From positions 308,626 to 372,625 of the forward strand of contig CAZVLB010000001.1 in assembly GCA_964627935.1 (NCBI GenBank): a stretch of 64,000 bases of DNA, written 5' to 3'. Below, piece after piece: positions 1-64,000 of the stretch. The translations under genes were made by a program, and so were the position numbers. A model generated the notes under the pieces. That model made no database searches. It was not told where the DNA came from and saw nothing but the letters and a program-made list of their open reading frames with translations. The DNA comes from an uncultured Ignavibacteria bacterium (GTDB lineage Bacteria; Zixibacteria; MSB-5A5; JAABVY01). Positions within the stretch are counted from its first letter, which is position 1. Every line of letters starts with the position of its first letter.

Positions 1-604
<604 letters not shown>

Positions 605-605
<1 letters not shown>

Positions 606-1870
606 TGAATCTTTTTCGTGCTAATAGATCTGTTTCCGGCGCAGTCAGCGTATCATTTCTGTTCAGGGTCTTTCTGATCCTGGGTTTTATATTGATTGCG
701 ATTGTTTTTATTTATTACACCCAGCATGTGGTCGGTAAGCTCAAGACCAATTCCTCCCGAATGGTCAACCTCAGTATCAAACTCCTGCAACTTGAACTAT
801 CCCAGGAGGCCTCCGGTGTGGCTACCGGCGTTATTTTCGACGAGATAATCGCGCCTACGAATATACCGATTATCATTACCGACCGGGAGGGCAACCCGCT
901 TTTCTTCAGGAATATATCTGCCATCGATGAGCGCGAGGTTACCCCGGAGAATATCGATAAGCTCAGGCAGATAATCAAGGGCATGTATGAAAAACACGGC
1001 CGTTTCCCGATCAAGCATATCGATCGCGAAACAGGCACTGAGACAATAATTAACTACTTCTATTATGGCGACCCGCAACTTATCCAGCAGCTACAGGCTA
1101 TGCCCTTGATCGAAATCGGCATAGTTGCAGCTTTTCTGATGGTGGGATATATAGGATACAGAAATATCAAACGCTCCGAACAGCATTTTATCTGGGTCGG
1201 CATGGCCAAGGAAACCGCACATCAACTGGGTACGCCGATCTCATCGCTATTGGGATGGCTCGAGCTTTTAAGGACGCGTGATGAGCAATCGGCCGCCACC
1301 AATGGAAAATATAATCTCGAGCAGGTCAGCGATCGGATGTCCATGGATATCGAAAGGCTGCAGAAAATTGCCAATCGCTTTTCGCTGATTGGTTCGCGGC
1401 CCACAATGGCCACGGTCGATTTGAACAAAATAATATCCGATGTGGTTGATTATTTTCGTGACCGCCTGCCATATCAGGGGAAGGGTATCACGATCAATTT
1501 TAACCCTGGTAAAATAGCGCCTGTCAGGATCAATGCCGAGCTGATAAGCTGGGTGGTGGAGAATTTGATCAAGAATTCGATGGAGGCCTGCGATCCCCGC
1601 GAGGGAAGAATTATGATCGCCACGAGCATGTCCGCTGATAAGAAATCAGTAATTGCCGAAATAGGCGATAACGGCCGCGGTATTCAGCCCAAAAATCAGA
1701 AAAAAATCTTTGATCCGGGATTCACATCCAAAAAGAGAGGGTGGGGCTTGGGGCTTTCGCTGGCACGCCGCATTATCCGCGATTACCATAAAGGAAAAAT
1801 ATTTCTGAAGTCATCAGTTCCCGGCCGCGAAACAGTAATACAGTTCACATTGCCGGCTGAAGCGGATTAA
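605..1870 (+). CDS. Membrane sensor histidine kinase (PorY-like, partner of the downstream REC-PglZ regulator)
   Basis: Two hydrophobic segments (VSFLFRVFLILGFILIAIVFIYY; IEIGIVAAFLMVGYIGY), H-box HQLGTPISSLLGWLELL, HATPase_c G-boxes (EIGDNGRGIQP; GWGLGLSLARRII). Start ATG overlaps the serS stop (TGATG). Confidence 0.85.
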
Positions 1871-1945
1871 GACGGATCAATTTGATTAATTGGATGTTTA
1901 ATGGGCATGGCCATTAATCTCAATCAAAATAAGAAGAAGGTATAG

Positions 1946-3514
1946 ATGCAGTCTAAAGAGGAAAGCCGACGGATTCTCTGGGTTGATGATGAAATTGAGC
2001 ATCTCAGGAGCCATATAATATTTCTCGAGGAACGCGGATTTGAAGTCACGCCGGTATCATCCGGCTTTGATGCCGTGCAGGAAGTTAAAGACAATGTTTT
2101 CGACCTTGTGCTGCTTGATGAAATGATGCCGGGTATGGATGGTCTGGCGACGATGGAAGAGATTAAGGCCATCAATCCCAATCTGCCCGTGGTCATGGTT
2201 ACCAAGAGCGAGGAGGAGGATTTGATGGTGCAGGCCATCGGCCGTCAGATAGCCGATTACCTGACCAAGCCGGTCAATCCCTCCCAGGTTCTTCTGGTTG
2301 CCAAGCGTATCCTGGAGAGCAAACGGATCCAGCAGGATCATTTCACCCGTGACTATGTGCAGCAGTCCAATGCCTTGCGCACGCGCCTCTATGGTCCCAT
2401 GGAACCGTCCGACTGGATCGATGTGCACAGATTGCTCTCGCAGTGGGACGTGGAGATGGATCGTAATCCGGATGTCGGCTTCAAGGAATCACAGGCTGAT
2501 TTTCGCAAGGAATGCAATGTCGAGTTTTCAAAACATCTCGAGAAAAACTATAAATCATGGGTAAATTCCAACAAGGGCCCGGTTATGTCTCCTCAGGTTG
2601 TAAGCGAATATGTTATTCCGCATCTTCGCAAAAACCAGAAGGTTTATTTTATAGTAATCGACTGCATGCGCCTTGATCAATGGCTGACTTTTGAGCCGGT
2701 GGTTGCCGATTATTTTAAAGTTGAAAAGGACTACTATTTTTCGATACTGCCCACCGCCACGCCATTCGCCCGTAACGCCATCTTCGCCGGCGAATACCCG
2801 GATAAAGTGGCCGAGATACTTCCCAACCTGTGGAAAAATGACGGCCGTTCCGAATCATCATTAAACGCCGATGAAGATAAGCTTCTAAAACGCCAATTGG
2901 AAAAGAAATTCGTCGATCTCAAGGGCGAACTCTATTATTCCAAGGTCCTGGAGCAGAGGGAGGCCGAAAACCTGGCCAAAAAAGTGCCATCATACCAGAA
3001 TGTCGGATTGATGGCTATGGTATTCAATGCCCTTGACCTGATGGTTCATGGCCGCTCGGAATCAGATATTTTGCTTGAGGTTGCTCCCGATGAATCAGCT
3101 TTCAGGTCCCTGATGAAATCATGGTTCATGCATTCCTCTCTGTTTAGCATCCTGAAATACCTTTCACGCATTGATTGCAGGGTTGTAATCACAACCGATC
3201 ATGGCTCGATCCTGGCCAACAAGGAAACTACGGTCAAGGGACGCAAAGAAGCCTCAACCAATTTGCGTTACAAATATGGCGATAACCTGAACTGCAATCC
3301 ACGGGAAGTTGTGCTGATTAAAAATCCCGAGGATTATCGGCTTCCGCGTTTTGGCGTATCGACCACGTATATTTTCGCCAAGGAAGATTACTATTTCGTC
3401 TATCCGACACAATACCACAAGTATGTTGCCAAATATGCCAATACGTTCCAGCATGGCGGCATCTCACTTGAAGAATGTGTCCTGCCGGTGATAACTTTGT
3501 CTCCGCGAGGATGA
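1946..3514 (+). CDS. Response regulator with N-terminal receiver domain and C-terminal PglZ (alkaline-phosphatase-like) domain, PorX-like
   Basis: REC motifs (ILWVDDEIEHL; DLVLLDEMMPGMDGLATMEEIK; phospho-acceptor Asp context), followed by a ~350-aa region consistent with PglZ. Length 522 aa matches PorX (518 aa). Confidence 0.75.
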   Translation: MQSKEESRRILWVDDEIEHLRSHIIFLEERGFEVTPVSSGFDAVQEVKDNVFDLVLLDEMMPGMDGLATMEEIKAINPNLPVVMVTKSEEEDLMVQAIGRQIADYLTKPVNPSQVLLVAKRILESKRIQQDHFTRDYVQQSNALRTRLYGPMEPSDWIDVHRLLSQWDVEMDRNPDVGFKESQADFRKECNVEFSKHLEKNYKSWVNSNKGPVMSPQVVSEYVIPHLRKNQKVYFIVIDCMRLDQWLTFEPVVADYFKVEKDYYFSILPTATPFARNAIFAGEYPDKVAEILPNLWKNDGRSESSLNADEDKLLKRQLEKKFVDLKGELYYSKVLEQREAENLAKKVPSYQNVGLMAMVFNALDLMVHGRSESDILLEVAPDESAFRSLMKSWFMHSSLFSILKYLSRIDCRVVITTDHGSILANKETTVKGRKEASTNLRYKYGDNLNCNPREVVLIKNPEDYRLPRFGVSTTYIFAKEDYYFVYPTQYHKYVAKYANTFQHGGISLEECVLPVITLSPRG

Positions 3515-3517
3515 TAT

Positions 3518-3949
3518 ATGCGAGACAGGGAGGCCGTTACTACATCGCCGGAGCAGACCAAAAAACTGGCCGGTGAACTTGCACTGGAACTCAAGAGGGG
3601 TGATGTGGTCGCCCTGATTGGTGAGCTGGGCGCCGGTAAAACGGTCTTTACCCGCGGTTTATGTCATGCTTTGGGCAGCAAGAATCAGGTCAATTCTCCT
3701 ACATTTACGCTGGTGAATATTTACAGCGGCAAATTTATGATAAACCATGTCGACTGCTACCGGCTCGATGATCCTTCCGAATTCGAGGATCTCGACCCGG
3801 AATCACTTCTTGAGCCCGAGGGGATTACGATAATCGAATGGGCCGAAAAAATTGAATCATATTTGCCCGACAATTACTGGCGGGTGGAAATACAACTTAA
3901 AAGCGAAAATGAGCGGGCTATCAAAATACTCAGAATCGGATCAAATTAA
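3518..3949 (+). CDS. tsaE: tRNA threonylcarbamoyladenosine biosynthesis ATPase TsaE
   Basis: P-loop GELGAGKTVFTRGL and conserved SPTFTL motif; ~140 aa. Confidence 0.85.
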   Translation: MRDREAVTTSPEQTKKLAGELALELKRGDVVALIGELGAGKTVFTRGLCHALGSKNQVNSPTFTLVNIYSGKFMINHVDCYRLDDPSEFEDLDPESLLEPEGITIIEWAEKIESYLPDNYWRVEIQLKSENERAIKILRIGSN

Positions 3950-3991
3950 TATTCATTTGCATTAAAACGTTTCGATTATTACCATAATCCC

Positions 3992-4690
3992 ATGAATATA
4001 CTCTGTTTGGACAGCTCCGGGTATTTTTTGAGAAGCGGTATTTATTCTGAAAACAGTAAACTGGCAGAAGCCGTTTCCGACAGCCAGGGCAACCATTCCG
4101 AGCGGATTATTTATCAGGTTGATAATATGCTCAGGGATGCGGGGTTACAACTTGATGATCTCGAGGGACTGGCGATCAATCTCGGGCCCGGATCATTTAC
4201 CGGCCTGCGGATCGGCCTGGCGGCAATGGCCGGTATTTCGGCATCTCAGAAGCTTCCTCTGGCCGGTTTTCCGGCATTCGAGATCATCGCAAGAGATTTG
4301 GCCGGCCGGGATGGAGATTATCTGGCCCTGATACCATGCCGCGGCAACGAGTTCTATTCCGCGCGTTACAAGGTGTCGGGCAATAAAGTCGCACTTACAG
4401 GAGGCTATCGAGTTATTTCGCCCGAACGGCAAGAGTCTCCGAAAGAGTCAGTAATATTGATCGGTACAGGGGCCGAGAGGTTCTATGAGCTGTCTACAGA
4501 TAATGATCGCAAGAAGCTGAAATTACAGGAAAATGCTGATCGATTCCCCGGCCTTAAGTCACTGGCTGCACTTGCTGTGGACAGAATAAAACAGGACTAT
4601 TCATTTGATGACGGGATTCCGAATTTGTTTTATATTGCGCCATCACAGGCGGAGGTAAACTATGCCCGCAAAAAGGGTATACATAGATGA
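3992..4690 (+). CDS. tsaB: tRNA threonylcarbamoyladenosine biosynthesis protein TsaB (YeaZ-like)
   Basis: MNILCLDSS start and GPGSFTGLRIGLAAMAG motif typical of YeaZ/TsaB; position between tsaE and rimI is the conserved gene order. Confidence 0.8.
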   Translation: MNILCLDSSGYFLRSGIYSENSKLAEAVSDSQGNHSERIIYQVDNMLRDAGLQLDDLEGLAINLGPGSFTGLRIGLAAMAGISASQKLPLAGFPAFEIIARDLAGRDGDYLALIPCRGNEFYSARYKVSGNKVALTGGYRVISPERQESPKESVILIGTGAERFYELSTDNDRKKLKLQENADRFPGLKSLAALAVDRIKQDYSFDDGIPNLFYIAPSQAEVNYARKKGIHR

Positions 4691-5138
4691 TATGGCTGTC
4701 GAGGATCTGGAACGGGTATATGAAATCGAAAAAACATCCTTTCCCGATCCCTGGCCCTATTCGATTTTCCTGAATGATCTCAAGTCCGACGACATGATCA
4801 CCATCGTCGCCCGTCAGAACAGAACTGTTGTGGGATTTGCCATTTGCCAGCAAATCCTTGACGAGCTTCATCTTATGAATATCGCCGTGGATCCGGAGTT
4901 TCGCAGGAAAAAGATTGGACATGCATTAATCGAACATTTATTTTATATTGGCGATGAAAAAAGATGCCGTATAATGTACCTGGATGTACGTGAATCCAAT
5001 TCCGCGGCCATCTCTTTTTATAAAGGATATGGTTTTAAAGTACTTTATGAAAGGAAAGGCTATTATCGCAAGCCGCCGGAGAGCGCTCTGGTTATGGTCC
5101 TGGATTTAAAAGAAAGGTCAAAAAGTGGAGTGGTTTAA
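4662..5138 (+). CDS. rimI: Ribosomal-protein-alanine N-acetyltransferase (GNAT family)
   Basis: GNAT acetyl-CoA binding motif (IAVDPEFRRKKIGHALIEHL); classic tsaE-tsaB-rimI arrangement; overlaps tsaB by 29 nt. Confidence 0.8.
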   Translation: MPAKRVYIDDMAVEDLERVYEIEKTSFPDPWPYSIFLNDLKSDDMITIVARQNRTVVGFAICQQILDELHLMNIAVDPEFRRKKIGHALIEHLFYIGDEKRCRIMYLDVRESNSAAISFYKGYGFKVLYERKGYYRKPPESALVMVLDLKERSKSGVV

Positions 5139-5982
5139 GAAGGCACGTGAAGGATTAATATCACAGAAGAAGAAAGATATTCCCGAGGGTCTCTGGACCA
5201 AATGTCCCGATTGCGGTGAGATAATATATGTCCGTCAATTGGAGCAAAATTTTTCCACCTGTCCCAATTGCGAGTATCATTTCCGCCTGAAAAGCTCCGA
5301 TTATATAAAATTGCTTTTTGATGACGGTGATTATGAGGAGCATGATCAGGGGCTGATCTCGGGCGATCCACTGGAATTCAGGGATTCCAAGCGCTATCCC
5401 GACCGGATAAAAACTGCCCGAAAAAACACCGGCCTCAATGATGCGGTCGTTTCCGGCCTGGCCAAAATCGATGGCCGCCCGCTGTCATTCGCAATCATGG
5501 ATTTCGCATTCATCGGCGGAAGTATGGGCTCGGTTGTTGGCGAAAAGGTAGCCCGGACAATTGAACGTGCCATAAATATGCGTCTGCCTTTGATTATAAT
5601 TTCCTGCACCGGAGGAGCCCGTATGCAGGAGGGGATTCTTTCGCTGATGCAGATGGCCAAGACCTCGGCCCTGCTGGCTCGTTTGGATGACCTCAAGTTA
5701 CCCTTTATATCGATCTTAACCAATCCCACAACCGCCGGAGTAATGGCCAGTTATGCGTCGCTGGGAGATGTCATCATAGCTGAACCGAAAGCCCTCCTGG
5801 GATTTGCCGGTCAACGTGTGATTAAACAGACCATCAGGCAGGACCTTCCCGAGGGATTCCAGACTTCCGAATATTTCCTTGATCATGGATTCCTGGACAA
5901 AATCGTTCATCGCCGCGACCTGAAGAAAACACTTTCACAATTCCTGGAATATTTTAGCAATGACATACACTCAGGCTCTTGA
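5125..5982 (+). CDS. accD: Acetyl-CoA carboxylase carboxyltransferase beta subunit
   Basis: N-terminal Zn-ribbon CPDCGEIIY...CPNCEYHF, then carboxyltransferase motifs (GGSMGSVVGEKV; GGARMQEG). Confidence 0.9.
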   Translation: MEWFKKAREGLISQKKKDIPEGLWTKCPDCGEIIYVRQLEQNFSTCPNCEYHFRLKSSDYIKLLFDDGDYEEHDQGLISGDPLEFRDSKRYPDRIKTARKNTGLNDAVVSGLAKIDGRPLSFAIMDFAFIGGSMGSVVGEKVARTIERAINMRLPLIIISCTGGARMQEGILSLMQMAKTSALLARLDDLKLPFISILTNPTTAGVMASYASLGDVIIAEPKALLGFAGQRVIKQTIRQDLPEGFQTSEYFLDHGFLDKIVHRRDLKKTLSQFLEYFSNDIHSGS

Positions 5983-7237
5983 GTTTCTCTATGGCCTGGA
6001 GCTTTTCGGCGTTAAGCTGGGTCTCGAGAATATTACCAAATTCCTGAATCGTATCGATAATCCACAGGCCTCATTCAAGGGAATTCATGTTGCCGGCACC
6101 AATGGCAAGGGGTCGGTAGCATCGATTATCGAATCGATTCTTGTAGCGGGCGGATATAAAGTCGGCAAATTCACATCGCCGCATCTGTATGATTTCAAGG
6201 AAAGATTTCATATCAACAAGCAAAAAGTGAGTGAGGAAAGTATTGCCGATTTTATTGGCGCACATGCGGAATACATAAAAGCCAGCCGGACCACGTTTTT
6301 TGAAACATGCACCGGCTTTGCCTTCGATACATTCAGGCGGGAAAAAGTCGATTTCGGCGTGGTCGAGGTCGGGCTGGGTGGCCGTCTGGATGCCACGACT
6401 TTAATCAATCCGTTATTGACGCTGATTACCAAAATTGCCTTCGATCATACCAAGACACTGGGCGATACGATCGCCAAAATCGCCTATGAAAAATGCGGCA
6501 TAATCAAGAAGGGCATACCATTGGTTTCAGCCGCAATAGATCCGGAGGCAATCGCGGTAATAGAGAACATCGCCGCCGAAAGGAAGGCCCCGCTGACATT
6601 TCTTAAGCCGGACGACATGATCAGCGCTATTGAGATGTCTGCAAATGAGATGGGTTTCAGTTTCAGCGCCAATTCCGTTCCCCCTGTGCACTATTCGGGC
6701 AACCTTGTCGGCTATCATCAGGCCGAGAATTACGCCCTGGCGCTGATGGCTGTCGAACAACTGCGCAAACAGGGTTTTGAGCTTTCCGATGAGAATGTCA
6801 GGCAGGGTATGAAAGACGTTTTCTGGCCGGCCCGTCTGCAATATGTGACCGGCGAACCGTCGCTGATTTTTGATTGCGCACATAATCCTGATGGTTTCAG
6901 GAAGCTGGTCAGATCGATACAGGCTATTTATCCAGATCGTAAATTCGTATTACTTATAGGAATGTTGCGCCGTCCGGATTACCCGGAGATATTCGATGAG
7001 CTCAGAAAGATAGGCAAGAAGATAGTTTTCACGGTTCCCGATCATGATCGTGCGCCGATTCCGGAAGCTCTGGCACATGAAGCTGTTGAGGCGAGACTCA
7101 ATTTTACCTTGATTCCCCGCGTGCTGGAGGCATATAATTATGCCAGGGGGATTGTTGATCGCGATGATGTCTTGATTATCGCCGGTTCCCATTTCAGCGT
7201 GGGCGAGATAATGAAATCCGAAAACATCCCGACCTGA
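5960..7237 (+). CDS. folC: Bifunctional folylpolyglutamate synthase / dihydrofolate synthase
   Basis: Mur-ligase P-loop HVAGTNGKGSVASIIESIL and C-terminal Mur ligase domain; directly downstream of accD as in many bacteria. Confidence 0.88.
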   Translation: MTYTQALEFLYGLELFGVKLGLENITKFLNRIDNPQASFKGIHVAGTNGKGSVASIIESILVAGGYKVGKFTSPHLYDFKERFHINKQKVSEESIADFIGAHAEYIKASRTTFFETCTGFAFDTFRREKVDFGVVEVGLGGRLDATTLINPLLTLITKIAFDHTKTLGDTIAKIAYEKCGIIKKGIPLVSAAIDPEAIAVIENIAAERKAPLTFLKPDDMISAIEMSANEMGFSFSANSVPPVHYSGNLVGYHQAENYALALMAVEQLRKQGFELSDENVRQGMKDVFWPARLQYVTGEPSLIFDCAHNPDGFRKLVRSIQAIYPDRKFVLLIGMLRRPDYPEIFDELRKIGKKIVFTVPDHDRAPIPEALAHEAVEARLNFTLIPRVLEAYNYARGIVDRDDVLIIAGSHFSVGEIMKSENIPT

Positions 7238-7246
7238 TATATATAG

Positions 7247-8608
7247 GTGGTTTTTTTACTTATGTCTGATGATGAATCAAAAACCGGTATGGGTAATACT
7301 GATAAGGTCATAAAGCTCGAAGAGGAAATCTCGCGCCATATAGCCGAGTTAACATCGGCCAATAAGCGTCTGAAAAGAAAAATCTTCGATCTCTATACGA
7401 TTTTCGAGATATCCCGTCATCTCAACTCTGTACTGGATACCGAAAGCCTGCTGGATGGTATTATCCTGACCATTATCGGCCAGATGGGTGTCAGCGGATG
7501 TGCCATATTTATCGCCAATCCGGATGAGTCGGGGCTGGTTCTGGCCAAGAGCAAGGGCCTCAATCTTGATCACAATCGCAAATATTTCCTGCCTTATGGT
7601 AGCCCTATTTTCGAGGCCGCTGAGGATTCGACCACACAGACTCATCATGTGGCCGAACTGGAGGCGAGATTTCCGGAAGCCGAAAATGAGATCAGGCTGT
7701 TAAAGTCAATCGACTGCGAACTGGTGATCCCGATGACCCTCAAGAACAAGGCTATTGGCATGTTGGTTGTGACGGAGAAAATATCGCGCACACCGTTTTT
7801 TGAGGATGACAAGGATTTTCTTGGAATCCTGGCCAATCAGCTTTCGGTTGCCGTTGAAAATGCGCGCCTGTTCGAATCGGAAAAAAAGGCTTACAATCAA
7901 CTTGCCAAAGCGCAACGTCAGCTGGTGGAAACAGAAAAGCTGGCCGCATTGGGGCAACTCTCGGCGCGAGTGGCTCATGAGGTCAACAATCCCCTGGGCA
8001 TAATCAAAAACTATCTCGAGCTGATGACTCAGCAGTCGCAGGGGGCGGATCAAATGATCGGTTATATTGATATCCTTAAAGAGGAGGTTAATCGTATAGC
8101 CGGCATTGTGCGCCAGCTTCTGGACTTCTATCAGCCACAGTCGATAGACAAAAAAGAGGTCAATATTGGCCGTGTGCTGGATGAAATTATGGTATTGATC
8201 TCGATGCAGATGGAAAAGCATAGAATCGAAGTTGTGAAAGAGTATTCAGCAGAACTGCCCACAATCTGGGCCTCGGCCGAACAGCTAAAGCAGGTATTTC
8301 TGAATCTTTTGATGAATTCACGGGATTTCATGCCGGAAGGGGGAAAGATCGTGATAAATGGCAGCCGTAATGGTGACTTCATTATACTCGACTTTATGGA
8401 TACCGGAATAGGAATAGAACCTGATTCATTGTCAAAAGTATTCGACCCGTTTTATACGACCAAGAAAGACGGTGCCGGAAGCGGATTGGGGCTTTCGGTC
8501 TGTTACGGAATCATCAAGAATCATGGCGGAAGCATAAACGCCAGAAATCGCAGGGAAGGCGGGGCGCAGTTTACGGTTAAACTGCCGGTGTATCATGCAA
8601 AGAAGTGA
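7247..8608 (+). CDS. Cytoplasmic sensor histidine kinase with GAF domain
   Basis: GAF-like region, HisKA H-box (HEVNNPLGIIKNYLELM), HATPase_c (DTGIGIEPD; GSGLGLSVCYGIIKNHGG). No transmembrane segment seen. Confidence 0.85.
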   Translation: MVFLLMSDDESKTGMGNTDKVIKLEEEISRHIAELTSANKRLKRKIFDLYTIFEISRHLNSVLDTESLLDGIILTIIGQMGVSGCAIFIANPDESGLVLAKSKGLNLDHNRKYFLPYGSPIFEAAEDSTTQTHHVAELEARFPEAENEIRLLKSIDCELVIPMTLKNKAIGMLVVTEKISRTPFFEDDKDFLGILANQLSVAVENARLFESEKKAYNQLAKAQRQLVETEKLAALGQLSARVAHEVNNPLGIIKNYLELMTQQSQGADQMIGYIDILKEEVNRIAGIVRQLLDFYQPQSIDKKEVNIGRVLDEIMVLISMQMEKHRIEVVKEYSAELPTIWASAEQLKQVFLNLLMNSRDFMPEGGKIVINGSRNGDFIILDFMDTGIGIEPDSLSKVFDPFYTTKKDGAGSGLGLSVCYGIIKNHGGSINARNRREGGAQFTVKLPVYHAKK

Positions 8609-10700
8609 ACAGGACGCAAAAATACTGGTGATCGATGATGAGCGTCGTATGGCGGAAAGCCTGCAGACGCTTTTAAGCGGCCTCGGTTATGAGGTGGAGA
8701 TTGCCTTTGATGGAAACCAGGGTGCCGAGAAAATCCGCAACAGCGAATATGACCTGATCATATCCGATATCAAGCTGCCCTATAAAAATGGCCTGGAGCT
8801 TCTCAACCTGGCCCGCGAAAAAGATCCTGAAGCGGTGGTAATTCTAATGACCGCCTATGCCTCACTGGAATCGGCGGTCGATGCGATCAGCCAGGGCGCC
8901 TATGATTATATTCTCAAGCCGGTTGAGTTTACTCATCTGAAGATCGCTGTCAGTCGTGCGCTTGATAAGCATTTCTCCAACAAATCCCGTCTTGAACTTT
9001 TGGAAGAGTTGCAGGAGAAGAATGAAACACTCAGCAAACGTCTGGCTGAGCTTAATGCACTATATAAAGCGGGCCATTCGCTTTCCACAACAATCGAAAC
9101 GCGCGAACTTCTGACCCAGATTATCGAGCTGGCCACCAAGGTTATCGGGGCACGAACCGGTTCAATTATGCTTCTGGATACAGAAAACAACTGCCTGAAT
9201 ATTTCGGCCTCGATCGGAATAAAAAAGGAAATCATAGAAAACACACAACTTCCACTTGGCTCATCTATTGCCGGTACAGTGGCACAGAGTGGAAAGCCTG
9301 TCATAATCGAGGATATCGAAACCGATTCTGATTTTAGACGCAAAGCCAAGAGTCAATATGCCACCAATTCGCTCATTTCGGTTCCCCTGATTGTTAAGGG
9401 CGAGGTGATCGGCGTTATCAACCTGACGGATAAAATCGAGGATGAAAAATTTACCGAAGAAGACCTTAAACTCCTGAATGCGCTGGCTTCGCAGGCCGCG
9501 ATAGCAATCGATGATGCCCGTCATTACGAGGAATCGACCAAAAAACTGCGAGAGTTTGTGGCCCTCTATGAAATCGCCTCGGAACTTCCCAACCTCGAGG
9601 ATTTCCCCCAGATGGCCCGGCTGGTGCATTTCCATATCAAGAACATCATGCCGGTCGAGATGACCTTGTGGCTATCCTATGAGCATAGGCCGGGTGTGCT
9701 GACATTCAACTTCTGGGATGGCTGGGGCAGAGAGAATTATTCCAAAGTCGAAAGCTCTGAAATTCCGCTGGTCAAGGATCAGATAAACAGCCCGACCCAG
9801 AGAGCCGAGGCGGTACTGAACTTCCTGGATGAAAAGCTATCACTCAACGGGCAAATCAAATCATTCCGCGCTGTTCCAATTTATACCAAGGGTCACCTGT
9901 ACGGTCTTTTCTGCATGGGTTCCCGTCAGGAGAAGGCCTTCATCACCGATCATGAATACCTGGCCTCGATTATTACCTCTCAGGCGGCATCATTGTATGA
10001 ACGCCAGCGGTCAATGCTCAATGCCACACGGCTCATGACCATGGGCAATATGATGTCTGAGATTTCACATGACCTGCGCAAGCCGTTGACCAATATCAAG
10101 GGTGGTCTGCAGGTGATGCGCGACCGCTGGCCGGAAAATGCCAAAAAGGATGGCTTCTTTGAGATGGCCGAGCAGGAACTTTCCCGTCTGTCTGAACTTG
10201 TCAAAGAGCTGGTTGACTTTTCGAATCCGACCCGTTATCAGACCGAGCGCAAAAAAATCGAGGATCCGATTAGCCGTGCGGTAAAACTGGTTGGACCTGA
10301 TCTGAAACGCTATAAAATAATGATGAAAACCGAATTTGAGGAAAACCTGCCGCTGGTTTCAATCAATTATAATCAGATTATCGAGACGCTTTTAAACATG
10401 TTTATCAATGCCATCGATGCCATGGATGAGGGCGGAACGCTGATCGTACGGGCATTACGCTATTTTGATGAAAAAGAGAAGCGTTCATATGTGCAGATCC
10501 AGATCGAGGATGACGGCAAGGGCATTCCGCCTGAGGACCAGGAACGTATTTTTGACCGCTATTTTACCACGAAGGATACAGGCACCGGGCTGGGACTGGC
10601 TGTGGTTGACCGCATTATAAAATCTCATAATGGCCGGATCGAGCTTCGTTCACGCCTGGGCAAGGGCACGACCTTCTATATCAACCTGCCGGTCAGCTAA
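8595..10700 (+). CDS. Hybrid signal protein: receiver domain - GAF - histidine kinase
   Basis: N-terminal REC (ILVIDDERRMAESL; DLIISDIKLP), GAF region, H-box HDLRKPLTNIKGG, HATPase_c (DTGTGLGLAVVDRIIKSHNG). Overlaps the upstream kinase gene by 14 nt, suggesting translational coupling. Confidence 0.85.
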   Translation: MQRSEQDAKILVIDDERRMAESLQTLLSGLGYEVEIAFDGNQGAEKIRNSEYDLIISDIKLPYKNGLELLNLAREKDPEAVVILMTAYASLESAVDAISQGAYDYILKPVEFTHLKIAVSRALDKHFSNKSRLELLEELQEKNETLSKRLAELNALYKAGHSLSTTIETRELLTQIIELATKVIGARTGSIMLLDTENNCLNISASIGIKKEIIENTQLPLGSSIAGTVAQSGKPVIIEDIETDSDFRRKAKSQYATNSLISVPLIVKGEVIGVINLTDKIEDEKFTEEDLKLLNALASQAAIAIDDARHYEESTKKLREFVALYEIASELPNLEDFPQMARLVHFHIKNIMPVEMTLWLSYEHRPGVLTFNFWDGWGRENYSKVESSEIPLVKDQINSPTQRAEAVLNFLDEKLSLNGQIKSFRAVPIYTKGHLYGLFCMGSRQEKAFITDHEYLASIITSQAASLYERQRSMLNATRLMTMGNMMSEISHDLRKPLTNIKGGLQVMRDRWPENAKKDGFFEMAEQELSRLSELVKELVDFSNPTRYQTERKKIEDPISRAVKLVGPDLKRYKIMMKTEFEENLPLVSINYNQIIETLLNMFINAIDAMDEGGTLIVRALRYFDEKEKRSYVQIQIEDDGKGIPPEDQERIFDRYFTTKDTGTGLGLAVVDRIIKSHNGRIELRSRLGKGTTFYINLPVS

Positions 10701-10824
10701 TTCTCTATATTTCTTTCATTTACGATTTTTTGTTTGACTAATGGGACAATATTGGTGATTTTGCAACTGATTGCTTAAAATAGGCATCAGATTGCTCAAC
10801 AAATTGCCGAATATACCGATATGA

Positions 10825-12297
10825 GTGGTAGAACAACATGGATGGCATAAAATGAAGAAAGACAAAGTAAAGCTGCTGATAATAGATGATGACCCCAAAG
10901 TGGGCTGGATTCTAACAGAAGGCCTTGAGGGACAATATGATATAAGTATCGCCCGGGATGGTGTGGAGGGCATTCAGATGGCCTCCAAGGAAAAGCCGGA
11001 ACTGGTGCTATTAGACATCAAAATGCCGGGCATGGATGGTATCGAGGTTTTGCGTAAGCTAAAAAAGGCCGATGTGCCCTCCGAGGTGGTGATGCTTTCC
11101 GGTCATGGCGAGACACAATATATTGTAGAGACGATCCAGCTCGGAGCCGCGGAATTCATCAATAAGCCCTTCGATGTAAAAGAGGTCGAGATTCATCTGC
11201 AAAAGGTCCTCGAACGCAGTCATCTTCAGCGCCGTCTCGATGAAGCTGTGGAGGAACTCCAGAAACGTAATCAGTTTGAGTCCTTCATTGGCGATTCGCC
11301 CAAGATGGTTGAGGTCAAAAACATCATTGAGCAGGTGGCCGACAGCGACCTGACTATGCTGATTCGCGGCGAATCGGGAACAGGCAAGGAAATCGTTGCG
11401 CGCACATTGCATAATCTTTCCGGCAGGGCCAATGTATCATTTACCAAGGTTAACTGCGCCGCGATCCCTCGTGACCTCCTGGAGGCCGAGCTTTTCGGCT
11501 ATGAGAAGGGCGCGTTCACCGGGGCGCATAAAACCAAGCCGGGAAGATTCGAGGTGGCCCATAAAGGCACGATTTTCCTGGATGAAATAGGCGATATGCA
11601 TATGGATCTGCAATCAAAGTTGTTGCAGGTGCTGGAACAGCAGGAATTCGTGCGCGTGGGTGGAATCCAGAATATCAAGGTCGATGTGCGCATAATCTGT
11701 GCCACCAACCGAAACCTGGAACAGGCCATTGCCGAACAGAGGTTCCGTGACGATCTGTTTTACAGGCTGAACGAAATCACCATTTTCATTCCTCCGCTCA
11801 GGGAACGCCGTGAGGATATTCCGCTCCTGGTGGATCATTTTCTCAAGAAATACAATGCCATGTATAAAAAGGATTTCGGTACAATCAGCCAGGAGACGGT
11901 TAACCGTTTGAGCGACGCGCCATGGCCCGGCAATGTTCGTCAGCTCGAAAATGTGATCAAGCAGATCGTGGTACGTGAGGATGAAAATATTGCCGAAAAT
12001 CTGCTCAAATCCGGCGCCGCGGTTGCGCCCCAGGCGGCGGCCAATAATCCCGCCCAGCAACAGGCACAGAATGCGGCATCAGCAGATACGCCCCAGCAGT
12101 CATCGAGTGAGGAGAAAGACTACGATCTGAAAAAGACTGTTTCCAAGGCTGTGGCTCGCGAGGAGAAGGCCCTGATTGCCGAGGTCTTAAACAAGGTCAA
12201 TTGGAACAGGCGCAAGGCCTCGGAGATACTGGGCGTGTCTTACCGTTCTCTGCTTTACAAAATAAAAGAGTATAAGATCAACGAGATGAACGGCTGA
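10825..12297 (+). CDS. Sigma-54-dependent transcriptional activator (NtrC family: REC - AAA+ - Fis-type HTH)
   Basis: REC (LLIIDDDP; LVLLDIKMPGMDG), sigma-54 interaction domain (GESGTGKE Walker A, GAFTGA loop, FRDDLFYRLN), C-terminal HTH. The true start may be the ATG at 10852 (MKKDKVK). Confidence 0.9.
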   Translation: MVEQHGWHKMKKDKVKLLIIDDDPKVGWILTEGLEGQYDISIARDGVEGIQMASKEKPELVLLDIKMPGMDGIEVLRKLKKADVPSEVVMLSGHGETQYIVETIQLGAAEFINKPFDVKEVEIHLQKVLERSHLQRRLDEAVEELQKRNQFESFIGDSPKMVEVKNIIEQVADSDLTMLIRGESGTGKEIVARTLHNLSGRANVSFTKVNCAAIPRDLLEAELFGYEKGAFTGAHKTKPGRFEVAHKGTIFLDEIGDMHMDLQSKLLQVLEQQEFVRVGGIQNIKVDVRIICATNRNLEQAIAEQRFRDDLFYRLNEITIFIPPLRERREDIPLLVDHFLKKYNAMYKKDFGTISQETVNRLSDAPWPGNVRQLENVIKQIVVREDENIAENLLKSGAAVAPQAAANNPAQQQAQNAASADTPQQSSSEEKDYDLKKTVSKAVAREEKALIAEVLNKVNWNRRKASEILGVSYRSLLYKIKEYKINEMNG

Positions 12298-12311
12298 TCT
12301 GAATTTTCACT

Positions 12312-14573
12312 CTATGTCTGCAAGAGATACTGAATCTTGAAAAATATCTGTCTTGAATATTGCTTCAGGCCGATATTCTCCTGCCCGTCGTAATCATGAA
12401 AATCATGCGTCGAACCGAAATACATCAGGGTAAACGGATTGAACCTGTAGGTGATCAGCGGATCGAATTCCCAGACTTGCGAGAAATCATTGTACTGGCT
12501 GATTAGGCGCAATGAAAGCTGTTTCCAGATCAGGTAGTCGACACGTGCACGCATGGCATAGCCATCGAAGATGTTCCCGCCGGTATCCAGGGAATCCGAT
12601 TTATAGTATCTGAAATTGGGTGAAATGGTCATCCGATTAAAGGGCTTTACAGTTGCCCAGAGCGAGGCTGAAAACTCGTTGCCCATGATTGGTTTCGGTT
12701 GCAAAGTCCTCGCAATCTGATGGCCGAAGCTGACTCTTGTCCCGAATCCGAGAAGATTACTGGGACGGGTATCCAGATAGACTGTCATATAGCGAATGCC
12801 CGGAAAATCGACTTCACGAAGCCTTTCCCAGCTTTCCAGGAAATGCAGGCCCAGGAAGGTTTGACCCTTGAGCTGGAATTCTGCATTGGCCCGGAACCAT
12901 TCATCCTTCTTGCGTTTATCAAAGTTCCATTTGCGCCCGATATCGAAATTGGGCTGGAAGCGTATCAGCATACCCTTGTTGACATAGAAATTGAAGCCGA
13001 ATGAAAAATCACCCAGACGGTAATTGTTCTGGCCCTCGAACCCATTTTCGGCACGAAATGTGGGTGATGCTTCCCAGTAATCCAGATCGAACCACCAGTG
13101 CTTGGTGAATCTTTCGAAGCTGGCATAAACCGCATGCCCCCAGTATTTTTCGCCGTCAAAATCTGCGGTGTTTCGCCCGCGGTTGAATTCCAAACCGTTA
13201 ATTCCATTTGTGATTGTGGGATCGTCCGGCTCATTCATATGGCTGGCGATAATCTGGGTTTCGATCTGGAAATTTTTCCAGAATTTGTATCCCATTTCCG
13301 CACTCAGGGCCGAACCGGCACCGCCCTCCGTATAACGTCTGTCAGTGATTGTTGCGCCCAGATGCGAATCCTCACCCATACTCTGTTTGACGCGGAAAAT
13401 ATTTGTGTAACTCTTGCCGTTTTCCAGGAATGCACTGCCTTCCTCGAAGGGAATGATGACCGGCGAGTGTTCATCATAGGCGGTCAGGAAAGCGATATTG
13501 GTTTTGTTCATTCGCGCGATATACTTGCCGGCCGCGATCGGATCATTGATTGAGCGTGTATAAACCAGATCGAACCATGAGTTAAACAGGTCACTGCCTT
13601 CCTGGAAGAAGGGTCGTCTTTCCGGGTAGAACAGGGCAAAGGTCGAGTTGACATTGATTTCGGTTGCATCCGATTCGACCTGGCTGAAATCCGGATTTAT
13701 CGTGGCCTCGGCGGTCATGTCGGATGAGATCGAATATTTCATGCCCAGCGAGGCTTCGCCCTGAATATCACCATTTACAAAGTTTGATGTCGGATCGCCG
13801 GTATTGGCAAGTGAACCGCTCTGGTAACTTACGAATGAGGGCAGAAACTCGATCGGGTTGCCCGATTCGACATTCCTGATTCCACGCAGGGTGCCCCATT
13901 GGCAGACAAAACAGGGTTCATCACGATCATAGGCGGCAAGTGAATATTGACGGCGGATTTCACGCGGGTGATTGCGCCAGAATTCCGCTTTCCAGACCTG
14001 TTCCTCGCGGTTGGGGAATTTCAGGCTGGAGAACGGAATCGCTATCTCCACCTGAAAACCGGAATCGGTGACATAGCCGTGCGAATCCCAGATCAGGTCA
14101 AAGCTGGCGTCCTCGCCGCCTTCGCTCGACCAGAGCGCATCGACCTGAACTCCATAGGGATTGACATTGAAGAAATAGGCCCATGACGCGTTACCGTAGG
14201 TATCTATAAAAAAGCCGACATTATCATCGCCGCCAAAGTTATCTCTTTCACTGTGTGAGGCTCTTACTTCCGATGGGTCATCATGAGCTATAAAGGCCAC
14301 ATAGATTTTATCCGCATCGTATGTGATCAAAGCTTCGGTTTTAACCGGCGGCTGACACATATCGCCGGGAAAACGCTCATGGAAATGATCGAAACGGGCG
14401 GCATCATGCCATCCCGGATCATCCAGATTGCCATCGATTTCTATTTTACTTTTGGTTGGATTGACTTCTATATCTGGTGAAAATATCTGTGTAAATGATG
14501 CGTAAGCAGGTTGTATGGCAAAGATACAAATGCCCGTAAGTATTAAAGTTAAGGTCTTTTTGCTAATCCCCAT
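12312..14573 (-). CDS. Large secreted protein, N-terminal CBM9/DOMON-like domain plus beta-rich C-terminal region (DUF5916-like); paralog of 14720-16978
   Basis: Signal peptide (LTLILTGICIFAIQPAYA), SD GGGAG upstream of the ATG at 14573, ~40% identity by eye to the adjacent paralog over the full length, shared C-terminus FFFKIQYL. Family assignment is from memory and unverified. Confidence 0.6.
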   Translation of the reverse strand: MGISKKTLTLILTGICIFAIQPAYASFTQIFSPDIEVNPTKSKIEIDGNLDDPGWHDAARFDHFHERFPGDMCQPPVKTEALITYDADKIYVAFIAHDDPSEVRASHSERDNFGGDDNVGFFIDTYGNASWAYFFNVNPYGVQVDALWSSEGGEDASFDLIWDSHGYVTDSGFQVEIAIPFSSLKFPNREEQVWKAEFWRNHPREIRRQYSLAAYDRDEPCFVCQWGTLRGIRNVESGNPIEFLPSFVSYQSGSLANTGDPTSNFVNGDIQGEASLGMKYSISSDMTAEATINPDFSQVESDATEINVNSTFALFYPERRPFFQEGSDLFNSWFDLVYTRSINDPIAAGKYIARMNKTNIAFLTAYDEHSPVIIPFEEGSAFLENGKSYTNIFRVKQSMGEDSHLGATITDRRYTEGGAGSALSAEMGYKFWKNFQIETQIIASHMNEPDDPTITNGINGLEFNRGRNTADFDGEKYWGHAVYASFERFTKHWWFDLDYWEASPTFRAENGFEGQNNYRLGDFSFGFNFYVNKGMLIRFQPNFDIGRKWNFDKRKKDEWFRANAEFQLKGQTFLGLHFLESWERLREVDFPGIRYMTVYLDTRPSNLLGFGTRVSFGHQIARTLQPKPIMGNEFSASLWATVKPFNRMTISPNFRYYKSDSLDTGGNIFDGYAMRARVDYLIWKQLSLRLISQYNDFSQVWEFDPLITYRFNPFTLMYFGSTHDFHDYDGQENIGLKQYSRQIFFKIQYLLQT

Positions 14574-14649
14574 GTATACTCCCAGCTGTTTATATCACTC
14601 TACGAAATCATTTCTTTCAGGTTTCGATTTGTTTTTAAATGGTCAAATA

Positions 14650-14686
14650 TTGCTTAAAGAAATGGCCCTATCAAATGACAGGGCCA
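14650..14686 (-). terminator. Rho-independent terminator after the CBM9/DUF5916-like paralog 14720-16978
   Basis: Inverted repeat GGCCCT / AGGGCC (14664-14685) followed on the minus strand by a U-rich tract. Confidence 0.5.
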
Positions 14687-14719
14687 GCCTTTCAACCGAT
14701 TGCCCGGAGAATCCCCGCC

Positions 14720-16978
14720 TCAAATTTGCATCAGGTATTGAATCTTGAAAAAGAACTGCTGTGACGTCTGCCTGAAACTGGTATCATTAAAATTTTCGTA
14801 ATCATGAATATCATGAGTCGACCCGGCATACAGCATCGTAAATGGATTGATCTGGTATGTGATCAGGGGATCGATCTCGAGATTTTTATAATAATCGTTG
14901 TACTGGGTAATCAGCCTGAATGAAAGTTCGCGGCTGAACTGGTAGTTTATTTTCATGCGCGTTGTATAGATTTCGAACAACTGGCGGTCGACACCAAGCT
15001 CATCGCTAACCATGTACCGATATGAAGGGCTGAATGTAATCCGGTCAACAGGCCTGAGGTTGAGGCTTAAATATAGTGAAAGCTCTCTTCCCATTACTGC
15101 CGGTGCCACATTGCGTGCAATCTGATTGCCATAATTGACCGCCATTCCCAAACCTACGGTTTTTGACAGCTGGCTGTTCATGCAATAATGCGCCATCCAG
15201 ATATTATCAAACTGGATGCCAGCGAAATTTTCCGCACCGTAGTAAAAACGCGGATGAATACCGGTCTGGCCAATGGCTCTAAAATCGGCTTCCAGGCTGA
15301 TATATTCATCTTTAATCAGTCCGTTAAAATTCCAGACCCGTCCGGCCATGACATAGGGCCTGATCTTCTGGAATATTTTGCCCTGCGGATAAAAATTATA
15401 TCCGCTGTAGATTGACACCTTGCGCTGGTTATTGACCGGCTCGAAACCATTAGCGGCTCGGAATGTCGGGCTTCGTTCAAAATAGCTCACATCAACAACG
15501 AGTCCTCTCGAGGAATAACCGGTGGAGCCATAAAGCGCATGCCCCCAGAATTTTTCTCCGTCAAAGACAGCCGTATGTTTGCCGTCGTCAAACGTGTAAT
15601 CGCCAAATCCTGCAGTCTGCCCGGGATCATCATCCTCCGCAGTGCGGCTGGCCGTGGCCATCCATTGCAGGTAAAAGTTTTGGCTGAGACGGATATCACC
15701 GTCGACACCGAATAACGTCCCCGATCCGCCATCCTCAAACCTGCGGTCTGTTAAGACCAGGCCCATGAGTGAATTGTCGCCCATTGTCCGGCGCAGCCTG
15801 AAAATATTGGAGATGCTTTTTCCGGCCTGGATGTATGCGCTGTTTTCCTCGAAAGGCAGGATGATGGGCGAATGCTGATCACGTGCTGTCAGGAGGGCAA
15901 TACTTGTTCGGCCGCTACGGTTAACCAGCTTGGCGGCGTATTGCGGATCATTGATCGAACGTGTATAGACCACATCGATCCAGCTGTTGTAGAGGTCCGA
16001 GCCCTCCTGGAAAAAGGGCCGCTTTTCGGGATAGAACAGGGCGAAAGTCGTATTCACGTCTATCTGAGTAGCATCTGACTCAACCTGGCTGAAGTCAGGA
16101 TTAAAGGTAGCCTCAGCCACAAGACTGGACGAAAGTGAATATTTAATGCCCATTGATATTTCGCCGTCGATATCGGCCCGCTGCCAATCCGATGATGGAT
16201 CACGCAGGTCGCTCAGGCTGCCGCTTTGATAGCCGATTAATGAGGGCAGGATCTCGATACCCTGGCCGGGGGAAACATCTTCGATACCATGTAATGAGCC
16301 CCAGTTGCATGACAGGCAGGTTTCATTGCGGTCATAGGCCGACCAGCAGTACTGGTATTCGATTTCGCGCGGCCGATGGCGCATGATATCCAGGCTCCAT
16401 TGCTGTTCATTTTTGTCGGGAAAACGCAGGCTGGAAAAGGGAATGGCCAGTTCCACCTGATAGCCGGAGTCGGTTATCTGTGCCGCGGCATGCCAGATCA
16501 GGTCATAGCTGAAATCATCACTGTTGCCCTTTACGAAAATTGCATCGCCCTGGATTCCGCGCGGATTGACCTGGAAGATATACCCCTGGGCGCCGTCGCC
16601 GTATGTGTCGAACATAAAACAGACATCGTCATCATTGGATATTTTATCCCGTTCGCACAATGAGGCACGGATCAACTCAGGATTGTCATGACAGACTATA
16701 AAGGCATATAGATTGCTGTTATCATAGGTTACATAGGCTCTGGTTTCGACTGCAGGCTTTGTGTTTTCGCCGGGATAGTTTTCGCAGAAATTATCCATGA
16801 CCGCCGCATTGCGCCAGCCCGGGTCGCCGTATTTGCCGTCAATTGAAATCTCCCGGTCTGTTTTTTTGACAGTTAATTTCGGATGAACATTTGGTGAAAA
16901 ATCAGGTCCGGCTTTCAGGCCCGGACCTATCAGCAATATTGAAAAAAGTGTGATCAGCGATAGCAGTTTTGTTTTCAT
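14720..16978 (-). CDS. Large secreted protein, CBM9/DOMON-like plus DUF5916-like; tandem paralog of 12312-14573
   Basis: Start chosen at the internal ATG (MKTKLLSLITLFSILLIGPGLKA signal peptide), preceded by GGAGGAGG. The ORF track extends to 17032 but that N-terminus lacks a signal peptide. Confidence 0.6.
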   Translation of the reverse strand: MKTKLLSLITLFSILLIGPGLKAGPDFSPNVHPKLTVKKTDREISIDGKYGDPGWRNAAVMDNFCENYPGENTKPAVETRAYVTYDNSNLYAFIVCHDNPELIRASLCERDKISNDDDVCFMFDTYGDGAQGYIFQVNPRGIQGDAIFVKGNSDDFSYDLIWHAAAQITDSGYQVELAIPFSSLRFPDKNEQQWSLDIMRHRPREIEYQYCWSAYDRNETCLSCNWGSLHGIEDVSPGQGIEILPSLIGYQSGSLSDLRDPSSDWQRADIDGEISMGIKYSLSSSLVAEATFNPDFSQVESDATQIDVNTTFALFYPEKRPFFQEGSDLYNSWIDVVYTRSINDPQYAAKLVNRSGRTSIALLTARDQHSPIILPFEENSAYIQAGKSISNIFRLRRTMGDNSLMGLVLTDRRFEDGGSGTLFGVDGDIRLSQNFYLQWMATASRTAEDDDPGQTAGFGDYTFDDGKHTAVFDGEKFWGHALYGSTGYSSRGLVVDVSYFERSPTFRAANGFEPVNNQRKVSIYSGYNFYPQGKIFQKIRPYVMAGRVWNFNGLIKDEYISLEADFRAIGQTGIHPRFYYGAENFAGIQFDNIWMAHYCMNSQLSKTVGLGMAVNYGNQIARNVAPAVMGRELSLYLSLNLRPVDRITFSPSYRYMVSDELGVDRQLFEIYTTRMKINYQFSRELSFRLITQYNDYYKNLEIDPLITYQINPFTMLYAGSTHDIHDYENFNDTSFRQTSQQFFFKIQYLMQI

Positions 16979-17245
16979 GACCTCCTCCATCTCTGAAATC
17001 TGGATACGAAAAACTGGACAAAATAGTTTCATTTCAACTTTGAGCGAGAAATCATCGCCTTACAAAAAACCGATGACATTTATGTCCAGAAGGGAGGTTG
17101 TTTTTTGAAAGCCCATATATAGTATTGGTTTTGATGTAAATTGATTTTAAATTGTCAGGGTCATGAAATGCGCATAGGAAATCAAAAAAAATCTAACTTG
17201 CTTTTTTTTGAATAGGCTCTTAATTGGGCGGTAATTGGTGTAGTT

Positions 17246-17977
17246 ATGATCGAAGCAAAAGAATTATTAAAAGTATTTCGGGATAAAAAGCGGGGCGAGG
17301 TCTATGCTGTGGACGGTATCTCCTTTTTGGCCAGACCTGGTGAAATTTTCGGGCTGCTGGGTCCCAACGGCGCCGGCAAAACGACCACGCTCAGGCTTCT
17401 TTCAACTGCTTTGAAACCGACCTCCGGCACTGCTACGATTGCCGGGCTGGATGTAGTCAGGGATGCCCGCAAGGTCCGCCAGAGCATCGGCTTTCTCTCC
17501 GGTAGTACAGGCCTTTACGGTCGCCTGACTGCCCGTGAGATGGTTACTTATTTCGGGCGTTTGTATGGCATGAAATCAGCCGAGATAAAAAAGCGCAGCG
17601 AGCTTTTATTTGATATGCTGGATATGCATGAATTTGTCGACACGCGCAATGACAAGCTGTCGACCGGCATGAAGCAGAAGGTTTCGATCGCCCGTTCGGT
17701 TCTGCATGATCCGCCGGTGATGGTGTTCGATGAGCCGACCAGCGGGCTGGATGTCATGAGTTCGCGTACAATCGTGCAGTTTATCAACGGCTGCCGCGAT
17801 GACGGCAAATGCGTGATTTTTTCAACCCATATAATGTCCGAGGCCTCACGTCTGTGTGACAGAATCGGCATAATACATAAGGGTAAATTGTATTTTGAGG
17901 GCACGGTGGATAAAATCCTGAAAAAGACCGGGCAGGATAATCTCGAGGATGCTTTTATTGAGATAGTCGAGAGTTGA
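17246..17977 (+). CDS. ABC transporter ATP-binding protein (ABC-2 / NatA-like)
   Basis: Walker [13 protein letters not shown] signature [12 protein letters not shown], Walker [13 protein letters not shown]. Confidence 0.9.
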
Positions 17978-19197
17978 TTATGAATATGCGCAATATCGGA
18001 ACAATTTACCGCAAGGAGATGAAGGATACGCTGCGTGACCGGCGTACCCTGATTTTCATGCTGTTGATACCCATAGTTGCTTTCCCTCTGATGATTATGA
18101 TCATGTCCAGCATCATTATGGATGTGGTCACCAAGGCCGAGGAGGAGAAGGCGGAGGTGCTGGTTTCAGGCATGGAACATCTTCCGCCCGATCTGTCACG
18201 GGCCCTGAGTGAATCGGAACGAATCAATCTGACGCCGGTGAATGAAAGAGGTGGTACCGGGCCGATTGACCTGGTCAGGCAGGGGGAATACCTGGCCTAC
18301 CTGGAAATCCCGGAAAACTTTGCCGAGGCGTTGGAAAGCGAATCGGTTACTGATCTTGAGATATATTACGATAAGGCCGAATTGCAATCCGAGATGGCGG
18401 TCGAAAAGATCGAAGGGATTCTTGAACCTTACCGGGATGAAATGGTTGCCACACGTTTAAAGGCACGCGATCTTTCGCCGGATATATTGAAGCCATTTAA
18501 TATAAATTCAGAGAATGTGGCCTCGGCCCAGAAAGTTGCCGGTCGTGAGCTCGGTTCGATGTTGCCGTATCTTATTATTATTATGTGCTTTATGGGTGCA
18601 ATGTACCCGGCGATTGACCTGGCTGCGGGGGAAAAAGAAAGAGGAACTCTGGAGACATTGCTGGTGGCTCCGGCTGGACGGGGAGAGCTGGTATTCGGCA
18701 AATACCTGGTGATCCTGACCACGGCCATTGTGGCGGCGGTGCTTTCCATGGCCAGCCTGGTTTTTTCGTTGAATTACATGATGGGCAATATCATTGGCGA
18801 AGTTGCCTCGCAGGTGCTGGAACTGTCAATATCGTTCGAAATGCTGGTTTTGATCATTATGATAGTTTTGCCCCTGGCAGGGATTTTTTCGAGCATCATG
18901 CTCTGCCTTTCGATTTTCGCAAGGTCATTCAAGGAAGCCCAGAGCTATATCACGGCAATTTATATGTTTATTATACTGCCGGCCTTTATTTCATTTTTGC
19001 CGGGTATAAAACTTGACTTTACTATGTCCCTGATCCCGGTGGTAAATGTCAGCCTGATTATTAAGGACGCCATCTCGGGCACTATCGAATGGCAGTTCGT
19101 TTTTACCGCATTCTTCTCCACCCTCATACTGGCCGCCCTGGCGCTGGTTTTTGCCAAGAAATGGTTTGAACGCGAAAGCGTGATATTCAGGATGTAA
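17974..19197 (+). CDS. ABC-2 family transporter permease (NatB-like)
   Basis: Overlaps the ATPase gene by 4 nt; N-terminal TM helix, large extracytoplasmic loop, then a cluster of C-terminal hydrophobic helices. Confidence 0.75.
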   Translation: MIMNMRNIGTIYRKEMKDTLRDRRTLIFMLLIPIVAFPLMIMIMSSIIMDVVTKAEEEKAEVLVSGMEHLPPDLSRALSESERINLTPVNERGGTGPIDLVRQGEYLAYLEIPENFAEALESESVTDLEIYYDKAELQSEMAVEKIEGILEPYRDEMVATRLKARDLSPDILKPFNINSENVASAQKVAGRELGSMLPYLIIIMCFMGAMYPAIDLAAGEKERGTLETLLVAPAGRGELVFGKYLVILTTAIVAAVLSMASLVFSLNYMMGNIIGEVASQVLELSISFEMLVLIIMIVLPLAGIFSSIMLCLSIFARSFKEAQSYITAIYMFIILPAFISFLPGIKLDFTMSLIPVVNVSLIIKDAISGTIEWQFVFTAFFSTLILAALALVFAKKWFERESVIFRM

Positions 19198-19448
19198 TCG
19201 TATGTCGTACAATTATTAATAAGTTCAGTTTCGCATTCCAAGTCTTAATAAGCCAGAAAAAAACGAGTAATTTAGACTTTTTTTATTGACATGCTTGTCA
19301 AGGTTTCTTTGTTAAGGCAGGACATTAACATTATTTCAATGGATGATTGAATGTAAAACCAGGGGGTGGCTATGACCCATAACATTCGCAGCTAGTGTCC
19401 GGCAGCAGTTGTTCTTATTTTATTAACATTATTTCTGGGGGAAATTAC

Positions 19449-20606
19449 ATGTTTACTTTATTCCAGAGGCATCCTGGAACTGTTGTCCTTGGAATGATCC
19501 TCATTGGCTTGGTAATATCCGGTTGCGGGCAATCTCCCAACGGCCCGGAGAAGTCCGGCAGGTTCTGGGTGTTTGCCGCGGATTATGGAAATAATCAGGT
19601 ATACCGGATTGATTGTCAGAACGACCAGTTGACTGACAGCATCAGCTCTGCCGGTAATCCGGATAACTCACCCGCCCTGGTCAGGGCATCAATGGACGGT
19701 AATTATCTGTTTGTTGGCTATACTCGGGGAGGTGCCGCAATTTATGATGCCCAGACGCTCGGGCTGATAAAACAGATTGACATAAATATTGAGCCATTAT
19801 TCATAACAGAAAATAACATCATGCTCGGTTTCGAGGCCAGTGGAAGTCAGACCATTATCCATACTTATTCGCTGCCTTCTTTTGGCGAGACCGAGACGGA
19901 TCATTTGCCCTTCGCTTTACTTTACCCGAAATACAATCCGGCTGATGATTTGATATATGGGGTAGGAGAAGATGATCTGTCCAGATTTGACTCCACTTAT
20001 ATAGTCATCTATAATTATGTGGAAAATACAATTGAGCAAACAATGGAATTGTCTGGTGCCGATGGCACGGTTTACATGATTCAAAGTCTGGGTTTTGAGC
20101 TCGATGCCGCCAATAAGCTGCTGTACTTTAACGGCACGTATCAGGGGGTATCGATATCCAATTATTATTTAATCTGCTATGACCTGGAGGCGATGCAGGT
20201 AGTATATGCCAGGGAACTCACCGACAGCTACTGGATTACCGGGTTGCAGCTGATGCCGGCTGAACATCAGCTGGTCACAGTTGACAGGGATGGAGATTAT
20301 TTTCCGCAGGCCGGGCGGATTTCAATTTATGATTCACAAACCGGCGGGGTCCTGGGGCAAATGAATCTGGTTATCGAGCAAAACAGCGAGGTCGTACCGA
20401 TAGTTGCTCCTCTGCCATTGGCAGTTACGCTCGATGGCAAAAAGTCCTATGTCGGTTCCGGTGAGCTGGGCTCATTCGGCGACGGCTCGCAAGAAGGTAC
20501 CATAACCGTTATTAACATGGAGACCAGGGAGATCATCAAACACATCTGGCCTGACAGAAAGCACTACATCATAGACCTGACCATAGCACCAAAACGATCA
20601 TTATAG
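19449..20606 (+). CDS. Hypothetical lipoprotein, probably beta-propeller-like
   Basis: Start at the internal ATG with SD GGGGGA; signal peptide with lipobox (LVISGC); repetitive beta-strand-like segments. No recognisable catalytic motif. Confidence 0.55.
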   Translation: MFTLFQRHPGTVVLGMILIGLVISGCGQSPNGPEKSGRFWVFAADYGNNQVYRIDCQNDQLTDSISSAGNPDNSPALVRASMDGNYLFVGYTRGGAAIYDAQTLGLIKQIDINIEPLFITENNIMLGFEASGSQTIIHTYSLPSFGETETDHLPFALLYPKYNPADDLIYGVGEDDLSRFDSTYIVIYNYVENTIEQTMELSGADGTVYMIQSLGFELDAANKLLYFNGTYQGVSISNYYLICYDLEAMQVVYARELTDSYWITGLQLMPAEHQLVTVDRDGDYFPQAGRISIYDSQTGGVLGQMNLVIEQNSEVVPIVAPLPLAVTLDGKKSYVGSGELGSFGDGSQEGTITVINMETREIIKHIWPDRKHYIIDLTIAPKRSL

Positions 20607-20790
20607 TTTACAGCTAAGCGAAAATTGGGGGCGCCCGACCGCTTGATTGCTGTTTATTGGCAAGAAATATCTATTCTTGATATTTCTATACTGGCCTGTT
20701 TTGTCCATTTATACCCCGATTTTATCGCGAACCCATCAGCCCAATATTTGTTTACATCTATGGTAATTGAATACAACTGGAAGGGTAAAT

Positions 20791-22278
20791 ATGAAATTAG
20801 CAAAGACACTGGGCGAACTGAAAAAGATGGGCTATAAAAGCCTCTCCACAAAAGATGAACTCAGAAAAAACCTGATTCGCATGATAAAGGAAAATAAACC
20901 TCGTTTTCCGGGCATAATCGGCTACGAACGCAGTGTTATACCACAACTGGAAAACGCCATACTTTCAAGGCATGATCTGCTTCTGCTGGGTCTGCGCGGC
21001 CAGGCCAAGACACGGATCCTGCGTCAGTTGAGTAACCTGCTGGATGAGTATATACCGGTCATCAAGGGCAGTCAATTGAACGAGGATCCATTTGTGCCGA
21101 TTTCGGATAAATATATCAAACTGGCCTCAGAGGCCGGGGATGAACTGGAAATCGAATGGCTGCATCGTGACCAGCGCTACAATGAAAAGCTGGCCACCCC
21201 GGATGTGACCGTGGCCGACCTGATCGGCGATCTCGATCCGATTAAGGCCGTGCGCGAGAAGCTGGATATTTCCAATGAAGAGGTGATTCACTGGGGTATT
21301 GTCCCGCGCACAAACCGGGGCATATTTGCAATCAATGAGCTTCCCGATCTTCAGCCGCGTATCCAGGTGGCGCTCTTAAATATTCTCGAGGAAAACGATC
21401 TTCAGATTCGCGGATTTCCGATTCGAATTCCATTGGATATGGTGCTGGCATTTACAGCCAATCCGGAGGATTATACCAACCGGGGCAATATCATCACGCC
21501 CCTGAAGGATAGAATTGCCTCGCAAATAAATACGCATTATCCGAAAAATCTCGAAGATTCGCGCAGGATCACCGAGCAGGAGGCCTGGGCCACGCGTGAT
21601 GTCACCATCCAGGTACCGGATATAATGAAAGATATCATCGAGGAAATAGCATTCCGTGCCCGTGAAAGCGAATATGTCGATCAGACCTCCGGAGTATCGG
21701 CCCGTCTGACAATATCGGCCTATGAAAACCTGCTTTCCAATATCGAGCGGCGCGCGGCAATAAATAACGACAGTGATATATATCCGCGAGTTTCCGACCT
21801 GTATGCGGTTCTTCCATCTATTATGGGCAAGATTGAACTGGTTTATGAAGGCGAGCAGGAGGGGCCCAATATCGTGGCCGTAAATCTTATCGGTGAGGCG
21901 GTCAGGGCCGTATTCGATCGTGTATTTCCTCCTCCCAGGACCGAGCACAGAAGAGCACAAATTGATGATGATGAAATCGATCATCCCTCACTGCGCGAGG
22001 AATCTATCTATGAGCCGATTGTCGATTTCTTTTCGTCCGGCCGCAAGCTGGAGATTTCCGATGAAATGCCCTATGCCGAGTATAAGAAATCGCTGTATGA
22101 TATTGTGGGATTGAAAGAGATCGTCAAGAAATACCTTGAGCCCAAAGATGAACATGAGCTTCTGGTGATGATGGAATTCGTGCTCGAGGGGCTCCATCAG
22201 TTCAATATCATAGCCAAGGAATCGCCGGACAACAAATATATTTACACCGATATGATTCAGAGAATCCTGAGGAGCTGA
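20791..22278 (+). CDS. AAA+ ATPase of the Mg-chelatase/MoxR-like group with deviant Walker A
   Basis: GLRGQAKTR P-loop-like motif, Walker B-like IFAINELPD, arginine-rich sensor region; start at ATG 20791 with SD GGAAGG (the ORF track begins at an upstream TTG). Followed immediately by a VWA gene. Confidence 0.6.
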   Translation: MKLAKTLGELKKMGYKSLSTKDELRKNLIRMIKENKPRFPGIIGYERSVIPQLENAILSRHDLLLLGLRGQAKTRILRQLSNLLDEYIPVIKGSQLNEDPFVPISDKYIKLASEAGDELEIEWLHRDQRYNEKLATPDVTVADLIGDLDPIKAVREKLDISNEEVIHWGIVPRTNRGIFAINELPDLQPRIQVALLNILEENDLQIRGFPIRIPLDMVLAFTANPEDYTNRGNIITPLKDRIASQINTHYPKNLEDSRRITEQEAWATRDVTIQVPDIMKDIIEEIAFRARESEYVDQTSGVSARLTISAYENLLSNIERRAAINNDSDIYPRVSDLYAVLPSIMGKIELVYEGEQEGPNIVAVNLIGEAVRAVFDRVFPPPRTEHRRAQIDDDEIDHPSLREESIYEPIVDFFSSGRKLEISDEMPYAEYKKSLYDIVGLKEIVKKYLEPKDEHELLVMMEFVLEGLHQFNIIAKESPDNKYIYTDMIQRILRS

Positions 22279-22283
22279 CAACT

Positions 22284-23375
22284 ATGCGTTTTATATATTC
22301 GGAATGGGATGATTCCGCTTTTGAACAATTGAAATATATGCGCGACCTGATGTCGATCTTTAATTACCTGTTGCTTCAAGTCAATGGCGATGCGGATCGG
22401 GCATTGGAGCTGATGCGCAAATTGAAGGGCGCGGGAGTCCTGCCCAAAGATTATGATCTGGAGAAATTCGAAAAACAGCTCCAGAAAGACAACATGGTTC
22501 AAAAGCAGGATCAAAGATTTTCCCTGACACGCAAGGGTGAGCGTGGTCTCAGGCGCGATTCCTTCGAGCAGATTTTCCAGCATCTGCGCAAAGCCGGTCC
22601 GGGTGGCCACAAAATACCGCTGGATGGCGGGGCATCAGAAGAAGCATTGCCCGAAAAGCGGGATTATAAGTTCGGCGATGAATTCAGTAAGATCGATTTT
22701 AAATCATCGTTGATGAATTCGATCACACGCACCGGTTCGCTGGGCATGGATATGTCCGAGGAGGACCTGGAGGTTTATGAGGCCGAGCAGAAAACCAGTT
22801 GCGCGACTGTGATGCTGATCGATGTTTCTCATTCGATGGTACTCTACGGCGAGGATAGAATTACGCCTGCCAAGCAGGTGGCCATGGCATTTTCGGAGCT
22901 GATTCTTACAAAGTATCCCAAGGACAGCCTCAATATCGTTCTTTTCGGCGATTTCGCTAAAGAGGTGCAGGTCAAGGAACTGCCTTACATCGGGGTGGGA
23001 CCGTATCATACCAATACCAAGGCCGGGTTGCAGATGGCGCGCAATATTCTCTTGAAAAAGAAGAATGTAAACAAGCAGATCTTCATGATCACCGACGGTA
23101 AGCCCTCGATGATTAACCGCCGCAATGGCAGTATATACAAAAACCCGATCGGGCTCGATCCGGTGATTGTTAATCGTACGCTGGATGAGGCGATAATCTG
23201 CCGCCGCAAAAAAATCCCGATTACGACATTCATGATTACTGACGATCCCTATCTGCAGCAGTTCGTGGCCAGGATGACCGAACTCAATCATGGCCGGGCC
23301 TATTTTTCATCTGCGCAGAATCTGGGCGATTATATCTTCTGGGATTTCGTCAGCCATCGACGCAAAAAGAAATAA
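22284..23375 (+). CDS. von Willebrand factor type A (VWA) domain protein, partner of the upstream AAA+ ATPase
   Basis: MIDAS-like motif (VMLIDVSHSM) and Rossmann-like VWA core (IFMITDGKPS). Confidence 0.7.
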   Translation: MRFIYSEWDDSAFEQLKYMRDLMSIFNYLLLQVNGDADRALELMRKLKGAGVLPKDYDLEKFEKQLQKDNMVQKQDQRFSLTRKGERGLRRDSFEQIFQHLRKAGPGGHKIPLDGGASEEALPEKRDYKFGDEFSKIDFKSSLMNSITRTGSLGMDMSEEDLEVYEAEQKTSCATVMLIDVSHSMVLYGEDRITPAKQVAMAFSELILTKYPKDSLNIVLFGDFAKEVQVKELPYIGVGPYHTNTKAGLQMARNILLKKKNVNKQIFMITDGKPSMINRRNGSIYKNPIGLDPVIVNRTLDEAIICRRKKIPITTFMITDDPYLQQFVARMTELNHGRAYFSSAQNLGDYIFWDFVSHRRKKK

Positions 23376-23378
23376 AAA

Positions 23379-23407
23379 ATACCGCACGGGCCCCGGGCGG
23401 TATTTCT
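23379..23407. terminator. GC-rich hairpin between convergent genes (VWA gene and OMP gene), probably bidirectional
   Basis: ATACCGCACGGGCCCCGGGCGGTAT with an A-run on one side and TTTCT on the other. Confidence 0.5.
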
Positions 23408-23430
23408 ATGAGCATATTAATTAGCCCTAA

Positions 23431-24513
23431 TCAAAATCTTACCAGAAATCCGAGTGTTGCCGAGAAGCTGTCATATTCAAAAAGCTTATAGGTTGAATTA
23501 TTATTCTGATAATCTATTCTTAAAGATGGCTCCAGGTGTAAACCCGAACTCATCGGCATCGGCCAGCTGGCATTCAGGTACAGCCGCCTCTGGTCGTCAT
23601 TGCGATGCCTGACCCAATCGAGGGGCTCGAGGCTGGTCAGAAAACGTTTATCCCAGTAACCCGCTCCGCCTGTCAGGATTACGCTGGGTATTATATATGC
23701 CTTAAGATTCAAGATAACCGACCTGCCATCCCAGACCGAGGCCCATGGCGACAAAAAGCCGGTGGCATAACTGAGCACATACTGCCCTCCATAATCGGAG
23801 AACTCGGAATAATAAAATGTCAGGTTCATGCCGATTTTATTGCCCAGCGGACGGGAATAGCGGGGGGAGAAGTAAAACATCTTCAGGTCACCTTCGATAA
23901 AACCCAGCACCTGGGGCCAGGTGTAAATCGTTGATGTGTCGATGTAATTATAATTGGCGAATGAATAACCGACCTCGAGGTCAAAGCTGTTTTTGCCGAA
24001 CAGGGTGACATTGCTTCCCGCGAAAATCTCGAAGGCCTCTTTATCGGCTTCATCGGAGTTGACATATTTCGAACTGCTGTATTTGGCCCCAAAACGTATC
24101 TGCGCAGTACCCGTAAGATTAAATCCCATAGATGCCAGCATATCCAGGTCATTTGTGTTATAGACACTGAATGACTCTCGATATGAACGACTCTGATAGT
24201 TAAGATTGAGGTACAGCGCCAGGGGAAAATTATCGGGAGTCGGAATGGCGGTTATCGATCCGCCCGCTACAATATTGCCCAGGCCGACAATTTCATGATA
24301 ATAATTGTATTCGCTGTTCAGACTGATTTCCACCTGGGGAATTGGATAATAATTAAATCTGCCGGCCGAGCGTGAATAAGAATCGCTTATCCCCGATGAA
24401 TCGAGCAGAAGATTGTCGCTGAAGTTCTTGCTGAAATTGAATTCAAAACCGAAATCGGCATAGGCGCCTGATGCCATCAGGAGAATTAAAGCGGAAACAA
24501 GTAATGATTTCAT
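23431..24513 (-). CDS. Putative outer-membrane beta-barrel protein
   Basis: Signal peptide (LLVSALILLMASGAYA), alternating hydrophobic/aromatic-rich beta-strand pattern, C-terminal ...LGFLVRF ending in Phe. Confidence 0.6.
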   Translation of the reverse strand: MKSLLVSALILLMASGAYADFGFEFNFSKNFSDNLLLDSSGISDSYSRSAGRFNYYPIPQVEISLNSEYNYYHEIVGLGNIVAGGSITAIPTPDNFPLALYLNLNYQSRSYRESFSVYNTNDLDMLASMGFNLTGTAQIRFGAKYSSSKYVNSDEADKEAFEIFAGSNVTLFGKNSFDLEVGYSFANYNYIDTSTIYTWPQVLGFIEGDLKMFYFSPRYSRPLGNKIGMNLTFYYSEFSDYGGQYVLSYATGFLSPWASVWDGRSVILNLKAYIIPSVILTGGAGYWDKRFLTSLEPLDWVRHRNDDQRRLYLNASWPMPMSSGLHLEPSLRIDYQNNNSTYKLFEYDSFSATLGFLVRF

Positions 24514-24531
24514 AATCAGGTCCCGGGATGA

Positions 24532-24978
24532 TCAGTAACACACTCCGCCCGGGCAGCCGCTCGAGACTGCGCCGCTGCCAATACCATTGCCGGCCCCGAA
24601 ATCATTACCGGCCTCGAAGCCGCCGCGCAGGCTGGAAATCCCGCAGCAGTTGCTTGAAAGCCTGCCGAATCTTTCGGAGTTGGCCATGTATATTGTCAGG
24701 TCGAATGTGTTTAGCTGTCCAAAAGGTGAATTGGTGGGCTGTTCTATATCTTCATTTGATTCCTGATTGTATTCGTTTTCCTTGTTCTCGGAAACATCCG
24801 GGATCCCGTTGGCATCTTCATCAGTCAGATTATCATCAAAACCATCGCCGTCACGGTCGACAAATGATTCTTCGGCCTGTTTGTCCCTCTCAACATCATT
24901 CGCCGAAACAAATGCCGGTATGATCAGAAATAGAGTAAACATAAGGAGTGTGAGAGTTTTAATCAGGGTTGATCTCAT
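24532..24978 (-). CDS. Small secreted acidic protein with calcium-binding-like DxDGDG motifs and a Cys/Gly-rich C-terminus
   Basis: Start at internal ATG preceded by AGGAGG; signal peptide; DRDGDGFDDNLTDEDANGIPD (TSP3/EF-hand-like); C-terminal GNDFGAGNGIGSGAVSSGCPGGVCY. 19 bp upstream of the OMP gene, likely co-transcribed. Confidence 0.5.
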   Translation of the reverse strand: MRSTLIKTLTLLMFTLFLIIPAFVSANDVERDKQAEESFVDRDGDGFDDNLTDEDANGIPDVSENKENEYNQESNEDIEQPTNSPFGQLNTFDLTIYMANSERFGRLSSNCCGISSLRGGFEAGNDFGAGNGIGSGAVSSGCPGGVCY

Positions 24979-25183
24979 GCTGATCCTCCTGCTGTCTATA
25001 CAAAGCTTTAGGTTTGATTTTTCTCGCATTCAATTGAACTATAATATATACGCTTAAAAATATAATCAATTAGCTAAGTTTATCAAGAAGATAAACTATT
25101 TTCTTCGTATCACATATAAACAAAATAACACAAGTGATCCAATATCAGCAAATTAAACCAATTTGGCCGGAAAATGCCATAAA

Positions 25184-25210
25184 ATTATGCAATAAAATAT
25201 GTTGCATAAT
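25184..25210 (+). promoter_or_regulatory. Perfect 9-bp inverted repeat, candidate operator upstream of the first dockerin-family gene
   Basis: ATTATGCAA-n9-TTGCATAAT in the AT-rich region ~85 bp upstream of the start at 25295. Confidence 0.3.
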
Positions 25211-25294
25211 TGCAAAATTTACTTATTTTATAATGATTACTGGCCAAAATGCCTTGCTTAAATGCTACTGCTAACATATAGGAGGAATAGCCTC

Positions 25295-26722
25295 ATGCGC
25301 ATCACGAGATGTAAACACATCCGGCATTCTGGCGCAATTCTATTTTCTCTCCTGTTTTTATTGATCTCAGCAGTTACACTGACAGCCTCGGACTTCGTGG
25401 CTGACAAGGACAAAGCCTGTCTCTATGAAGGCAATCTTGAAAGTGTGCAACCGGCTGATCATGAATTTCCGGAGGGTCTTAAGAATCGTGCGCCCTACCA
25501 GGGGGTATTGAAAATTTATGTCTGCGAAAAGGTCTCACGTTATAATGATTATCAGGGCGATCCCTACGAGCATGGATTTCTTGAGTTTGCCTATGATACG
25601 TCATTGAATCTCGAGTATCAGCAGACATTTAATCGCACGCTTACATGGGATCCCGCCAATCATGGCTGGAGCGGCGTTACCTCCGATAATATCGAGGTGA
25701 TCGCGGTACTTTTTAACCACATGGAAGGCCATCATGCTTATTCCGATCCGCCCAGCGGTGGTCATTTTCTGGCCTACTATGCTGATGCGACTGCAAAGGC
25801 CGAACCGGGTGGAACCGGCCATAATCAGGCCAGTGGCAGTTATACTCATACAGTATTTGTTGAAGAAGCAACATCGGGTACATGAGGATCCTGTCCAGCA
25901 ACGCGGGTCGCGTTGAGCACACTGTACGGGTTCGGAACCCACAATTTCCACTATGTTGCATTAGTTACCCAAAATTCATATGTTGGCCAGAGATTGAGCC
26001 AGCTAAATACCTACTATACTCCAACGACATACATCGATGCCGGCCAATCGCTTGTGGTCGGTGGCTACAGTAACCCCAGTTATTATGGCGGATTTATTGA
26101 AACCTCCGGCGAAAGACAGGTGCCCGAAATAGACCTTATCGTCAGTATGACCGCACAGGCAGGAAATACATATGAAATTGATATTTCGGCAACCCTGAAT
26201 ACTTTTATCAATGCCCCACCAAACAAGCCCTCGATCCCGGCCGGCGTGCAGCAGGGCACACTCATGACCGATTAAACTTACACAAGCTCGACAACTGATA
26301 TTGAAGGTGACCAGTTGTGGTACAAGTGGGACTGGGGTGACGGTCAGCAGAGTGACTGGCTGGGACCGTATGAATCCGGCGAGGAAGCTTCGGCTACTCA
26401 CAGCTGGGATGTGTCAAATACATACCAGATCAAGGTCAAGGCCAAAGATATCTATGATGCCGAAAGCTTATGGTCGACAGCATTCTTTGCTTATTTTGAA
26501 GGTATGCCATATATTTGCGGTGATGCAAACGGCGATGAGGGGATCAATGTCTCCGATGCTGTCTGGATCATCAACTATGTGTTCGTAACCGGAAGTCCTC
26601 CACCGGATCCATTGGAATCCGGCAATGTCAATTGTGACAGCGGAGTGAATGTCTCCGATGCTGTCTGGATCATCAATTACGTTTTCGTAACCGGCAGCCC
26701 CGGACCATGCGAATGCAAGTAA
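25295..26722 (+). pseudogene. Secreted PKD-domain / dockerin-like protein gene interrupted by two in-frame stop codons (TGA 25883-25885, TAA 26273-26275)
   Basis: ORFs 25262-25885, 25913-26275 and 26315-26722 are all in the same frame. SD GGAGG and signal peptide at the 5' end; a PKD domain (TYTSSTTDIEGDQLWYKWDWGDG...) straddles the TAA; the dockerin-like module is at the 3' end. Confidence 0.6.
26546..26694 (+). repeat. Intragenic tandem duplication of the dockerin-repeat coding segment (two ~47-bp near-identical copies, 102-bp period)
   Basis: AATGTCTCCGATGCTGTCTGGATCATCAACTATGTGTTCGTAACCGG (26546-26592) vs AATGTCTCCGATGCTGTCTGGATCATCAATTACGTTTTCGTAACCGG (26648-26694); related copies occur in the five other dockerin-family genes on both strands. 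Confidence 0.8.
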
Positions 26723-26740
26723 TATAGAATACCACTATTG

Positions 26741-26777
26741 ATCCGCGTCTGATATACTGGACGCGGATTTTTTTTTG
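26741..26777 (+). terminator. Rho-independent terminator after the interrupted dockerin gene
   Basis: ATCCGCGTC-tgatatactg-GACGCGGAT followed by a 9-T run. Confidence 0.8.
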
Positions 26778-26790
26778 GCTTTTCCACATA

Positions 26791-26815
26791 ATACAAGATG
26801 TAAAAAGTCTTGTAT
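26791..26815 (+). promoter_or_regulatory. 8-bp perfect inverted repeat between terminator and promoter upstream of the C25-like gene
   Basis: ATACAAGA-tgtaaaaag-TCTTGTAT immediately 5' of the putative promoter. Confidence 0.25.
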
Positions 26816-26842
26816 GGCATTCAATCACATAGAGTTAAATGG

Positions 26843-26870
26843 TTGACATTGAAGTAAATCTAAATATATT
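26843..26870 (+). promoter_or_regulatory. Putative sigma-70-type promoter for the C25-like peptidase gene
   Basis: TTGACA (26843-26848), 16-bp spacer, TATATT (26865-26870), ~155 bp upstream of the start codon. Confidence 0.3.
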
Positions 26871-27026
26871 TAGAGTACAAATGATGGTCATATCTGTCTC
26901 ATTTATGGTCTTACATACGCTATCCTCAAAAGGATGGACTTCTATGGGATAAAGCAACAGGCTTCCAAAAGTTTTTTCTCACAAAAGTGAAAATGATAAT
27001 CTTCATATAATCCGAAGGGAAAAAAG

Positions 27027-29531
27027 ATGCAATCGGACAGCTCATGCGCCAAAAAATCAAATGTGATTAGAATCACTATTCTTTCATTTTTTTCTGTACT
27101 GGTCTTGACTGCGGCCCTCTATGGCGGAGAGGTCACGGTCAGTTATGATTTCCAGGCTCCTGTTATTGAGAAGGTCATAATCGATGGCAAGATGTATGAT
27201 CGAGTGATCATGCCACAGACCTCGAATGGGGGAGAGACGGGCGAGCCCTCATTGCCATCCTCCGGAGCAAAAATTCTGATTCCGGCCAACTCCCGGGTTG
27301 AATCAATCCAGGTTACATTGGGTGATGAAATCTCCCTGGGCGATGGATTCTCAGTCGAGCCGTGTGGCTATCCGTTCAAGCTAAGCGCGCCCGAAGAGAT
27401 AGTTCCACCGCAACCGGATGCACAGATATATTCATCCGATGAGGCTTTTCCGGGAATAACGTATGAGCGAATAAATACTTATACATTGCGTGGCTATGAT
27501 ATCCTTATCCTTAAGCTTAATCCGGTACAGTATAAGCCGCTCAGCGGTGAACTTTCCTATTCTGATCAAATGCAGATTACTGTCAATACTGCAGATGCAG
27601 TTTACAGCAGGGAGACTTTTCGGGGAACGGCATCGGATGAACAGTCCGTGATCGATATCGTGGACAATCCCGAGACAGTTTTTTCGTATCGATCACTGCC
27701 GTCAAAAAATTATGGCGGCCGCGATCAATATGATCTGTTGATCATCACCAGCGAGGCGCTTAAACCGGCTTTCGATACGCTCAAGGCCTACCATGATTCC
27801 ACCGGAATGTCGACCTCGATACGAACCGAAGTCGATCTTGATATTTCCAGCGCATACCTGGTGAGAAAGTATATCAGGGATTTCTATAATGACTATGGAA
27901 TCGAGTATGTCCTGATAGGTGCGGATGATAATATCATCCCGGCTATGGATCTGTATGTGAAATCGTGGGACGGATATAATCCAGAAATTGAATATGAAAT
28001 GCCCGGCGATATCTACTTCGCCTGCCTTGATGATACATGGAATCATGACCGCGATGAGCACTGGGGAGAACCCAATGATGGGCCCGACGGCGGTGATGTC
28101 GATCTTATGGCCGATGTAAATGTCGGCCGTGCCTCTGTGGGCAATATCCCTGAGGCCAACAACTTTGTGCGCAAGACCATTGATTATGCCAACCTGTCCC
28201 GTTCGCAGCCGTATTTGCAGAATATCCTGCTGGTGGGTGAACATCTCGGTTTCGGGGGAGTCAGCGAATATGCCGGTAACTGCATGGATCAGCTCAAAAA
28301 CACATCATCATCAGACGGCTATACGACAACCGGGTTCGACACCAGCCTGTATGTTGTCGACCAGCTTTATGACCGCGACTGGACCGGAAACAACTGGCCC
28401 AAGGCTCAGGTTGTAAATCGCATAAATGAGGGCCGTCATTTTGTAAATCACCTCGGTCATGGCAGTCCCGGCTATGCCATGAAAATGTATAACAGCGATG
28501 TTGCCTATCTGACCAATGATGATTACTGCTTTGTATACTCGCAAACCTGCCTGGCGGGACATTTTGATAACACAGATTGTTTTGCCGAGTATATGACCAT
28601 AAAATATATGAATGGCGCATTTGCAATTGTCATGAATGCCCGTTACGGCTGGGGAATGTCAAACAGCACCGATGGTCCCTCGCAGAGATTCCACAGGCAG
28701 TTCCTGGATGCGATTTATGCCGAAAACACGCGCTCATTCAGCAAAGCCAACCATGATTCCAAACATGACAACCTGTATCGAATAAATCAGAGCTGTATGC
28801 GCTGGTGCTATTATGAGCTCAACCTTTTCGGCGATCCGACACTGGAGATGAATTATCACTGCGTCGATCCGGATGCCGATGGTTTTGCCACGCCCGGTTA
28901 TGAAAACAGCGAATGCCCGACCGACAACTGCCCCGGTTTTTATAACCCGGATCAGCTCGACAGCGACGGCGATGGTTTCGGCGACAGCTGTGACCTGTGC
29001 CAGGGATTCGATGATAATATAGACAGCGATGCCGATGGTGTCCCGGATGGCTGTGATATGTGCGCCGGTTATGACGATTATGCCGATGCGGATGAAGACA
29101 CTGTTCCGGATGGCTGCGATGTCTGCCCGGGTCATGATGACCTTCTGGACAGCGATGGCGATCTGCTGGCAGATGGATGTGATAACTGCCCCGATCATGC
29201 CAACGCCGAACAGCTCGATTATGACCAGGATGGGGTCGGAGATTTATGTGATAACTGTCCCGGCGACAGCAATCCGGATCAGGCCGATTCAGATTCTGAC
29301 GGTACCGGCGATGTCTGCGAATACATATGCGGTGACTGTAATGCCGATGGCGCGGTGAATGTCTCCGATGCGGTCGGTATTATCAATTACGTGTTCGTCT
29401 CAGGCAGTCCGGAACCGGATCCGATGGAATCCGGGGATGTTAATTGTGATGATAATGTTGATGTGTCCGATGGTGTTTACATCATCAACTTTATCTTTAC
29501 AAATGGGGATAACCCCTGCGACTGTGAATAG
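27027..29531 (+). CDS. Secreted clan-CD cysteine peptidase (gingipain/C25-like) with thrombospondin type 3 repeats and C-terminal dockerin-like module
   Basis: Signal peptide; His-Gly (VNHLGHGSPG) and Cys (YSQTCLAGHFD) dyad motifs in caspase-like order; ~8 TSP3-like repeats (DxDxDGxxDxCDxC); C-terminal CGDCNADGAVNVSDAVGIINYVF...PCDCE. Confidence 0.6.
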   Translation: MQSDSSCAKKSNVIRITILSFFSVLVLTAALYGGEVTVSYDFQAPVIEKVIIDGKMYDRVIMPQTSNGGETGEPSLPSSGAKILIPANSRVESIQVTLGDEISLGDGFSVEPCGYPFKLSAPEEIVPPQPDAQIYSSDEAFPGITYERINTYTLRGYDILILKLNPVQYKPLSGELSYSDQMQITVNTADAVYSRETFRGTASDEQSVIDIVDNPETVFSYRSLPSKNYGGRDQYDLLIITSEALKPAFDTLKAYHDSTGMSTSIRTEVDLDISSAYLVRKYIRDFYNDYGIEYVLIGADDNIIPAMDLYVKSWDGYNPEIEYEMPGDIYFACLDDTWNHDRDEHWGEPNDGPDGGDVDLMADVNVGRASVGNIPEANNFVRKTIDYANLSRSQPYLQNILLVGEHLGFGGVSEYAGNCMDQLKNTSSSDGYTTTGFDTSLYVVDQLYDRDWTGNNWPKAQVVNRINEGRHFVNHLGHGSPGYAMKMYNSDVAYLTNDDYCFVYSQTCLAGHFDNTDCFAEYMTIKYMNGAFAIVMNARYGWGMSNSTDGPSQRFHRQFLDAIYAENTRSFSKANHDSKHDNLYRINQSCMRWCYYELNLFGDPTLEMNYHCVDPDADGFATPGYENSECPTDNCPGFYNPDQLDSDGDGFGDSCDLCQGFDDNIDSDADGVPDGCDMCAGYDDYADADEDTVPDGCDVCPGHDDLLDSDGDLLADGCDNCPDHANAEQLDYDQDGVGDLCDNCPGDSNPDQADSDSDGTGDVCEYICGDCNADGAVNVSDAVGIINYVFVSGSPEPDPMESGDVNCDDNVDVSDGVYIINFIFTNGDNPCDCE

Positions 29532-29550
29532 TATAATTTAGTATAAAGAC

Positions 29551-29590
29551 GGCCCGGTCAGAGCTTTTGGCCGGGCTTCTTATTATTTGA
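29551..29590 (+). terminator. Rho-independent terminator after the C25-like peptidase gene
   Basis: GCCCGG-tcagagcttttg-CCGGGC followed by TTCTTATTATTT. Confidence 0.6.
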
Positions 29591-29614
29591 CAAATTTCGC
29601 ACTTGAGTTATATT
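29587..29614 (+). promoter_or_regulatory. Putative sigma-70-type promoter for gene 29729-31210
   Basis: TTGACA (29587-29592), 16-bp spacer, TATATT (29609-29614); same architecture as the 26843 element. Confidence 0.3.
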
Positions 29615-29728
29615 CTCATAAGGTACAACCGGCCATCAGGGCCGAAATTACCTGCCTTAAATTTACAGGCTTGATTCATAGACCTTAGTACCCGATAGTA
29701 AATATATATTGCCTGAAAGGGACCTGTT

Positions 29729-31210
29729 ATGAAATTAAAATCAGCATCACTAATTATTTTCATGCTTCTAATGGCCGCTGTAACATTAAACGCTGCCAAC
29801 CGGGTGATAATGAATTCGATTCCGCAATCGCCGGTTCATAATACGGAAACTGTTCTTCAGATTGTGACTCAATGGGAAAACGACATCCTTCTGCAGGGCG
29901 TTTCCAATGGATTCGAGTTGACTGTCAGTGGAAATATCGTTTGTGAGATAGATTCCGGAAGTGCCGCAATCGTAGCAGGAAGCCGTCTTGACGGCGCAAT
30001 GGGCTGGAATTTCCGCTATTACCAGGCGCCGTTCGATTCAATAATCATGGGCGGTATCTATATTCCCGGCACATATGATGGTGTGCCCGCCGGAGCATTA
30101 GCTGATGCCTGGACAATGGACCTGAACCTGTCTTATCCCGGCGGAGATCCGGTAACAGATACAGGAACGGTATGTATTGACTCATTGTCGATCTCACCCT
30201 CGGGGCAGTGGATCTGGGATGACGGTACGGGAAACATCAATCCGACTTTTAATGACGGCACGGGTCCGTTGTGCATAGAGGTTGTCTGGCAGATTTGTAC
30301 CGATTCCGATAATGACGGCTATGGTGATCCCGGATTTCCCGAGAATGAATGCCCTGATGATAACTGTCCCGATGTCTTCAATCCGGATCAGCTTGATTCC
30401 GACGGTGATGGTGTCGGCGATTTGTGTGATATCTGCCCCAATCATGAGCTGGATGATTGCTGTAATCCCACAGTAGATAATAATGCACCTCAGATTACAT
30501 CACCATCCAGTATAACGGTTCTTCCGGTTGTGGATGAGGTCAATTATATTGCTGAATGTGATGATCCCGATTGTTCGGGCGGTGAATTGATTTTCAGTGT
30601 CGAGAATGTGCCCGCATGGCTGATTCTCAATGGCGATACGATAAGCGGCACGGCATCATGCGGCGAAGAGGATGCATTGCTGAGACTGATCGTTTCCGAC
30701 GGCACATTGGCGGATACGCTGATAGTCACGGTTGATGTCGATAATAGCAACCAGGCACCACAGATTACAGATCCGGCCGATACGATCAAAGTCTATAACG
30801 GTACTGAATTTGTGTATTATCCGACCATCGATGATCCTGATGATGCTACCCATACGATTAATTATCTGGCATTGCCCGACTGGGCCTCGGTCGTAAATGA
30901 CAGTGTTAAGGCCACCGTACCGTTGGTCAATAATATTCAGGACCTGACAGTGGCTGTCTCCGATGTTTGCGGCGCGGACACATTGAGCTTCCCGGTCTGG
31001 GCCTATATCTGCGGTGATGGTAATAATGACGGCGATGTAAATGTCAGTGATGCTGTCTGGATCATCAACTATGTTTTTGTCAGTGGTGATGCTCCGCTGC
31101 CGATTGAGGCCGGAGATGCTAACTGCGACGGCGATGTTAATGTCAGCGACGCGGTCTGGATCATTAACTTTGTATTCGTCAGCGGCCCGGCCCCCTGCGA
31201 GTGCCCATAA
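29729..31210 (+). CDS. Secreted protein with TSP3 repeats, Ig/cadherin-like domains and C-terminal dockerin-like module
   Basis: Signal peptide (LIIFMLLMAAVTLNAA), TSP3 repeats (DSDNDGYGD...CPDVFNPDQLDSDGDGVGDLCDIC), C-terminal [23 protein letters not shown]...PCECP. Confidence 0.65.
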   Translation: MKLKSASLIIFMLLMAAVTLNAANRVIMNSIPQSPVHNTETVLQIVTQWENDILLQGVSNGFELTVSGNIVCEIDSGSAAIVAGSRLDGAMGWNFRYYQAPFDSIIMGGIYIPGTYDGVPAGALADAWTMDLNLSYPGGDPVTDTGTVCIDSLSISPSGQWIWDDGTGNINPTFNDGTGPLCIEVVWQICTDSDNDGYGDPGFPENECPDDNCPDVFNPDQLDSDGDGVGDLCDICPNHELDDCCNPTVDNNAPQITSPSSITVLPVVDEVNYIAECDDPDCSGGELIFSVENVPAWLILNGDTISGTASCGEEDALLRLIVSDGTLADTLIVTVDVDNSNQAPQITDPADTIKVYNGTEFVYYPTIDDPDDATHTINYLALPDWASVVNDSVKATVPLVNNIQDLTVAVSDVCGADTLSFPVWAYICGDGNNDGDVNVSDAVWIINYVFVSGDAPLPIEAGDANCDGDVNVSDAVWIINFVFVSGPAPCECP

Positions 31211-31233
31211 TTTGTTTACAATTAAGTGATTTC

Positions 31234-31265
31234 AACCCGGTCGAAAAGTGGCCGGGTTTTTTTGT
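31234..31265 (+). terminator. Rho-independent terminator after gene 29729-31210
   Basis: ACCCGGTC-gaaaagtg-GCCGGGT followed by a 7-T run. Confidence 0.65.
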
Positions 31266-31569
31266 TTGCTGATCGTGATTTAGAAAACATATTTGTCAAT
31301 TTGCCGTACACCATACTGATCCCTCGAACCATAATTGAACTGTCAAAATTAAAACTGCGAATATTGTTCTCTCTGCCTTCCCCAGTGATGAGGGCGTTTT
31401 CCAATTTCTCCTTACCTTGTCACGCAACGATGCCGGGCGGATTGCATGGCCGCCCGGCGCTTTAATATTATCTGCAATTTTGCGATTGACTAATTAAACC
31501 AAAACCTTAGATTTATTATATACTCCATATAATTTGGAAATTCCGCATACCCTTTCCCTGGAGTGAAAA

Positions 31570-33222
31570 ATGAAAATCAAATATTTTTCCGTACCGGTGA
31601 TAATTTGTATGCTTTTTATGGGTGAAACACTTCTCGCCCAGCAAAGCACTACCGGCCCGGTACCGCCCGAAGGTGTTGATCTGGGCTCGACATTGAAGTC
31701 AAGGTCGCAGGTGACGATTGAAGGGGTACCCCGTTATATCTGGCATCACGGCTGTGGGCCGACTGCGGCCGGCATGGTGATTGGCTATTGGGATGGACAT
31801 GGCTATGGTGACCTTGTTGATGGTGAGGCGATGGTCCAGCTCGGAAATGTCAAGACAATGATTGCAAGCGATAACGGCCTGGCGGTCTGCAATGATGTCT
31901 TCGCCGATCATTACCGCGATTATTCATGTCCGCGTGATGACACGGGGCCGCTTCTGGCCGATAAATCTGAGACAGGTGGAGCGCATGAAAATGAATGCCT
32001 GGCTGATTTTATGAAAACATCATGGAGCTCAATCGGCAATCGTTATGGCTGGAGCTATGACAGTGATTTGCAGATTTCACTGGATCAATATGTGCCGTAT
32101 GTAAATCCGGCCTATAGCGTGGAGACCGAGAATATTGCCTGCTGGGATGCTGAATTCAGTTGGCAAAGATACAAGGCCGAAATCGATTCCGGGCGGCCGG
32201 TGGTACTTCTGGTTGACACTGACAGCGACGGTTCTACCGATCATTTTGTGACAGCGATCGGCTATGATGACTCAAGCCTGGAATATGGAATATATAATAC
32301 ATGGGACACACAGCTTCACTGGCACAGCTGGGCCGATATTTCCCCGGGCCAGCCCTGGGGAGTTTACAGCATGACGACAATGAAGTGGACCGGTATATGT
32401 GTTGATTCAGATGGCGATAACTGGGGCGACCCCGGTCATCCGGAAAACATATGCGATACCGATAACTGCCCGGATGTCTACAATCCAGCCCAGGATGATA
32501 CAGATGGCGATGGGCTGGGTGATGCCTGTGATCCTGATATCGATGATGATGGATTCCTTAATGAAGATGACAACTGTCCCTATGCTCACAATATTGATCA
32601 GTCCGACACTGACGGCGACAACATAGGTGATGTCTGCGATAATTGCCCGATAGTTTCAAATCCGATGCAGTGGGATGAAGATTCCGATGGCGTCGGAGAT
32701 GCCTGCGACGGCCAGTTGCATATGCAATGCTATGATGTGCCCGATGGAATAATAGGGGAGCCGTATTCATATCAATTCCAGGCTGTGGGTGGTGTGACAC
32801 CCTATAACTGGGAAAAAGTCTGGGGGCAGTTCCCCTATGGTTTGAGTTTCGACAATCAAACAGGGATACTGCAGGGCATACCGACATGGGAGTCGGATTA
32901 TAGTTTCCGTATGCGTGTTACCGATTCCGATTCACCGATGAATGAAGATACCATGCTGATTACGATAGTCATCAGCCAACCACCGCAACCGGATTATATC
33001 TGCGGGGATGCAAATTCCGATGACGACGTCAATATCAGCGATGCCGTATTTGTCATAAATTATATTTTCGTTGCCGGTACTACTCCCGATCCGATTGACT
33101 CGGCGGATACGAATTGTGATGATGGTGTCAATATCAGTGATGCAGTCTGGATTATAAATTTCGTTTTTGCCGGCGGCAATGCGCCCTGTGATACGAATGA
33201 TGATGGTCAGCCCGACTGCTGA
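31570..33222 (+). CDS. Secreted papain-like cysteine peptidase (C39/C10-like) with TSP3 repeats, He_PIG-type Ig domain and C-terminal dockerin-like module
   Basis: Signal peptide; putative catalytic Cys in [17 protein letters not shown]; TSP3 repeats; putative Ig motif ([29 protein letters not shown]); dockerin-like C-terminus. Confidence 0.55.
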
Positions 33223-33235
33223 TGATGGATATCGA

Positions 33236-33280
33236 GATTCAAACAAAAAAAACCGGCCTGTTTGATTTCGGGCCGGTTTA
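33236..33280. terminator. Bidirectional terminator between convergent genes 31570-33222 and 33297-33935
   Basis: A-run, CCGGCC-tgtttgatttcg-GGCCGG hairpin, then TTTATTTTT. Confidence 0.7.
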
Positions 33281-33296
33281 TTTTTGCGGTTTTAGT

Positions 33297-33935
33297 TTAA
33301 TATTCGGGTTGCATGCTGAATGCCTGCGACATCAACGCGCCCATGAGCGAAATGCGCCACTTGCCGCCTTCTTTGATCAGGGTGATCTCCTGTGTCTGGC
33401 TTTCCATGGCAAAGGTCTTGTCCTTGATATGCCTTTTAAAGCTGGCAATCATTGCCGCAATCAACATTGTTTTGTCGTCATACGATAATTCCTCAAAACC
33501 ATTCCCCAGCTTGTCCAGGCGGTCACGTATTTCCGGGTCAATATTATCTTTGATAATATTTTCGGGGTCATCTTTTATAATGCTGACAGTAATTGGCACA
33601 TAGGCGGTATCCCCGCTGCCGTAGGGCTTGCCGATTTTATAGTTAAGCAGATTTTCAGGAATGGGTGTAATATCGCTGAGGAAATATTGAAGCAACTTAA
33701 TCTCTTCGGGCATATCCTCATTGAATTTGCCTGCCAGTAATTCGCTGACACCCGGAAACATTCCGAGCATGGCCCGGTCACCGGCTGAAAGCAGATTATA
33801 AGCGCCCAAAAGATCACCCTCTTTGGCAATGCTGTCCATGAATTTCTGTGCCGTCTCGGCTTTATCATCACCGGAACCGCAGGCGATAAAAAGAGCCAAG
33901 AGAGCTGCTGAAAAAACAGCGCAATACTTTTTCAC
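33297..33935 (-). CDS. Hypothetical lipoprotein
   Basis: Signal peptide with lipobox (LALFIACGSG), hydrophilic mature region, no enzymatic motif; shares a bidirectional terminator with the upstream plus-strand gene. Confidence 0.6.
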   Translation of the reverse strand: MKKYCAVFSAALLALFIACGSGDDKAETAQKFMDSIAKEGDLLGAYNLLSAGDRAMLGMFPGVSELLAGKFNEDMPEEIKLLQYFLSDITPIPENLLNYKIGKPYGSGDTAYVPITVSIIKDDPENIIKDNIDPEIRDRLDKLGNGFEELSYDDKTMLIAAMIASFKRHIKDKTFAMESQTQEITLIKEGGKWRISLMGALMSQAFSMQPEY

Positions 33936-34230
33936 GAAAACCTCCTCCTGTATAAAGCGGGAATGTCTTATAATCCTCTAACAAACAAAAATCTACTTAT
34001 TAATGGATTTTACTTTTATTGAATCGTCAGATTTTGCGCGAACATACAGCCGCAAAATTGTATGAATTTTGGTCATATTCGCTTTCGTTAGTCGTCTAAA
34101 AGCCTTGACTTTACGGACGGATTTAGCTATTTTGCAGTTTTTAATATGGACCTTCAGGTACTGGAACACGTTGTCCTGGACACGGTTATATAAACGGGAA
34201 ATTAAATTAATCACAGAATAGAGAGGTAAT

Positions 34231-35277
34231 ATGGTAGGAATTGTTGGATATGGTGCCAAGATACCCCGGCATCGTATTAAAGTGGAAGAAATTGCCAAAG
34301 TGTGGGGTGCTGATGCCGAGAGTTACAAGCGCGGGCTTCAGCTGACAGAGAAATCGGTCCCCGCACCGGATGTCGACTGTGTCACACTTTCAGTGGAGTC
34401 GACACGCTATGCATTGAAGCGGGCCGGGATTCAGGGCAGTCAGATTGGCGCTCTGTATATCGGCTCCGAATCCCATCCCTATGCGGTCAAGCCCTCCGGC
34501 ACGATCTGTGCCGAGGCGATCGGTGCCACACCGCATTGTCATAATGCGGATTATGAATTTGCCTGCAAGGCCGGTTCCGAGGCGATGTTTGTCGCCATGG
34601 GCCTGGTCAAATCTGGCTTTGTCGAATATGCGGCCGGAATCGGCGCAGATACATCGCAGGGAGCTCCCGGCGACGCCCTGGAATATTCCGCGGCGGCTGG
34701 CGCTGCATCATTTATCATGGGCAGCGACAACATCATTGCCGAGCTTTTATTCCAGCACTCGTGGATGAGTGATACCCCTGACTTCTGGCGCCGCGAGCAT
34801 GAACATTATCCCCAGCATGGCGGAAGGTTCACTGGCGAACCGGCCTATTTCACGACTATCACAGGTTGCGCCAAGGCTCTTCTGGAAAAATCCGGAATGA
34901 AGCCCGAGGATTTCGCCTTTGCGGTATTTCATCAGCCCAACGGCAAATTCCCGATGAGGATCGGCAAGATGCTGGGCTTCGAGCGCGAACAGCTGGAAAC
35001 CGGATGGCTCGTGCCGGTTCTCGGTAACACCTATTCCGGCGCATCTCCGATCGGCCTGACGGCTATCCTGGATATCGCCAAGCCGGGTGATAAGATTTTC
35101 ATGTGCTCGTATGGCTCCGGCGCGGGATCTGACGGTTTCATATTCCAGGTCACCGACCGAATCAAAGAGGTCCAGGACCTGGCTCCCAAGACCCGTCCCC
35201 AGCTGGATGAAAACAAAATCTATGTCGACTATGGCACGTATGCCAAGTTCCGCAAGAAAATTTTGAAAAACGCTTAG
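34231..35277 (+). CDS. Hydroxymethylglutaryl-CoA synthase, archaeal-type (short ~350 aa form)
   Basis: N-terminus MVGIVGYGAKIPRHRIKVEEIAKVWG is the hallmark of archaeal-type HMGCS; thiolase-fold condensing enzyme with active-site Cys; followed by thiolase and OB-fold partner genes. Confidence 0.8.
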   Translation: MVGIVGYGAKIPRHRIKVEEIAKVWGADAESYKRGLQLTEKSVPAPDVDCVTLSVESTRYALKRAGIQGSQIGALYIGSESHPYAVKPSGTICAEAIGATPHCHNADYEFACKAGSEAMFVAMGLVKSGFVEYAAGIGADTSQGAPGDALEYSAAAGAASFIMGSDNIIAELLFQHSWMSDTPDFWRREHEHYPQHGGRFTGEPAYFTTITGCAKALLEKSGMKPEDFAFAVFHQPNGKFPMRIGKMLGFEREQLETGWLVPVLGNTYSGASPIGLTAILDIAKPGDKIFMCSYGSGAGSDGFIFQVTDRIKEVQDLAPKTRPQLDENKIYVDYGTYAKFRKKILKNA

Positions 35278-35289
35278 GAGTTAATAGAA

Positions 35290-36450
35290 ATGAGAGATGT
35301 AGCTATTATAGGCGTTGGCATGACCAAGTGGGGAGAGATTTGGGAAAAGTCCCTCCGCCAGCTTTTTGTTGATGTCGCCATCGAGGCGATTGCCGATGCC
35401 GGTATAGAAGATCTGGATGGTATGTATATTGGCAGCATGTCTCCCGGTCTGTTTGTCGGTCAGGAACATATTGGTTCCCTGATGGCCGACTACATGGGCC
35501 GCAGACATCTTCCCGCCGCCAGAGTTGAATCAGCCTGTGCCTCGGGCGGACTGGCAGTTAAAACCGCTTTTCTGGATGTGGCCTCCGGGTATTCCAATAT
35601 CGTCCTGGCGGGCGGTGTTGAAAAGATGACCGATGTTTCCGGTGACGGCGCCACATATGCGCTGGCAACCGCCGCCGACCAGGAATACGAAGTGTTCCAT
35701 GGCGCGACATTCCCGGGCCTGTATGCCATGATGGCCCGCCGTCATATGCATGAATACGGCACAACACGTCGCCAGCTTTCATCAGTGGCAGTCAAGAATC
35801 ATGAGAACGGCTCCAAGAATCCCTATGCCCAGTATCCTTTCAAGGTCACTCATGAGGGCGTGGAGAATTCGACTATGGTCGCCGATCCGTTGACAATCCT
35901 GGATTGTTCGCCGATCACAGACGGCGCCGCGGCGGTGATTCTGGCCGATATGGAAACGGCCAAGAGAGTCTGCAAGGATAAGCCGCTGGTTAAGATCATC
36001 GGCGTGGGCCATGCCACAGATTCGATCGCATTGCATGACCGCAAATCACTTTCCGGCCTGTCCGGTACTCGTGTGGCGGGCGAAAGAGCCTACAAGATGG
36101 CCGGCAAGACACCTGAGGATATCAATGTTGCCGAGTTCCATGACTGCTTCACGATTGCCGAGATCATGGTTTTGGAAGAACTTGGTTTTTGCGAGAAGGG
36201 CAAAGGCGGAGAATACACCGAATCCTGCAACACGCATATTGGCGGCAAGATTCCGGTCAACACCTCCGGCGGCCTGAAATCCAAGGGTCACCCGGTCGGC
36301 GCCACAGGCGTTGCCCAGGTGCTCGAAATCACCAAACAGCTTCGCGGCGAATGCGGTGATCGCCAGGTGGAAGGCGCCAAAGTCGGCCTGACACAGAATA
36401 TGGGCGGTACCGGTGGTTCAACTGTTGTGCATATACTGGAGGTGGTCTAA
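35290..36450 (+). CDS. Acetyl-CoA C-acetyltransferase, archaeal-type thiolase (partner of HMGCS)
   Basis: [17 protein letters not shown]-terminus, thiolase-fold motifs ([11 protein letters not shown]; GHPVGATG); stop overlaps the next start (TAATG). Confidence 0.8.
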
Positions 36451-36845
36451 TGTTTCCGGCAAGAATATGGAGAGAAAGGCCGCAGAGATATCGTCTCGAG
36501 GCGGTCAAGAATAAAGCCACCGGCGAGGTCTATTTCCCGCCCCGCGTGGTAGACAGAGACGGCAAGAAGTTCGAAGCCGAAAATTATATCCTTCCCAGCG
36601 AAGGAAAGATTCATACCTATACAATCATCGAGGTTCCTCCCAGCCAGTTCAAAGATGAGGCTCCCTATGTTGTCGGTATAGTCGAGCTTTCCGATGGTAC
36701 TAAGCTGACCTGCCAGATCACCGATCTGGCCGACAAAAGCTGGCTTGGCATCGGCAAGAAAGTTCGCCTGGAATTCAGAAGAGTCCAGACCGACAGCCAT
36801 CATGGAGTATTGTCTTACGGCTATAAAGCCGTGCCGGCGGAGTAA
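36450..36845 (+). CDS. OB-fold (DUF35-like) acyl-CoA-associated protein, scaffold partner of thiolase/HMGCS
   Basis: 131-aa protein in the conserved third position of thiolase-HMGCS-DUF35 operons; OB-fold-like pattern; the Zn-ribbon cysteines appear to be absent. Confidence 0.6.
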
Positions 36846-36847
36846 CG

Positions 36848-38458
36848 ATGTATTCACGAATTGAATCGAAGATCGACACATCCTCGGCGGACTTCAAAAA
36901 AAATCGGGAGGAAAACCTAAAACTCAGAGATGGGTTTTTAGAGAAACTGGAAGTCATCAAAAAGGGCGGACCGGATTACATGGTCGAGCGCCACAAGAAA
37001 CGTGGCAAGATGACCGCGCGTGAACGTCTGGCCGCTCTCTTCGACAAGAATACGCCGTTTCTGGAATTATCGCCCCTGGCGGCATATGACATGTACGAAA
37101 ATGAAGCCCCCTCGGCCGGGATGATCACCGGTATCGGTGTTGTCCGCGGCCGTGAGGTGCTGGTTATCGCCAATGATGCCACAGTCAAGGGCGGAACATA
37201 TTTTCCCATGACAATCAAGAAGCACGTGCGTGCCCAGCAGGTTGCCATGGAAAATCACCTGCCCTGTGTCTACCTGGTGGATTCCGGAGGAATCTTCCTG
37301 CCCCATCAAAGCGGGACATTCCCGGACCAGGGACATTTCGGACGGATTTTCTACAATCAGTCTGTCATGTCGGCCATGAGCATTCCACAGATTTCGGTGG
37401 TCATGGGTTCATGCACCGCCGGTGGTGCCTATGTGCCCGCTTTGTGCGATGAGACTGTCATTGTCAAGAAGCAGGGTACGATCTTTATCGGCGGCCCGCC
37501 TCTGGTGAAAGCCGCAACCGGTGAATCGGTAACCGATGAGGAATTGGGTGGCGCGGATGTACACTGCCGTATTTCAGGCGTGGCCGATCATTATGCGCAA
37601 AACGACCAGCATGCGATTGAAATCACACGTTCGGTTGTGGAATCGCTGGATCATCCGGCCAAATTCAAACTCAATCGTATCGAACCTGAGGATCCTTATT
37701 ATGATCCTGAGGAACTCTATGGCGTAGTGCCTGCCAACCTGCGCAAGCCCTATGATATTCGCGAAGCTATAGCACGAATTGTTGACGGCTCGAGATTCCA
37801 GGAATTCAAAGAATTATACGGCCAGACACTGGTGACCGGCTTCGCGCGAATTATGGGCTATCCGGTTGGCATAATCGGCAATAATGGTGTGCTTTTCTCG
37901 GAGAGTTCTGTCAAGGGAGCACATTTTATCGAGCTCTGCACCGAACGCCAGATTCCGCTTATCTTCCTGCAGAATATCAGCGGATTTATTGTCGGCAAGC
38001 AGTATGAGCATGGCGGCATTGCCAAAGACGGCGCCAAGATGGTGCATGCTGTGGCCAATGCCAAAGTGCCCAAGTTCACCGTTGTAATCGGTGGTTCATA
38101 CGGCGCCGGTAACTATGCCATGTGCGGACGTGGCTATTTCCCGCGTCTGATGTGGATGTGGCCGAATGCCAAGATCTGTGTCATGGGTGGTGAACAGGCT
38201 GCCGATGTGCTCTGGACCGTCAAGAAACGTCAGCTCGAGAAAAAGGGCGTGAAAATCACCGGGGATATGGAGCGGGAATTCAAGAAGCCGACACTGGAAC
38301 GCTACGAATTCGAATCGACGCCATATTATTCCGGGGCGAGGCTCTGGGATGACGGCATGATCGATCCGGTCGAGACGCGCAGGATGCTGGCGCTGGGTAT
38401 TTCCATGTCGCTCAATGCCGATGTGCCCAAGACCAAGTACGGTGTATTCAGGATGTAG
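36848..38458 (+). CDS. Acyl-CoA carboxylase carboxyltransferase subunit (methylcrotonyl-CoA carboxylase beta-like)
   Basis: Carboxyltransferase motifs ([22 protein letters not shown]; [11 protein letters not shown]; [13 protein letters not shown]); 536 aa as in MCC beta. Confidence 0.8.
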
Positions 38459-38475
38459 CCGGGAAGGATTATCCG

Positions 38476-39261
38476 ATGGCTGACTATGAAACCATTAAAT
38501 ACAATAAGGACGGCAATGTTGCACGGATAACGTTCTGCCGTCCCAAAATCCATAACGCCTTCAATTCGACTATGATCCGTGAGCTTTATGATCTCTTCAG
38601 CAAGATGAGAGATGATAATGACATCCGGGTTGTGGTCATAACCGGCGAGGGCAAGTCCTATTGCGCCGGGGCCGATTTGAACTGGATGCGCGATGTGGTC
38701 AGGTATTCCTATGAACAGAATCTCAAGGAATCGCTGGAACTGGCCATGCTCTTCCGCACAATCTATGAATTCCCGCGCCCGGTGATCGGGCGAATCAATG
38801 GTGCCGCTATCGGTGGCGGGACGGGATTCGTGGCTGTAACGGATATTGCAATTGCGGCCGAATCGGCAGTGTTTTCATTTTCGGAGGTCAAGATCGGCGT
38901 GGTGCCGGCCTGTATTTCGCCCTATGTGGTCAAACGCGTGGGCGAGGGCCGTGCCCGTGAATTCTTCCTGACCGGCGAACGGCTGACCGCGCAACGCGCA
39001 TTGGATTCGGGCCTGGTCAATCGTATGGTGCCGGATGATAAGCTGGATGACGAGGTAGAGGCCATGGTCAAACAGCTGTTATCTTCCGGGCCGGATGCCC
39101 TGGCTATGTGCAAGGAACTTTTGGCAACCATAGCCGACCAGAATATCGGCGAATTCGAAAAATATACCGCCGAGGTGATCGCGACATTGCGCAAATCAGA
39201 TGAGGGACAGGAGGGTATGGACGCTTTTCTGAACAAACGCAAACCGAATTGGGTGGAGTAG
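38476..39261 (+). CDS. Enoyl-CoA hydratase (crotonase family; probable methylglutaconyl-CoA hydratase)
   Basis: Crotonase fold motifs (VVVITGEGKSYCAGADL; GRINGAAIGGG); position between MCC subunits. Confidence 0.75.
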   Translation: MADYETIKYNKDGNVARITFCRPKIHNAFNSTMIRELYDLFSKMRDDNDIRVVVITGEGKSYCAGADLNWMRDVVRYSYEQNLKESLELAMLFRTIYEFPRPVIGRINGAAIGGGTGFVAVTDIAIAAESAVFSFSEVKIGVVPACISPYVVKRVGEGRAREFFLTGERLTAQRALDSGLVNRMVPDDKLDDEVEAMVKQLLSSGPDALAMCKELLATIADQNIGEFEKYTAEVIATLRKSDEGQEGMDAFLNKRKPNWVE

Positions 39262-39271
39262 ATAATCAAAC

Positions 39272-40774
39272 ATGTTTAAAAAAATACTGGTCGCCAACCG
39301 CGGAGAAATCGCCTGCCGGATCATCCAGGCGGCCTCTGAAATGAATATTCCCACGCTGGCGGTTTATTCTGAAGCGGATGAGAAAGCTCTGCATGTGCTC
39401 AGGGCCGACGAAGCCGCGCTCCTGGGACCGCCGTCGCCGCTTGAAAGCTACCTGAATATTGATCGCTTGATTGAAGTCGCGAAGGAATTTGGCTCCGATG
39501 CGATTCATCCCGGCTACGGTTTCCTGGCCGAAAATCATAATTTTGCCAGGCAGTGCGAAGATGAAGGGATTACCTTTATCGGCTCGCATTCGGAATCGAT
39601 TCGCGCAATGGGCAACAAGGTCGAGGCGCGTCAGATGATGATCAACTCCGGTGTGCCCGTGATACCGGGCATGGAGGGTTCAGCCGAGGATGTCGAGCTG
39701 TTCAAGAAAGAGGCCGAACGGGTTGGCTATCCGGTGCTTCTGAAAGCCGCCGCAGGTGGCGGTGGTAAAGGCATGCGGGTTGTCCATGATCCGGATAATA
39801 TCGAGGATGCCCTGCATGGCGCCATGCGCGAGGCCAAATCGGCTTTTGGCGATGATTCGGTCTATCTCGAAAAATATATTCAGGAACCGCGTCATATCGA
39901 GTTCCAGGTATTCGGCGATAAGCACGGAAACTATATTCATCTGTTCGAACGCGAGTGTTCGATCCAGCGCCGTCACCAGAAAATAATCGAGGAAACACCC
40001 TCGGTGGCGGTTGATGATCTGTTGCGTACCAAGATGGGTGAGGCGGCTGTGCAGGTTGCCCGCGCATGTGAGTATACCAATGCCGGTACGGTCGAATTTT
40101 TGCTGGATAAGGACAAGAATTTTTATTTCCTGGAAATGAACACGCGCATACAGGTTGAACACCCGATCACTGAAATGGTAGTCGGTGTGGACCTGGTCAA
40201 GGAACAGATTCGTGTCGCGTCGGGCGAACCATTGTCTATCGGGCAGGGTGATGTCGAGCAGCGCGGGCATGCAATCGAATGCAGGGTATATGCCGAGGAT
40301 GCCGAGAATAAATTCCTGCCGTCATCGGGCAAACTGCTCTTCCATCGTGAACCGCGCGGGCCATTTATCCGCGTCGATACGGGCGTCTATTCCGGGGTTG
40401 ATGTAACCGTTTACTATGATCCGATTCTATCCAAGCTGGTTGTCTGGGGTGAAAACAGGGCCGATGCGATCGAGCGAATGAAGAAGGCCCTGGATAATTA
40501 TATCGTGTTGGGAGTCAAGACATCCATCCATTATCTTAAAGCGATACTTGAACACAGGGAATTCATCGAGGGCCGCACCTACACTGATTTCATCGATACC
40601 AATATGAAAGATTGGGTCCCGCCGGAATTATCTGATGATAACAAAAAGATAGTTCTCCTGGCGGCCGCAGTGAACGAGATGAACAGGAAGCCGGAATACG
40701 CCGAGGGCGGTCCGCAGGAGATGCCATCGCCATGGCAAACCATTGGCAAATGGGAAATTGGGATGGGAGGTTAA
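39272..40774 (+). CDS. Biotin carboxylase subunit of acyl-CoA carboxylase (no fused BCCP)
   Basis: MFKKILVANRGEIACRIIQAA N-terminus, ATP-grasp motifs (GYPVLLKAAAGGGGKGMRVV; EMNTRIQVEHPITE). Confidence 0.9.
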   Translation: MFKKILVANRGEIACRIIQAASEMNIPTLAVYSEADEKALHVLRADEAALLGPPSPLESYLNIDRLIEVAKEFGSDAIHPGYGFLAENHNFARQCEDEGITFIGSHSESIRAMGNKVEARQMMINSGVPVIPGMEGSAEDVELFKKEAERVGYPVLLKAAAGGGGKGMRVVHDPDNIEDALHGAMREAKSAFGDDSVYLEKYIQEPRHIEFQVFGDKHGNYIHLFERECSIQRRHQKIIEETPSVAVDDLLRTKMGEAAVQVARACEYTNAGTVEFLLDKDKNFYFLEMNTRIQVEHPITEMVVGVDLVKEQIRVASGEPLSIGQGDVEQRGHAIECRVYAEDAENKFLPSSGKLLFHREPRGPFIRVDTGVYSGVDVTVYYDPILSKLVVWGENRADAIERMKKALDNYIVLGVKTSIHYLKAILEHREFIEGRTYTDFIDTNMKDWVPPELSDDNKKIVLLAAAVNEMNRKPEYAEGGPQEMPSPWQTIGKWEIGMGG

Positions 40775-40775
40775 A

Positions 40776-41285
40776 GTGGATTATGAACTTGTTTTAGATG
40801 GTCAGGAATACTTCGTTTCGATTTCCAAAGGCAAGAACGGCTATACAGCCAAAATCGGCGATGAGGAATTTTCGTTCGAGCAAATAGATTTTGAAACCGC
40901 CTGCTTAAAGTTAAATGTTAACGGTGTGCCCAAAACCGTATATGTGGCAGGTGAAAATGAAAAGTGCTACGTTCATGTCGACGGGCTCGTGCATACGCTC
41001 GAAATCCCCTCGGAGGAATCATCGGCAGGCGCCGGATCATCGGATTTAATTGTCGATGGCAAACAACTGGTGGTCGCGCCTATGCCGGGCAAGATTGTCG
41101 ATATTCCGGTCAAGGTCGGGCAGGCGGTCAAGGAAAAAGATATTCTCTGCGTGGTCGAGGCGATGAAGATGGAAAACGAAATCCGCTGCATGGTCAAGGG
41201 TGTGGTCAAGGAAATCGGCTACAAGGCCGGTGACCTGGTCGGCACCGAGGAAACGATCCTGATAGTCGAGGCGGCCGAGGAATAG
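40776..41285 (+). CDS. Biotin carboxyl carrier protein (biotinyl domain)
   Basis: Biotin attachment motif CVVEAMKMENEI; start set at GTG 40776 with SD GGGAGG 6 nt upstream (the ORF track begins at 40743). Confidence 0.8.
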   Translation: MDYELVLDGQEYFVSISKGKNGYTAKIGDEEFSFEQIDFETACLKLNVNGVPKTVYVAGENEKCYVHVDGLVHTLEIPSEESSAGAGSSDLIVDGKQLVVAPMPGKIVDIPVKVGQAVKEKDILCVVEAMKMENEIRCMVKGVVKEIGYKAGDLVGTEETILIVEAAEE

Positions 41286-41319
41286 ACTTTTTCTGCATAT
41301 GTGGCCCTTCAAAATTTTC

Positions 41320-41353
41320 AACCCACCGTTCCATGATGGTGGGTTTTGTTTTG
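41320..41353 (+). terminator. Rho-independent terminator after the BCCP gene (end of the acyl-CoA carboxylase operon)
   Basis: CCCACC-gttccatgat-GGTGGG followed by TTTTGTTTTG. Confidence 0.7.
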
Positions 41354-41731
41354 TACGTTATTATGGACCGCGTCAGTTCACCGTTCCGATAAATCGGGAC
41401 TAAGGAACTGATGCAACACCGGTAGCATTTGCATCGATGAATAGGGATCGGGATAAAGATAACCAAAATGTTGTAATTGCAGGCGCTGGGTGGCCGGCTC
41501 AAACTTTGTTTGGGCCGGATAGAAACGCAAAATATGCCTATATCATCCAAACCTCGACTTGAATACCATACCTCTTTAGTATACATAATCTTATTGCCCG
41601 AAATGATTTGCCCGCAGGCGTGATATTTATTATATTTGAGAATTGTTTCACAAGATAGAGGCCTTCCATCCGGGAGGGAATACCTGTAAATAGTAGTATT
41701 TATCAATAAATCTGGACTCACGGAGGAATAG

Positions 41732-42922
41732 ATGGATTATCCTGAAGCTTATATTGTTGCCGGATGCCGTTCCGCTATCGGTATTCTGCACAGTCATCTT
41801 TCCGCATTTTCAGCGCCACAGCTGGGCGCATTTGCTATCAAAGAAGTGGTAAAAAGAGCCGGTATCGATCCCGCCACAGTTGACGAGGTCATTATGGGCC
41901 AGGTGGTGCAGGGCGGATCGGGCCAGGCCCCGGGCCGTCAGGCCGCAATCCATGGCGGAGTACCGCCCGAGGTCCCGGCTGTGACAATCAACAAGGTCTG
42001 CGGATCAGGGCTAAAGGCCGTTATGATGGCCGCCTCGCAAATCAAAGCCGGCGATGGCCATTGTTTCATCTGCGGCGGTATGGAAAGCATGTCCAATGCC
42101 CCCAATATCCTGCCCGCCAAGGCCAAGCGCGGATTTAAGTTCGGCAATCAGCAGTTGATTGATATTATGATCACAGATGGCCTGTGGGACTCATTCAATA
42201 ACTTCCACATGGGCAATGCCGCCGAATATACTGCCGAAAAAGCCGGTATCACGCGTGAGATGCAGGATGAGTTTGCGCATAATTCTCATCAGAAAGCGCT
42301 CAAGGCCTGGGATGAGGGCAAATTCGACGCTGAAGTTTTCCCGATCGAGATTCCCCAGCGCAAGGGTGATCCGGTTGTGTTCAACAAAGATGAAAATCCG
42401 CGTGTGACCACACCGGAAAAGCTGGGCTTTCTCAAGCCGGCCTTTGTCAAAGAAGGAACGGTAACGGCAGGTAACGCCCCGGGTCTGAATGATGGCTCAG
42501 CGGCAGTGATAGTATGTTCGAAGGAATATATCGACAAGCATAACCTGACACCAATTTGCAAAATCACGGCCTATGATTCGGCCAGCCTCGACCCCAAAGA
42601 ACTTTTCTTTACACCGATTTATGCCGTGCGCAAGGTCATGAAGAAACTGGGTACCGATGATGTCAATTTCTTCGATCTGATCGAAGCCAATGAGGCCTTC
42701 AGCGCACAGGCCTTAGCCGATGGCAAAGAACTCGGCTGGGACTGGGATCGTGTCAATGTCCATGGCGGCGCGGTGGCGCTGGGTCATCCGATCGGAGCAT
42801 CGGGCGCACGTGTGCTGGTGACTCTGATGAATGCGCTCAAGGATCGCGGCAAGAAGACCGGTATCGCCACGCTCTGCCTTGGCGGCGGATCTGCGGTGGC
42901 CCTTTCAATCGAGATGGTATAA
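41732..42922 (+). CDS. Acetyl-CoA C-acetyltransferase (thiolase II, bacterial type)
   Basis: Thiolase motifs (INKVCGSGLKAVMMAA active Cys; NVHGGAVALGHPIGASGAR; CLGGGSAVAL). Confidence 0.9.
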   Translation: MDYPEAYIVAGCRSAIGILHSHLSAFSAPQLGAFAIKEVVKRAGIDPATVDEVIMGQVVQGGSGQAPGRQAAIHGGVPPEVPAVTINKVCGSGLKAVMMAASQIKAGDGHCFICGGMESMSNAPNILPAKAKRGFKFGNQQLIDIMITDGLWDSFNNFHMGNAAEYTAEKAGITREMQDEFAHNSHQKALKAWDEGKFDAEVFPIEIPQRKGDPVVFNKDENPRVTTPEKLGFLKPAFVKEGTVTAGNAPGLNDGSAAVIVCSKEYIDKHNLTPICKITAYDSASLDPKELFFTPIYAVRKVMKKLGTDDVNFFDLIEANEAFSAQALADGKELGWDWDRVNVHGGAVALGHPIGASGARVLVTLMNALKDRGKKTGIATLCLGGGSAVALSIEMV

Positions 42923-42946
42923 GACAACTTACGGGAGGTTTTCGAG

Positions 42947-43801
42947 TTGGATATAACAAAAGTAGTAGTATTTGGCGCGGGCACGATGGGTAATGGCATC
43001 GTGCATGTTTTCTCACAGAACGGATATGACGTTACCATGATAGATACGAAACAGGATTTTCTGGATCGCGGCCTTTCCATGATCAAGAAAAACATGGAGC
43101 GCCAGATTAAAAAAGAGATCATAACCGAAGATCAGATGAATGAATCCCTGGGACGAATCAAAACCTCGGTTTCACCCGAGGATGCTAGGGATGCCGACCT
43201 GGTGGTCGAAGCGATATTTGAAGATCTCGAAACGAAACTTGATCTGTTCAAAAAGCTGGATGCGATCACTCGTGATGAAATCATCCTGGCCTCGAACACG
43301 TCATCGCTGCCGATAACAAAACTGGCCAGCGCCACCAATCGTCCGGACAAAGTGATCGGAATGCACTTCATGAATCCGGTTCCGATGATGAAGCTGATCG
43401 AATTGATCCGCGGTATGGCTACCTCGGATGAAACATTCAATTTCATTTTCGAGCTTTCCAGGAAGCTGGGCAAAACGCCGGTCGAAGTCAACGACTACCC
43501 CGGATTTATTGCCAACAGGATCCTGATGCCGATGATCAATGAAGCCGCCTTTGCGCTTTTTGAGGGTGTGGGAACGGCAGAGGCGATTGACACTGTTATG
43601 AAACTGGGCATGGCCCATCCAATGGGACCGTTGACACTGGCCGATTTTATCGGGCTGGATGTCTGCCTGGCGATTCTGGAGGTGCTTCATGAGGGATTGG
43701 GCGATCCCAAGTATCGTCCCTGTCCGCTTCTGAAGAAGATGGTTGAAGCCGGATACCTTGGCCGCAAGAGTGGCCGGGGATTCTATGATTACTCCAAATA
43801 G
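42947..43801 (+). CDS. 3-hydroxyacyl-CoA (3-hydroxybutyryl-CoA) dehydrogenase
   Basis: NAD-binding [13 protein letters not shown] Rossmann motif; [13 protein letters not shown] and C-terminal dimerisation domain; probable TTG start with SD GGGAGG. Confidence 0.88.
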
Positions 43802-43814
43802 ATGAGGAGTTTAT

Positions 43815-44957
43815 ATGAATTTCGAACTTTCTGAAGATCATATAATGATGCGCGATTTCGGTCGCGAATTCGCGGTCAAACGCCTTGCTCCGATTGCCGA
43901 GGAAATGGACGCCAAGGGTGAGATGCCCGATGAGATCATGAAAGAGGCCGCGGAACTGGGTTTCTTCGGACTACTGTGTCCTGAACAATATGGCGGCCAG
44001 GATGTCGACACCCTGAGCTATGCCCTGATTATCGAGGAACTTTCCAGGGCCTGCGCCGGATTTGCGATTACGGTTTCGGTTCATAACTCGCTGGTAATTC
44101 CGGCTATTTTAAATTTTGGAAATGATGAGCTCAAACAGGAATGGCTTCCCAGGTTGGCCTCTGGTGAAATAATCGGCGCCTATTCATTATCGGAGCCCGG
44201 TTCCGGTACCGATGCCGGTAGCCTGAGTTGCCAGGCTCTGCCGCAGGGTGACGATTTCATCTTCAACGGTACCAAGAGCTGGGTAACCTCGGCCAAGTTC
44301 GCCGGTGTTTTTGTGGTATTTACCCTGACCAATCCCGAAGCCGGCCCCAAGGGTATATCAGCCATTATTGTGCCCGCCGGCCTTGATGGGATGTCACTGG
44401 GCGCACCGGAAAAGAAGATGGGCCTGAAATGTTCCGATACCCGTGAGCTGTCATTTATGGATGCCAGGGTTCCGCAGAAAAACCTCCTGGGCGAACAGGA
44501 TCATGGATTCAAGATCGCGCTTTCGCTTCTGGATAACGGCAGAATCGGAGTCGGTGCCCAGGCGCTGGGAATCGCCGAAGCGGCCTATAAAGAAGCCCTG
44601 GAATATTCCAAAGAACGCAAGCAGTTCGGCAGACCGATTTCAGCATTCCAGGCAATTCAGTTTAAGCTGGCCGACATGGCCACACAGATCGATGCCGCCA
44701 GGCTGATGGTGTATCGTGCCGCGGTTCTGAAAGATTCCGAGGGCCGTCACAGCCGCGAAATTTCCATGGCCAAGTTGTATGCATCAGAGATGGCCAATTA
44801 TGTCGTCGATGAGGCGGTGCAGATTCATGGCGGTTACGGCTATGTCAAGGAATATCCGGTGGAACGGTATTTCCGCGATGCCCGTGTGACAGAGATTTAT
44901 GAGGGCACATCGGAGGCCCAGAGAGTTGTAATTTCACGCGATATCCTGAAGGATTGA
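43815..44957 (+). CDS. Acyl-CoA dehydrogenase (short/branched-chain)
   Basis: ACAD motifs (LSEPGSGTDAGSL; QIHGGYGY; YEGTSEAQRVVISRDIL). Confidence 0.88.
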   Translation: MNFELSEDHIMMRDFGREFAVKRLAPIAEEMDAKGEMPDEIMKEAAELGFFGLLCPEQYGGQDVDTLSYALIIEELSRACAGFAITVSVHNSLVIPAILNFGNDELKQEWLPRLASGEIIGAYSLSEPGSGTDAGSLSCQALPQGDDFIFNGTKSWVTSAKFAGVFVVFTLTNPEAGPKGISAIIVPAGLDGMSLGAPEKKMGLKCSDTRELSFMDARVPQKNLLGEQDHGFKIALSLLDNGRIGVGAQALGIAEAAYKEALEYSKERKQFGRPISAFQAIQFKLADMATQIDAARLMVYRAAVLKDSEGRHSREISMAKLYASEMANYVVDEAVQIHGGYGYVKEYPVERYFRDARVTEIYEGTSEAQRVVISRDILKD

Positions 44958-46105
44958 TTATGGATCTGGATATTAAATACACAGACTTCAAAGCGCAGGT
45001 GCGCTCCTATGCCGAGGAGAAGATCGCACCCCATGCGGCCAAAATCGACAGTGAGCAGTTCTACTCCAAAGACGTTCATGAGGCGATAAACGACAAGGGC
45101 TGGTGGGGATGTCTTGTACCCAGAGATTATGGCGGACTAGACCTGAAGACAATAGAATACGCCATCATAGTGGAAGAGGTTGCCCGAGTCTGCGGTTCGA
45201 CCGCATTGACACTGGCGGCGCATAATTCCCTGGGTACCTGGCCGATCTGGAAATTCGGCAATGAGGAGCAGCGCAAAAAGTATCTTCCGCCCGCGGCCGA
45301 AAAAGGCAGTTTGATTGCATTCGGCCTGACCGAGCCGGAGGCCGGTTCCGATGCCGGTGGTACCAAGAGCAAGGCTGTTAAACAGGATGGCGGCTATCTG
45401 CTTAACGGCACAAAATGCTGGATAACCTCGGCCACAGTTTGCGATACCGCCATTGCCACGGCTCGTACCAGCGATGAGGGCGGCGTAAAGGGCATTTCAT
45501 CGTTTATTCTCGAAAAAGGCATGGAGGGTTTCACATCCGGCAAAAAGGAGAATAAGCTGGGATGCCGCGGTTCGGATACGGCCTATATGCATTTCGATGA
45601 TGTCAAGCTTCCAAAAGAACAGCTTATGGGCGAAGAGGGAAAGGGATTCAAGCAATTCATGATGACCCTTGACGGGGGACGCATATCAATTGGTGCAATG
45701 GCGCTTGGATTGGCACAGGCCGCATTGGATGTCGCCCTAAAGTATGCTTCCGAGCATGAATTCGACGGCAGGCCCATGGCAAAGGGACAGGGTGTGCAGT
45801 TTCAACTGGCTGATATGGGTATGCAGATCGAGGCGGCCAGGTTGATGATATATAAAACCGCCTGGATGAAGGATAATGACATTCCCTATACCAAGTATTC
45901 GGCCATGTGCAAGCTGTACGCTTCGGAGGTTGCCAATTTCTGCACCGGTACCGCCATGAAGCTGATGGGCGCCGACGGTATCAGTGAGAAATATCCGGCA
46001 GAACGCTATTATCGTGATATGAAATTATGTGAAATCGGCGAGGGTACCTCGGAGATTCAGCGCGTGGTCATAGCCCGTGAGCTGCTTTCCGGTCTCACAA
46101 AGTAA
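44954..46105 (+). CDS. Acyl-CoA dehydrogenase, second paralog
   Basis: ACAD motifs (LTEPEAGSDAGG; YEGTSEIQRVVIAREL style C-terminus); overlaps the previous ACAD by 4 nt. Confidence 0.88.
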   Translation: MIMDLDIKYTDFKAQVRSYAEEKIAPHAAKIDSEQFYSKDVHEAINDKGWWGCLVPRDYGGLDLKTIEYAIIVEEVARVCGSTALTLAAHNSLGTWPIWKFGNEEQRKKYLPPAAEKGSLIAFGLTEPEAGSDAGGTKSKAVKQDGGYLLNGTKCWITSATVCDTAIATARTSDEGGVKGISSFILEKGMEGFTSGKKENKLGCRGSDTAYMHFDDVKLPKEQLMGEEGKGFKQFMMTLDGGRISIGAMALGLAQAALDVALKYASEHEFDGRPMAKGQGVQFQLADMGMQIEAARLMIYKTAWMKDNDIPYTKYSAMCKLYASEVANFCTGTAMKLMGADGISEKYPAERYYRDMKLCEIGEGTSEIQRVVIARELLSGLTK

Positions 46106-46130
46106 ATCTTTACAGATTAGTTAAAAATAT

Positions 46131-46163
46131 AAAGGTCAGGCCGAAAAGCCTGACCTTTTTTCG
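46131..46163 (+). terminator. Rho-independent terminator after the second acyl-CoA dehydrogenase gene
   Basis: AGGTCAGGC-cgaaaa-GCCTGACCT followed by TTTTTT. Confidence 0.85.
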
Positions 46164-46376
46164 CGGCATCGGGATATATTTACAATAACAGGGGGCTGGG
46201 AAAAGCGGATATTAATCCGAATTCCTTACAGTATTTATCGGAGTTTTAGGAATGCTATGCAGTTGAAATTCTGAACAGTTAATTGGCTCAAAGATGCTGT
46301 TTAGAGTTGAAATAGGCGAGCATTATCAATATATTGTTGCAAAGATTTTTGATTAATTGCTGAAGGGAGATAGCGA

Positions 46377-47309
46377 ATGAATAAAGTGGATAAAATCTGG
46401 ATGAATGGCAAGCTGGTGGATTGGGATGATGCCAAAATTCATGTGCTGTCCCATGGTCTGCATTATGCTTCTTCGGTTTTCGAGGGTGCCCGCTGCTATG
46501 AGACCAAGAAGGGATCGGCAATATTCCGTCTGCAGGAACATACCGACCGGCTGTTCGAGTCGGCCAAGATTTGCCGCATGGAAATACCCTTCACCAGGGA
46601 AGAAATCAATAATGCCATTATCGAACTGATCCAAATTAACAAGCTCAAAAACTGCTATATCCGCCCAATAGTATATCGCGGCTATGAATCTCTCGGGGTT
46701 TATCCGGGTGACTGCCCGATAGATGTTTCCATCGCTGTATGGGAATGGGGTAAGTACCTGGGTGCCGATGCGCTCGAGAATGGTGTCGATGTCTGCGTTT
46801 CATCGTGGAACCGTCCCGCACCCAATACGCTTCCGGCCATGGCCAAGACCGCCGCCAACTACCTGGGTGGCCAGTTGATCAAGATGGAGGCGATTTCGCA
46901 TGGCTATGTGGAGGGAATCGGCCTGGATGTGGAAGGCTTCGTTTCAGAGGGATCGGGCGAGAATATATTCCTGGTCAGAAACGGGGTTTTGATAACACCG
47001 CCCTTCTGTGCATCGATCCTGGCAGGCATAACACGCCGCACTGTAATTCACCTGGCCGAGGAAATGGGAATTACGGTAAAAGAGGAGAATATACCGCGTG
47101 AGGCTCTGTATGTTTCCGATGAGGTTTTCTTTACAGGCTCGGCGGCGGAGATTACACCGATTGCAACAATTGACCGGATTCCGATCGGTCAGGGAAGAGG
47201 GCCGATCACCAAGAAGCTTCAGGATGCTTTCTTTAATGTCGTTGTCGGTGGCAACGATCCCTATGGCTGGCTGACATTTGTTTATAAAGAAGCCGGAGTG
47301 ACTGCCTGA
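46377..47309 (+). CDS. ilvE: Branched-chain amino acid aminotransferase
   Basis: Fold-type IV PLP enzyme motifs ([35 protein letters not shown]; [14 protein letters not shown]). Confidence 0.88.
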
Positions 47310-47743
47310 TGAAGATAGCGCTGGGCGCGGATCATAAGGGCTATCCGCTCAAGGAAAAGATCAAGGCGTATTTGATTGAACGCGGCGATGAGGTTGTCGA
47401 TTTCGGCACCGATTCGGAAGAATCCGTGGATTTTCCGGATTTTGGCCTGAAAGTCGCTCATGCAGTGGCTGATAGTCAGGTAGATTATGGTATCAATATC
47501 TGCTGGACAGGCAATGGCATGAATATGGCCGCCAACAAGGTTGACGGTATCCGATCGGGTCTGTGCCTTTCCGAAGAGATGGCGGAACTGACCCGTTCCC
47601 ATAATGACGCCAACGTTTTATCGCTGGCCTCGAAATATGTTCCAGAGGATGCAGGCTTGAAAATCGTGGAAAAGTTCCTGAGCACCTCTTTCGAGGGCGG
47701 CCGTCATGTACAGCGCCTGGAAAAGGTCATGGCGGAAGAGTAG
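47309..47743 (+). CDS. rpiB: Ribose-5-phosphate isomerase B
   Basis: [19 protein letters not shown]-terminus and CWTGNGMNMAANK motif typical of RpiB/LacAB family; start overlaps ilvE stop (TGATG). Confidence 0.85.
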   Translation: MKIALGADHKGYPLKEKIKAYLIERGDEVVDFGTDSEESVDFPDFGLKVAHAVADSQVDYGINICWTGNGMNMAANKVDGIRSGLCLSEEMAELTRSHNDANVLSLASKYVPEDAGLKIVEKFLSTSFEGGRHVQRLEKVMAEE

Positions 47744-47767
47744 AGAATATAGATTTGATCAAATCAT

Positions 47768-47796
47768 GCGGCGGATTTCGATCCGCCGTTTTTTTA
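47768..47796. terminator. Bidirectional terminator between rpiB and the convergent hypothetical gene
   Basis: CGGCGGAT-ttcg-ATCCGCCG followed by TTTTTTT. Confidence 0.8.
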
Positions 47797-48177
47797 TGCG
47801 CTCTGGCTGTATGATGCTGTTTGCGATGATCCGCGGAAAACATTTATCAGGCCGATGACATCATTGCGATCTTTGGAAACAATGAAGCCGGATGAAAGCA
47901 GCATAAAATTCTTGCGCCAGACGATTTTCAGGATCGGAATTCCCATCGACCACCGCCCGGCGTGCCAGGTGCTGATCTTGAACTCCTGCATCAGATTGAA
48001 AGGGATAAACATGGGCGTCTTTGTCAGGTAGCGGTGAAAATATATGCCTTTGTCATCAAACCAGAACTTGCCGTTACCGCGCGCGAACATCTTATCCTGC
48101 TTGTAGCGCTTCCACCAGATTTCATCAATCTCGGTACCGATATAGGCACCCTTATAGTGCTGTCCGGATTTCCACAT
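47794..48177 (-). CDS. Hypothetical protein (possible bacterial PH/GRAM-like domain)
   Basis: 127-aa ORF with protein-like composition, better than the overlapping plus-strand ORF 47962-48279; ends at the bidirectional terminator shared with rpiB. No motif recognised. Confidence 0.4.
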   Translation of the reverse strand: MWKSGQHYKGAYIGTEIDEIWWKRYKQDKMFARGNGKFWFDDKGIYFHRYLTKTPMFIPFNLMQEFKISTWHAGRWSMGIPILKIVWRKNFMLLSSGFIVSKDRNDVIGLINVFRGSSQTASYSQSA

Positions 48178-48262
48178 AAAGTTCTCCCGCCAGGATTTAT
48201 TTATTGTATCGGACAGATTCAGGATAAATTCGCAATGTTTGATGGAAAATTGAGGGACGTTA

Positions 48263-48664
48263 TTATTCGGTTACATTAATGATAAAACTGTAATAGGACT
48301 CATCGGCCTGATAAAAGTGCAGGAGATACTGACCCGCTTTTGCCGGACGCCAACCCAGCGCCTCGGAAATCGGTATTTCGGTTTCACTGCATCCCGGAGA
48401 AGTCTGGCGCACAAAAGGCGTGATAAAAATCTCCTTGCCATCCTGTCTGAGCTCAAAACGTGCGAATTGATAGCAGGGATAGCCGATCTGAAGCCGTGCC
48501 TTGAGCTGTGCCTGACGGCCGAGTTTGAGGTGCTGCGGATAATTGACAAAATTGGTGGCGGCCTTGATCAGTTCTCCGGCATCTTCGGGACCAGAGAGAT
48601 TATCATCCGATCCACAGGCAAGCAGAAACAAGGGCAGTAAAATCAGCAAAAGTATTCTTTTCAT
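48263..48664 (-). CDS. Small lipoprotein, paralog of 48706-49128
   Basis: Lipobox (LLACGS); conserved block GYPCYQFARF...EIFITP...PGC...YLLHFYQADESYYSFIINV shared with the neighbouring gene. Confidence 0.6.
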   Translation of the reverse strand: MKRILLLILLPLFLLACGSDDNLSGPEDAGELIKAATNFVNYPQHLKLGRQAQLKARLQIGYPCYQFARFELRQDGKEIFITPFVRQTSPGCSETEIPISEALGWRPAKAGQYLLHFYQADESYYSFIINVTE

Positions 48665-48705
48665 GATTTTGCTCCGGGGCTGTAGATTATATATGCTTGT
48701 AATTG

Positions 48706-49128
48706 CTAATTAATTTGAGAGCTGTCGACAACATTTATCTCAAAATTATAGAAAGTGCTGTCGGTCTGATAGAAATGTATCAGGTATTTGCCGGGATTTT
48801 CGGGCTCAAAAATAAATATCCGTTCCATACGGCTCTCGAAATAGTTACATCCACGAAATGATTGATAGGCCATGGGTGTGATGAATACCTCGCCGCCGTC
48901 AGATGTGCTTTTAAAATGTGAGAATTCATAACAGGGGAAACCGGCCTCGAGTATGGTTCGGAACCTGATTGACTGATTTATATCTGATGTGTCGGAATAG
49001 ATGACATTCCAGGTAGAGACCTCGGTCAGGATACGGTCATCGCCCTGGGAACCCGGTAAAATTTTTGTTTCCGATTCACAGCCTGTTAGGAGGACCGTGG
49101 CAATTAGTATTACAATAATCTTTTTCAT
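48706..49128 (-). CDS. Small lipoprotein, paralog of 48263-48664
   Basis: Start at the internal ATG giving MKKIIVILIATVLLTGCES lipobox; conserved block GFPCYEFSHF...EVFITP...RGC...YLIHFYQTDSTFYNFEINV. Confidence 0.6.
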   Translation of the reverse strand: MKKIIVILIATVLLTGCESETKILPGSQGDDRILTEVSTWNVIYSDTSDINQSIRFRTILEAGFPCYEFSHFKSTSDGGEVFITPMAYQSFRGCNYFESRMERIFIFEPENPGKYLIHFYQTDSTFYNFEINVVDSSQIN

Positions 49129-49296
49129 GATTTTGATCTCCGTTGATACACGAAATGGGAGCGGCCTACGCCTATCTCCATTATATAAACCACGCTGATA
49201 GAGAAACGTTTGTAAATTTATTATGAAAAATGGACGGTTGATTTGCAATTAAAATCTTCCGATAGTGTAAGGCTTTGTTGCGGATGAGGTTATATG

Positions 49297-50007
49297 CTAT
49301 TTGCGCTTTATGTGGATGATGTTTGCCGATCTGAATTGCATTGGTTCGCTGAACTCGAATCCCTCAAATCTGGCCTTGATTTCATCCAATGTCCATTTGC
49401 GCACATAGAAAAGATGCCGTTTGCCTTCCCTCCAGACAGATGAGATAACAAACACACCATCATCTTTCAGGCAGCGTTTGACATTCTCCATGCAGAACGT
49501 AAGCTTATCATCGTTAACTATATGTTCGAGGACCTCGATCATTATGATCAGGTCATAACTGCCATCGTGTTTTTGCGTGGTGAAGTCTTTTTTGATGAAT
49601 TCGTAATGGGGAAGGCGTTTTTCGTGTTTTTCAAAGAGGGTATCGGTTATATCGATACCGGTATAGTTTTTGACACCCATTCGATTTAAGATATCGGCAT
49701 AGAACCCGGTACCACAGCCGATATCCAGCACGCTTATATTCTGCATATCCAATCCCAGGGATTGAATATATTCGGAAAAGATCTTTTCATCGCGTTCGTA
49801 TTCGCGAATATTGTCCTGATCCGACTTGCCCTCATCGCCTGCGCCTTTAAGCGATTCGCCATAGCGGGAAAGACGGTCATCCCAGTAACGTGCGGCATCA
49901 TAATCATTGCCGCGACCATATTTTATGGGCCCGATTATGGTCTTGTAAATTACCCTTTTTATGAATCCGAGCGGGTCCTTTGTAAACCGTGACAAAATAT
50001 CCGACAT
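49297..50007 (-). CDS. Class I SAM-dependent methyltransferase
   Basis: SAM-binding motif I VLDIGCGTGFYADIL and downstream motifs of the Rossmann-fold MTase. Confidence 0.8.
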   Translation of the reverse strand: MSDILSRFTKDPLGFIKRVIYKTIIGPIKYGRGNDYDAARYWDDRLSRYGESLKGAGDEGKSDQDNIREYERDEKIFSEYIQSLGLDMQNISVLDIGCGTGFYADILNRMGVKNYTGIDITDTLFEKHEKRLPHYEFIKKDFTTQKHDGSYDLIIMIEVLEHIVNDDKLTFCMENVKRCLKDDGVFVISSVWREGKRHLFYVRKWTLDEIKARFEGFEFSEPMQFRSANIIHIKRK

Positions 50008-50022
50008 ATCCTTTAACAGAAT

Positions 50023-51549
50023 TTATGAGTTGATCTTGCCGATGACTTTTTCAACCGCTTCCAGTATTTCGCCCGATTTTACCACCTCACTGAGTTTATT
50101 AATGTCATTATAAAGCGGACGGTCCTCTTCGAGGAAATCGACATGCTTTCTGACTACCTCATAGGCGGCATTGGAGCCGGGGCTGAGCTTAAGCGGCTTT
50201 CTGAAATCGGCCGCCTGGGCCGCATTGAGAAATTCTATCGCCAGCACACCGTTGGCATTTTCTATAATATCACGTGACTTGATAGCCGAGGTCATACCCA
50301 TGGAGACGAAATCCTCCTGGTCGGCCGCGGCCGGAATCGATCCCGTAGCGGCCGGATGAGACAATATGCGATTTTCATTGACCAGTGCTCCGGCGGTGTA
50401 CTGCGCCAGCATCAATCCCGAAAACATTCCCGCGCCCTTGGTCAAAAATGCCGGCAGTCCGGAGGAGAGATGCGGGTTGGTCAGACGATTCACGCGTCTT
50501 TCCGACAGCACGCATAATGTCGTAATCGACATACCCAGAAATTCTGTTGCGAAAGCAATTGGTGAACCCTGGAAATTGGCGCCGGAGATGACCGTGTCAT
50601 CTTCCGGGAAGAAAATCGGGTTATCGGAAACGCCGTTTAATTCCGTCTCGATCAGCTTCCTGATAAATGCCATTGTATCTTTAGCTGTGCCGACTGCCTG
50701 CGGTGTGCTGCGCAGTGAATAGGCATCCTGCACTTTCTTGCCCTTTTGCGCCAGCATTTCGCTGTCTGCCGATATGCGGCGGATATTTTCTGCGCAGGTT
50801 ATGGCGCCCTTATGCCCGCGTACCCGATGCAGTCTGTCATCGTAGCCGGACATGTTTGCATTGAGCACCTCGAGCACCATGGCAGTGGCAATCTCATGCT
50901 GCCTGATCCATCTGTCGGCATCGTACCATTGCAGGCAGGACATGCCGGTGATGACATTGGAGCCGTTGATAGTCGCCAGGCCGTCACGGGCCTGATATGT
51001 GATCGTCTCGATACCGGCACGTTTCATTGCCTCGGCGCCGGGCAGACGTTCACCCTCGAAAAACGCTTCACCCTCGCCCATCGGCACGAGAGCCATCTGA
51101 CCCATGGGTGAAAGGTCTCCCGAGGCTCCCACCGAGCCTTTCTGGCACATTACCGGCGTAACGCCTTTGTTGATCATCTCCACCAGCGTTTCCACGACTT
51201 TCAGGCGCAGTGCGGAATGACCGTTGCAGTGCACATTGATGCGGCTCAGTATCGATGCGCGCGCATCCTCAATCGGAACCGGGTCGCCGATCCCGGCGGC
51301 ATGGCTGTAGATCAGGTAGCGCTGGAATTTCTCCACCTGTTCGGGTGTCAGCACAACCTCTGAAAGTTCGCCGATCCCGGTGTTGACGCCGTACATGATG
51401 GCGTTTTCCTTTAGCTTTTTCTCCACCAGTTCACGGCAGACCTTTATTCTTTCGATAGCTTCCTGCGATAACTCTATTTTTTCATTATGGCGGGCAATTT
51501 CAACCATTTTTTCGATTGACAGGTTATTCCCGTTGATGCTTATAGCCAT
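50023..51549 (-). CDS. hutH: Histidine ammonia-lyase (HAL/PAL family, MIO cofactor)
   Basis: MIO-forming Ala-Ser-Gly triad in GSVGASGDLSPMG; overall HAL-like length. Start set at the ATG preceded by GGAGG (MAISINGN...). Substrate could be His or an aromatic amino acid. Confidence 0.8.
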   Translation of the reverse strand: MAISINGNNLSIEKMVEIARHNEKIELSQEAIERIKVCRELVEKKLKENAIMYGVNTGIGELSEVVLTPEQVEKFQRYLIYSHAAGIGDPVPIEDARASILSRINVHCNGHSALRLKVVETLVEMINKGVTPVMCQKGSVGASGDLSPMGQMALVPMGEGEAFFEGERLPGAEAMKRAGIETITYQARDGLATINGSNVITGMSCLQWYDADRWIRQHEIATAMVLEVLNANMSGYDDRLHRVRGHKGAITCAENIRRISADSEMLAQKGKKVQDAYSLRSTPQAVGTAKDTMAFIRKLIETELNGVSDNPIFFPEDDTVISGANFQGSPIAFATEFLGMSITTLCVLSERRVNRLTNPHLSSGLPAFLTKGAGMFSGLMLAQYTAGALVNENRILSHPAATGSIPAAADQEDFVSMGMTSAIKSRDIIENANGVLAIEFLNAAQAADFRKPLKLSPGSNAAYEVVRKHVDFLEEDRPLYNDINKLSEVVKSGEILEAVEKVIGKINS

Positions 51550-51657
51550 CATTACCTCCGCAAAAATTGGCCAAAAAATATCAAGCTTGTAATTTACCAG
51601 ACCAGCCCGGAAAGTCAAGCGCAATCGCTATCGCTCTTGTTCAATTGATATTTCAGC

Positions 51658-51689
51658 AATAAAAAAGGCACCTGTATGAACAGATGCCT
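51658..51689 (-). terminator. Rho-independent terminator after the M1 peptidase gene 51714-53969
   Basis: Minus-strand hairpin AGGCAUCUG-uucaua-CAGGUGCCU (one G-U pair) followed by UUUUUUAUU. Confidence 0.6.
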
Positions 51690-51713
51690 AAAATTCCAGT
51701 GTTTGCATTATGA

Positions 51714-53969
51714 TCAGCAATCACAAGGCGCGGGGCCGTTTGCGAAAACCCAGTTAATCAGCCAGACTGCGTCGGAGACGTTTACATCGCCGTCGCAATT
51801 GACCTCGCCCGACTCTATCGGGTCAGGGGAGGGGCCGTTCAGGAAGACATAGTTGATAATCCAGACCGCGTCGGAAACATTAATCTCGCCGTCATTATTG
51901 GCATCGCCACAGGTATAGCCGTTATCCTCGGTTACCACTATTGTAAGCCAGATTGTGTCCGAACTGGGCGGATTGGATGAATCCTCGACACCCATCTTGA
52001 AGCTGAATTCCGAGGCCCAGGTGGGAACGCCGGAGAGAATCGGCGGATCACCATCAGTATATTCCAGGCCATAGGGGAATTGTCCGGTCAGATGTGTCCA
52101 GGTATAAGGTGGTACACCACCGATAGCATTGAATTCCTTTTCGAAATACTGCCCCAGATAGGCCGTATCGACCGGATTGGAGATTATCGCCATCCCGAAG
52201 GGCGCTTCTGTCTTGGTGCAAAGAACCCATTCTGTCGGATCGAATTTAATCGAATCAACCGGTTGCGGAACATCCAGCACAAAACTCTGCGTGCGTGTCG
52301 AATTAAATACCTTGTAGATCGAATCCTGGCCATTGTAGAAAACCTGTATATCTATCAGCATGGGGAAGACATTCCAGTTGAACTGAGGTCCAACCTGCGT
52401 CTGTTCGATATACAAGACCACTTTATCGCCATTGCCGTTATTGTAATTGGTCCAGCCATATTCATAGTGGGGATTACCATATTGATATACCCAGGCGTTA
52501 AAGAACCACTCCAGATCATCACCATATACCGCCTCGGCATGAGCGACGAAATCATCGGTAACGGCTGTACCGTAGCGAAGATCAGGATCGGACTGATAGT
52601 TGCGCAATATCTGGAACATGGCTGAATCTCCGACAATGGAACGCAACATATGCAGAACTCTGGAACCCTTATTGTAGGTTGATCCGCCATCGAATATATA
52701 GCCGGTGTCGAGATCATAAACATAAACCGGATCTTCATTCAGGCAGGACTGCGTATGAATATAATCATGATAAAACCCGGTGCCGAAGATCTCTTCGAAA
52801 TACAGCGCTTCCGAATACGTGGCAAAACCCTCATTGAGCCAGATATGATGAAAGCTTTCACAAGTGATCAGGTCGCCCCACCAGTGATGAGCCATTTCGT
52901 GGATAATGATCCATTCATTTACGATGTAATGTACCAGTGCTACCATGGTCTGGTTTTCCATGCCCCACAGATCATAAATCGTCTGGCCGTATTTCTCGTC
53001 GATGAAGGGATAGAGGCCGAATATATCCGAAAAAATCTGCAGTCCCGGAATCGTATAGGTCAGATAATTATTCACTGCCTGAGGGTAACCGTCATAGGCG
53101 TAGACCACCACCGGCATAGTGTCGCCGGGAGCATATTCCCAGGCCTGTTCATAAAGATTCTGGTTGGCGCAGGTAAAATGGATCAGGTAGATTGCCATCG
53201 GGTATGTGCTCTTCCAGTGTGTGGTGCTGGTCCCGTCGCCGTTGGAATTAATACTTTGCAGGAGACCATTGGCGCAGGCTGTCATGGACGATGGATGGGT
53301 CACACGCAGGTCGAGGCTGTCGATTTTATCATAGGGGAAATCTTTGCATGGAAACCAGTTTCGTGAACCGAACGGTTCGCATTCTGTCTGGCAGATGGAG
53401 CCGTTGTAAATCGCATCGAAACTCAATCCTCCGCCGGTGTTATTCTGGGGAGTTCCTATAAATGGCGGCGAGCCATGATACTGCACAGTTACCGCGAAAT
53501 CTTCGCCGATATTTGCAGGCTCATTAAGATAAACGGTAAACAGCACTCCGTTTTGCAGATAGCTTGCCGGCTGACCGTTGATACTGACATCGTCGATGGT
53601 AAGCGCGCTGGTGAAAGTCAGGTCAACGAGTGCAAGATTGTCCACATTGGATTTTGCATTAACTGTCGTAACACCGGAAATTGTCTGGCCGGAAAAATCC
53701 AGGGCGATATCGATATCATAATGGGTGACATCATACTGAAACATGTTGGATGTGGGGCTGCTCAGGCCATAGGGGCCGTCCAGCCTTTTTGTGTCATGCC
53801 CATGATTCTTGATAATCTCCGGGCCTAAGATTTTTCTGCTTTCCAGAATCCATTCTCTGATATCACCTTCATACGGCGGCAGTTGCGGAATCTCCCGGTC
53901 GTTTTCGGCCAGCAATACACCGCACAGGATAAGGCATACCAGTCCTGTCAGATAAAACAAGAGCTTCAT
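51714..53969 (-). CDS. Secreted M1-family zinc metallopeptidase with He_PIG-type Ig domain and C-terminal dockerin-like module
   Basis: Signal peptide; HEMAHHWWGDLITCESFHHIWLNEGFATY (HExxH-x18-E M1 signature); putative Ig motif GGVPPYTWTHLTGQFPYGL; C-terminal [23 protein letters not shown]...PCDC. SD GAGGAGG upstream. Confidence 0.82.
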   Translation of the reverse strand: MKLLFYLTGLVCLILCGVLLAENDREIPQLPPYEGDIREWILESRKILGPEIIKNHGHDTKRLDGPYGLSSPTSNMFQYDVTHYDIDIALDFSGQTISGVTTVNAKSNVDNLALVDLTFTSALTIDDVSINGQPASYLQNGVLFTVYLNEPANIGEDFAVTVQYHGSPPFIGTPQNNTGGGLSFDAIYNGSICQTECEPFGSRNWFPCKDFPYDKIDSLDLRVTHPSSMTACANGLLQSINSNGDGTSTTHWKSTYPMAIYLIHFTCANQNLYEQAWEYAPGDTMPVVVYAYDGYPQAVNNYLTYTIPGLQIFSDIFGLYPFIDEKYGQTIYDLWGMENQTMVALVHYIVNEWIIIHEMAHHWWGDLITCESFHHIWLNEGFATYSEALYFEEIFGTGFYHDYIHTQSCLNEDPVYVYDLDTGYIFDGGSTYNKGSRVLHMLRSIVGDSAMFQILRNYQSDPDLRYGTAVTDDFVAHAEAVYGDDLEWFFNAWVYQYGNPHYEYGWTNYNNGNGDKVVLYIEQTQVGPQFNWNVFPMLIDIQVFYNGQDSIYKVFNSTRTQSFVLDVPQPVDSIKFDPTEWVLCTKTEAPFGMAIISNPVDTAYLGQYFEKEFNAIGGVPPYTWTHLTGQFPYGLEYTDGDPPILSGVPTWASEFSFKMGVEDSSNPPSSDTIWLTIVVTEDNGYTCGDANNDGEINVSDAVWIINYVFLNGPSPDPIESGEVNCDGDVNVSDAVWLINWVFANGPAPCDC

Positions 53970-54021
53970 TATATCAGGCCTCCTCTATTGTGCTGAGCGG
54001 CCGGAATAAGGTTTCGTCAGG

Positions 54022-56607
54022 CTAAATTGGACACGGTGGCGGACCACCGGAGAAGATATAGTTAATGATCCAGACCGCATCGGAAATATTCACCGCATCA
54101 TCGCAGTTGACATCGCCCATATACAATGGATTGGGCGGCGGACCGCCGGTGAAGACATAGTTGATAATCCAGACCGCATCGGAGACATTAATCTCGCCAT
54201 CACCATTACAGTCGCCTCTTATACTGGGTGATTGAGAGTCCAGGATGAAGAAAAACGGTTGCGCCTGGTAACCGCTTCCGAATCCATCCTGGTTGAATGC
54301 CTCGACATGCCAGTAATAGAAGCCGTCGGTCAATGATGCGGCAGGTGTATATGTGGTGTCATTGATATCTGCATAAGTGGCTACATTGACAGTGAAATTC
54401 TGGTCCTGGGCGATTTGCAATGTATAATCTCCGCCGCTACCGGCTGTTGAGGTCCAGACGAACTGGGGCGTTTCATCGCTGGTTGTACCGCCGTTGGCGG
54501 GACTGATCAGAGTCGGCTTATCAGGCGATTCACCTTCGAGCACATATATTCTGATCGTTATCGTGTCGGCATTGGGCGGAGTGTCGCTGTCTTCTACTGC
54601 CAAAGTGAACTGAAAATCCGAGGCCCAGGTTGGAGTACCATCCAGGTAAGCCGTATTTTCGTTATGGAATGTCAGCCCATAGGGGAACTGGCCGGTTACC
54701 AGGCTCCAGTCGTAATCCGGCACACCTGCCACCGCGGAGAATTCCATGTAATAGGGCTGACCGACATAGGCCGTATCGACTTCTTTGCTGGCCAGGATAG
54801 CCATCTGAAATTCCTCGCTGAACTCAACCGTCCGGAGTATTTTTTCATCCGGATCGATCTGCACCGAATCAGGCGGATTGGGAACATCAAACTGCCAGAC
54901 CTGTCCACGCTGGCTGTTGAAGACTGTCAGAGAGGTGTCATATCCACCGGCAAAGATGTTGACATCGATTGGCATGGGAAAAATCGCGCCGGCCTGTTCC
55001 TGCTTGATCAGGAGATACATGTCATATCCACCATTTACCGTATCCGCCTCATGCTGGAAAGCGTAAACATAATTTGGGTTGCCGGGCTGATATATCCAGC
55101 TGTTAAAAAACCAGCCCATATCCTGACCGTAAACCTGGCTGCAGACTGCGGAAAGGTCCTCGGTTGAGGCATCACCATAAGAATACAGCGGATGATTGAA
55201 ATAGCTGTCCAGGGCCTCGCGAAAGAGCGAATCGCCCATCACCTGGTGCAGCATATATACAACCCATGATCCCTTGTCGTAGACGGTAATGCCATCGAAT
55301 ATATCATCGTTAATCAGGTCCTCGACATAGGGAGTTCCGGCGTCGAGATGTTTCTGGCCCTCGAGCCAGCTTTTATAATAGTTCTCTCCATAATGATATT
55401 TGAAATAAAGCGCTTCCGAATAAGAGGCAAAACCCTCGTTGAGCCACATATGATGAAATGTCCGGCAGGTTACCTGATCGCCGGCCCATTGATGGCCGAG
55501 CTCATGCGCAATCACATATTCTGAATCGAAATAGGGCGAAATCGAAGTCAGCGTTTGGTGTTCCATGGCACCGCCCCAGCCATAGTTGCTGTGGCCATAC
55601 TTTTCATCTATAAAGGGATACAGGGTAAACCAGTAGGATAAAGCTTCCAGCGAGGGATTGGTATAATTCAGCGCATAGTAGACTGAATAGTACTGGCTGT
55701 GCTGGCTGATTCCGGGATAGCCGTAGGTCTCGATCGGCATAGTCTGGCCCGGAGCATATTCCCATGTGTCGGTGAACAGGTTATAATCCGTACATCCGAG
55801 ACTTACCAGATAAGTTGCAATCGGATATTTATGCGACCAGTGAGTTGTGTATGTACCATCGCCGTTACTTGTGGAACTGATCTTGACACCGTTGGAGGCG
55901 GCCAGGTAACCGGATGGATGCGTGATCAGGATGTCGATTGAATCCGGTTTGTCATTGGGATGATCCTCGCAGGGCCACCACAGCCGTGAGCCCCATGGCT
56001 CGCAATTGGTATACGCAACCGGGACGCTTCCCCAGCTATAGAATTGAAGCCCGTCGGTGCCGTCAAAGCCCGGTGTGCCGCCATATTCAACTTTGACAGT
56101 GAACTCATCACCGACGCTAAAGCTTTGCCCCAGGTAGATCGTCAGAAGTTCCGCGTTGTGATTGTAATTGCTGATCGGGCTGCCGTTTAAATAAACCGCG
56201 GAAACATTCAGGAGCCCGCCGTTATTGGTCAGATTGAAATCAACGGCATTTGTATTGTCGTAAAGTGCCTTAAGGCGGGATTCGACATAGCCGTCGATCG
56301 TATAGCTCGAAAAATCCAGCTCGATAGCGATCTTGTAGTAAAGTATATCGACCTTGTTCTGATTGGTGGTTGGTTCGATATTGGTTGATACCAGTGTGGA
56401 TTTCAGATTGTTCTGGAATTTTTCTGTTTTATGCATGCAGGCATGTTTCTCGAGCCTCTGCTCGAGCATCTGCTGCCATTCTTCCGCATCCGGCGGATCA
56501 AGGGTGCCGCGATAAGTTTGCAGCAATTCAGCTTCGGCTGATGGCTGGAAAATTAATATTGCAAAGATCAGGAAGGCTATAAAACCGGCTGTATTTTTAA
56601 GACTCAT
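54022..56607 (-). CDS. Secreted M1-family zinc metallopeptidase, paralog, with C-terminal dockerin-like module
   Basis: Signal peptide; HELGHQWAGDQVTCRTFHHMWLNEGFASY; putative Ig motif; extra beta-rich domain; C-terminal [22 protein letters not shown]...PCPI. Only 52 bp upstream of the paralog, probably co-transcribed. Confidence 0.82.
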   Translation of the reverse strand: MSLKNTAGFIAFLIFAILIFQPSAEAELLQTYRGTLDPPDAEEWQQMLEQRLEKHACMHKTEKFQNNLKSTLVSTNIEPTTNQNKVDILYYKIAIELDFSSYTIDGYVESRLKALYDNTNAVDFNLTNNGGLLNVSAVYLNGSPISNYNHNAELLTIYLGQSFSVGDEFTVKVEYGGTPGFDGTDGLQFYSWGSVPVAYTNCEPWGSRLWWPCEDHPNDKPDSIDILITHPSGYLAASNGVKISSTSNGDGTYTTHWSHKYPIATYLVSLGCTDYNLFTDTWEYAPGQTMPIETYGYPGISQHSQYYSVYYALNYTNPSLEALSYWFTLYPFIDEKYGHSNYGWGGAMEHQTLTSISPYFDSEYVIAHELGHQWAGDQVTCRTFHHMWLNEGFASYSEALYFKYHYGENYYKSWLEGQKHLDAGTPYVEDLINDDIFDGITVYDKGSWVVYMLHQVMGDSLFREALDSYFNHPLYSYGDASTEDLSAVCSQVYGQDMGWFFNSWIYQPGNPNYVYAFQHEADTVNGGYDMYLLIKQEQAGAIFPMPIDVNIFAGGYDTSLTVFNSQRGQVWQFDVPNPPDSVQIDPDEKILRTVEFSEEFQMAILASKEVDTAYVGQPYYMEFSAVAGVPDYDWSLVTGQFPYGLTFHNENTAYLDGTPTWASDFQFTLAVEDSDTPPNADTITIRIYVLEGESPDKPTLISPANGGTTSDETPQFVWTSTAGSGGDYTLQIAQDQNFTVNVATYADINDTTYTPAASLTDGFYYWHVEAFNQDGFGSGYQAQPFFFILDSQSPSIRGDCNGDGEINVSDAVWIINYVFTGGPPPNPLYMGDVNCDDAVNISDAVWIINYIFSGGPPPCPI

Positions 56608-56628
56608 GGCTCCTCCGCAGAAATGTTT

Positions 56629-57159
56629 TCAAGAGCCCGAAGGCGCTTGAAAGGAGAGTTTTTTCAGGATGTCAGATTTTATATCAGAATAATTTTTTCT
56701 TTCAAGGTAGTGAATCAATACATCGTCTCTTGATTTTATCTTATCGGCTACCGGATGAGATATATATATTATAGAAGCTAATAGAGTCTTACCGGAATCA
56801 AGGATATCAAAAACCAGGTTTCTGAAAACATCGGAGAATAGTTCCATTTTCCCGATTTCATCGATTATAACGCAGGATTTGTCCGATATGTTTAATCTTT
56901 TTCTCCGCAAGCTTTCTTCAAATCCTTTCAGATCAACACCATAGTCGGCAACACGATATTTGCTGTCGATATTTTTGTGGGCCAGAATCATTTCCTCGCC
57001 ATCGAGGTAGCTTAGCCTGAATCCCACTCTTTTGTTGCTATTGCGAATCTCATCGGTAAGAAAGCCGCCAAAATCAAAGCCGGGATGCCGGGAAATCTCC
57101 CGCAGGAGCGTGGTCTTGCCGCATCCGGGTTTTCCGGTGACCAGAATTTTATTAATCAC
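56629..57159 (-). CDS. Small P-loop NTPase (THEP1/NTPase_1-like)
   Basis: MINKILVTGKPGCGKTTLLREI Walker A at the extreme N-terminus, Walker B-like VIIDEIGKME; 21 bp upstream of the M1 peptidase gene on the same strand. Confidence 0.7.
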   Translation of the reverse strand: MINKILVTGKPGCGKTTLLREISRHPGFDFGGFLTDEIRNSNKRVGFRLSYLDGEEMILAHKNIDSKYRVADYGVDLKGFEESLRRKRLNISDKSCVIIDEIGKMELFSDVFRNLVFDILDSGKTLLASIIYISHPVADKIKSRDDVLIHYLERKNYSDIKSDILKKLSFQAPSGS

Positions 57160-57430
57160 ATCAAAAAGACGATAAGTAAAACAATGACGGTAACGCGAAT
57201 AAGGTCGATTCCGTTATATAATAACAGCATACATAAGTTACTTCAATTTCTCGAATTGTCAAGAATGAACTTGGATCATCCACTTTCGGGATCGATTTCG
57301 AACTCGGCCGCTTTTGTCGATTTTTTTATCAAAAATTTCCCTTTAAGTATTTATCAGTACAGAATTTAGTTCAACGGCCGATAATAAGATAGACTCTTGA
57401 TGCCTAAAATGGAATCAGCATGGAGAATCA

Positions 57431-58741
57431 ATGAAGATTGACCAACTACTGGAAAGGTTCGGCTCGCTCGAAAACAAGCTGATTGACCTCGAGGTGCAGC
57501 TCGAATCAAAAAACACTGAACTCTATGAGATGGCGCGGGTTGGCGCCATGATTACCTCATTTCTGGAACTTGAAGGCATACTTTCGGCCATGATCGAAAT
57601 GTCCTTGAGGCTTCTGCATGCCGAGGTGGGTTGCATAATCCTGTGGGATGAGAAAACCGATGAGCCCCGGACCCGCATATCATGGGGAATCGATTATTCC
57701 ATGGTTAAGCTCATGAAACTCGAGGGGGATATTGATATTGCGCAATGGGCCCGGGATACCGGCGAATCCGTGATAATCAATGATTTCCCGCCCGAAACCG
57801 AAATCCCGGCCATGGTTAACTCAGTTATTGCCGCACCATTGCGTTGCCGTGACGAGACTATTGGCGTACTCGTGGCAGTCAATAAAACGGATGAAGACGG
57901 TTTCAATAATGAAGACAAAAATATGCTCGAGACGCTGACCAATTTCGCCGGCGTGGCAATTGAAAATTCCAAGTTGATGGATGAACGGCTCAAGCGCCAG
58001 AAACTCGAGGATGAGCTGGCACTGGCCAATGTCGTCCAGCAGGCCCTTTTGCCCGACGATGTGAGCGGTTTTGATGGCGCCTCTGTTTCGCATATCTATT
58101 ATCCCGCGGGCCAGGTCGGTGGCGATTATTATGATGTTGTCCCGCTGGATGACAAGCATTTTGTGATCGTTGTCGGCGATGTTTCCAATAAGGGCGTGCC
58201 GGCGGCCCTGATGATGACCGCGGTTCGTTCGGTGGTGCGCCATGAGGTGCGTAATTCAACCGATATTGCCGCGATTATGACCAATATCAACCGCACTTTG
58301 TGCCGCGATGTGATGCGCACGGATGGCATGTTTATCAGCCTGGTTCTGGCCTATATCGATCTGGAGCAGATGGAGATGACGGCTTGTAATGCGGGCCATC
58401 TGCCGCCCCTGTTCTACAATCCGCAAAATGGCGATATCGAGCAGCTAAAGCAGGGCGGAATAATCCTGGGCACATTCGAGGACTGCGAATACAAATCCGA
58501 AACAGTCAAGCTCAAGTCAGGAGATATGCTGCTCTGTTTCACCGACGGCGTCACCGAATCAATGGACAGGCATGATAATATGTTCGGCCGTGATGGCCTG
58601 ATCGAATACACGCGCAAGCACATGGAAATGGAAGAGGACAGCTTCCTGAAAGGCCTCAAAGCACGAATTGACAAATTCGTGGAGGGTGCCGGGGATACCC
58701 AGTTCGATGATATCACCTGCGTATTAGTGAGGATTTCATGA
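57431..58741 (+). CDS. GAF-domain PP2C-type serine phosphatase (RsbU/SpoIIE-like)
   Basis: N-terminal GAF, then PP2C/SpoIIE motifs (GGDYYDVVPLDD; VVGDVSNKGVPAALMMTAVRS; FTDGVTE). Confidence 0.82.
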   Translation: MKIDQLLERFGSLENKLIDLEVQLESKNTELYEMARVGAMITSFLELEGILSAMIEMSLRLLHAEVGCIILWDEKTDEPRTRISWGIDYSMVKLMKLEGDIDIAQWARDTGESVIINDFPPETEIPAMVNSVIAAPLRCRDETIGVLVAVNKTDEDGFNNEDKNMLETLTNFAGVAIENSKLMDERLKRQKLEDELALANVVQQALLPDDVSGFDGASVSHIYYPAGQVGGDYYDVVPLDDKHFVIVVGDVSNKGVPAALMMTAVRSVVRHEVRNSTDIAAIMTNINRTLCRDVMRTDGMFISLVLAYIDLEQMEMTACNAGHLPPLFYNPQNGDIEQLKQGGIILGTFEDCEYKSETVKLKSGDMLLCFTDGVTESMDRHDNMFGRDGLIEYTRKHMEMEEDSFLKGLKARIDKFVEGAGDTQFDDITCVLVRIS

Positions 58742-59202
58742 GTGACAGCAGTTTTGAAGATAAAATCGAGGTCAGCGTTCCCAGCCGTCTTGAAAACCTG
58801 AACTGGCTTTACCCGATCTGCGACAGCATCCTCAGCGAGCTGCCCTTTGACAGGAAACGCCGCCATATGCTTTTGGTGGCAATCAGCGAAGGTTTCACCA
58901 ATGCGTTTCAACATGGAAACCAGAAAAGCCCGGATACGCAGATCAGGCTAACCTTTTATGTTAGTGAAAAATCGCTCAAAATTCTAATTGAGGATGAAGC
59001 CGTTTTGCCGATAAAAAGTACAGACAACCTGTTTACGGAATACTCCGACCAGGAAAGCACAAGCGGCAGGGGGCTGCACATGATAGGGAAAATTGTCGAT
59101 AATTTATATTTCGAGCACGGTTTGAAGGGAAAGAACAGGCTCGTATTGGAAATTAACTTTGCAGATAAAAGGGAGAAAGCGAACTCTTTCTCGGGGAGAT
59201 GA
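58738..59202 (+). CDS. Anti-sigma regulatory factor / serine protein kinase (RsbW-like, HATPase_c)
   Basis: GHKL ATPase motifs (EGFTNAFQHGN; GRGLHMIGKIVD); overlaps the phosphatase gene by 4 nt. Confidence 0.75.
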   Translation: MSDSSFEDKIEVSVPSRLENLNWLYPICDSILSELPFDRKRRHMLLVAISEGFTNAFQHGNQKSPDTQIRLTFYVSEKSLKILIEDEAVLPIKSTDNLFTEYSDQESTSGRGLHMIGKIVDNLYFEHGLKGKNRLVLEINFADKREKANSFSGR

Positions 59203-59205
59203 ATT

Positions 59206-59565
59206 ATGGAGATCACAGTAAAATCTTCAGACAACTTTAACACATTTTATTTAAAGGGCCGTCTTGACCTGACCAGCTCATCAGAGCTCAAGGAAAAAGT
59301 CAAGGAATATCTGGAGCAGGGCAAGGTCTATATTCTTCTGAACCTGGCCCAGGTTGATTTTATCAACAGTTCCGGCCTGGGGACACTGGTTTCGACTTTA
59401 AAGGAAGTTCGTTCCGTTAAGGGCCGTATTGCTCTTTGCTGCCTGGCTCCATACGTACAGGAAATCTTTGAGATCACGCAGCTCTCGCACATCTTCGATA
59501 TCTATGTTAGCGAAAACGAAGCACGGTCAGCATTCACGGATAGCAAGGTGGCCAGCAGAAGCTAA
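59206..59565 (+). CDS. Anti-sigma factor antagonist (STAS domain)
   Basis: STAS pattern with the conserved phosphorylatable Ser in DFINSSGLGTLVS. Confidence 0.8.
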   Translation: MEITVKSSDNFNTFYLKGRLDLTSSSELKEKVKEYLEQGKVYILLNLAQVDFINSSGLGTLVSTLKEVRSVKGRIALCCLAPYVQEIFEITQLSHIFDIYVSENEARSAFTDSKVASRS

Positions 59566-59575
59566 GGGGTGCCGT

Positions 59576-61483
59576 ATGGAAACTATTGATGCACGTCAGC
59601 AGGAGCTTTTAACCTGGCTGACAAGCGAAGATGTCGACCAGCGGGAGGCGGCTTGTCTGCAATTGCGCCAGTTCGACAATGATACTTCGCGAGCCGCATT
59701 GGTGGCCATGTTTGAGGATCCGGATAAAGGAATCCGCGAACTTGCCGCCGAGGGCCTGATTTCCATGGGCGGGGAGAGAACCGCCTTCTTTCTGGCGGAT
59801 CTGCTCGGACACGAGGATATTTCCATCAGAAATCTATCGGCCGAGACGTTGTCGAAGATCGGCCCGGAAAGCGTCAATCCGCTGATCGAAAAAGTAAGGG
59901 ATGCAGATAAGGATATCCGCAAATTTGCAGTCGATGTCCTGGGACTGATCGGCGACAGCCGTGCCCTGGATGCAATTATCGCGGCTCTTGAAGACGAGAA
60001 TCCCAATGTTGTTTGCTCGGCTGCCGAAGCGTTGGGTGAAATCGGCGATCCCTGTGCTGTGGATGCGCTTGTTAACAAGATGAATAACAGCGAGGATGCC
60101 GCCCTGCAGGCAATTGAAGCGCTGGGCAAAATCGGCGATCATACCGCTCTTGAGGCGCTGGTGAAGGGTCTTGAATCCGATGATCCGGTAATGATCTTTG
60201 CGGTTATCGATGCCATGGGCAATCTCAAACATGCCGAGGCCGCGCCGCATCTGAAAGCGCTCCTGGACAATGCCGATGATGCGCTCAAGGAAGCCATAAT
60301 CGCCTCTTTGATCAAGCTGGCCAAACATGCTGGACGCGTGATTCTCGAGGAACTGCCGGTCAAAAAAATGCAGGAATGCCTGTTCAATGCGCTGGAAGGT
60401 GACAACAAGGCCAACAAGCTTTTCGCGCTGGATGAGCTGGAGCAATGGGAAGGTCCGACCGTTGTCGACCGCCTGTTAAAGGCTCTGGCCGACGAGGATG
60501 AGGATGTCCGCGCCCGTGCCAAAGAGGTGCTCAAGATTTGCGCAGTGAGTTCATGCGACAGAATTTCAGTGGCTCTGAAAGAGGGCGACAGCCGGTACAT
60601 TATAAATCTGCTCGAGACAATCGCATCAACCGGAAATTCACGCTTCATACCGGATATTGTGCGACTGTGCAACCATCCCGATCCAGAGGTCCGTGAAGAA
60701 GTGGCCTATACTCTGGGTAAGATCGGTGACCGCACGGTGATGGAAAGCATATACAAGCTGGCCGAAGATGATATCGGGCATGTGCGCAGCGCGGCTATCA
60801 AATCGATCGGCTGGGTCGGTGACGAACGCGATATCGATAAATTATTGCAGTGGCTGGATGACCAGTATGTCGATGTGCGCGAAGCCTGCCTTGGCGCGCT
60901 GGTGTTGATCGGCGGAGAAAAGGTTATCGCTAAATTCAGGCATGACCTGGACCATGATGATAAGGAACGCCAGAAAATGGCCGCCACTGCTCTGGGATGG
61001 ATCGGCGAAAGTGAAGTTGTCGAACCGCTTATTTCGGCCCTCAATCATCCCGAATGGGAGGTGCGCAGATCGGCCGTAGAAGCCCTGGGCAGAATCGCCG
61101 ACAAACGAGCCCTGGATCCGCTTCGCTATGTACTTAACGACGATCATTCGCAGGTACGCAAATCGGCTATTGATGCTATAGTCGGGCTGGAAGGCAAACG
61201 TGCCACCCAGAGCATCAATATGCTACTGGACGATCAGGATATCTGGGTGCGCTTTCACGCCATCAATGTCATCAGCCGCCTGGGCGACACGTCGGTGACC
61301 GAAAAGATCGTGGCTCTGCTCTCGGATGAAAACGACATTATCCGTGTGGCCGCGGCCAAGGCCCTTTCAAATTTGAAAGATCAGAGATCATTACCGATCC
61401 TGAGAAATATAGCCAATGACCCCAACCGTGATGTGGCCGAGGCCGCATCACAGGCTCTTCACGTTTTGGAAGGGAGTAGCTGA
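59576..61483 (+). CDS. HEAT-repeat (PBS-lyase type) protein
   Basis: About 18 tandem ~31-aa repeats of the form D.D..VR..AA.ALG.IGD..A...L; start set at ATG 59576 (the ORF track extends upstream into the STAS gene). Confidence 0.75.
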   Translation: METIDARQQELLTWLTSEDVDQREAACLQLRQFDNDTSRAALVAMFEDPDKGIRELAAEGLISMGGERTAFFLADLLGHEDISIRNLSAETLSKIGPESVNPLIEKVRDADKDIRKFAVDVLGLIGDSRALDAIIAALEDENPNVVCSAAEALGEIGDPCAVDALVNKMNNSEDAALQAIEALGKIGDHTALEALVKGLESDDPVMIFAVIDAMGNLKHAEAAPHLKALLDNADDALKEAIIASLIKLAKHAGRVILEELPVKKMQECLFNALEGDNKANKLFALDELEQWEGPTVVDRLLKALADEDEDVRARAKEVLKICAVSSCDRISVALKEGDSRYIINLLETIASTGNSRFIPDIVRLCNHPDPEVREEVAYTLGKIGDRTVMESIYKLAEDDIGHVRSAAIKSIGWVGDERDIDKLLQWLDDQYVDVREACLGALVLIGGEKVIAKFRHDLDHDDKERQKMAATALGWIGESEVVEPLISALNHPEWEVRRSAVEALGRIADKRALDPLRYVLNDDHSQVRKSAIDAIVGLEGKRATQSINMLLDDQDIWVRFHAINVISRLGDTSVTEKIVALLSDENDIIRVAAAKALSNLKDQRSLPILRNIANDPNRDVAEAASQALHVLEGSS

Positions 61484-61866
61484 TGCCCAGGGTATTAGTT
61501 GTCGATGATGAGCTTTTGATCCGGGATCTGCTGTATGATTTCTTCTCCTCCCGAGATTATGAAATCATCCTGGCGGAATCGGGCCATAAGGCTCTGGATA
61601 TCTTGGCCAATGAGCATATCGATGTGGTCCTGACCGACCTGAAAATGCCGGATATGGACGGGCTCGAGATGATTCGCAGGGCGGATATCAAAAAAAGCGG
61701 ACCCCCGGTTATCATTATGACCGGCTTTCCCTCAATCGAGTCGGCCATTGAGGCGATTCGACTGAAAGTATCGGATTACGTAATCAAGCCATTCAACATT
61801 AACCGGCTGTTTGAAAGCATTGAAGGCGCGCTGGAGGAATACAAAGGTGTTACAGTCGGACAATAG
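61483..61866 (+). CDS. Single-domain response regulator (CheY-like receiver)
   Basis: VLVVDDELLIRDLL; DVVLTDLKMPDMDGLEM; start overlaps the HEAT gene stop. Confidence 0.85.
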   Translation: MPRVLVVDDELLIRDLLYDFFSSRDYEIILAESGHKALDILANEHIDVVLTDLKMPDMDGLEMIRRADIKKSGPPVIIMTGFPSIESAIEAIRLKVSDYVIKPFNINRLFESIEGALEEYKGVTVGQ

Positions 61867-61874
61867 GAGTATAT

Positions 61875-62387
61875 ATGTCAACTGACAGGGTCCTGGTCGT
61901 AGATGACGAATTATTCGTAAGGGAGCTGCTCGACGAGTATTTTTCAAAGCTGAAATTCGCGGTTGATGTGGCTGAATCGGGAGAGGCGGCCGTGGAACGT
62001 GTGCGCGAAAACAAATATCATGTGGCTTTGATAGACCTGAAGATGACCGGCATGGACGGCCTGGGGACGTTGCGCAAGATCAAGGAGATCGACCCGGATG
62101 TGGTCCTGGTTCTAATGACCGGCTACCCCACGGTGGAATCTTCGATCGACGCGTTGCGTGCGGGCGCCTATGACTATATAGTCAAACCCTTCCGCTTAAA
62201 TGAGCTAAAAGACATTATCACCGGCGCGATCAAGGAGTACGAGGTACGTAGAGATATCTCCGAACTCAAACACAAGGTCAGGCTGCTGGAGGAATCGTTA
62301 AGACGCTCCGGCACTGAGATTGTCGGTGATGAAGATATTGAGAGGGACAGCTCGGAAATTCCCGCACGGGCCAAGTTTTCGCAATAG
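61875..62387 (+). CDS. Response regulator receiver protein with short C-terminal extension
   Basis: VLVVDDELFVRELL; VALIDLKMTGMDGLGT; ~50-aa charged C-terminal tail. Confidence 0.85.
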   Translation: MSTDRVLVVDDELFVRELLDEYFSKLKFAVDVAESGEAAVERVRENKYHVALIDLKMTGMDGLGTLRKIKEIDPDVVLVLMTGYPTVESSIDALRAGAYDYIVKPFRLNELKDIITGAIKEYEVRRDISELKHKVRLLEESLRRSGTEIVGDEDIERDSSEIPARAKFSQ

Positions 62388-62506
62388 AACGACCCGCGCA
62401 TGGGTGAGGATTAATCTCGGCGATTTGATCGCTGCAGGATAAGTAAAAAAAGGGTGTGTGTCTGGTAGGGAGCGGCCCCAGCCGGCCTTCCTTACGGGAG
62501 AAAATT

Positions 62507-63469
62507 ATGATAACAGGTTCGAATACACAGCTTACGCTGAGTCAGGAAGACTTTGTCGCGGTTCGGGATTTTATCTATGAAAAGGCCGGAATCTGGTTTG
62601 CAGACAATAAAAAGTACCTGATCGAGAGCCGCCTGACCAAGCGTATGAATGAACTCGGTATTACCAGCTACAAGGATTATTTCTACCGGGTCAAATATGA
62701 CACCTCGAATAAAGAATTTGATGCGTTGATGAATGTGGTCACGACCAACGAGACCTCATTCTTCCGCAATCCGCCGCAACTCAAGGCTTTTTCCGACGAA
62801 GTTTTGCCTCAGATGTTAAAGGAGAAGTCGGAAAACAAGGCCGGCGGCAAAAAAATCAAAATTTGGTCGGCGGGATGTTCAACCGGCGAGGAGCCATATA
62901 CATTGTCGATTATCCTGATGGAGAAGCTGAAACCGTTGACCTCCTGGAATATCGAAATAATCGCCAATGATATTTCACAGAATGTGCTCTATGCCGCCCG
63001 CAAGGGAATCTACCATGAGCTCAGCCTGCGTACCACCGAACAGGCTATAAAGGACAGGTATTTCATACCCGAGGGCAACAAATACCGCATAAAAGATGAA
63101 GTCAAGCGGCTGGTGAAATTCAATCATGTCAATCTCAATGATTCGCGCCAGGTGGGCTCGATCACGGATTGCGATTTCATCTTCTGCCGCAATGTAATGA
63201 TATATTTTTCGGATGATATAAAAAGGTCGCTGATCAAGCAGTTCTACAAGAGCCTGCGTCCCGGCGGCTATATGTTTATTGGACACTCGGAATCGCTGCA
63301 TGGCATTTCCAAGTCGTTCAAGCTGGAATATTTTAAAAGCGCCCTGGTTTACAAGAAGGAAATCGCCTCAGCGGCGGCAGTAAATCAGACCACTGACAAA
63401 GTTGCCAGTTCTCACAGCAGTACCATGGATACGCTGGCGAAAATCAGGCAGCTTCTGGAAAAGAAGTAA
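62507..63469 (+). CDS. cheR: Chemotaxis protein methyltransferase CheR
   Basis: CheR N-terminal helical domain and SAM-binding motif KIWSAGCSTGEEPYTLSIIL; start at ATG 62507 with SD GGGAG. Confidence 0.85.
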   Translation: MITGSNTQLTLSQEDFVAVRDFIYEKAGIWFADNKKYLIESRLTKRMNELGITSYKDYFYRVKYDTSNKEFDALMNVVTTNETSFFRNPPQLKAFSDEVLPQMLKEKSENKAGGKKIKIWSAGCSTGEEPYTLSIILMEKLKPLTSWNIEIIANDISQNVLYAARKGIYHELSLRTTEQAIKDRYFIPEGNKYRIKDEVKRLVKFNHVNLNDSRQVGSITDCDFIFCRNVMIYFSDDIKRSLIKQFYKSLRPGGYMFIGHSESLHGISKSFKLEYFKSALVYKKEIASAAAVNQTTDKVASSHSSTMDTLAKIRQLLEKK

Positions 63470-63491
63470 ATTCTATAAGAGGTGAATATAT

Positions 63492-63863
63492 ATGAAGCAG
63501 ACAATCTTAATTGTTGATGATTCACCGACGGTACTGAAGTTCGTCAGTTACAGCCTTAAGAATTCCGGTTTTAAGGTGGTAACTGCCATGGATGGTATGG
63601 ATGCCCTCGAAAAGATGTCATCGCTCGAGAATCCGGTGGATATGGTTATCACCGACCTGAACATGCCCAATATGGACGGCTACGAGCTGATCGCCACTCT
63701 GAGAAAGAATGCGCAGTTCGAGTCAACTCCGATCATCATTCTCTCATCAGAAGAGGATGACAAGGACAAGAAAATGGGCCAACAGGTTGGAGCGGACTCA
63801 TATCTGACCAAGCCGTTTAAATCGTCGGTTCTGCTGTACGAGGTCAGCAAGTTTTTGTCCTGA
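63492..63863 (+). CDS. Single-domain response regulator (CheY-like)
   Basis: ILIVDDSPTVLKF; DMVITDLNMPNMDGYELI; KPF motif. Confidence 0.85.
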   Translation: MKQTILIVDDSPTVLKFVSYSLKNSGFKVVTAMDGMDALEKMSSLENPVDMVITDLNMPNMDGYELIATLRKNAQFESTPIIILSSEEDDKDKKMGQQVGADSYLTKPFKSSVLLYEVSKFLS

Positions 63864-63900
63864 AAAATGAAATAGTTATTTGAATATATAAGGAGGCAGA

Positions 63901-64000
63901 AGTGCAAAACCTTAAGATTCTGGCGGTTGACGATTCTCCGACAATGCGCCGGATTATAATCAATACCCTCAAGAGAGCGGGCTTCAATGATGTTGCTGAG
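63901..64000 (+). CDS. Response regulator receiver (CheY-like), 5' fragment running off the window
   Basis: GTG start with SD AAGGAGG upstream; translation VQNLKILAVDDSPTMRRIIINTLKRAGFNDVAE is a typical CheY N-terminus. Confidence 0.7.

Follow-up and report, generated by a model that had tools for sequence, protein, structure and literature searches.

Short identical DNA stretches in the dockerin genes of a Zixibacteria-like genome probably reflect a conserved protein core rather than recombining repeats

The window, by which we mean the whole 64,000-nt stretch of DNA analysed here, carries six genes that end in a dockerin (Table 1). Twelve half-repeats spaced 99–102 nt apart, with a segment length of ~33 codons, pair into six C-terminal Pfam Dockerin_1 modules, and each half reads D-x-N-x-D-x-x-(V/I)-(N/D)-(V/I)-S-D followed by a helix. 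All six proteins scored above the Dockerin_1 (PF00404) cut-off (31.2–43.0 bits vs 22.9), and type I dockerins in the PDB matched at E = 9e-6, with the best match covering residues 5–61 of the 71-aa module, including both Ca-loop regions. The N-termini of all six carriers appeared signal-peptide-like when judged by eye, with a basic stretch preceding a hydrophobic one. Four of the six are peptidase-like, namely a C25 peptidase, two M1 peptidases (g54 and g51, 47% identical at the amino acid level) and a C39-like protein; the remaining carriers are a thioredoxin-like/PKD protein and the unassigned g31. The C-terminal cassettes of g33 and g51, each an Ig-like domain plus dockerin, are 53% identical over 148 aa. 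The dockerin-tagged peptidases adjoin an amino-acid catabolism cluster.

Table 1. Dockerin-bearing genes of the window and their modules (positions in the window).
Feature	Position	Strand	Content
Gene g26	25262..26722	+	Signal-peptide-like N-terminus, thioredoxin-like region (JGI name for homologue), PKD, dockerin
g26 dockerin module	26513..26716	+	Halves 26513-26614 and 26615-26716; Pfam Dockerin_1 31.8 bits vs 22.9; holds exact 26-mer and 29-nt run
Gene g29	27027..29531	+	Propeptide_C25, Peptidase_C25 (gingipain-like), TSP3 repeats, dockerin
g29 dockerin module	29325-29528	+	Divergent core (AVGIINYVF / GVYIINFIF)
Gene g31	29729..31210	+	Secreted protein, TSP3-like repeats, dockerin; module 31007-31207 with exact 26-mer 31049-31074
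Gene g33	31570..33222	+	Peptidase_C39_2-like, TSP3, He_PIG Ig-like, dockerin; module 32998-33198
Gene g51	51714..53969	-	M1 aminopeptidase, Ig-like, dockerin; module 51717-51914; 27-nt run 51843-51869
Gene g54	54022..56607	-	M1 aminopeptidase paralogue, PKD/Ig, dockerin; module 54025-54222; 27-nt run 54151-54177

The original prediction, made from the sequence of the window, described near-identical DNA repeats dispersed in both orientations across these dockerin genes, and at the level of DNA matches we could confirm it in part. The 26-mer GATGCTGTCTGGATCATCAACTATGT is indeed present in two exact copies, in g26 and in g31, although the first lies at 26555–26580 and not, as predicted, 5 nt further on at 26560–26585. 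Copies with 2–3 mismatches occur at 26657–26682 (+), 51847–51872 (–), 54056–54081 (–) and 54155–54180 (–), the last three being the near-copies anticipated in the minus-strand M1 peptidase genes; on the basis of shuffles (n = 100), 0 copies of the 26-mer are expected. Two longer exact runs were found, one of 29 nt between the two halves of the g26 dockerin (26546–26574 and 26648–26676) and one of 27 nt common to the tandem M1 paralogues g51 and g54. The "47 bp" repeat of the original prediction corresponds to an intra-module pair, 26547–26592 vs 26649–26694, of ~93% identity. "Near-identical" overstates the likeness of the copies in general, as BLASTN of the window against itself aligned the modules at 66–76% identity over 143–204 nt and reached 80–91% only in sub-stretches of 53–75 nt. 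The 26-mer and its mismatched copies all fall within an 11-residue protein core of the twelve dockerin half-repeats.

Synonymous sites were then the measure of whether conservation extended from protein to DNA, as the original prediction had held while naming their full divergence as the contrary finding. Across whole modules, pairwise DNA identity was 59–71%, and pairwise pS was 0.66–0.97 (mean 0.77), so that every pair is saturated. This is the outcome that the original prediction had named as refuting it, and DNA conservation in excess of protein conservation was not confirmed for whole modules. The fraction of identical residues encoded by the same codon was 0.465, compared to 0.410 ± 0.020 after back-translation with the codon usage of the window. 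Against an empirical null in which six real modules at a time were drawn at random from other Zixibacteria MAGs (five measures, P values uncorrected), neither the same-codon fraction (0.465 vs 0.441 ± 0.026, P = 0.18) nor nucleotide identity (0.636 vs 0.643 ± 0.020, P = 0.66) stood out. Exact runs of 26 nt or longer were seen in three half-repeat pairs, compared to 0.07 expected by back-translation and 0.46 by the empirical null (P = 0.015, uncorrected, one of the five measures). One of these pairs is intra-module (g26) and one is between tandem paralogues, and we regard this excess as a weak leftover signal. Same-codon fractions were similar whether copies came from different genomes (0.433), from different loci of one genome (0.448) or from the same 8-kb locus (0.450), and runs of at least 26 nt were found in 0.27% of pairs within genomes vs 0.36% between genomes. 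By same-codon fraction and identity, the copies in the window resemble one another no more closely than do copies from different genomes.

The codons of the core motif, which was found in six MAGs (at least 91 blocks of 8 kb), are skewed (Val GTC 69%, Ala GCG 52%), as might be seen if the core were selected at the nucleotide or RNA level besides the protein, for instance as a structured mRNA element or a DNA-binding site. We rejected such selection, which we judge very improbable, on finding the same codon choices at the same dipeptides outside dockerins. There, GTC encodes 66% of the Val residues that precede Trp, compared to 29% of Val overall, and the Asp of Asp-Ala is GAT in 78%, so the Asp skew of the motif recurs as well; the Ala skew is matched in part, with GCG at 34% of Ala-Val. 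Also, the 108 motif copies comprise 76 distinct 26-mers, and a search with Rfam at gathering thresholds gave 0 matches in the window. We therefore attribute the codon choice of the motif to genome-wide codon-pair bias (Val-Trp = GTC-TGG 66%). Among all pairs of 26-mers that encode DAVWIINYV, 0.8% are identical, and many such pairs join different genomes. The exact 26-mer of the window is also present in another Zixibacteria MAG (L059) and in the metagenome contigs L092 and L093, the dockerins of which are only ~74% identical to those of the window; a metagenome scan for the same 26-mer matched just two unrelated dockerins and did not recover the contig from which the window comes. We believe that the 26–29-nt identities arise because a near-invariant protein sequence is combined with ordinary codon bias and codon-pair bias.

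Comparison with relatives points the same way. The g26 and g29 dockerins share 0.71–0.77 amino acid identity with their orthologues, compared to 0.62–0.73 with most paralogues in the window, and gene-specific dockerin signatures are kept by orthologues in three other Zixibacteria MAGs, such as GDCNADG and PMESG in the g29 orthologues of L064 and L072. These signatures indicate that each tag was inherited with its host gene, and they do not support the recent domain shuffling that had been proposed for the origin of the shared tag. On contig DSEQ01000042.1 of SpSt-1246 (72–77% nucleotide identity), the sole relative to span both clusters, the two are collinear with the window in order and relative orientation; g26 and g29 also remain adjacent in Bin_249. 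No rearrangement breakpoint was seen at the repeats in SpSt-1246 (both clusters) or in Bin_249 (g26–g29), and no g31 orthologue was found at the syntenic position in SpSt-1246. An inversion of the ~20 kb between plus- and minus-strand copies, another suggestion of the original prediction, is not supported, given this collinearity and a longest exact match of ≤19 nt among all inverted pairs. Shen & Huang reportedly placed the minimal efficient processing segment (MEPS) at 23–27 bp in 1986. For bacteria it has also been given as "at most 30" bp (PMC8918686). The inverted runs fall below this segment, and the direct runs of 26, 27 and 29 nt are borderline against a MEPS of about 23–30 bp.

A rival reading is low-level, short-tract gene conversion between neighbouring dockerin segments, which would keep the binding face uniform and leave tracts of 26–29 nt. 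The three pairs with runs of at least 26 nt (0.46 expected, P = 0.015) are consistent with it, as is the derived VTGSP found in both halves of g26, where the two halves of orthologues both carry VGG or IGG. The less common GCT codon for Ala (21% of motif copies) is common to g26.1, g26.2 and g31.1. Across MAGs, the two halves of one module share more codons (0.474–0.478) than halves of different modules (0.432), and runs of at least 26 nt occur in 4–5% of same-module half pairs vs 0.2–0.6% of different-module pairs. Different modules within one 8-kb locus show such runs in 1.6% of pairs compared to 0.3–0.4% elsewhere, a figure that reflects only 2 of 123 pairs. Against conversion, overall synonymous identity is indistinguishable from the between-genome level with pS saturated in every pair, the orthology signal exceeds the paralogy signal, and the g26.1/g31.1 pair is expected by chance in ~8% of windows that hold five such 26-mers (10 pairs × 0.8%). 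The sequence on either side of the tracts is moreover ~30% diverged, a difference that mismatch repair would not tolerate (PMC8918686). We consider conversion between neighbouring segments unlikely as the source of the matches. Occasional short homogenisation within modules, including between the g26 halves, is plausible given the somewhat greater likeness of halves that share a module. We also considered homogenisation of the g51 and g54 dockerins after duplication and rejected it: their same-codon fraction (0.585, 24/41) falls within the range of catalytic blocks (0.40–0.63), compared to 0.49 for the gene body and 0.63 for one catalytic block of 100 codons. Taken together, the short inverted runs, the collinear relative, the recurrence of the 26-mer across genomes, the codon-pair bias and the gene-specific signatures leave conversion, shuffling and inversion unsupported.

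The side remark of the original prediction that such repeats can disturb assembly was borne out. Five of nine ends of Logan contigs (k = 31; SRR7048224, SRR7048225 and SRR7048227) fall within a dockerin core, two of them at 26649 and the others at 31051, 31069 and 51854. Exact-protein look-ups of g31, g51 and a histidine ammonia-lyase gene (50023–51624) gave no record; for g31 and g51, the probable cause is that Logan contigs end within the dockerin. The longer assembly had to bridge the breaks at the cores, and the identical stretches might in principle be artefacts, chimeric joins or collapsed repeats at the cores; the join in the g31 dockerin lacks a synteny check, as g31 has no SpSt-1246 orthologue. 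We find this scarcely credible: on either side of every break, contigs from the three runs match the window at 100% identity and themselves run into core sequence, the genes across the g26 and g51 cores stand in the same order in SpSt-1246 and Bin_249, and all six modules keep an intact two-half architecture ending with a stop codon. The only effect seen at the DNA level is that short-k de Bruijn assemblies fragment at the cores, and the interpretation offered by the original prediction is to this extent partly supported: the remark on assembly holds and the core of the reading is not supported. Short-k assemblies of Zixibacteria-rich metagenomes can be expected to break in dockerin cores, and the carrier genes are likely under-recovered or truncated in them.

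We conclude, with a probability of roughly 85%, that the matches are the coding sequence of a conserved dockerin core, present in old copies inherited with their host genes, and are not recombining DNA elements. The core, in which (V/I)N(V/I) precedes the 11-residue motif, forms the end of each Ca-binding loop and the start of the next helix, a stretch that occurs twice per module and is under tighter constraint than any other part of the type I dockerin. Strong purifying selection keeps its amino acids nearly invariant, and the codon and codon-pair biases documented above leave some copies with the same codons over 26–29 nt. Vertical inheritance with the host gene appears to predate the split of the sampled Zixibacteria lineages, clearly so for g26 and g29 and less clearly for g51. 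The ancient spread of the tag probably took place via shuffled C-terminal cassettes, such as the Ig plus dockerin unit of g33 and g51; the present short identities are a consequence of conservation and not a driver of shuffling. By homology, the tag would function at the protein level, as a Ca2+-dependent docking module by which secreted peptidases are held at the cell surface or on a partner of the cohesin type.

Like the type I dockerins of clostridial cellulosomes (PF00404; PDB 4dh2_B, 3ul4_B, 1daq_A), those of the window consist of two tandem segments, each an EF-hand-like Ca2+ loop (DxNxDGxxNxxD) plus helix, and are C-terminal on secreted enzymes; in both, the close likeness of the two near-duplicate halves points to a symmetric (dual) binding face. 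The clostridial carriers are glycoside hydrolases whereas those of the window are peptidase-like, and the host here is Zixibacteria-like and Gram-negative, unlike the clostridia. The 11-residue helix motif is far more uniform in the window, and its modules have conserved cysteines that set them apart from clostridial ones (xCGD at the start, NCD in loop 2 and PC near the end). A second parallel is 'Ca. Stygibacter' of the Cloacimonadota, likewise a candidate phylum, for which a cellulosome-like complex was proposed; there, enzymes with signal peptides, gingipain-like C25 and S8 peptidases among them, carry C-terminal dockerins (PMC8542988). That organism has a 3,755-aa scaffoldin with tandem cohesins, whereas no scaffoldin-like ORF (non-dockerin, ≥350 aa, internal repeats ≥80 aa) was found in the window and ~0.7 Mb of dockerin-adjacent Zixibacteria DNA, and none of ~36 window ORFs scanned matched a Cohesin Pfam family. 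With recombinogenic dispersed repeats and concertedly evolving gene segments, the exchange of which is RecA-dependent above the MEPS, the window shares short exact identities in direct and inverted orientation, the direct runs being at the lower edge of the MEPS; it differs from them in its ~30% diverged flanks, inverted runs of ≤19 nt, saturated synonymous sites, lack of within-genome homogenisation and preserved synteny. Dispersed DNA repeats can be mimicked where codon-pair bias acts on a protein motif under strong conservation; usable controls for such mimicry are back-translation, pairs taken from different genomes, and sets of real modules drawn at random.

In the related Zixibacteria loci, 47 of 53 ORFs matched PF00404 and the cargo includes C25, S8, M14, M28, C10, C11 and PAD_porph. 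Three further loci, from a MAG labelled Thermoplasmatales, have 36–42% GC and are without strong nucleotide similarity to the Zixibacteria loci; contamination was considered. A literature search for Zixibacteria with dockerin or cohesin found no paper in the collection searched, and this large, undescribed complement of dockerin-tagged peptidases may merit its own study. A more ambitious picture, which we offer as speculative and rather doubtful, is a peptidase-centred display system in Zixibacteria, with dozens of tagged C25, C10, C11, M1, M14, M28, S8 and PAD-type enzymes per genome and a tagged secreted selenoprotein, its binding face staying uniform in part through occasional conversion of short tracts between module halves and between neighbouring genes, of which the g26.1/g26.2/g31.1 identities would be footprints.

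An in-frame TGA at 25883–25885 in g26 is conserved in its orthologues (U-x-x-C), and on this account the gene is a probable candidate for a dockerin-tagged secreted selenoprotein; it, too, may merit separate study. An in-frame TAA at 26273–26275 of g26 is specific to the window and is reproduced in a Logan contig (L094) that is 100% identical over 17672–26466.

The repeats in this DNA are coding sequence for conserved motifs of an already known domain family, a real but ordinary observation that is novel only in that the family members come from a poorly studied phylum. A six-frame motif scan with ORF translation placed all copies of the 26-mer GATGCTGTCTGGATCATCAACTATGT in the (V/I)N(V/I) plus 11-letter core of twelve half-repeats (the first and second of a gene are written g26.1, g26.2 and so on), which form six C-terminal modules. 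Each matched Pfam Dockerin_1 at 31–43 bits, above the gathering score of 22.9, and solved type I dockerins matched the g54 module (4dh2_B, E = 9e-6) in an alignment that takes in both Ca-loop regions and most of the module. All six proteins carry a signal-peptide-like N-terminal segment, and by homology the modules would be Ca2+-dependent docking tags. Conserved cysteines were also seen in all modules, those of g26 and g54 being examples (xCGD before loop 1, NCD in loop 2 and a C-terminal PC(D/E)(C); in some proteins an extra ...DGxPDC tail). This set is not typical of clostridial dockerins, and its members may form disulfide clamps.

Dockerin-bearing genes and other features (window positions unless a locus is named)
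Feature	Position	Strand	Details
g26	25262-26722	+	PKD; dockerin 26513-26716
g29	27027-29531	+	Peptidase_C25, TSP3; dockerin 29325-29528; TSP3-like repeats 28922-29320
g31	29729-31210	+	no other Pfam domains found; dockerin 31007-31207; TSP3-like repeats 30301-30429
g33	31570-33222	+	C39-like, TSP3, He_PIG; dockerin 32998-33198; TSP3-like repeats 32403-32708
g51	51714-53969	-	Peptidase M1; dockerin 51717-51914
g54	54022-56607	-	Peptidase M1; dockerin 54025-54222
29-nt exact run	26546-26574 / 26648-26676		two halves of g26 module
27-nt exact run	51843-51869 / 54151-54177		tandem M1 paralogues g51/g54
26-nt exact run (GATGCTGTCTGGATCATCAACTATGT)	26555-26580 / 31049-31074		g26.1/g31.1
GATGCTGTCTGGATCATCAACTATGT with 2-3 mismatches	26657(+), 51847(-), 54056(-), 54155(-)
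In-frame TGA	25883-25885	+	g26
Orthologous TGA	L064:7923-7925(-), L070:1494-1496(+), L072:7167-7169(-)		other MAGs
In-frame TAA	26273-26275	+	g26
Logan contig L094	17672-26466		no end in a dockerin core
Logan contig L095	26649-31069		both ends in cores (g26.2, g31.1)
Logan contig L096	26649-30739		start in core (g26.2)
Logan contig L098	31051-39532		start in core (g31.1)
Logan contig L097	51854 to beyond 64000		start in core (g51.1)
Tandem paralogues	12312-14573, 14720-17032	-	CBM9_1 + DUF5916
Lipoprotein-like ORF	19395-20606	+	homologue L072:1747-2892 (+)

The exact 26-mer pair of the original prediction is real, with a first coordinate that had been set 5 nt too high and is corrected in the table. 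The inverted near-copies are real as well, and no copies with 2–3 mismatches are expected in shuffled sequence. To call the copies near-identical repeats goes too far: in the suggested self-comparison of the window by BLASTN, identity was 66–76% over modules of 143–204 nt and reached 80–91% only in sub-stretches of 53–75 nt. Three exact in-register runs reached 26 nt or more, and the longest exact stretch between inverted pairs was at most 19 nt. The longest self-match of the window lies elsewhere, between the CBM9_1/DUF5916 tandem paralogues (813 nt at 67%, with patches of 82–92%). Thrombospondin type 3-like Ca-binding repeats upstream of three dockerins (DNCPxxxNPDQxDxDxDGxGDxCD) make a second family of 60–75% identical DNA 'repeats', which are protein-driven in the same way as the dockerin cores.

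Identity beyond that imposed by the protein had also been claimed. Back-translation of the twelve peptide segments with window codon usage, a null that ignores codon context, put the same-codon fraction, counted over identical residues, at 0.410 ± 0.020 compared to 0.465 observed, and yielded 0.07 pairs with runs of at least 26 nt compared to 3. Nei-Gojobori divergence showed that synonymous sites are fully diverged at the module level, the very result named as counting against the claim: the proportion of synonymous differences (pS) among the six modules was 0.66–0.97 (mean 0.77, saturated), the same level as between window modules and orthologues in other genera. Scanning GTDB species genomes with a degenerate pattern for DAVWIINYV yielded at least 91 8-kb blocks from six MAGs, four of them labelled Zixibacteria. 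The 12 half-repeats of the window were then set against 219 from these MAGs.

Half-repeat pairs by class
Pair class	Same-codon fraction	Pairs with run of at least 26 nt
Different genomes	0.433	0.36%
Same genome, different locus	0.448	0.27%
Same 8-kb locus, different module	0.450	1.6% (2/123)
Same module	0.474	4.2%
Window vs other genomes	0.442	0.34%
Within window	0.465	4.5% (3/66)

Against random six-module sets from the other MAGs (genome ignored), the window was ordinary in mean nucleotide identity (0.636 vs 0.643 ± 0.020, P = 0.66), same-codon fraction (0.465 vs 0.441 ± 0.026, P = 0.18) and longest exact run (29 vs 26 ± 9 nt, P = 0.31). The sole outlier was the count of pairs with runs of at least 26 nt (3 vs 0.46 ± 0.69, uncorrected P = 0.015). 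One of the three pairs is intra-module, a class with a base rate of 4–5%. Another joins the tandem M1 paralogues, in which the dockerin same-codon fraction was 0.585 compared to up to 0.63 in parts of the catalytic domain; synonymous conservation in the g51/g54 dockerin is thus no greater than in those parts.

The remaining pair, g26.1/g31.1, is unremarkable. GATGCTGTCTGGATCATCAACTATGT also occurs exactly in another Zixibacteria MAG (locus L059) and in metagenome contigs L092 and L093, whose dockerins share only ~74% identity with those of the window. The 108 26-mers coding for DAVWIINYV comprise 76 distinct sequences, identical pairs make up 0.8% of all, and many cross genomes (window 54155–54180, for example, has identical copies in L062, L069 and L089). 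The window holds five such 26-mers, which make ten pairs, and the chance of one identical pair is then ~8%. Codon use in the motif is skewed (Val GTC 69%, Asp GAT 75%, Ala GCG 52%), and this skew largely reflects a general codon-pair bias of these genomes. Outside dockerins, in 0.58 Mb of long ORFs from the window and loci, GTC made up 66% of Val codons before Trp (29% overall), with GTG/GTT avoided before TGG (8–9%), GAT 78% of Asp codons before Ala (68% overall) and GCG 34% of Ala codons before Val (21% overall). The Ala skew is only partly explained, since GCG reaches 52% in the motif compared to 34% before Val elsewhere.

The tags appear to have been inherited vertically rather than homogenised. 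The Zixibacteria MAG SpSt-1246 shares syntenic genes with the window at 72–77% nucleotide identity and holds orthologues of g26, g29 and g51; the MAG Bin_249 has those of g26 and g29, and SRP141376_co2_104 that of g26. The g26 and g29 dockerins are 0.71–0.77 identical in amino acids to their orthologues vs 0.62–0.73 to most window paralogues, and each family has its own signature (GDANxDE...DPLxSG for g26; GDCNADG...PMESG with W-to-G/F/Y changes for g29), so both tags predate the split of these lineages. No clear signal emerged for g51, whose identity to the orthologue (0.72) lies inside the range of its window paralogues. g33 and g51 have a two-domain cassette in common, Ig-like plus dockerin (53% over 148 aa; pS 0.85, saturated), and old shuffling therefore probably moved larger C-terminal cassettes.

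The in-frame TGA of g26 recurs at the same codon in three other MAGs, and the protein is conserved on either side of it (HTVF(V/L)EE(A/C)T...-U-xxCP). Homologues P0002, P0004 and P0005 have Cys (CxxC) at this position, one bearing the JGI name 'thiol-disulfide isomerase/thioredoxin', and gene callers split Zixibacteria g26-type genes at the TGA (P0001, P0003, P0006). A conserved SECIS-like hairpin (AACGCG-loop-CGCGTT, G-rich loop) starts 17 nt past the first base of the TGA. g26 probably encodes a secreted selenoprotein. The in-frame TAA, which parts its thioredoxin-like region from PKD and dockerin, is window-specific and replaces a Tyr conserved in three orthologues (LMTEYTYT). Because the independently assembled Logan contig L094 (100% identical) carries it, the TAA is probably a nonsense mutation that this population truly has, not an assembly error.

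Bacterial exchange reportedly takes an identity block of 23–27 bp (Shen and Huang, 1986). The inverted runs fall short of exchange length, and the three direct runs lie at its edge with flanks ~30% diverged. RecA-dependent exchange has been described as requiring a strict-identity block of at most 30 bp, with mismatch repair aborting exchange where flanks diverge (PMC8918686). Window 52016→43944 corresponds to 24250→31993 of SpSt-1246 contig DSEQ01000042.1, and window 32951→26178 to 56001→62874 of the same contig. Both matches are reversed alike and follow the expected order, with ~13 kb of extra DNA between. The two clusters and the g51-adjoining block are therefore collinear with the window in the one relative that spans both clusters. 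The intervening segment carries core amino-acid and branched-chain acyl-CoA catabolism genes (carboxyltransferase, biotin carboxylase, enoyl-CoA hydratase, thiolases, acyl-CoA dehydrogenases, class IV aminotransferase, aromatic amino acid lyase), and no mobile-element genes were seen among its scanned ORFs. With synteny kept, inverted runs this short and synonymous sites saturated, the proposal that the repeats drive inversion, gene conversion or domain shuffling is not supported.

SpSt-1246 lacks a g31 orthologue at the syntenic position; between its g29 and g33 orthologues stands an unrelated opposite-strand gene. This lipoprotein-like ORF, in which no significant Pfam domain was found and whose N- and C-terminal stretches are visibly alike, has a homologue in the window ~9 kb upstream of g29; there, g31 fills the g29–g33 gap. 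The difference is one of gene content, a local rearrangement with boundaries that do not coincide with dockerin cores, and it is not shaped like a deletion from one dockerin to another.

The warning of assembly trouble was borne out. Logan contigs are built at k = 31, and those from SRR7048224, SRR7048225 and SRR7048227 were 100% identical to the window. Five of the nine contig ends inside the window fell in the g26.2, g31.1 or g51.1 cores, and these three cores together occupy well under 1% of the window. Since the window's own runs (at most 29 nt) are shorter than k-1, we infer that the branching probably came from the many other dockerins of the same genome and the community. The breaks are not universal, as a longer Logan contig carries g54. 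The break points are bridged in the longer assembly, with the joins at g26 and g51 backed by synteny and g31 without a syntenic orthologue.

Well-sampled Zixibacteria MAGs hold 46–74 half-repeats each among the DAVWIINYV-type loci (L001–L091; six MAGs, at least 91 blocks). Their cargo is mostly peptidases (C25, M14, S8, M28, C10, C11, M1) and PAD_porph, a combination similar to what Porphyromonas exports by type IX secretion. In 53 long dockerin ORFs from Zixibacteria loci, the commonest partners were peptidases (families C25, M14, S8, M28, C10 and C11), peptidyl-arginine deiminase of the Porphyromonas type, and PKD, TSP3, He_PIG, BACON and FG-GAP as binding or Ig-like domains. The window ORFs and comparison loci that were scanned held no cohesin and no scaffoldin-like repeat protein, and a literature search returned no paper linking Zixibacteria with dockerin or cohesin. 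The Cloacimonadota 'Ca. Stygibacter' likewise bears dockerins on C25 and S8 peptidases, but for its cohesin-rich scaffoldin (PMC8542988) no counterpart was seen in the window or loci scanned here. In Baltic sediments, Zixibacteria are among the likely sources of exported peptidases (PMC6365825). The same dockerin flavour was seen on very large proteins in three loci (L033, L052, L075) of MAG CAZRMY01, labelled an uncultured Thermoplasmatales archaeon. These loci have 36–42% GC and are not strongly similar to the Zixibacteria loci in nucleotide sequence; the occurrence could reflect mis-binning of a contig, horizontal transfer or a motif that domains of life have in common.

Follow-up and report, generated by a model that had tools for sequence, protein, structure and literature searches.

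An archaeal-type HMG-CoA synthase/thiolase/DUF35 trio in a bacterial methylcrotonyl-CoA carboxylase operon with no HMG-CoA lyase gene: a possible variant of leucine catabolism

Seven genes on the + strand form one unit at positions 34231-41285 of the window, the 64-kb stretch of DNA analysed here, with spacing between genes that runs from a 1-base overlap up to 17 bp. The unit and its boundaries are as follows:

34105..34133, + strand: TTGACT-17-TATTTT, promoter-like by consensus match alone, ahead of the operon
34231..35277, + strand: archaeal-type HMG-CoA synthase (HMGCS), 348 aa, by NCBIfam profiles and PDB 6ESQ chain I
35290..36450, + strand: SCP2/archaeal-type acetoacetyl-CoA thiolase, 386 aa, by PRK06064 and PDB 6ESQ chain A
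36450..36845, + strand: DUF35 OB-fold scaffold protein, 131 aa, by PF01796 and PDB 6ESQ chain E
36848..38458, + strand: 3-methylcrotonyl-CoA carboxylase beta subunit (MCC-beta, carboxyltransferase), 536 aa, by similarity to MCC-beta
38476..39261, + strand: LiuC-like crotonase, probable 3-methylglutaconyl-CoA hydratase, 261 aa, by sequence matches
39272..40774, + strand: biotin carboxylase part of a split MCC-alpha, 500 aa, by similarity to Azospirillum MCC-alpha
40776..41285, + strand: BT-like domain and BCCP part of the split MCC-alpha, with the AMKM biotinyl-lysine motif
41320..41345, + strand: terminator-like hairpin of 11 pairs that closes the seven-gene unit

The TTGACT box is kept in a relative of 90% identity (L002). 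Within the trio that opens the operon, the synthase scores 526 bits against NCBIfam NF003274 (cutoff 244), 518 bits against TIGR00748 (cutoff 353) and 441 bits, at about 60% identity, against 6ESQ chain I, and the thiolase scores 545 bits against PRK06064 (cutoff 420) and 416 bits against chain A. The DUF35 protein matches PF01796 at 61 bits and chain E at 102 bits; N, T, D and G stand in place of its four zinc-ribbon cysteines, and the ribbon has thus been lost. The synthase retains its full catalytic tetrad (E82/C114/H238/N270, or E-C-H-N) and the thiolase its CxS, HDxF and GH motifs; wherever a relative has a residue at the columns in question, both sets are kept (62 synthases and 60 thiolases, respectively). 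This strict conservation of the tetrad argues for selection on synthase chemistry. Since mutation has shown the tetrad and the His of HDxF to be required to form HMG-CoA (PMC12960953), we rule out a degenerate complex of the PhlACB or Pseudomonas fluorescens type.

The carboxyltransferase scores 726 bits against human MCC-beta and 719 bits against that of P. aeruginosa, above the 480 bits for geranyl-CoA carboxylase and the roughly 250 bits for PCC, and it is 61% identical to Azospirillum MCC-beta from a canonical liu cluster. In cultured bacteria the crotonase is matched best, at 45% identity, by ECH genes flanked by MCC-beta and MCC-alpha; it scores under the NCBIfam equivalog cutoffs and is detectably homologous to Myxococcus xanthus LiuC (PDB 5JBW, 109 bits). 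The biotin carboxylase is 52% identical to residues 1-497 of Azospirillum MCC-alpha, and the BT-BCCP protein, whose ORF spans 40743-41285 and whose likely start is a GTG at 40776 preceded by a GGGAGG Shine-Dalgarno sequence, aligns with residues 523-666; the split is kept in relatives. The profile, PDB and MCC-beta matches bear out the identities that an earlier note had assigned to all seven genes, including that of an MCC-like carboxyltransferase.

Two further units follow downstream:

41608-41636: promoter-like site of the second unit, upstream of thiolase II
41732..42922, + strand: classical thiolase II (acetyl-CoA acetyltransferase), first gene of the second unit
42947..43801, + strand: 3-hydroxybutyryl-CoA dehydrogenase (Hbd), PRK05808 450 bits (cutoff 408)
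43815..44957, + strand: short-chain acyl-CoA dehydrogenase (ACAD) 1, candidate isovaleryl-CoA or butyryl-CoA dehydrogenase
44954..46105, + strand: acyl-CoA dehydrogenase 2
46131-46158: hairpin after ACAD 2
46307-46335: promoter-like site of the third unit
46377..47309, + strand: branched-chain amino acid aminotransferase IlvE, NF005146 447 bits (cutoff 279)
47309-47743: RpiB, in the third unit with IlvE
47768-47789: terminator-like hairpin of the third unit

The Azospirillum liu cluster has accessory genes to which thiolase II and one ACAD are 44-45% identical. ACAD 1 is 38-39% identical to bona fide isovaleryl-CoA dehydrogenase (IVD), but its catalytic Glu is of the MCAD type, and the IVD-type catalytic glutamate is absent from both ACADs. 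Histidine ammonia-lyase and secreted, dockerin-tagged peptidases are also encoded near the operon. With thiolase II, Hbd, two ACADs, IlvE and these peptidases nearby, the surroundings point to a catabolic role.

The earlier note had remarked that no HMG-CoA lyase accompanies these genes, and domain and homology searches of the 64-kb window agree. None of the approximately 50 large ORFs spanning the whole window contains an HMGL-like (PF00682) or HpcH/CitE-like domain. With two bona fide HMG-CoA lyases, both taken from canonical liu clusters, as queries, and with the window and about 80 related loci (the latter taking in 1.2 Mb) as the target, tblastn returned no match at E<0.04 and hmmsearch none at E<=10. 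Canonical liu clusters, such as those of Azospirillum (L083) and Cupriavidus (L082), have the lyase after genes in the order MCC-beta, ECH, biotin carboxylase.

The linkage of trio, MCC and hydratase is not a product of chance, because MCC-beta (counted at >=60% identity) adjoins the trio in 33 of the 54 informative relatives, that is, loci with enough flanking DNA, and lies directly downstream of it in 29. The linked loci come from metagenome-assembled genomes labelled Zixibacteria, Aminicenantes, Acidobacteriota, Planctomycetota, Eisenbacteria and Coatesbacteria, are spread across the entire HMGCS tree, and in several cases are rearranged yet still linked (L040, L055, L048, L049, L036 and L060). 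In the other 21 of 54, MCC-beta at that identity is missing and the trio mostly sits amid unrelated genes; four of these loci join it to a divergent second carboxyltransferase of glutaconyl type together with ECH, biotin carboxylase and BCCP. Among the matches listed, a relative is encoded in at least 591 of 600 stretches. Our literature search found no paper that describes the trio-MCC linkage. The arrangement is widespread and recurs in many uncultured bacterial phyla, rather than being an oddity of a single genome, a point that the earlier note had missed.

An ordinary leucine operon might account for these genes if the lyase were encoded elsewhere and the trio, co-transcribed as acting on lyase products, had a separate role such as acetoacetyl-CoA thiolysis or the handling of ketone bodies or acetoacetate. 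The HMGS/ACAT/DUF35 complex of P. fluorescens does carry out acetoacetyl-CoA thiolysis only (PMC12960953), and the 21 loci lacking MCC-beta are in keeping with a trio that works alone. We consider both the displaced lyase and the separate role unlikely: the tetrad lost from the P. fluorescens synthase is strictly conserved in the 62 relatives here, a classical thiolase II is already next door, canonical clusters keep the lyase adjacent where 0 of 80 related loci do, and the linkage outlasts rearrangements across phyla.

(S)-HMG-CoA is a compound handled both by crotonase-type hydratases and by HMG-CoA synthase. It is the sole metabolite common to the two halves of the operon, which, together with the cross-phylum synteny, strongly suggests that HMG-CoA joins them functionally. 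We suggest, tentatively and at a little under an even chance, that this is a liu-type operon for leucine/isovalerate catabolism in which the trio complex stands in for the lyase, breaking HMG-CoA down to acetyl-CoA; its flux direction, complex formation and energetic rationale are what we infer. Leucine would be transaminated by the neighbouring IlvE, the keto acid oxidatively decarboxylated by an enzyme encoded elsewhere, and one or other of the adjacent ACADs would dehydrogenate isovaleryl-CoA. The split MCC would carboxylate 3-methylcrotonyl-CoA at the cost of one ATP, and the LiuC-like crotonase would add water to 3-methylglutaconyl-CoA, giving (S)-HMG-CoA. The synthase, in reverse, would convert HMG-CoA and CoA to acetyl-CoA and acetoacetyl-CoA, and the latter would be handed via a shared CoA site to the thiolase and split into two acetyl-CoA, the exergonic thiolysis pulling the endergonic reverse synthase step. 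The operon probably links leucine/isovalerate and acetyl-CoA wholly via CoA esters. The products of the lyase route are acetyl-CoA and free acetoacetate; if our suggestion is right, one more thioester would be kept, worth approximately one ATP per leucine, and would offset the ATP used by MCC.

By our own estimate from standard free energies, cleavage of HMG-CoA to three acetyl-CoA lies at about +10 to +24 kJ/mol, less uphill than the citrate synthase reversal of the reversed oxidative TCA cycle, and the sequence from methylcrotonyl-CoA onward would be exergonic at physiological ATP potential. The estimate demands a low acetyl-CoA/CoA ratio, which counts against lyase replacement, as does the view of HMG-CoA synthase as an all but irreversible enzyme. 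The missing IVD-type glutamate and the loss of the zinc ribbon also weigh against it, and unlinked trios amid unrelated genes fit a housekeeping biosynthetic role. A canonical or CitE-like lyase could be encoded elsewhere in the genome; M. tuberculosis has one of the CitE-like kind, as PMC6689899 indicates, and in D. multivorans, an anaerobe that breaks down isovalerate, the lyase is of the ordinary kind (PMC5109826). T. brucei provides evidence directly against easy reversal, for there in vivo flux through an SCP2-thiolase/HMGS bridge runs only toward HMG-CoA (PMC5993337). The complex running in reverse, one of two uses that the earlier note had offered, is the reading best supported by context, though unproven.

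A third option, absent from that note as were the adjacent catabolic-looking units, is that the trio (from acetyl-CoA) and MCC/hydratase (from leucine/isovalerate) both make HMG-CoA in their textbook directions. The rest of a bacterial leucine-to-isoprenoid shunt, namely an HMG-CoA reductase and the mevalonate pathway, would then be encoded elsewhere. The missing lyase would be explained with no unusual reversal, the catalytic residues are intact in a synthase about 60% identical to a synthetic-direction enzyme, and unlinked trio copies lie amid housekeeping genes. However, the window holds no HMG-CoA reductase or mevalonate-kinase-type domain, no such family recurs as a neighbour among the clusters scanned from 80 loci, and the adjacent unit of thiolase II, Hbd and ACADs is left unexplained. 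Mevalonate use is not known to us from the phyla in which the linked operon occurs. A convergence of SCP2-type thiolase/HMGS and leucine routes at HMG-CoA has been demonstrated in T. brucei (PMC5993337), and a like one proposed for Calditenuis archaea (PMC12979851); PMC6107057 makes no mention of Zixibacteria, Aminicenantes, Acidobacteria or Planctomycetes, which is weak and dated negative evidence. We judge mevalonate supply, shunt included, somewhat unlikely.

A variant of the myxobacterial route, in which acetyl-CoA is built through 3-methylcrotonyl-CoA and isovaleryl-CoA into leucine or primers for iso-branched fatty acids, strikes us as quite improbable, both as a whole and in its steps: the trio would make HMG-CoA, the crotonase dehydrate it, MCC act in reverse as an ATP-conserving decarboxylase, and ACAD/ETF reduce the enoyl-CoA. 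This reading has the trio working exergonically, in its usual direction; two ACADs and IlvE adjoin the operon, and HMGCS with a LiuC-like dehydratase is also part of the M. xanthus route. We estimate that conversion of three acetyl-CoA to methylcrotonyl-CoA, CO2 and ATP is close to equilibrium and that reduction of the enoyl-CoA, being strongly exergonic, could pull the sequence. Nevertheless, the myxobacterial-type route, the other use proposed earlier, finds weak support: the window has no AibA/AibB-like decarboxylase (CoA-transferase fold) and no AibC-like reductase, the carboxylase is instead complete and ATP-dependent, with full ATP-grasp and BCCP and 52-61% identity to its catabolic MCC orthologues, and the neighbourhood is proteolytic and catabolic. 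No case is known to us in which a pathway of this kind physiologically runs a biotin carboxylase backwards to form ATP.

Canonical liu clusters (Pseudomonas liuABCDE; Azospirillum brasilense p2, Cupriavidus pauculus plasmid) share the order MCC-beta/hydratase/MCC-alpha, at 61%, 45% and 52% identity, with thiolase and ACAD genes alongside; the operon described here differs in having no lyase, a split MCC-alpha (biotin carboxylase and BT-BCCP), no IVD-type catalytic glutamate and an archaeal-type trio added 5'. The alternative isovaleryl-CoA pathway of M. xanthus consists of MvaS, LiuC, AibA/AibB and AibC. It likewise pairs an HMG-CoA synthase with a LiuC-type (de)hydratase for HMG-CoA/3-methylglutaconyl-CoA, but here the synthase is archaeal in type, with thiolase and DUF35, rather than MvaS, an ATP-dependent biotin carboxylase replaces the AibA/B decarboxylase, and the window lacks an AibC-like reductase. 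In the trypanosomatid/archaeal leucine-to-mevalonate shunt (PMC5993337, PMC12979851), SCP2-type thiolase/HMGS and MCC/hydratase also converge on HMG-CoA; there HMG-CoA reductase consumes the product, whereas none was found in this window. PhlACB, MucABC and the P. fluorescens ACAT/HMGS-DUF35 complex (PMC12960953) show the same tripartite architecture in bacteria, and PhlA, PhlC and PhlB are detectable homologues of the trio (208, 111-119 and 44 bits, respectively). These complexes act as Friedel-Crafts acetyltransferases or thiolases only, having lost the E-C-H-N tetrad and, in some, HDxF, all of which the present trio keeps. The archaeal complex (PDB 6ESQ; 2018) has the same three adjacent genes and conserved catalytic residues; here a bacterium carries the genes, which are transcribed together with MCC and hydratase and have no tie to mevalonate genes, the DUF35 zinc-ribbon cysteines have been lost in the lineage, and the physiological direction is possibly reversed. 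The coupling of synthase and thiolase in that complex is what the proposed reverse reaction would mirror.

The seven closely packed + strand genes that fill positions 34231-41285 are predicted to form a lyase-free, CoA-bound link between three acetyl-CoA and 3-methylcrotonyl-CoA. A promoter-like site precedes the first gene and strong hairpins flank the interval; we therefore regard it as one transcription unit, and two further units, each with signals of its own, lie downstream.

33250-33279, strong terminator-like hairpin after the upstream gene
34105-34133, promoter-like TTGACT-17-TATTTT upstream of the operon
34231-35277, + strand, archaeal-type HMG-CoA synthase (HMGCS)
35290-36450, + strand, SCP2-type thiolase
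36450-36845, + strand, DUF35 protein
36848-38458, + strand, carboxyltransferase resembling the beta subunit of methylcrotonyl-CoA carboxylase (MCC-beta)
38476-39261, + strand, crotonase (ECH)
39272-40774, + strand, biotin carboxylase
40776-41285, + strand, biotin carrier protein (BCCP)
41320-41345, strong terminator-like hairpin, 36 bases past the carrier stop
41732-46105, thiolase II, 3-hydroxybutyryl-CoA dehydrogenase and two acyl-CoA dehydrogenases (ACADs), with their own promoter-like site and hairpin
46377-47743, branched-chain aminotransferase IlvE and RpiB, with their own promoter-like site and hairpin

An Rfam scan of 33000-48500 returned no family and a single sub-threshold match. The IlvE gene ends on base 47309, which is also the first base of RpiB, and the two seemingly make up a small unit of their own, an unexplained pairing.

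The earlier note had read the first three genes (34231-36845) as an archaeal-type three-component module, and NCBIfam equivalogs, structural matches and intact motifs all bear this out. The 348-aa HMGCS lies above both of its NCBIfam equivalog cutoffs (526 vs 244 and 518 vs 353 bits) and scores 441 bits against chain I of PDB 6ESQ; the 386-aa thiolase, of the SCP2/archaeal type, reaches 545 bits with PRK06064 (cutoff 420) and 416 bits with 6ESQ chain A; and the 131-aa DUF35 OB-fold protein contains PF01796 and scores 102 bits against 6ESQ chain E. We take 6ESQ to be the crystallised thiolase/HMG-CoA synthase/DUF35 complex of Methanothermococcus thermolithotrophicus, reportedly the complex that Voegeli described in 2018, and the window trio matches it subunit by subunit. 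From the roughly 60% identity to that crystallised complex we infer that the three proteins would associate physically and channel acetoacetyl-CoA through a shared CoA-binding site. The complex also looks catalytically competent. The E82-C114-H238-N270 tetrad of HMGCS, whose residues were defined from a published analysis (PMC12960953), is invariant across the window protein and 62 of 62 relatives, and the window thiolase has the CxS nucleophile, HDxF (H284) and GH motifs, as do all relatives with a residue at those columns (58 to 60 of 60). The DUF35 protein of M. thermolithotrophicus has a CxxC...CxxC zinc ribbon, whereas the window protein (36450-36845) has N, T, D and G in place of the four cysteines and retains the OB fold; the cysteines persist in about 37 of 45 relatives and have been lost also in a few close ones. 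Specialised bacterial derivatives of such complexes, namely PhlACB, MucABC and one complex of P. fluorescens, have lost part of the catalytic residues (PMC12960953). Retention of the HMGCS tetrad and HDxF rules out a Friedel-Crafts acetyltransferase of the PhlACB/MucABC type, and profile scans of the window ORFs found no PKS/NRPS genes near the trio.

In the second half of the operon, the carboxyltransferase scores 726 bits against human and 719 bits against P. aeruginosa MCC-beta, compared with 480 bits for geranyl-CoA carboxylase and about 250 for propionyl-CoA carboxylases, PDB scores that rule out an acetyl-, propionyl- or geranyl-CoA carboxylase. The original description of an MCC-like enzyme, supported by these 719-726 bits and by 61% identity to Azospirillum MCC-beta, therefore holds. 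MCC-alpha (39272-41285) is encoded in two pieces, a biotin carboxylase of 500 aa and a polypeptide of roughly 170 aa with a BT-like domain and BCCP, which align to either end of the single-chain Azospirillum MCC-alpha. We rule out a frameshift as the origin of the split because it is conserved in relatives, with median lengths of 501 and 178 aa. The AMKM biotinylation motif is present in the carrier, whose start codon is probably GTG 40776, preceded by GGGAGG. For the crotonase, taken at first as a probable methylglutaconyl-CoA hydratase, the family and the affinity to the ECH of liu clusters stand: its top matches among cultured bacteria are ECH genes that lie between MCC-beta and MCC-alpha. 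Its scores fall short of the NCBIfam equivalog cutoffs (274 vs 350 and 246 vs 426), and we treat it as a candidate hydratase. The top PDB match of the carboxyltransferase (36848-38458) is 9tps, whose 743 bits exceed the scores of the MCC-beta chains from human and Pseudomonas; the entry carries the name 'propionyl CoA carboxylase beta subunit' and may in fact be an enzyme of the MCC type.

The two halves of the operon travel together well beyond this genome. A survey with one genome per species gave at least 600 matched stretches, and at least 591 stretches encode HMGCS relatives among the 600 matches listed. The best 80 of these at least 591 relatives share 66-90% identity with the window protein, and all come from bacterial metagenome-assembled genomes, with partly inconsistent record labels that include Zixibacteria, Ignavibacteria, Aminicenantes, Acidobacteriota, Planctomycetota, Eisenbacteria, Calditrichota, Coatesbacteria and others; the exact HMGCS sequence is on record in a short metagenome contig only. 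The trio is colinear in nearly all of the best 80, and in the closest relative among the matches listed (locus L002, 90%) the gene order is unchanged as far as the first ACAD. MCC-beta (at least 60% identity) accompanies the trio in 33 of the 54 loci among the best 80 that extend at least 2.5 kb beyond it, and lies directly downstream in 29. At loci L040, L055, L048, L049, L036 and L060 the linkage is rearranged, with the MCC genes upstream, divergent or behind inserted genes, and MCC-linked loci are scattered over the entire neighbour-joining tree of HMGCS. At L052, L059 (12712-17171), L063 and L078 the trio is followed by ECH, biotin carboxylase, a divergent carboxyltransferase and BCCP; this carboxyltransferase has 33-35% identity to MCC-beta and PDB scores about equal for MCC-beta and for the glutaconyl-CoA decarboxylase GcdA. 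Linkage that is kept through rearrangement and component replacement is good evidence for functional coupling of the two halves, and HMG-CoA is the one metabolite common to both. Counter-evidence to the reading proposed below lies in the 21 of 54 informative loci, again among the best 80, that have no MCC-beta at 60% identity or above, most with the trio amid unrelated genes and four with the divergent carboxyltransferase.

Other genes recur around the trio as well. An AtuA-family protein (PF07287 plus an AtuA ferredoxin-like domain) is encoded in L021 (9692-11518), L024, L026, L036 (16718-18556) and L060 (9966-11801), immediately 3' of the trio at three of these loci; at the other two, both from Zixibacteria, it immediately precedes MCC-beta at distances of 2 and 15 bp. 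These proteins have no PDB or NCBIfam match, and we know of no established function for AtuA in the Pseudomonas acyclic-terpene pathway; that it turns up beside the trio half as well as beside the MCC half is a lead. About 5.4 kb upstream of HMGCS in L034, L037, L050, L051, L053 and L057, loci labelled Aminicenantes, Eubacteriales or unclassified, we find a recurring lipoate-protein ligase (LplA/B catalytic domain), a zf-HC2 anti-sigma-like protein and a LiaF-like membrane protein.

That the operon and the window have no HMG-CoA lyase, a point first made by inspection, was confirmed by each of the searches we made. Pfam scans of about 50 large ORFs spanning the 64-kb window found no HMGL-like (PF00682) or HpcH/CitE-like domain. 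Two bona fide lyases, encoded in canonical liu clusters of a Cupriavidus and an Azospirillum plasmid, served as tblastn queries and as the basis of a small HMM; neither search brought up a homologue in the 1.21 Mb made up by the window and 81 loci. A marginal match in L021 (E=0.045) is a glycosyltransferase. A lyase may be encoded elsewhere in the genome: the sulfate reducer Desulfococcus multivorans uses an ordinary lyase in anaerobic isovalerate degradation (PMC5109826), and M. tuberculosis is reported to use a CitE-like enzyme (PMC6689899). Alongside reversal of the complex, the earlier note had offered a myxobacterial-type biosynthetic route, in which the operon would lead from HMG-CoA to isovaleryl-CoA. 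This finds no support in the window. Pfam scans of the window ORFs detected neither the CoA-transferase domains of AibA/AibB-like decarboxylases nor the MDR-reductase domain of AibC, and the route would need MCC to run backwards, forming ATP.

The direction of flux is not given by the sequence. We think that the context favours catabolism because the window contains liu-like accessory genes, IlvE, histidine ammonia-lyase and secreted dockerin-tagged peptidases. The two tandem ACADs (43815-46105), whose genes overlap by 4 bases, are 35-39% identical to bona fide isovaleryl-CoA dehydrogenases (IVDs); both have the MCAD/SCAD-type catalytic Glu (YEGT, GEGT) and a Gly where IVD has Glu254, and no EtfAB genes lie near them. 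To judge by these residues neither is a classical IVD, and if either is an IVD it would be a non-canonical one. Five secreted proteins with a C-terminal type I dockerin are encoded at 27027-29531, 29729-31210 and 31570-33222 and, on the - strand, at 51714-53969 and 54022-56607; they include a gingipain-like C25 peptidase, two M1 aminopeptidases and a protein in which a C39-like peptidase domain is combined with thrombospondin type 3 repeats, a set that suggests cellulosome-like protease display in the source bacterium. Two-component and chemotaxis-like genes are also abundant in the window, among them a response-regulator receiver domain fused to a PglZ domain (1946-3514) with an adjoining histidine kinase, and CheR (62456-63469); a HEAT-repeat protein is encoded at 59429-61483.

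We propose, tentatively and as something possible rather than probable, that in many uncultured bacteria the trio runs in reverse as a thioester-conserving substitute for HMG-CoA lyase. The reversed complex would convert HMG-CoA and two CoA to three acetyl-CoA, the endergonic reverse synthase step being pulled by channelled thiolysis; channelling between two active sites should serve the reverse direction as well as the forward one. The lyase route gives up a thioester by releasing acetoacetate in free form; the reversed complex would conserve it, and through it the ATP spent by MCC would be recovered. From standard formation energies we estimate that the conversion of HMG-CoA and two CoA to three acetyl-CoA costs about +10 to +24 kJ/mol, a less unfavourable value than that of citrate synthase reversal in the reversed oxidative TCA cycle, and that the whole sequence from methylcrotonyl-CoA would be exergonic at physiological ATP potential; no measured free energy for HMGCS turned up in the literature searched. 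Counter-evidence to easy reversal comes from T. brucei, in which the homologous SCP2-thiolase/HMGS bridge runs strictly in the one direction that forms HMG-CoA, and sterols are the sole destination of the HMG-CoA that derives from leucine (PMC5993337). The same organism offers a precedent for the main rival to reversal, a convergent supply of HMG-CoA for the mevalonate pathway, which has been proposed also for Calditenuis archaea (PMC12979851). Such a supply requires HMG-CoA reductase; however, neither its domain nor GHMP-kinase domains occur in the window ORFs, and no HMG-CoA reductase or mevalonate kinases appeared among the recurring neighbour clusters scanned. A 2018 survey of bacterial mevalonate pathways, which does not mention the phyla concerned (PMC6107057), argues weakly in the same sense. 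The MEP-pathway proteins IspH, Dxr, IspG and Dxs of E. coli found no match in 1.2 Mb of loci, an uninformative result given that no more than about one or two would be expected.

In the literature searched we found no paper on a thiolase/HMGCS/DUF35 module linked to MCC and no proposal of HMGCS reversal in leucine catabolism. A 2026 study catalogued 1,030 bacterial HMGS/ACAT/DUF35 clusters, left 1,001 of them uncharacterised and did not note an association with MCC (PMC12960953); whichever the direction of flux, the linkage described here gives part of these roughly 1,000 clusters a testable function. Should the complex replace the lyase, about one more ATP would be gained per leucine or isovalerate oxidised, a gain that would fall to energy-limited sediment and digester bacteria of the Zixibacteria, Aminicenantes, Acidobacteriota and Planctomycetota. 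The textbook "irreversible" HMGCS would then join citrate synthase as reversible in vivo, and automated calls of incomplete leucine degradation that rest on a missing lyase would need correcting. If the flux runs instead to HMG-CoA or isovaleryl-CoA, these phyla would possess either a mevalonate supply that has gone unrecognised or another, new origin for iso-branched lipid primers.

A canonical arrangement for comparison is the liu cluster of Azospirillum, with the order IVD, thiolase, ACAD, MCC-beta, ECH, MCC-alpha and HMG-CoA lyase. The MCC-beta, ECH and alpha parts of the window follow in the same order, with 61%, 45% and 52% identity, and the Azospirillum MCC-beta to which the window protein is 61% identical adjoins IVD and HMGL; the window thiolase II and the first ACAD are 44-45% identical to the Azospirillum accessory genes. 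Unlike Azospirillum, the window has no lyase that we could find, and its MCC-alpha is split in two. It is, in other words, a liu-type operon in which the archaeal-type complex would take the place of the lyase, or at least occurs with no lyase beside it. A trio running in reverse within it would be to leucine/isovalerate catabolism what the backward-running citrate synthase is to the reversed oxidative TCA cycle.

Follow-up and report, generated by a model that had tools for sequence, protein, structure and literature searches.

The same-strand string of 15 genes at 34231-47743 (+, ~13.5 kb) is probably a cluster for the catabolism of leucine and of other branched-chain or short acyl-CoAs. It lies in a window (the whole stretch of DNA analysed, 64,000 nucleotides) from an uncultured sediment bacterium whose closest named relatives are Zixibacteria metagenome-assembled genomes (MAGs). 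As a leucine-type catabolic cluster it is ordinary, except that its upstream part is without the HMG-CoA lyase gene usual in such clusters and encodes an archaeal-type enzyme complex within the same operon. Gene identities were assigned with Pfam and NCBIfam profiles, ORFs of at least 150 aa being searched with Pfam, apart from a few that fall inside longer annotated genes or run antisense to them (Table 1). A sequence-only reading had described 41732-51549 as amino-acid fermentation genes next to secreted peptidases. This interval starts mid-string and comprises transcription units two and three of the string plus an opposite-strand stretch starting at a histidine ammonia-lyase (HAL). The genes named in that reading, thiolase II, 3-hydroxybutyryl-CoA dehydrogenase (Hbd), two acyl-CoA dehydrogenases (ACADs), ilvE and a histidine/aromatic ammonia-lyase, were borne out where it had placed them, the last as a true HAL, and they do lie between two blocks of dockerin-tagged peptidases (upstream 27027-33222, downstream 51714-56607). 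It had passed over rpiB, the bPH-domain protein, two lipoprotein-like ORFs, the SAM methyltransferase and the start of the string at 34231. The single genomic neighbourhood that it proposed does not hold, since terminator-like hairpins after the biotin carboxyl carrier protein (BCCP), ACAD2 and rpiB divide the + strand in three and another parts HAL from the M1 peptidases; promoter-like sites stand 5' of thiolase II and of ilvE.

Table 1. Coordinates of the features in the window and the evidence for their assignment
Position	Strand	Feature	Evidence or remark
27027-29531	+	C25 peptidase, dockerin-tagged	
29729-31210	+	493-aa dockerin protein	
31570-33222	+	C39-like dockerin protein/peptidase	
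34231-35277	+	archaeal-type HMG-CoA synthase (HMGCS), first gene of string	TIGR00748 518 bits (cut-off 353); NF003274 526 (cut-off 244)
35290-36450	+	archaeal-type (SCP-x-like) acetoacetyl-CoA thiolase	NF004720 545 bits (cut-off 420)
36450-36845	+	DUF35 / OB-fold scaffold protein	Pfam PF01796 61 bits (cut-off 27); same assignment in Logan gene table
36848-38458	+	MCC beta subunit (carboxyltransferase)	PDB search: human MCCB 726 bits, Pseudomonas MCC beta 719
38476-39261	+	enoyl-CoA hydratase, probable 3-methylglutaconyl-CoA hydratase	ECH_1 211 bits; AtuE-like 4zu2 134 bits
39272-40774	+	biotin carboxylase subunit (split MCC alpha)	Biotin_carb_N, CPSase_L_D2, Biotin_carb_C
40743-41285	+	BCCP	Biotin_lipoyl 60 bits; AMKM biotinylation motif
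41320-41345	+	intrinsic-terminator-like hairpin	11-bp stem then T-run; closes first transcription unit
41608-41636		promoter-like site 5' of thiolase II	
41732-42922	+	thiolase II (acetyl-CoA C-acetyltransferase)	TIGR01930 438 bits (cut-off 241)
42947-43801	+	Hbd	NF004474 450 bits (cut-off 408)
43815-44957	+	ACAD1, short-chain / butyryl-CoA-dehydrogenase-like	all three ACAD domains
44954-46105	+	ACAD2, Bcd-like	all three ACAD domains; Gly replaces Tyr before catalytic Glu
46131-46158	both (.)	bidirectional terminator-like hairpin after ACAD2	listed on - strand; TTTTTT next on +
46307-46335		promoter-like site 5' of ilvE	10/12 matches
46377-47309	+	branched-chain amino-acid aminotransferase (ilvE)	TIGR01122 437 bits (cut-off 246)
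47309-47743	+	ribose-5-phosphate isomerase B (rpiB), co-transcribed with ilvE	TIGR01120 166 bits (cut-off 139)
47768-47789		terminator-like hairpin 3' of rpiB	
47794-48177	-	bPH-domain protein	Pfam
48263-48664, 48706-49248	-	two small lipoprotein-like ORFs	lipobox-like N-terminal sequences
49297-50007	-	class I SAM methyltransferase, directly downstream of HAL	Pfam/NCBIfam
50023-51549	-	HAL	aromatic-lyase family; hutH equivalog 543.7 (cut-off 539.15), narrow pass
51666-51689	-	terminator-like hairpin between M1 peptidase genes and HAL	
51714-53969, 54022-56607	-	two M1 metallopeptidases, C-terminal dockerin	

Methylcrotonyl-CoA carboxylase (MCC), made up of a beta subunit, a biotin carboxylase and BCCP, is encoded in the upstream part of the string, along with an enoyl-CoA hydratase of glutaconyl type and an archaeal-type trio of thiolase, HMG-CoA synthase and DUF35. 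The carboxyltransferase is placed by its sequence in the MCC clade and not with the propionyl-CoA carboxylase beta subunit, against which it reaches only ~250 bits in the PDB search. For the hydratase the top NCBIfam matches are PRK07468 and gamma-carboxygeranoyl-CoA hydratase, under every equivalog cut-off, and its operon context makes 3-methylglutaconyl-CoA the probable substrate. Going by what is established for biotin enzymes, a unit that holds an ATP-grasp biotin carboxylase together with BCCP points to operation in the carboxylating, catabolic direction. We compared the string with the liu cluster (leucine/isovalerate utilisation) of Pseudomonas and Cupriavidus, using the Cupriavidus pauculus plasmid NZ_CP033971.1 (HMG-CoA lyase, isovaleryl-CoA dehydrogenase (IVD), MCC beta, MCC alpha). 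In both an ACAD and a hydratase are tied to the carboxylase, and our MCC beta is 62% identical to that of Cupriavidus. In contrast, ours has no HMG-CoA lyase, is led by the archaeal-type trio, and has MCC alpha split into separate biotin carboxylase and BCCP genes, the former matching Cupriavidus MCC alpha over residues 1-506 at 48% identity. Its ACADs also carry YEG and GEG instead of the canonical IVD GAG and, at 35-38% identity to canonical IVD, neither is an orthologue of it.

The two ACADs are paralogues, ~40% identical, and each strictly keeps an active-site motif of its own: EIYEGTSE in 20/20 orthologues of ACAD1 and EIGEGTSE in 24/24 orthologues of ACAD2. In the canonical IVD used for comparison the motif is EIGAGTSE. 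ACAD1 scores ~380 bits against structures of short-chain acyl-CoA dehydrogenase (SCAD) and butyryl-CoA dehydrogenase (Bcd) vs ~251 bits against human IVD, and ACAD2 360 bits against C. difficile Bcd (5OL2) vs 221 bits against human IVD. In the human IVD structure of Tiffany et al. from 1997, glycine at the position before the glutamate is said to make room for the branched substrate; judged by its motif, ACAD2 is a candidate branched-chain (isovaleryl-CoA) dehydrogenase. The mmgABC genes of B. subtilis encode a thiolase, a 3-hydroxybutyryl-CoA dehydrogenase and an acyl-CoA dehydrogenase, the same enzyme trio in the same order as 41732-46105, and neither unit holds a crotonase or etf; here, however, there are two ACADs, tied to the MCC operon and ilvE and not to methylcitrate-cycle genes.

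The clostridial butyryl-CoA synthesis (bcs) operon consists of crt-bcd-etfB-etfA-hbd plus thlA, and shares thiolase II, Hbd and Bcd-like ACADs with our string, which in contrast has no crt and no etfBA and a catabolic context. In a butyrate-type fermentation these enzymes would run reductively from acetyl-CoA to butyryl-CoA, as in that operon, and provide a sink for the reducing equivalents of amino-acid fermentation. Thiolase II and Hbd are indeed the first two enzymes of such a route, the ACADs score best against butyryl-CoA/short-chain dehydrogenases, including C. difficile Bcd (of the Bcd-EtfAB complex) and A. fermentans Bcd, and their top NCBIfam match, below cut-off, is the Bcd-like acryloyl-CoA reductase AcrC. 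We nevertheless consider this explanation unlikely: the thl-hbd-ACAD unit has no crotonase; etfBA, which bifurcating Bcd needs and clostridial operons carry, is absent in the window and in all 80 related ACAD loci; no window ORF scanned matched a phosphotransbutyrylase, butyrate kinase or CoA-transferase family; and synteny with an ATP-dependent MCC operon and ilvE fits oxidation. Nothing in the window favours fermentation, as the sequence-only reading had it, over respiration or syntrophy. Acetate/butyrate kinase and phosphotransacylase families had no Pfam match among the scanned window ORFs, and the window holds no IOR-type 2-oxoacid:ferredoxin oxidoreductase. The lack of etfAB in the window, also remarked on earlier, was confirmed by the absence of any ETF family match among scanned ORFs, and an EtfA PROSITE pattern was absent from the six-frame translation of the window; this lack is usual in clusters of this kind and uninformative, since the canonical liu cluster of Cupriavidus is also without etfAB.

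In the catabolic pathway that we propose, transamination by IlvE would turn leucine, and likewise isoleucine or valine, into the 2-oxoacid, an oxidative decarboxylase encoded outside the window would form the acyl-CoA, and ACAD2 and ACAD1, whose substrates we infer, would dehydrogenate it and pass electrons to an ETF encoded elsewhere. MCC would then carboxylate 3-methylcrotonyl-CoA and the hydratase would yield HMG-CoA, which together with C4/C5 3-oxoacyl-CoAs would end as acetyl-CoA by a presumed route of HMG-CoA cleavage, while thiolase II and Hbd would serve the acetoacetyl-CoA, 2-methylacetoacetyl-CoA and butyryl-CoA branch. The pathway is incomplete as seen, because neither a branched-chain 2-oxoacid dehydrogenase/oxidoreductase nor an ETF, an HMG-CoA lyase or an amino-acid transporter occurs in the window. 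A catabolic direction of IlvE is presumed: the enzyme is reversible, its gene has rpiB as partner and, in relatives, housekeeping genes too, so that it may serve biosynthesis.

HMGCS, thiolase and DUF35 are, in this order, three adjoining genes with canonical catalytic motifs, as for the archaeal thiolase/HMGCS/DUF35 complex (2018; reference 14 of PMC12960953), although ours are bacterial and in an operon with MCC and the hydratase. The synthase scores 441 bits against its counterpart in the M. thermolithotrophicus complex (PDB 6ESQ) and conserves the motifs around the catalytic E, C, H and N, and the thiolase carries HDCF, that is, the HDxF motif as defined in PMC12960953. The same paper surveys 1,030 bacterial trios, and its main text mentions neither leucine nor a carboxylase. 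Of 55 evaluable bacterial loci, which come from several phyla, 34 have MCC genes directly 3' of the trio. We found no HMG-CoA lyase in 2.1 Mb of trio-MCC loci and no mevalonate-pathway gene near the trio. The trio directly followed by MCC, with no lyase found, therefore suggests from gene content a candidate lyase-free variant of leucine catabolism. This sole unusual feature falls outside the interval of the sequence-only reading.

An anabolic operation of the same operon seems improbable to us. HMG-CoA would be made from acetyl-CoA and dehydrated, MCC running backwards would decarboxylate the product, and a reductive ACAD would give isovaleryl-CoA, from which iso-branched fatty acids or, via ilvE, leucine would be made, in analogy to the myxobacterial alternative isovaleryl-CoA (Aib) pathway. 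The archaeal complex that our trio resembles works in the synthetic direction, the trio is in one operon with hydratase and carboxylase in those 34 loci, the missing lyase would fit as well, and a Myxococcus HMGCS gene likewise lies in an operon with methylglutaconyl-CoA-processing genes. However, dedicated decarboxylases lack the biotin carboxylase subunit, and every one of these loci has an ATP-grasp biotin carboxylase and a BCCP; the myxobacterial route relies on AibA/B and not on a biotin enzyme, and with many secreted peptidases ample leucine is expected.

Catabolism of leucine and related acyl-CoAs also agrees with the gene order of relatives, where MCC-thl-hbd-ACAD-ACAD-ilvE-rpiB is conserved at 55-88% identity. 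In this sense the amino-acid and acyl-CoA catabolism claimed by the sequence-only reading gains support, as its genes continue from the MCC/hydratase operon. The complete MCCB-ECH-BC-BCCP-thl-hbd-ACAD1-ACAD2-ilvE-rpiB order occurs in three loci (L090, L091, L096), and L089, L092 and L097 have only thl to rpiB, their contigs ending before MCC; the Zixibacteria MAG GCA_011056555.1 shows the same order, and ACAD2 is followed by ilvE in 12 loci. Shared ancestry may explain conserved order among related genomes, and not function. The genes might form no functional neighbourhood at all, but independent housekeeping units kept together by descent. In that case ilvE-rpiB would serve biosynthesis, thl-hbd-ACAD general beta-oxidation and HAL the use of histidine, and the peptidases would be adjacent by chance, the genome being rich in dockerin proteins. 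The terminator-bounded units would fit this, as would the housekeeping genes 3' of rpiB in L090, the HAL of Aminicenantes, likewise solitary with no adjoining hutU or hutI, and the peptidase orthologues, syntenic only in close relatives, with unrelated dockerin proteins flanking another five loci. We give it a low probability, given that the MCC-to-ilvE order persists to ~55-60% protein identity and that ACADs adjoin the MCC module in unrelated lineages too (L012, L016, L063, L071).

The claimed link of extracellular proteolysis with catabolism stands in part: all five dockerin proteins have an N-terminal signal-like hydrophobic stretch and look secreted, but only close relatives (L089, L164/L165; HAL 86-87% identical) retain the adjacency of peptidases and HAL. 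In distant Zixibacteria it is absent, and rpiB is followed by housekeeping genes, e.g. glyA, nrdR and tatC. As neighbours, the dockerin peptidases are local to the lineage and stand apart from the catabolic genes, with which they are neither co-transcribed nor stably linked; dockerin domains are frequent in the lineage, and these peptidases fit a protein-degrading lifestyle. The HAL strand stretch is likewise unrelated to the + strand catabolic cluster. HAL has the ASG (MIO) motif and, in alignment to HAL structures, Ser-His at the selectivity switch, as HutH of the histidine utilisation (Hut) pathway; it differs from that pathway in being solitary, with no hutU, hutI or hutG in the window, and in its pairing with a SAM methyltransferase. 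Its 508-aa form is 100% identical to P0002, and among named homologues the nearest (86% identity) carries the annotation of a HAL from Zixibacteria. The same close relatives also retain HAL and the methyltransferase as a pair.

The thiolase II, 3-hydroxybutyryl-CoA dehydrogenase (Hbd), acyl-CoA dehydrogenase (ACAD), ilvE and aromatic-lyase genes that a sequence-only reading had named at 41732-51549 were all borne out by a six-frame ORF listing combined with Pfam/NCBIfam scans. The interval also holds rpiB, which translationally abuts ilvE, a bPH-domain protein gene, two small lipoprotein-like ORFs and a SAM methyltransferase gene. We found that it starts in the middle of a cluster, being preceded by seven more genes on the same strand (see table), and that the leucine-centred unit at 34231-47743 is larger than what had been flagged. 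The carboxyltransferase falls in the methylcrotonyl-CoA carboxylase (MCC) clade, scoring 726 bits against human MCCB and 719 against Pseudomonas MCC beta, versus about 250 against propionyl-CoA carboxylase beta. Its readings as a propionyl-CoA carboxylase, a methylmalonyl-CoA decarboxylase or a glutaconyl-CoA decarboxylase were discarded by score and by the presence of a biotin carboxylase gene. The enoyl-CoA hydratase (ECH) has a crotonase fold and occupies the position expected for LiuC in the operon; its best families are glutaconyl-type hydratases, with scores below the cut-off. Because of the MCC-clade carboxyltransferase together with the gene set, the whole string reads as leucine/branched-chain acyl-CoA catabolism, where IlvE would carry out the transamination, the two ACADs the acyl-CoA dehydrogenation, MCC the carboxylation followed by hydration by the hydratase, and Hbd and thiolase II would process 3-oxoacyl-CoA. 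The liu cluster of Cupriavidus shares with the window an MCC beta of the MCC clade, while its MCC alpha corresponds here to separate biotin carboxylase (BC) and BCCP genes, the former 48% identical to the Cupriavidus MCC alpha.

Genes of the cluster, the ammonia-lyase gene and AtuA-family genes of related loci (coordinates of the window unless a locus is named)
Feature	Start	End	Strand	Basis
Archaeal-type HMG-CoA synthase	34231		+	
Archaeal-type thiolase	35290		+	
DUF35 protein	36450		+	
Carboxyltransferase	36848		+	
Enoyl-CoA hydratase	38476		+	
Biotin carboxylase	39272	40774	+	
BCCP	40743	41285	+	
Thiolase II	41732	42922	+	Pfam/NCBIfam
3-hydroxybutyryl-CoA dehydrogenase	42947	43801	+	Pfam/NCBIfam
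Acyl-CoA dehydrogenase, ACAD1	43815	44957	+	Pfam/NCBIfam
Acyl-CoA dehydrogenase, ACAD2	44954	46105	+	Pfam/NCBIfam
ilvE	46377	47309	+	Pfam/NCBIfam
Aromatic-lyase family protein	50023	51549	-	Pfam/NCBIfam
AtuA-family gene, locus L021	9692	11518		
AtuA-family gene, locus L036	16718	18556		
AtuA-family gene, locus L060	9966	11801		

Terminator-like hairpins lie 3' of BCCP (41320-41345), of ACAD2 (46131-46158, bidirectional) and of rpiB (47768-47789), and promoter-like sites lie ahead of both thiolase II and ilvE, so that the string is divided into three transcription units. Between BCCP and thiolase II there is a non-coding gap of 447 bp (41286-41731) that includes the first of these hairpins, and an Rfam scan (E<=0.1) gave no regulatory RNA in 33000-52000. 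At the corresponding place a Zixibacteria MAG (GCA_011056555.1; L164/L165) has an ORF of 94 aa that weakly matches a DnaJ-type zinc finger, and for which no convincing counterpart was found in the gap of the window.

The first three genes constitute a canonical trio of HMG-CoA synthase (HMGCS), thiolase and DUF35 protein, being adjacent and having the E-C-H-N tetrad of the synthase and the HDxF motif of the thiolase, as defined in PMC12960953. The HMGCS scores 441 bits against the subunit of the M. thermolithotrophicus complex (6ESQ), versus 208 bits against PhlA, and on these scores together with the canonical motifs a reading as a Friedel-Crafts acylase (PhlA/MucA-like) was discarded. A sigma-54 activator, SpoIIE and CheR mark the window as bacterial, and the record titles of the 80 genome loci that best match its HMGCS are all bacterial, none archaeal. 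Enough downstream sequence was available in 55 of these loci, and in 34 of them the trio is followed directly by MCCB-ECH-BC-BCCP (MCCB identity of at least 60%); in a further six, a carboxylase module of MCC type or of another kind lies nearby. Carriers of the seven-gene module (34231-41285 in the window; L002-L071) belong to Zixibacteria, Aminicenantes, Acidobacteriota, Coatesbacteria and others. A full-text literature search gave no description of this coupling, and neither leucine nor carboxylase appears anywhere in the main text of a survey from 2026 that covers 1,030 bacterial trios (PMC12960953).

The liu cluster carries an HMG-CoA lyase (LiuE), whereas none was found in the window or the related loci. 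No HMGL-like Pfam match occurs among the window ORFs scanned (those of 150 aa or more, apart from a few that overlap longer annotated genes as nested or antisense ORFs), tblastn with the annotated Cupriavidus lyase (E<=1e-3) gave 0 matches in the window and 161 loci, about 2.1 Mb, and in no locus was a lyase found within 10 kb of the module. The coupling of trio and MCC with no HMG-CoA lyase nearby is moderately interesting, and is the one lead that we consider worth following. A tentative explanation, to which we give a rather low probability, is that, through the operon at 34231-41285, leucine/isovalerate catabolism ends without a lyase: MCC and the hydratase would first make HMG-CoA and the trio, running in reverse, would convert HMG-CoA and two CoA into three acetyl-CoA, ACAD2 being the matching non-canonical isovaleryl-CoA dehydrogenase. 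It is also possible that HMG-CoA is consumed by a lyase or a reductase encoded elsewhere. In the 2.1 Mb, signature patterns for HMG-CoA reductase and GHMP kinases gave no true match, the sole reductase-pattern match being inside a thiolase gene. In addition, a Pfam scan of 101 ORFs neighbouring the trio in loci without MCC gave neither mevalonate pathway genes nor HMG-CoA lyase, the only recurrent families being unrelated ones and AtuA. Another possible reading is that the module is anabolic and leads to isovaleryl-CoA, as the Aib route of myxobacteria does, although the constant presence of the ATP-grasp biotin carboxylase speaks against it. If the lyase-free ending is true, it would keep one more thioester than the route through HMG-CoA lyase, and thus one more ATP could be obtained by substrate-level phosphorylation, offsetting the ATP cost of MCC, a gain that would be important for an anaerobe degrading protein under energy limitation. 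Cleavage of HMG-CoA by the complex would add a new variant to a pathway familiar from textbooks. It would also explain what most of the roughly 1,000 bacterial copies do physiologically, where until now the complex has been accounted for only in archaeal isoprenoid synthesis and in two antibiotic pathways.

As a separate observation, some Zixibacteria have, downstream of the HMGCS trio, a gene of the AtuA family (acyclic terpene utilisation; Pfam E=4e-151), which in L036 and L060 is directly upstream of MCC beta.

Both ACADs score best against short-chain/butyryl-CoA dehydrogenases (about 380 bits for ACAD1 and 360 for ACAD2), versus 251 and 221 bits respectively against isovaleryl-CoA dehydrogenase (IVD), and both are 35-38% identical to the canonical Cupriavidus IVD. 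ACAD1 has the usual motif EIYEGTSE, kept in 20 of 20 orthologues, and ACAD2 has EIGEGTSE, kept in all 24 (L082-L108) and present also in ACADs adjoining the MCC modules of two other loci (L012 and L063); the canonical IVD motif is EIGAGTSE. In the liu cluster, LiuA is a canonical IVD with a displaced catalytic Glu and a GAG motif, whereas the window enzymes show YEG and GEG, and in both of them the Glu at the LDxxR position is missing. In IVD, the Gly that replaces Tyr gives space for the 3-methyl branch. Since ACAD2 has Gly at this Tyr position, as IVD does, its motif makes it a reasonable, if unproven, candidate for a non-canonical IVD in which the standard catalytic Glu is retained.

Among genomes, the nearest are a MAG with an Ignavibacteria label (HMGCS 90% identical), JABAHP010000119 and many Zixibacteria MAGs, and an identical 8.5-kb contig was found in run SRR7048227. 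The order MCCB-ECH-BC-BCCP-thl-hbd-ACAD1-ACAD2-ilvE-rpiB, where thl stands for thiolase II, recurs in L090, L091 and L096 with 55-88% protein identity. L089, L092 and L097 have the part from thl to rpiB, their contigs ending before the upstream MCC would be reached, while L164/L165 keep BC-BCCP-thl-hbd-ACAD-ACAD-ilvE-rpiB in the same order. ACAD2 is followed by ilvE in 12 loci. Beyond rpiB the order changes: a block of NTPase-M1-M1-HAL-methyltransferase-bPH, HAL being histidine ammonia-lyase, is confined at this place to the closest relatives (L089 and L164/L165), and in L090 the genes after rpiB are glyA, those of a SAM hydrolase and a deaminase, nrdR and tatC.

The aromatic-lyase family protein passes the hutH equivalog TIGR01225 narrowly (543.7 bits, cut-off 539.15), and its alignment to HAL structures shows the MIO Ala-Ser-Gly (GASGD) and a Ser-His pair (YSHAAG) at the substrate-selectivity switch. 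On the basis of these three features it can be assigned as a histidine ammonia-lyase, and readings as a tyrosine or phenylalanine ammonia-lyase or as an aminomutase were discarded by the family scores and by this Ser-His switch. Neither the hutU (urocanase) nor the hutI (imidazolonepropionase) family was matched among the window ORFs scanned, and both are absent at L164/L165 and L166 as well. The nearest named homologue, 86% identical, is from a Zixibacteria MAG, and Aminicenantes homologues (70% identity) are solitary, without hutU or hutI. The gene after HAL is one for a class I SAM methyltransferase (49297-51549, minus strand, for the pair), as is always the case in the close relatives L089 and L164/L165, and a terminator-like hairpin (51689-51666) separates HAL from the M1 peptidase genes.

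These genes had been taken to suggest a protein-fermenting lifestyle encoded as a genomic neighbourhood. Amino-acid catabolism stands, a functional neighbourhood shared with the peptidases holds only in a weak and local sense, and the adjacency of peptidases and HAL is limited to close relatives. Fermentation is not supported by the window; a respiring or a syntrophic cell could use these genes as well. We found no acetate/butyrate kinase or phosphotransacylase family match and nothing resembling an amino-acid transporter among the window ORFs scanned, and tblastn with the Cupriavidus protein gave no IOR-type branched-chain 2-oxoacid:ferredoxin oxidoreductase in the window. That etfAB genes are missing from the window was correctly noticed: none of the window ORFs scanned matched an ETF family in Pfam, and the EtfA signature is absent from the window and the related loci. 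This absence is unremarkable and uninformative, because the Cupriavidus liu cluster is also without etf. The clostridial bcs operon shares thl, hbd and Bcd-like ACADs with the unit, but its crt is missing there and its etfBA is missing from the window and the related loci. Protein/peptide degradation with acyl-CoA oxidation is a standard genome-based reading for uncultured sediment bacteria (e.g. PMC4411801). In this sense, the flagged interval adds little, being one more ordinary branched-chain amino-acid cluster.

The dockerin-tagged proteins are, upstream, a C25 peptidase, a 493-aa protein of unknown function and a C39-like protein and, downstream, two M1 peptidases, all five with a Dockerin_1 (type I) match above the cut-off and a signal-like N-terminus. 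These modules (27027-33222 and 51714-56607) are carried by peptidases (C25, C39-like, M1) and not by glycoside hydrolases, and thrombospondin type 3 repeats accompany the upstream ones. Compared with a cellulosome-like cohesin-dockerin system, the dockerin side is present in the window, whereas the cohesin side was not found, no cohesin family match for a scaffoldin partner occurring among the window ORFs scanned. Other Zixibacteria gave no orthologues of the upstream peptidases. In the flanks of five loci, however, there are unrelated ORFs with a dockerin domain, so such proteins are common in the lineage and their adjacency is unstable. In L089, the closest relative, a 771-aa LVIVD-repeat/beta-propeller protein with a dockerin (6117-8432, minus strand) is encoded between rpiB and the bPH gene, an insertion that shows dockerin gene turnover at this spot.

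Elsewhere in the window, two adjacent large paralogues of 753 and 770 aa with CBM9-like and DUF5916 domains are encoded at 12312-17032 (minus strand), and a MoxR-like AAA_5 ATPase gene followed by that of a VWA-domain protein at 20767-23375 (plus strand), with three neighbouring ORFs (23431-25885) that gave no Pfam match. A signalling block at 57431-63469 (plus strand) comprises a GAF-SpoIIE phosphatase, an anti-sigma-type HATPase_c_2 kinase, a 684-aa HEAT-repeat protein, a CheY-like receiver and CheR.

Follow-up and report, generated by a model that had tools for sequence, protein, structure and literature searches.

The 64,000-nucleotide stretch of DNA analyzed here (the window) ends within a flagellar chemotaxis operon of the Zixibacteria, the opening two-thirds of which lies at positions 57431 to 64000. 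By its gene content, this is an ordinary flagellar chemotaxis operon headed by a three-protein serine phosphorylation switch, a HEAT protein, and an extra receiver, REC1. All genes in this interval are codirectional and closely packed:

57358..57384, plus strand: sigma28 (FliA)-type promoter-like motif, TACA-N15-GCCGATAA, agreeing at 11 of 12 consensus positions
57431..58741, plus strand: GAF-PP2C serine phosphatase, 436 amino acids (Pfam GAF_3, 1.5e-14; SpoIIE, 3.2e-47)
58738..59202, plus strand: RsbW/SpoIIAB-like GHKL serine kinase, 154 amino acids (Pfam HATPase_c_2, 3.8e-15)
59206..59565, plus strand: single-domain STAS protein of the anti-sigma-antagonist type, 119 amino acids (Pfam STAS, 3.7e-21)
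59576..61483, plus strand: HEAT/PBS-lyase-type repeat protein, 635 amino acids, ATG at 59576 (Pfam HEAT_2, 1e-101; HEAT_PBS, 4e-45)
61483..61866, plus strand: REC1, single-domain receiver with an NtrC/AtoC-type sequence, 127 amino acids (Pfam Response_reg, 3.5e-28)
61875..62387, plus strand: REC2, receiver plus coiled-coil tail (about 50 amino acids), 170 amino acids in all (Pfam Response_reg, 8.2e-28)
62507..63469, plus strand: CheR methyltransferase, 320 amino acids, ATG at 62507 after GGGAG (Pfam CheR_N, 1.3e-16; CheR, 3.2e-57)
63492..63863, plus strand: REC3, CheY-like single-domain receiver, 123 amino acids (Pfam Response_reg, 4.8e-29)
63902..64000, plus strand: 5' end of cheY, GTG after AGGAGG, cut by the end of the window (complete gene, 125 amino acids, at 12049-12426 of Logan contig L001)

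Pfam reproduced all domain calls of the initial annotation (GAF-PP2C, RsbW-like kinase, STAS, HEAT, receivers, and CheR). Contig L001, which is 100% identical to the window over an overlap of 12,147 nucleotides, extends the operon through CheY, CheZ, and CheA. In relatives, these are followed by CheB, a PAS kinase with a sigma54 activator, and motAB, and further downstream by FlgB, FlgC, and FliE to FliJ (flgBC-fliEFGHIJ). Across the window, the identical contig, and the relatives, the operon order is thus GAF-PP2C, RsbW-like kinase, STAS, HEAT, REC1 (with or without REC2), CheR, REC3, CheY, CheZ, CheA, and CheB. The full cheY product has the E. coli CheY equivalog of NCBIfam as its top match by far (141.5 bits), while REC3 reaches only 76 bits with this model, and CheR scores 186.8 bits with its own NCBIfam model, below the cutoff of 435.

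The initial annotation saw no CheA, CheW, or receptor, which is correct within the window; CheA, however, follows on the identical contig and CheB in the relatives, whereas no receptor, cheW, or cheD gene was found in the cluster in the window, the contig extension, or the relatives. Because CheY, CheZ, CheA, and CheB and then motAB and the basal-body genes are encoded directly downstream, a canonical motor output is read from the gene content, with CheA predicted to act through CheY on the motor and CheZ to reset the signal. The same genes speak against the earlier proposal of a CheA-less or alternative chemosensory-like pathway whose output would be the partner switch.

The downstream sequence turned out to be an ordinary flagellar operon, as the initial annotation had allowed for, but the chance adjacency that it coupled to such an outcome is contradicted by conserved order, gene fusions, and the promoter motif. 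The phosphatase stop codon overlaps the kinase start by 4 nucleotides (-4), and the following junctions are +3 (kinase/STAS), +10 (STAS/HEAT), -1 (HEAT/REC1), +8 (REC1/REC2), +119 (REC2/CheR), +22 (CheR/REC3), and +38 nucleotides (REC3/CheY). In relatives, the median gaps along the accessory block are 1, 19, 29.5, and -1 nucleotides, the last of these, between the HEAT and REC1 genes, being determined from 77 loci. A terminator scan returned 12 sites against 8.1 ± 3.1 in shuffled sequence, which is no excess, and none in the intergenic gaps inside the cluster, in agreement with the terminator-free cluster described earlier. Gene order hardly varied among the 80 species-level genomes examined out of 306 having a relative, nearly all of them labeled Zixibacteria; the survey started from the HEAT protein and hence sampled loci with a HEAT relative, so that che operons without the accessory block would escape it. 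Fusions of phosphatase and kinase occur in three species and fusions of kinase and STAS protein likewise in three species.

Of 65 loci, 48 carry a sigma28-like -10 heptamer in the 120 nucleotides before the phosphatase gene, against an expectation of 1.1; for motA the count is 32 of 33, against 0.3. No such heptamer was found before cheR (75 loci) or before the HEAT gene (79 loci). In the window, the putative -10 element ends 46 nucleotides 5' of the first gene's ATG. Since this motif precedes both the first gene and motA, the accessory block probably belongs to the late flagellar regulon, with the motif as its putative promoter. Conserved order, tight spacing, gene fusions, and a sole sigma28-type motif, located 5' of the first gene and absent before cheR, clearly argue that the accessory and che genes form one functionally linked block. 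The view that the switch and HEAT genes only happen to neighbor the chemotaxis operon is close to refuted: while the only long gap in the window cluster is the one before cheR (119 nucleotides; median of 125 in relatives) and the link to the che genes is drawn from sequence, the order persists at HEAT identities as low as 33% among the 80 species genomes examined although the flanks upstream of the phosphatase gene differ, the flagellar-type motif stands before the phosphatase gene and never before cheR, and the gaps hold no predicted terminator. The gap before cheR could conceal a promoter of another type, and cotranscription of the block with the che genes is something that we infer.

The phosphatase is laid out as an N-terminal coiled coil, a GAF domain, and a SpoIIE-type PP2C domain, and its metal-binding motifs (GGD, GDVSxKG, NAGH, TDGxTE, and DDxT) are invariant in 73 to 74 of 76 orthologues. 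The kinase has B. subtilis RsbW (6m36_A; E value, 1e-5) and SpoIIAB as its closest solved relatives, and its N box (SE.FTNA..HGN) and G2 box (GRG) are invariant among orthologues. Its G1 box is D-[EQ]-G in 70 of 71 sequences, the sole exception being the D-E-A of the window (Ala88), and with alanine in place of this glycine the kinase of the window may bind ATP poorly. The STAS protein exceeds the cutoff of the NCBIfam model ant_ant_sig (85 versus 53 bits) and aligns to SpoIIAA (1th8_B; 2.5e-14) such that the SSG motifs coincide. Ser55 is the predicted phospho-acceptor; the motif F-I-N-S-S-G-L is invariant in 77 to 79 of 79 species and the next glycine in 78. Judged by these motifs, the switch proteins retain their catalytic and Ser55 phosphorylation residues, save for the glycine-to-alanine exchange in the kinase of the window. 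The same three biochemical parts make up RsbU/RsbV/RsbW and SpoIIE/SpoIIAA/SpoIIAB of Bacillus, which hold the best solved relatives of the kinase and STAS protein. The Zixibacteria module differs from these in lacking an adjacent sigma factor, in the GAF input on the phosphatase, and in being embedded in a flagellar operon, and every score with the Bacillus equivalog models is far below the cutoff.

In classical partner-switching systems, the sigma factor under control also transcribes the operon itself, and sigma28, sigmaB, and sigmaF belong to the same sigma group. It is therefore conceivable, though we consider it unlikely, that the RsbW-like protein acts on sigma28 (FliA) as its anti-sigma factor, with the STAS protein as antagonist and the GAF-PP2C phosphatase as input. 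Such an autoregulatory loop, like those of rsbV-rsbW-sigB and spoIIAA-AB-sigF, would set late flagellar and chemotaxis expression by a metabolic signal, leaving the HEAT protein and REC1 as separate chemotaxis accessories. The nearest solved relatives of the kinase are indeed anti-sigma factors, and the sigma28-type motif that 48 of 65 loci show before their first gene would fit such a loop. However, sigma28 promoters are expected on all late flagellar genes, making the motif unspecific, and natural kinase-STAS fusions are ill suited to a freely exchanging anti-sigma factor. Classical modules also usually carry their own sigma factor gene, whereas neither the cluster nor the 57 kb preceding it in the window nor the 10 kb following motA contains one; the sigma factor that the initial annotation suggested as a switch target thus has no gene in or near the cluster.

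Partner switches among flagellar and chemotaxis genes have been described in Pseudomonas, where hsbA-hsbR-hptB lies inside flagellar clusters and adjoins cheR in P. aeruginosa. This HptB-HsbR-HsbA system likewise combines a PP2C phosphatase, an RsbW-like kinase, and a phosphoserine STAS protein and has motility rather than general stress as its output. HsbA partners with FlgM when unphosphorylated and with HsbD when phosphorylated. By analogy, the STAS protein could itself be the output of a motile/sessile switch, with the state of Ser55 deciding whether it binds the kinase or a target from outside the module, such as FlgM or a diguanylate cyclase from another locus. The three phosphatase-kinase fusions in Zixibacteria recall HsbR, and the STAS protein is the best conserved of the switch proteins (median distance, 0.51 versus 1.3 for the kinase). 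We nevertheless hold this to be rather improbable. HsbR is one polypeptide whose receiver input is supplied by the Hpt protein HptB, whereas the Zixibacteria have a GAF input on a phosphatase without a receiver domain, activities usually on separate proteins, no Hpt protein, and switch genes that are followed by those for a HEAT protein and receivers. No gene for FlgM or a diguanylate cyclase was seen near the cluster, and orthology with HsbA/HsbR is unlikely at such an evolutionary distance. The two systems also differ in that the motif 5' of hsbA is sigma70-like in Pseudomonas putida, in contrast to the sigma28-like motif of the Zixibacteria block.

The HEAT protein yielded no Pfam domain besides HEAT repeats, with HEAT_2 matching in eight stretches, and it is confidently modeled as a purely helical solenoid built from about 20 hairpins (AlphaFold2 mean pLDDT, 92.6). 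Foldseek matched the model to alphaRep, SF3B1 (TMq, 0.60), CAND1, and the PP2A A subunit, so the predicted solenoid resembles scaffold proteins. Its orthologue family is 633 to 639 amino acids long and nearly indel free at 38 to 71% identity, and identities across the 80 species-level genomes run from 33 to 71%. The scaffold role suggested in the initial annotation is consistent with this model and with the documented binding of HEAT proteins to CheY-like receivers. In Myxococcus xanthus Che7, the HEAT/PBS-lyase-type protein Cpc7 is encoded beside the single-domain receiver CheY7, which binds it; Che7 is reported to govern development rather than flagella and is not known to include partner-switch genes, and Cpc7 is likened to our protein by repeat type and gene context. 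The haloarchaeal protein OE2401F, encoded in a che/fla region, likewise consists of HEAT_PBS repeats only, binds CheY, CheD, and CheC2, and is needed for motor switching. In contrast to the Zixibacteria protein, it is archaeal, operates together with the archaellum and CheF (DUF439), and is not accompanied by a partner switch, and its authors state that orthology cannot be established for repeat proteins.

REC1 keeps the conserved DD, D52, T, and K, and within a genome it is most similar to the receiver that the downstream sigma54 activator carries (median score, 200). It is closer to this receiver than to CheY and may therefore be phosphorylated by the PAS kinase instead of CheA. REC2 is a paralogue of REC1 limited to some clades (31 of 80 loci), while REC3 is a paralogue of CheY and closest to the adjoining CheY (median score, 216). 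In a further possibility, which elaborates the model of the initial annotation, CheA would phosphorylate REC3 or REC1/REC2, which would dock on the HEAT scaffold to control the GAF-PP2C phosphatase or the kinase, giving the chemosensory pathway a second output. In its favor, REC3 as a CheY paralogue lies between cheR and cheY. A deep-branching clade has an additional receiver gene immediately 5' of the phosphatase gene, recalling the receiver-PP2C fusions of CrsR, HsbR, and similar proteins, and CheY7 of Myxococcus is reported to signal to a HEAT protein. We judge this decidedly unlikely, given the complete canonical output downstream (CheY, CheZ, motAB, and flagellar genes) and the affinity of REC1 to the sigma54 activator receiver; moreover, the phosphatase has a GAF domain as its own sensor and not a receiver, so phosphotransfer to it from CheA cannot be direct.

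The best explanation, to which we assign a probability of about one-half, is that a GAF-controlled phosphoserine switch and a HEAT/receiver adaptor tune flagellar chemotaxis. The kinase would phosphorylate Ser55 of the STAS protein, and the GAF domain would sense an intracellular ligand and thereby set PP2C activity. Dephosphorylated STAS protein would capture the kinase, altering the binding partners of the kinase (or of the STAS protein). The other partner of the switch would be the coencoded HEAT solenoid together with REC1, the receiver translationally coupled to it, the HEAT protein serving as an adaptor for phosphorylated receivers as in the pairs Cpc7-CheY7 of Myxococcus and HEAT_PBS protein-CheY of Halobacterium. 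As a net effect, the metabolic or second-messenger state would adjust chemotaxis signaling or motor behavior in parallel to the route from CheA through CheY to the motor. The accessory block is a conserved, unstudied addition to a well-known pathway rather than a new kind of system. Joining of che genes to STAS proteins and a serine phosphatase is also known from the F7 "stage 1" clusters (Vibrio and Shewanella Che1 with CrsR/CrsA, a switch that in Shewanella controls the sigma factor RpoS). Those are nonflagellar second systems with cheD, cheW, and Aer2/McpA receptors, whereas the Zixibacteria cluster is a flagellar system with CheZ, motAB, basal-body genes, and the HEAT protein and without a receptor, cheW, or cheD. 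Evolutionary-rate correlations had no discriminating power here: they missed the kinase-STAS pair, and they tied the phosphatase, kinase, HEAT protein, and REC1 to one another but also the HEAT protein to the unrelated PAS kinase.

At its 3' end the window carries a GAF-PP2C phosphatase, an RsbW-like kinase, a STAS protein, a HEAT-repeat protein, and single-domain receivers, here numbered REC1 to REC4 in gene order, of which REC1 and REC2 lie ahead of cheR. All gene and domain calls of the initial annotation were reproduced by an ORF listing combined with Pfam:

57431-58741, + strand, GAF-PP2C phosphatase
58738-59202, + strand, RsbW-like HATPase_c_2 protein
59206-59565, + strand, STAS protein
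59576-61483, + strand, HEAT/HEAT_PBS repeat protein of 635 aa
61483-61866, + strand, REC1, single-domain receiver
61875-62387, + strand, REC2, single-domain receiver
62507-63469, + strand, CheR
63492-63863, + strand, REC3, receiver
start at 63902, + strand, REC4, first 33 codons

From the PP2C gene through REC4, the junctions in the window are, in order, -4, +3, +10, -1, +8, +119, +22, and +38 nt. The HEAT gene and REC1 are translationally coupled, the stop codon of the former overlapping the start codon of the latter. The absence of terminators between these genes, claimed earlier, was borne out by a scan that found no hairpin in any intergenic gap of the cluster and, overall, sites no commoner than in shuffled sequence; an Rfam scan of 56000-64000 at an E value of 0.1 returned no RNA family. 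The remaining 57 kb of the window is occupied by housekeeping, proteolysis, and fatty-acid or leucine catabolism genes, and its annotation includes no sigma factor, receptor, cheW, or flagellar gene.

The Logan contig SRR7048225_42316 (L001) is identical to the window (100% match) over the entire 12,147-nt overlap and extends 3 kb beyond it, adding a complete CheY (125 aa), CheZ (202 aa), CheA (612 aa), and the 5' end of one further gene. REC4 is CheY; the E. coli-type CheY model is by far its top NCBIfam match, with a score (141.5 bits) that lies under the E. coli equivalog cutoff. CheA of L001 contains Hpt, dimerization, ATPase, and CheW-like domains in precomputed Pfam matches, and NCBIfam CheA is its top model at 491 bits, likewise under the E. 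coli equivalog cutoff. Across L001 and the loci of five relatives (L004 to L008), Pfam identifies CheA, CheY, CheB, and CheR. A CheZ-family phosphatase (PF04344) comes after cheY throughout this nonproteobacterial phylum (L001, 12442-13050, with orthologues in L004 to L008). The initial annotation had proposed extending the contig in search of cheA, cheB, cheW, receptor, and sigma factor genes; the extension supplied cheA and the relatives cheB, but no cheW, chemoreceptor, or sigma factor gene was found in the cluster, and cheW and receptor genes are presumably located elsewhere in the genome. In L089, a Zixibacteria genome of 3.84 Mb, the genes after motAB are flgB, flgC, fliE, fliF, fliG, fliH, fliI, and fliJ, and the cluster is therefore a flagellar chemotaxis operon inside a flagellar supercluster.

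Orthologues of the HEAT protein fall into about 90 full-length clusters of 633 to 639 aa with 38 to 71% amino acid identity, alignable nearly without indels, and those with a named source belong to Zixibacteria or GN15. The contexts of five divergent orthologues all read GAF-PP2C, kinase, STAS, HEAT, REC, (REC), CheR, REC, CheY, CheZ, CheA, and CheB, followed 3' of CheB by a PAS histidine kinase, a sigma54 activator, MotA, and MotB. When one genome per GTDB species was scanned, 306 genomes had a relative of the HEAT protein, and the best 80 of these 306 loci were fetched and their gene order read with profile hidden Markov models made from the reference genes. This order was recovered in essentially all of the best 80 loci, down to 33% HEAT identity, and the exceptions were explained by contig ends, one chimeric contig, and six kinase fusions. 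The kinase gene is apparently missing in seven loci, six of which are accounted for by fusion to a neighboring gene: GAF-PP2C and kinase form a single ORF in three Zixibacteria species (L020, L056, and L061), mimicking HsbR/CrsR-type proteins minus their receiver, and kinase and STAS do so in three (L062, L068, and L071), where the kinase is tethered to its own substrate. A locus without cheR, cheZ, and cheA (L085, 560-3169) was considered as a true variant and dropped, because its HEAT ORF is joined in frame to a ClpC-like N terminus; this metagenome-assembled contig appears to be chimeric through misassembly, not a biological variant.

The upstream flank of the PP2C gene varies between genomes. 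The initial annotation had allowed for an ordinary flagellar chemotaxis operon with the accessory genes adjacent only by chance; the operon did prove to be flagellar, but with the block in the same place in nearly every locus read, chance adjacency is very improbable. The accessory module is real, strongly conserved, and unstudied: our literature search found no paper on this arrangement of partner switch, HEAT protein, and che genes in Zixibacteria, and nothing specific on Zixibacteria chemotaxis or on PBS-lyase proteins in bacterial che operons.

Across loci, the median gap is 1 nt between the PP2C and kinase genes, 19 nt between kinase and STAS, 29.5 nt between STAS and HEAT, and -1 nt between HEAT and REC1 (77 loci, 99% of them at most 30 nt). 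It is 125 nt between REC1 and cheR, or 54 nt where REC2 intervenes, 13 to 28 nt from cheR through cheB, 69 nt 5' of the PAS kinase gene, and 160 nt 5' of motA. The consensus for the flagellar sigma factor sigma28 (FliA) is TAAA-N15-GCCGATAA, and a motif at 57358-57384 in the window, TACA-N15-GCCGATAA, matches it at 11 of 12 positions and ends 46 nt 5' of the PP2C ATG. A -10-like heptamer (G[CT]CGATA or [GT]CCGATA) was counted within 120 nt upstream of each gene, with expectations from shuffles. It was found 5' of the PP2C gene in 48/65 loci (expected, 1.1), of motA in 32/33 (0.3), and of cheA in 12/63 (1.0), and in none of 75 loci 5' of cheR (1.3) or of 79 loci 5' of the HEAT gene (1.9); counts of the two-element motif agree. 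No sigma54 motif (TGGCAC-N5-TTGCA) turned up ahead of the PP2C, cheR, PAS kinase, and motA genes, where counts did not exceed those in shuffles. The accessory block thus appears to lie under a flagellar-type promoter, and the simplest reading of these motifs is a single late-flagellar (sigma28) promoter shared by the accessory and che genes. The gap 5' of cheR may nevertheless hold a promoter of a different type.

The enrichment 5' of cheA hints at an internal promoter in the flagellar che operon, as has been reported for cheA in Pseudomonas putida. In most of L009 to L088 the heptamer starts only 15 to 19 nt 5' of the predicted PP2C start codon (54 nt in the window), which points to an mRNA with no leader or a very short one, or else to start codons predicted too far upstream. 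The octamer GCCGATAA occurs at 10 sites in the whole window against 3.1 expected from shuffles, mostly within coding regions (for example, 56741-56748, - strand, and 59007-59014, + strand). One of these sites forms an 11/12 sigma28-like motif (56741-56768, - strand) some 130 nt 5' of the gene for the M1 peptidase. Chance or codon usage may account for this.

Conserved residues indicate that the switch module is probably biochemically complete as a family. The phosphatase matches Pfam SpoIIE at 3.2e-47, and its metal-binding motifs GGD, GDVSxKG, TDGxTE, and DDxT are invariant in 73 to 74 of 76 orthologues, including that of the window. The STAS protein scores 85 bits on NCBIfam ant_ant_sig (cutoff, 53) and aligns to SpoIIAA at 2.5e-14, placing Ser55 at the phosphorylated position of the SSG motif; F-I-N-S-S-G-L is invariant in 77 to 79 of 79 species, and Ser55 in all 79. 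The top solved relatives of the kinase are RsbW (1e-5) and SpoIIAB, and the family keeps the N box, the G1 motif D-[EQ]-G (70/71), and the G2 motif GRG (71/71). The window kinase alone has Ala88 in G1 (D-E-A for D-E-G; codon 88 at 58999-59001 of the gene at 58738-59202). The base responsible is identical in the independent Logan contig, and the nearest relatives (L009 and L010; HEAT identity, 70 to 71%) have Gly. In this lineage the kinase may have lost strength or may even be a pseudokinase.

The best-known role of partner-switching modules is the control of sigma factors. No gene for a target of this type was found in the cluster, in the window, or within 10 kb past motA. An anti-sigma28 autoregulatory loop would fit the sigma28-type motif ahead of the PP2C gene, but with no sigma factor gene in that neighborhood we regard it as unlikely. 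The HEAT protein and REC1 are invariably next in line, and for these two reasons we favor the HEAT-receiver pair as the partner.

Few bacterial proteins of unknown role are as common as those made of HEAT_PBS repeats. An AlphaFold2 model built with the orthologue alignment is confident (pLDDT, 92.6) and predicts about 40 helices in about 20 hairpins and no further domain. The PDB structures matched by Foldseek are all generic solenoids (alphaRep designs, SF3B1 with a TMq of 0.60, CAND1, the PP2A A subunit, and karyopherins), none of them a specific functional relative. Identity with phycobilin lyases or NblB was rejected: the scores for NblB (162 bits; cutoff, 300), CpcE (128; 330), and CpcF (83; 220) are well under the curated cutoffs, so that the likeness is restricted to the repeat motif. 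A scaffold-type solenoid, with no evident catalytic site, is the description that fits the protein best.

All four receivers keep the acid pocket, the phospho-acceptor Asp, the Thr/Ser, and the Lys. REC3 is a CheY paralogue (median within-genome score, 216). REC1 most resembles the receiver in the sigma54 activator encoded downstream (score, 200) and NtrC/AtoC/FixJ-type receivers. REC2, present in 31 of the best 80 of 306 loci, is a clade-specific copy of REC1 that carries a coiled-coil tail. In a deep-branching Zixibacteria clade (L006, L079, and L080), an extra single-domain receiver gene lies directly 5' of GAF-PP2C, recalling the receiver-PP2C fusions of other partner switches.

We propose that the kinase would phosphorylate Ser55 of the STAS protein, that GAF-PP2C would reverse this upon ligand binding, and that the phosphorylation state would redistribute binding partners. 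The HEAT-receiver pair would be the partner, serving as an adaptor that tunes chemotaxis signaling or motor behavior beside CheA-CheY-CheZ, which would stay the main route. We give this reading about even odds (roughly 0.5). A more specific version is less likely than not: the HEAT solenoid with its coupled receiver would serve as switch partner to either STAS or the RsbW-like kinase, and the module would act on a scaffold for CheY-like receivers and not on a sigma factor. Evolutionary-rate correlations among the cluster proteins (mirror-tree with partial Mantel tests) gave 0.57 for PP2C-HEAT and 0.55 for kinase-REC1, with 0.48 and 0.42 for the positive controls CheR-CheB and kinase-activator. 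They do not discriminate among the explanations, because HEAT against the PAS kinase is also high (0.47) and the certain pair kinase-STAS gives 0.00.

The initial annotation had pictured a chemosensory-like pathway whose output is the switch, possibly controlling a sigma factor, with the HEAT protein as a possible scaffold. Its observation is confirmed, and its interpretation holds in part: the solenoid suits a scaffold, but the idea that CheA-fed receivers drive the switch is improbable for a phosphatase with a GAF input in a cluster with a CheY and CheZ of its own.

The hsbA-hsbR-hptB genes of Pseudomonas are likewise a partner switch in a flagellar cluster, adjoining cheR in P. aeruginosa; the binding partners of HsbA are FlgM and the cyclase HsbD. 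HsbR is a receiver-PP2C-kinase protein fed by the Hpt protein HptB, whereas the Zixibacteria phosphatase has a GAF domain and the cluster has no stand-alone Hpt gene; the two systems share only general logic and genomic setting, and we consider an HsbA-like output of the STAS protein on FlgM or another distant target quite unlikely. Among other precedents, F7 "stage 1" clusters contain STAS proteins and a serine phosphatase, and Shewanella Che1 contains CrsR/CrsA, controlling RpoS. In Myxococcus, the HEAT protein Cpc7 is tied to the CheY-like receiver CheY7; the likeness is of gene arrangement, a HEAT protein beside a single-domain receiver in a che cluster. The HEAT_PBS protein OE2401F of Halobacterium is required for motor switching. 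The Pseudomonas cheYZAB-motCD operon has the same order as the Zixibacteria cheY-cheZ-cheA-cheB-...-mot genes, and the Vibrio flagellar che operon is similar. The Zixibacteria operon unites a partner switch and a HEAT-receiver pair, two ideas documented separately; it has a GAF rather than a receiver input and neither Hpt nor sigma factor, and it is part of the flagellar system, not of an alternative chemosensory one.

The general picture of chemotaxis is unchanged, and the concepts have close precedents. In Zixibacteria, as read from the best 80 of 306 species genomes, the switch and the HEAT protein are fixed parts of the flagellar che operon, which offers a clean case, delimited by comparative genomics, for asking how Ser-phosphorylation switches and HEAT adaptors join His-Asp chemotaxis signaling and what a switch targets when a sigma factor is not nearby. 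Annotators should be wary of naming every extra single-domain receiver of this operon CheY, since some are not. If the HEAT protein is the switch partner, the module would be a phylum-wide posttranslational gate tying flagellar chemotaxis to a GAF-sensed metabolite, its control of a scaffold for CheY-like receivers would be a new class of partner-switch output, and bacterial HEAT_PBS proteins would gain a first function in flagellar chemotaxis.

Elsewhere in the window, a GAF histidine kinase, a receiver-GAF hybrid histidine kinase, and a sigma54-dependent response regulator lie in a row (7247-12297); by position they are unrelated to the chemotaxis cluster. A histidine kinase (605-1870) followed by a receiver-PglZ protein (1946-3514; 665 bits on the NCBIfam PorX equivalog with a cutoff of 300) looks like a PorY/PorX-like pair of type IX secretion system regulators. 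A type I dockerin domain forms the C terminus of at least six proteins predicted to be secreted (26315-33222, 51714-53969, and 54022-56607), among them a C25 peptidase and a C39-like/He_PIG protein. The two M1 aminopeptidase-like ORFs (51714-53969 and 54022-56607) both end in dockerin-like repeats; precomputed Pfam matches, which cover the second of the two, confirmed its M1 and dockerin domains.
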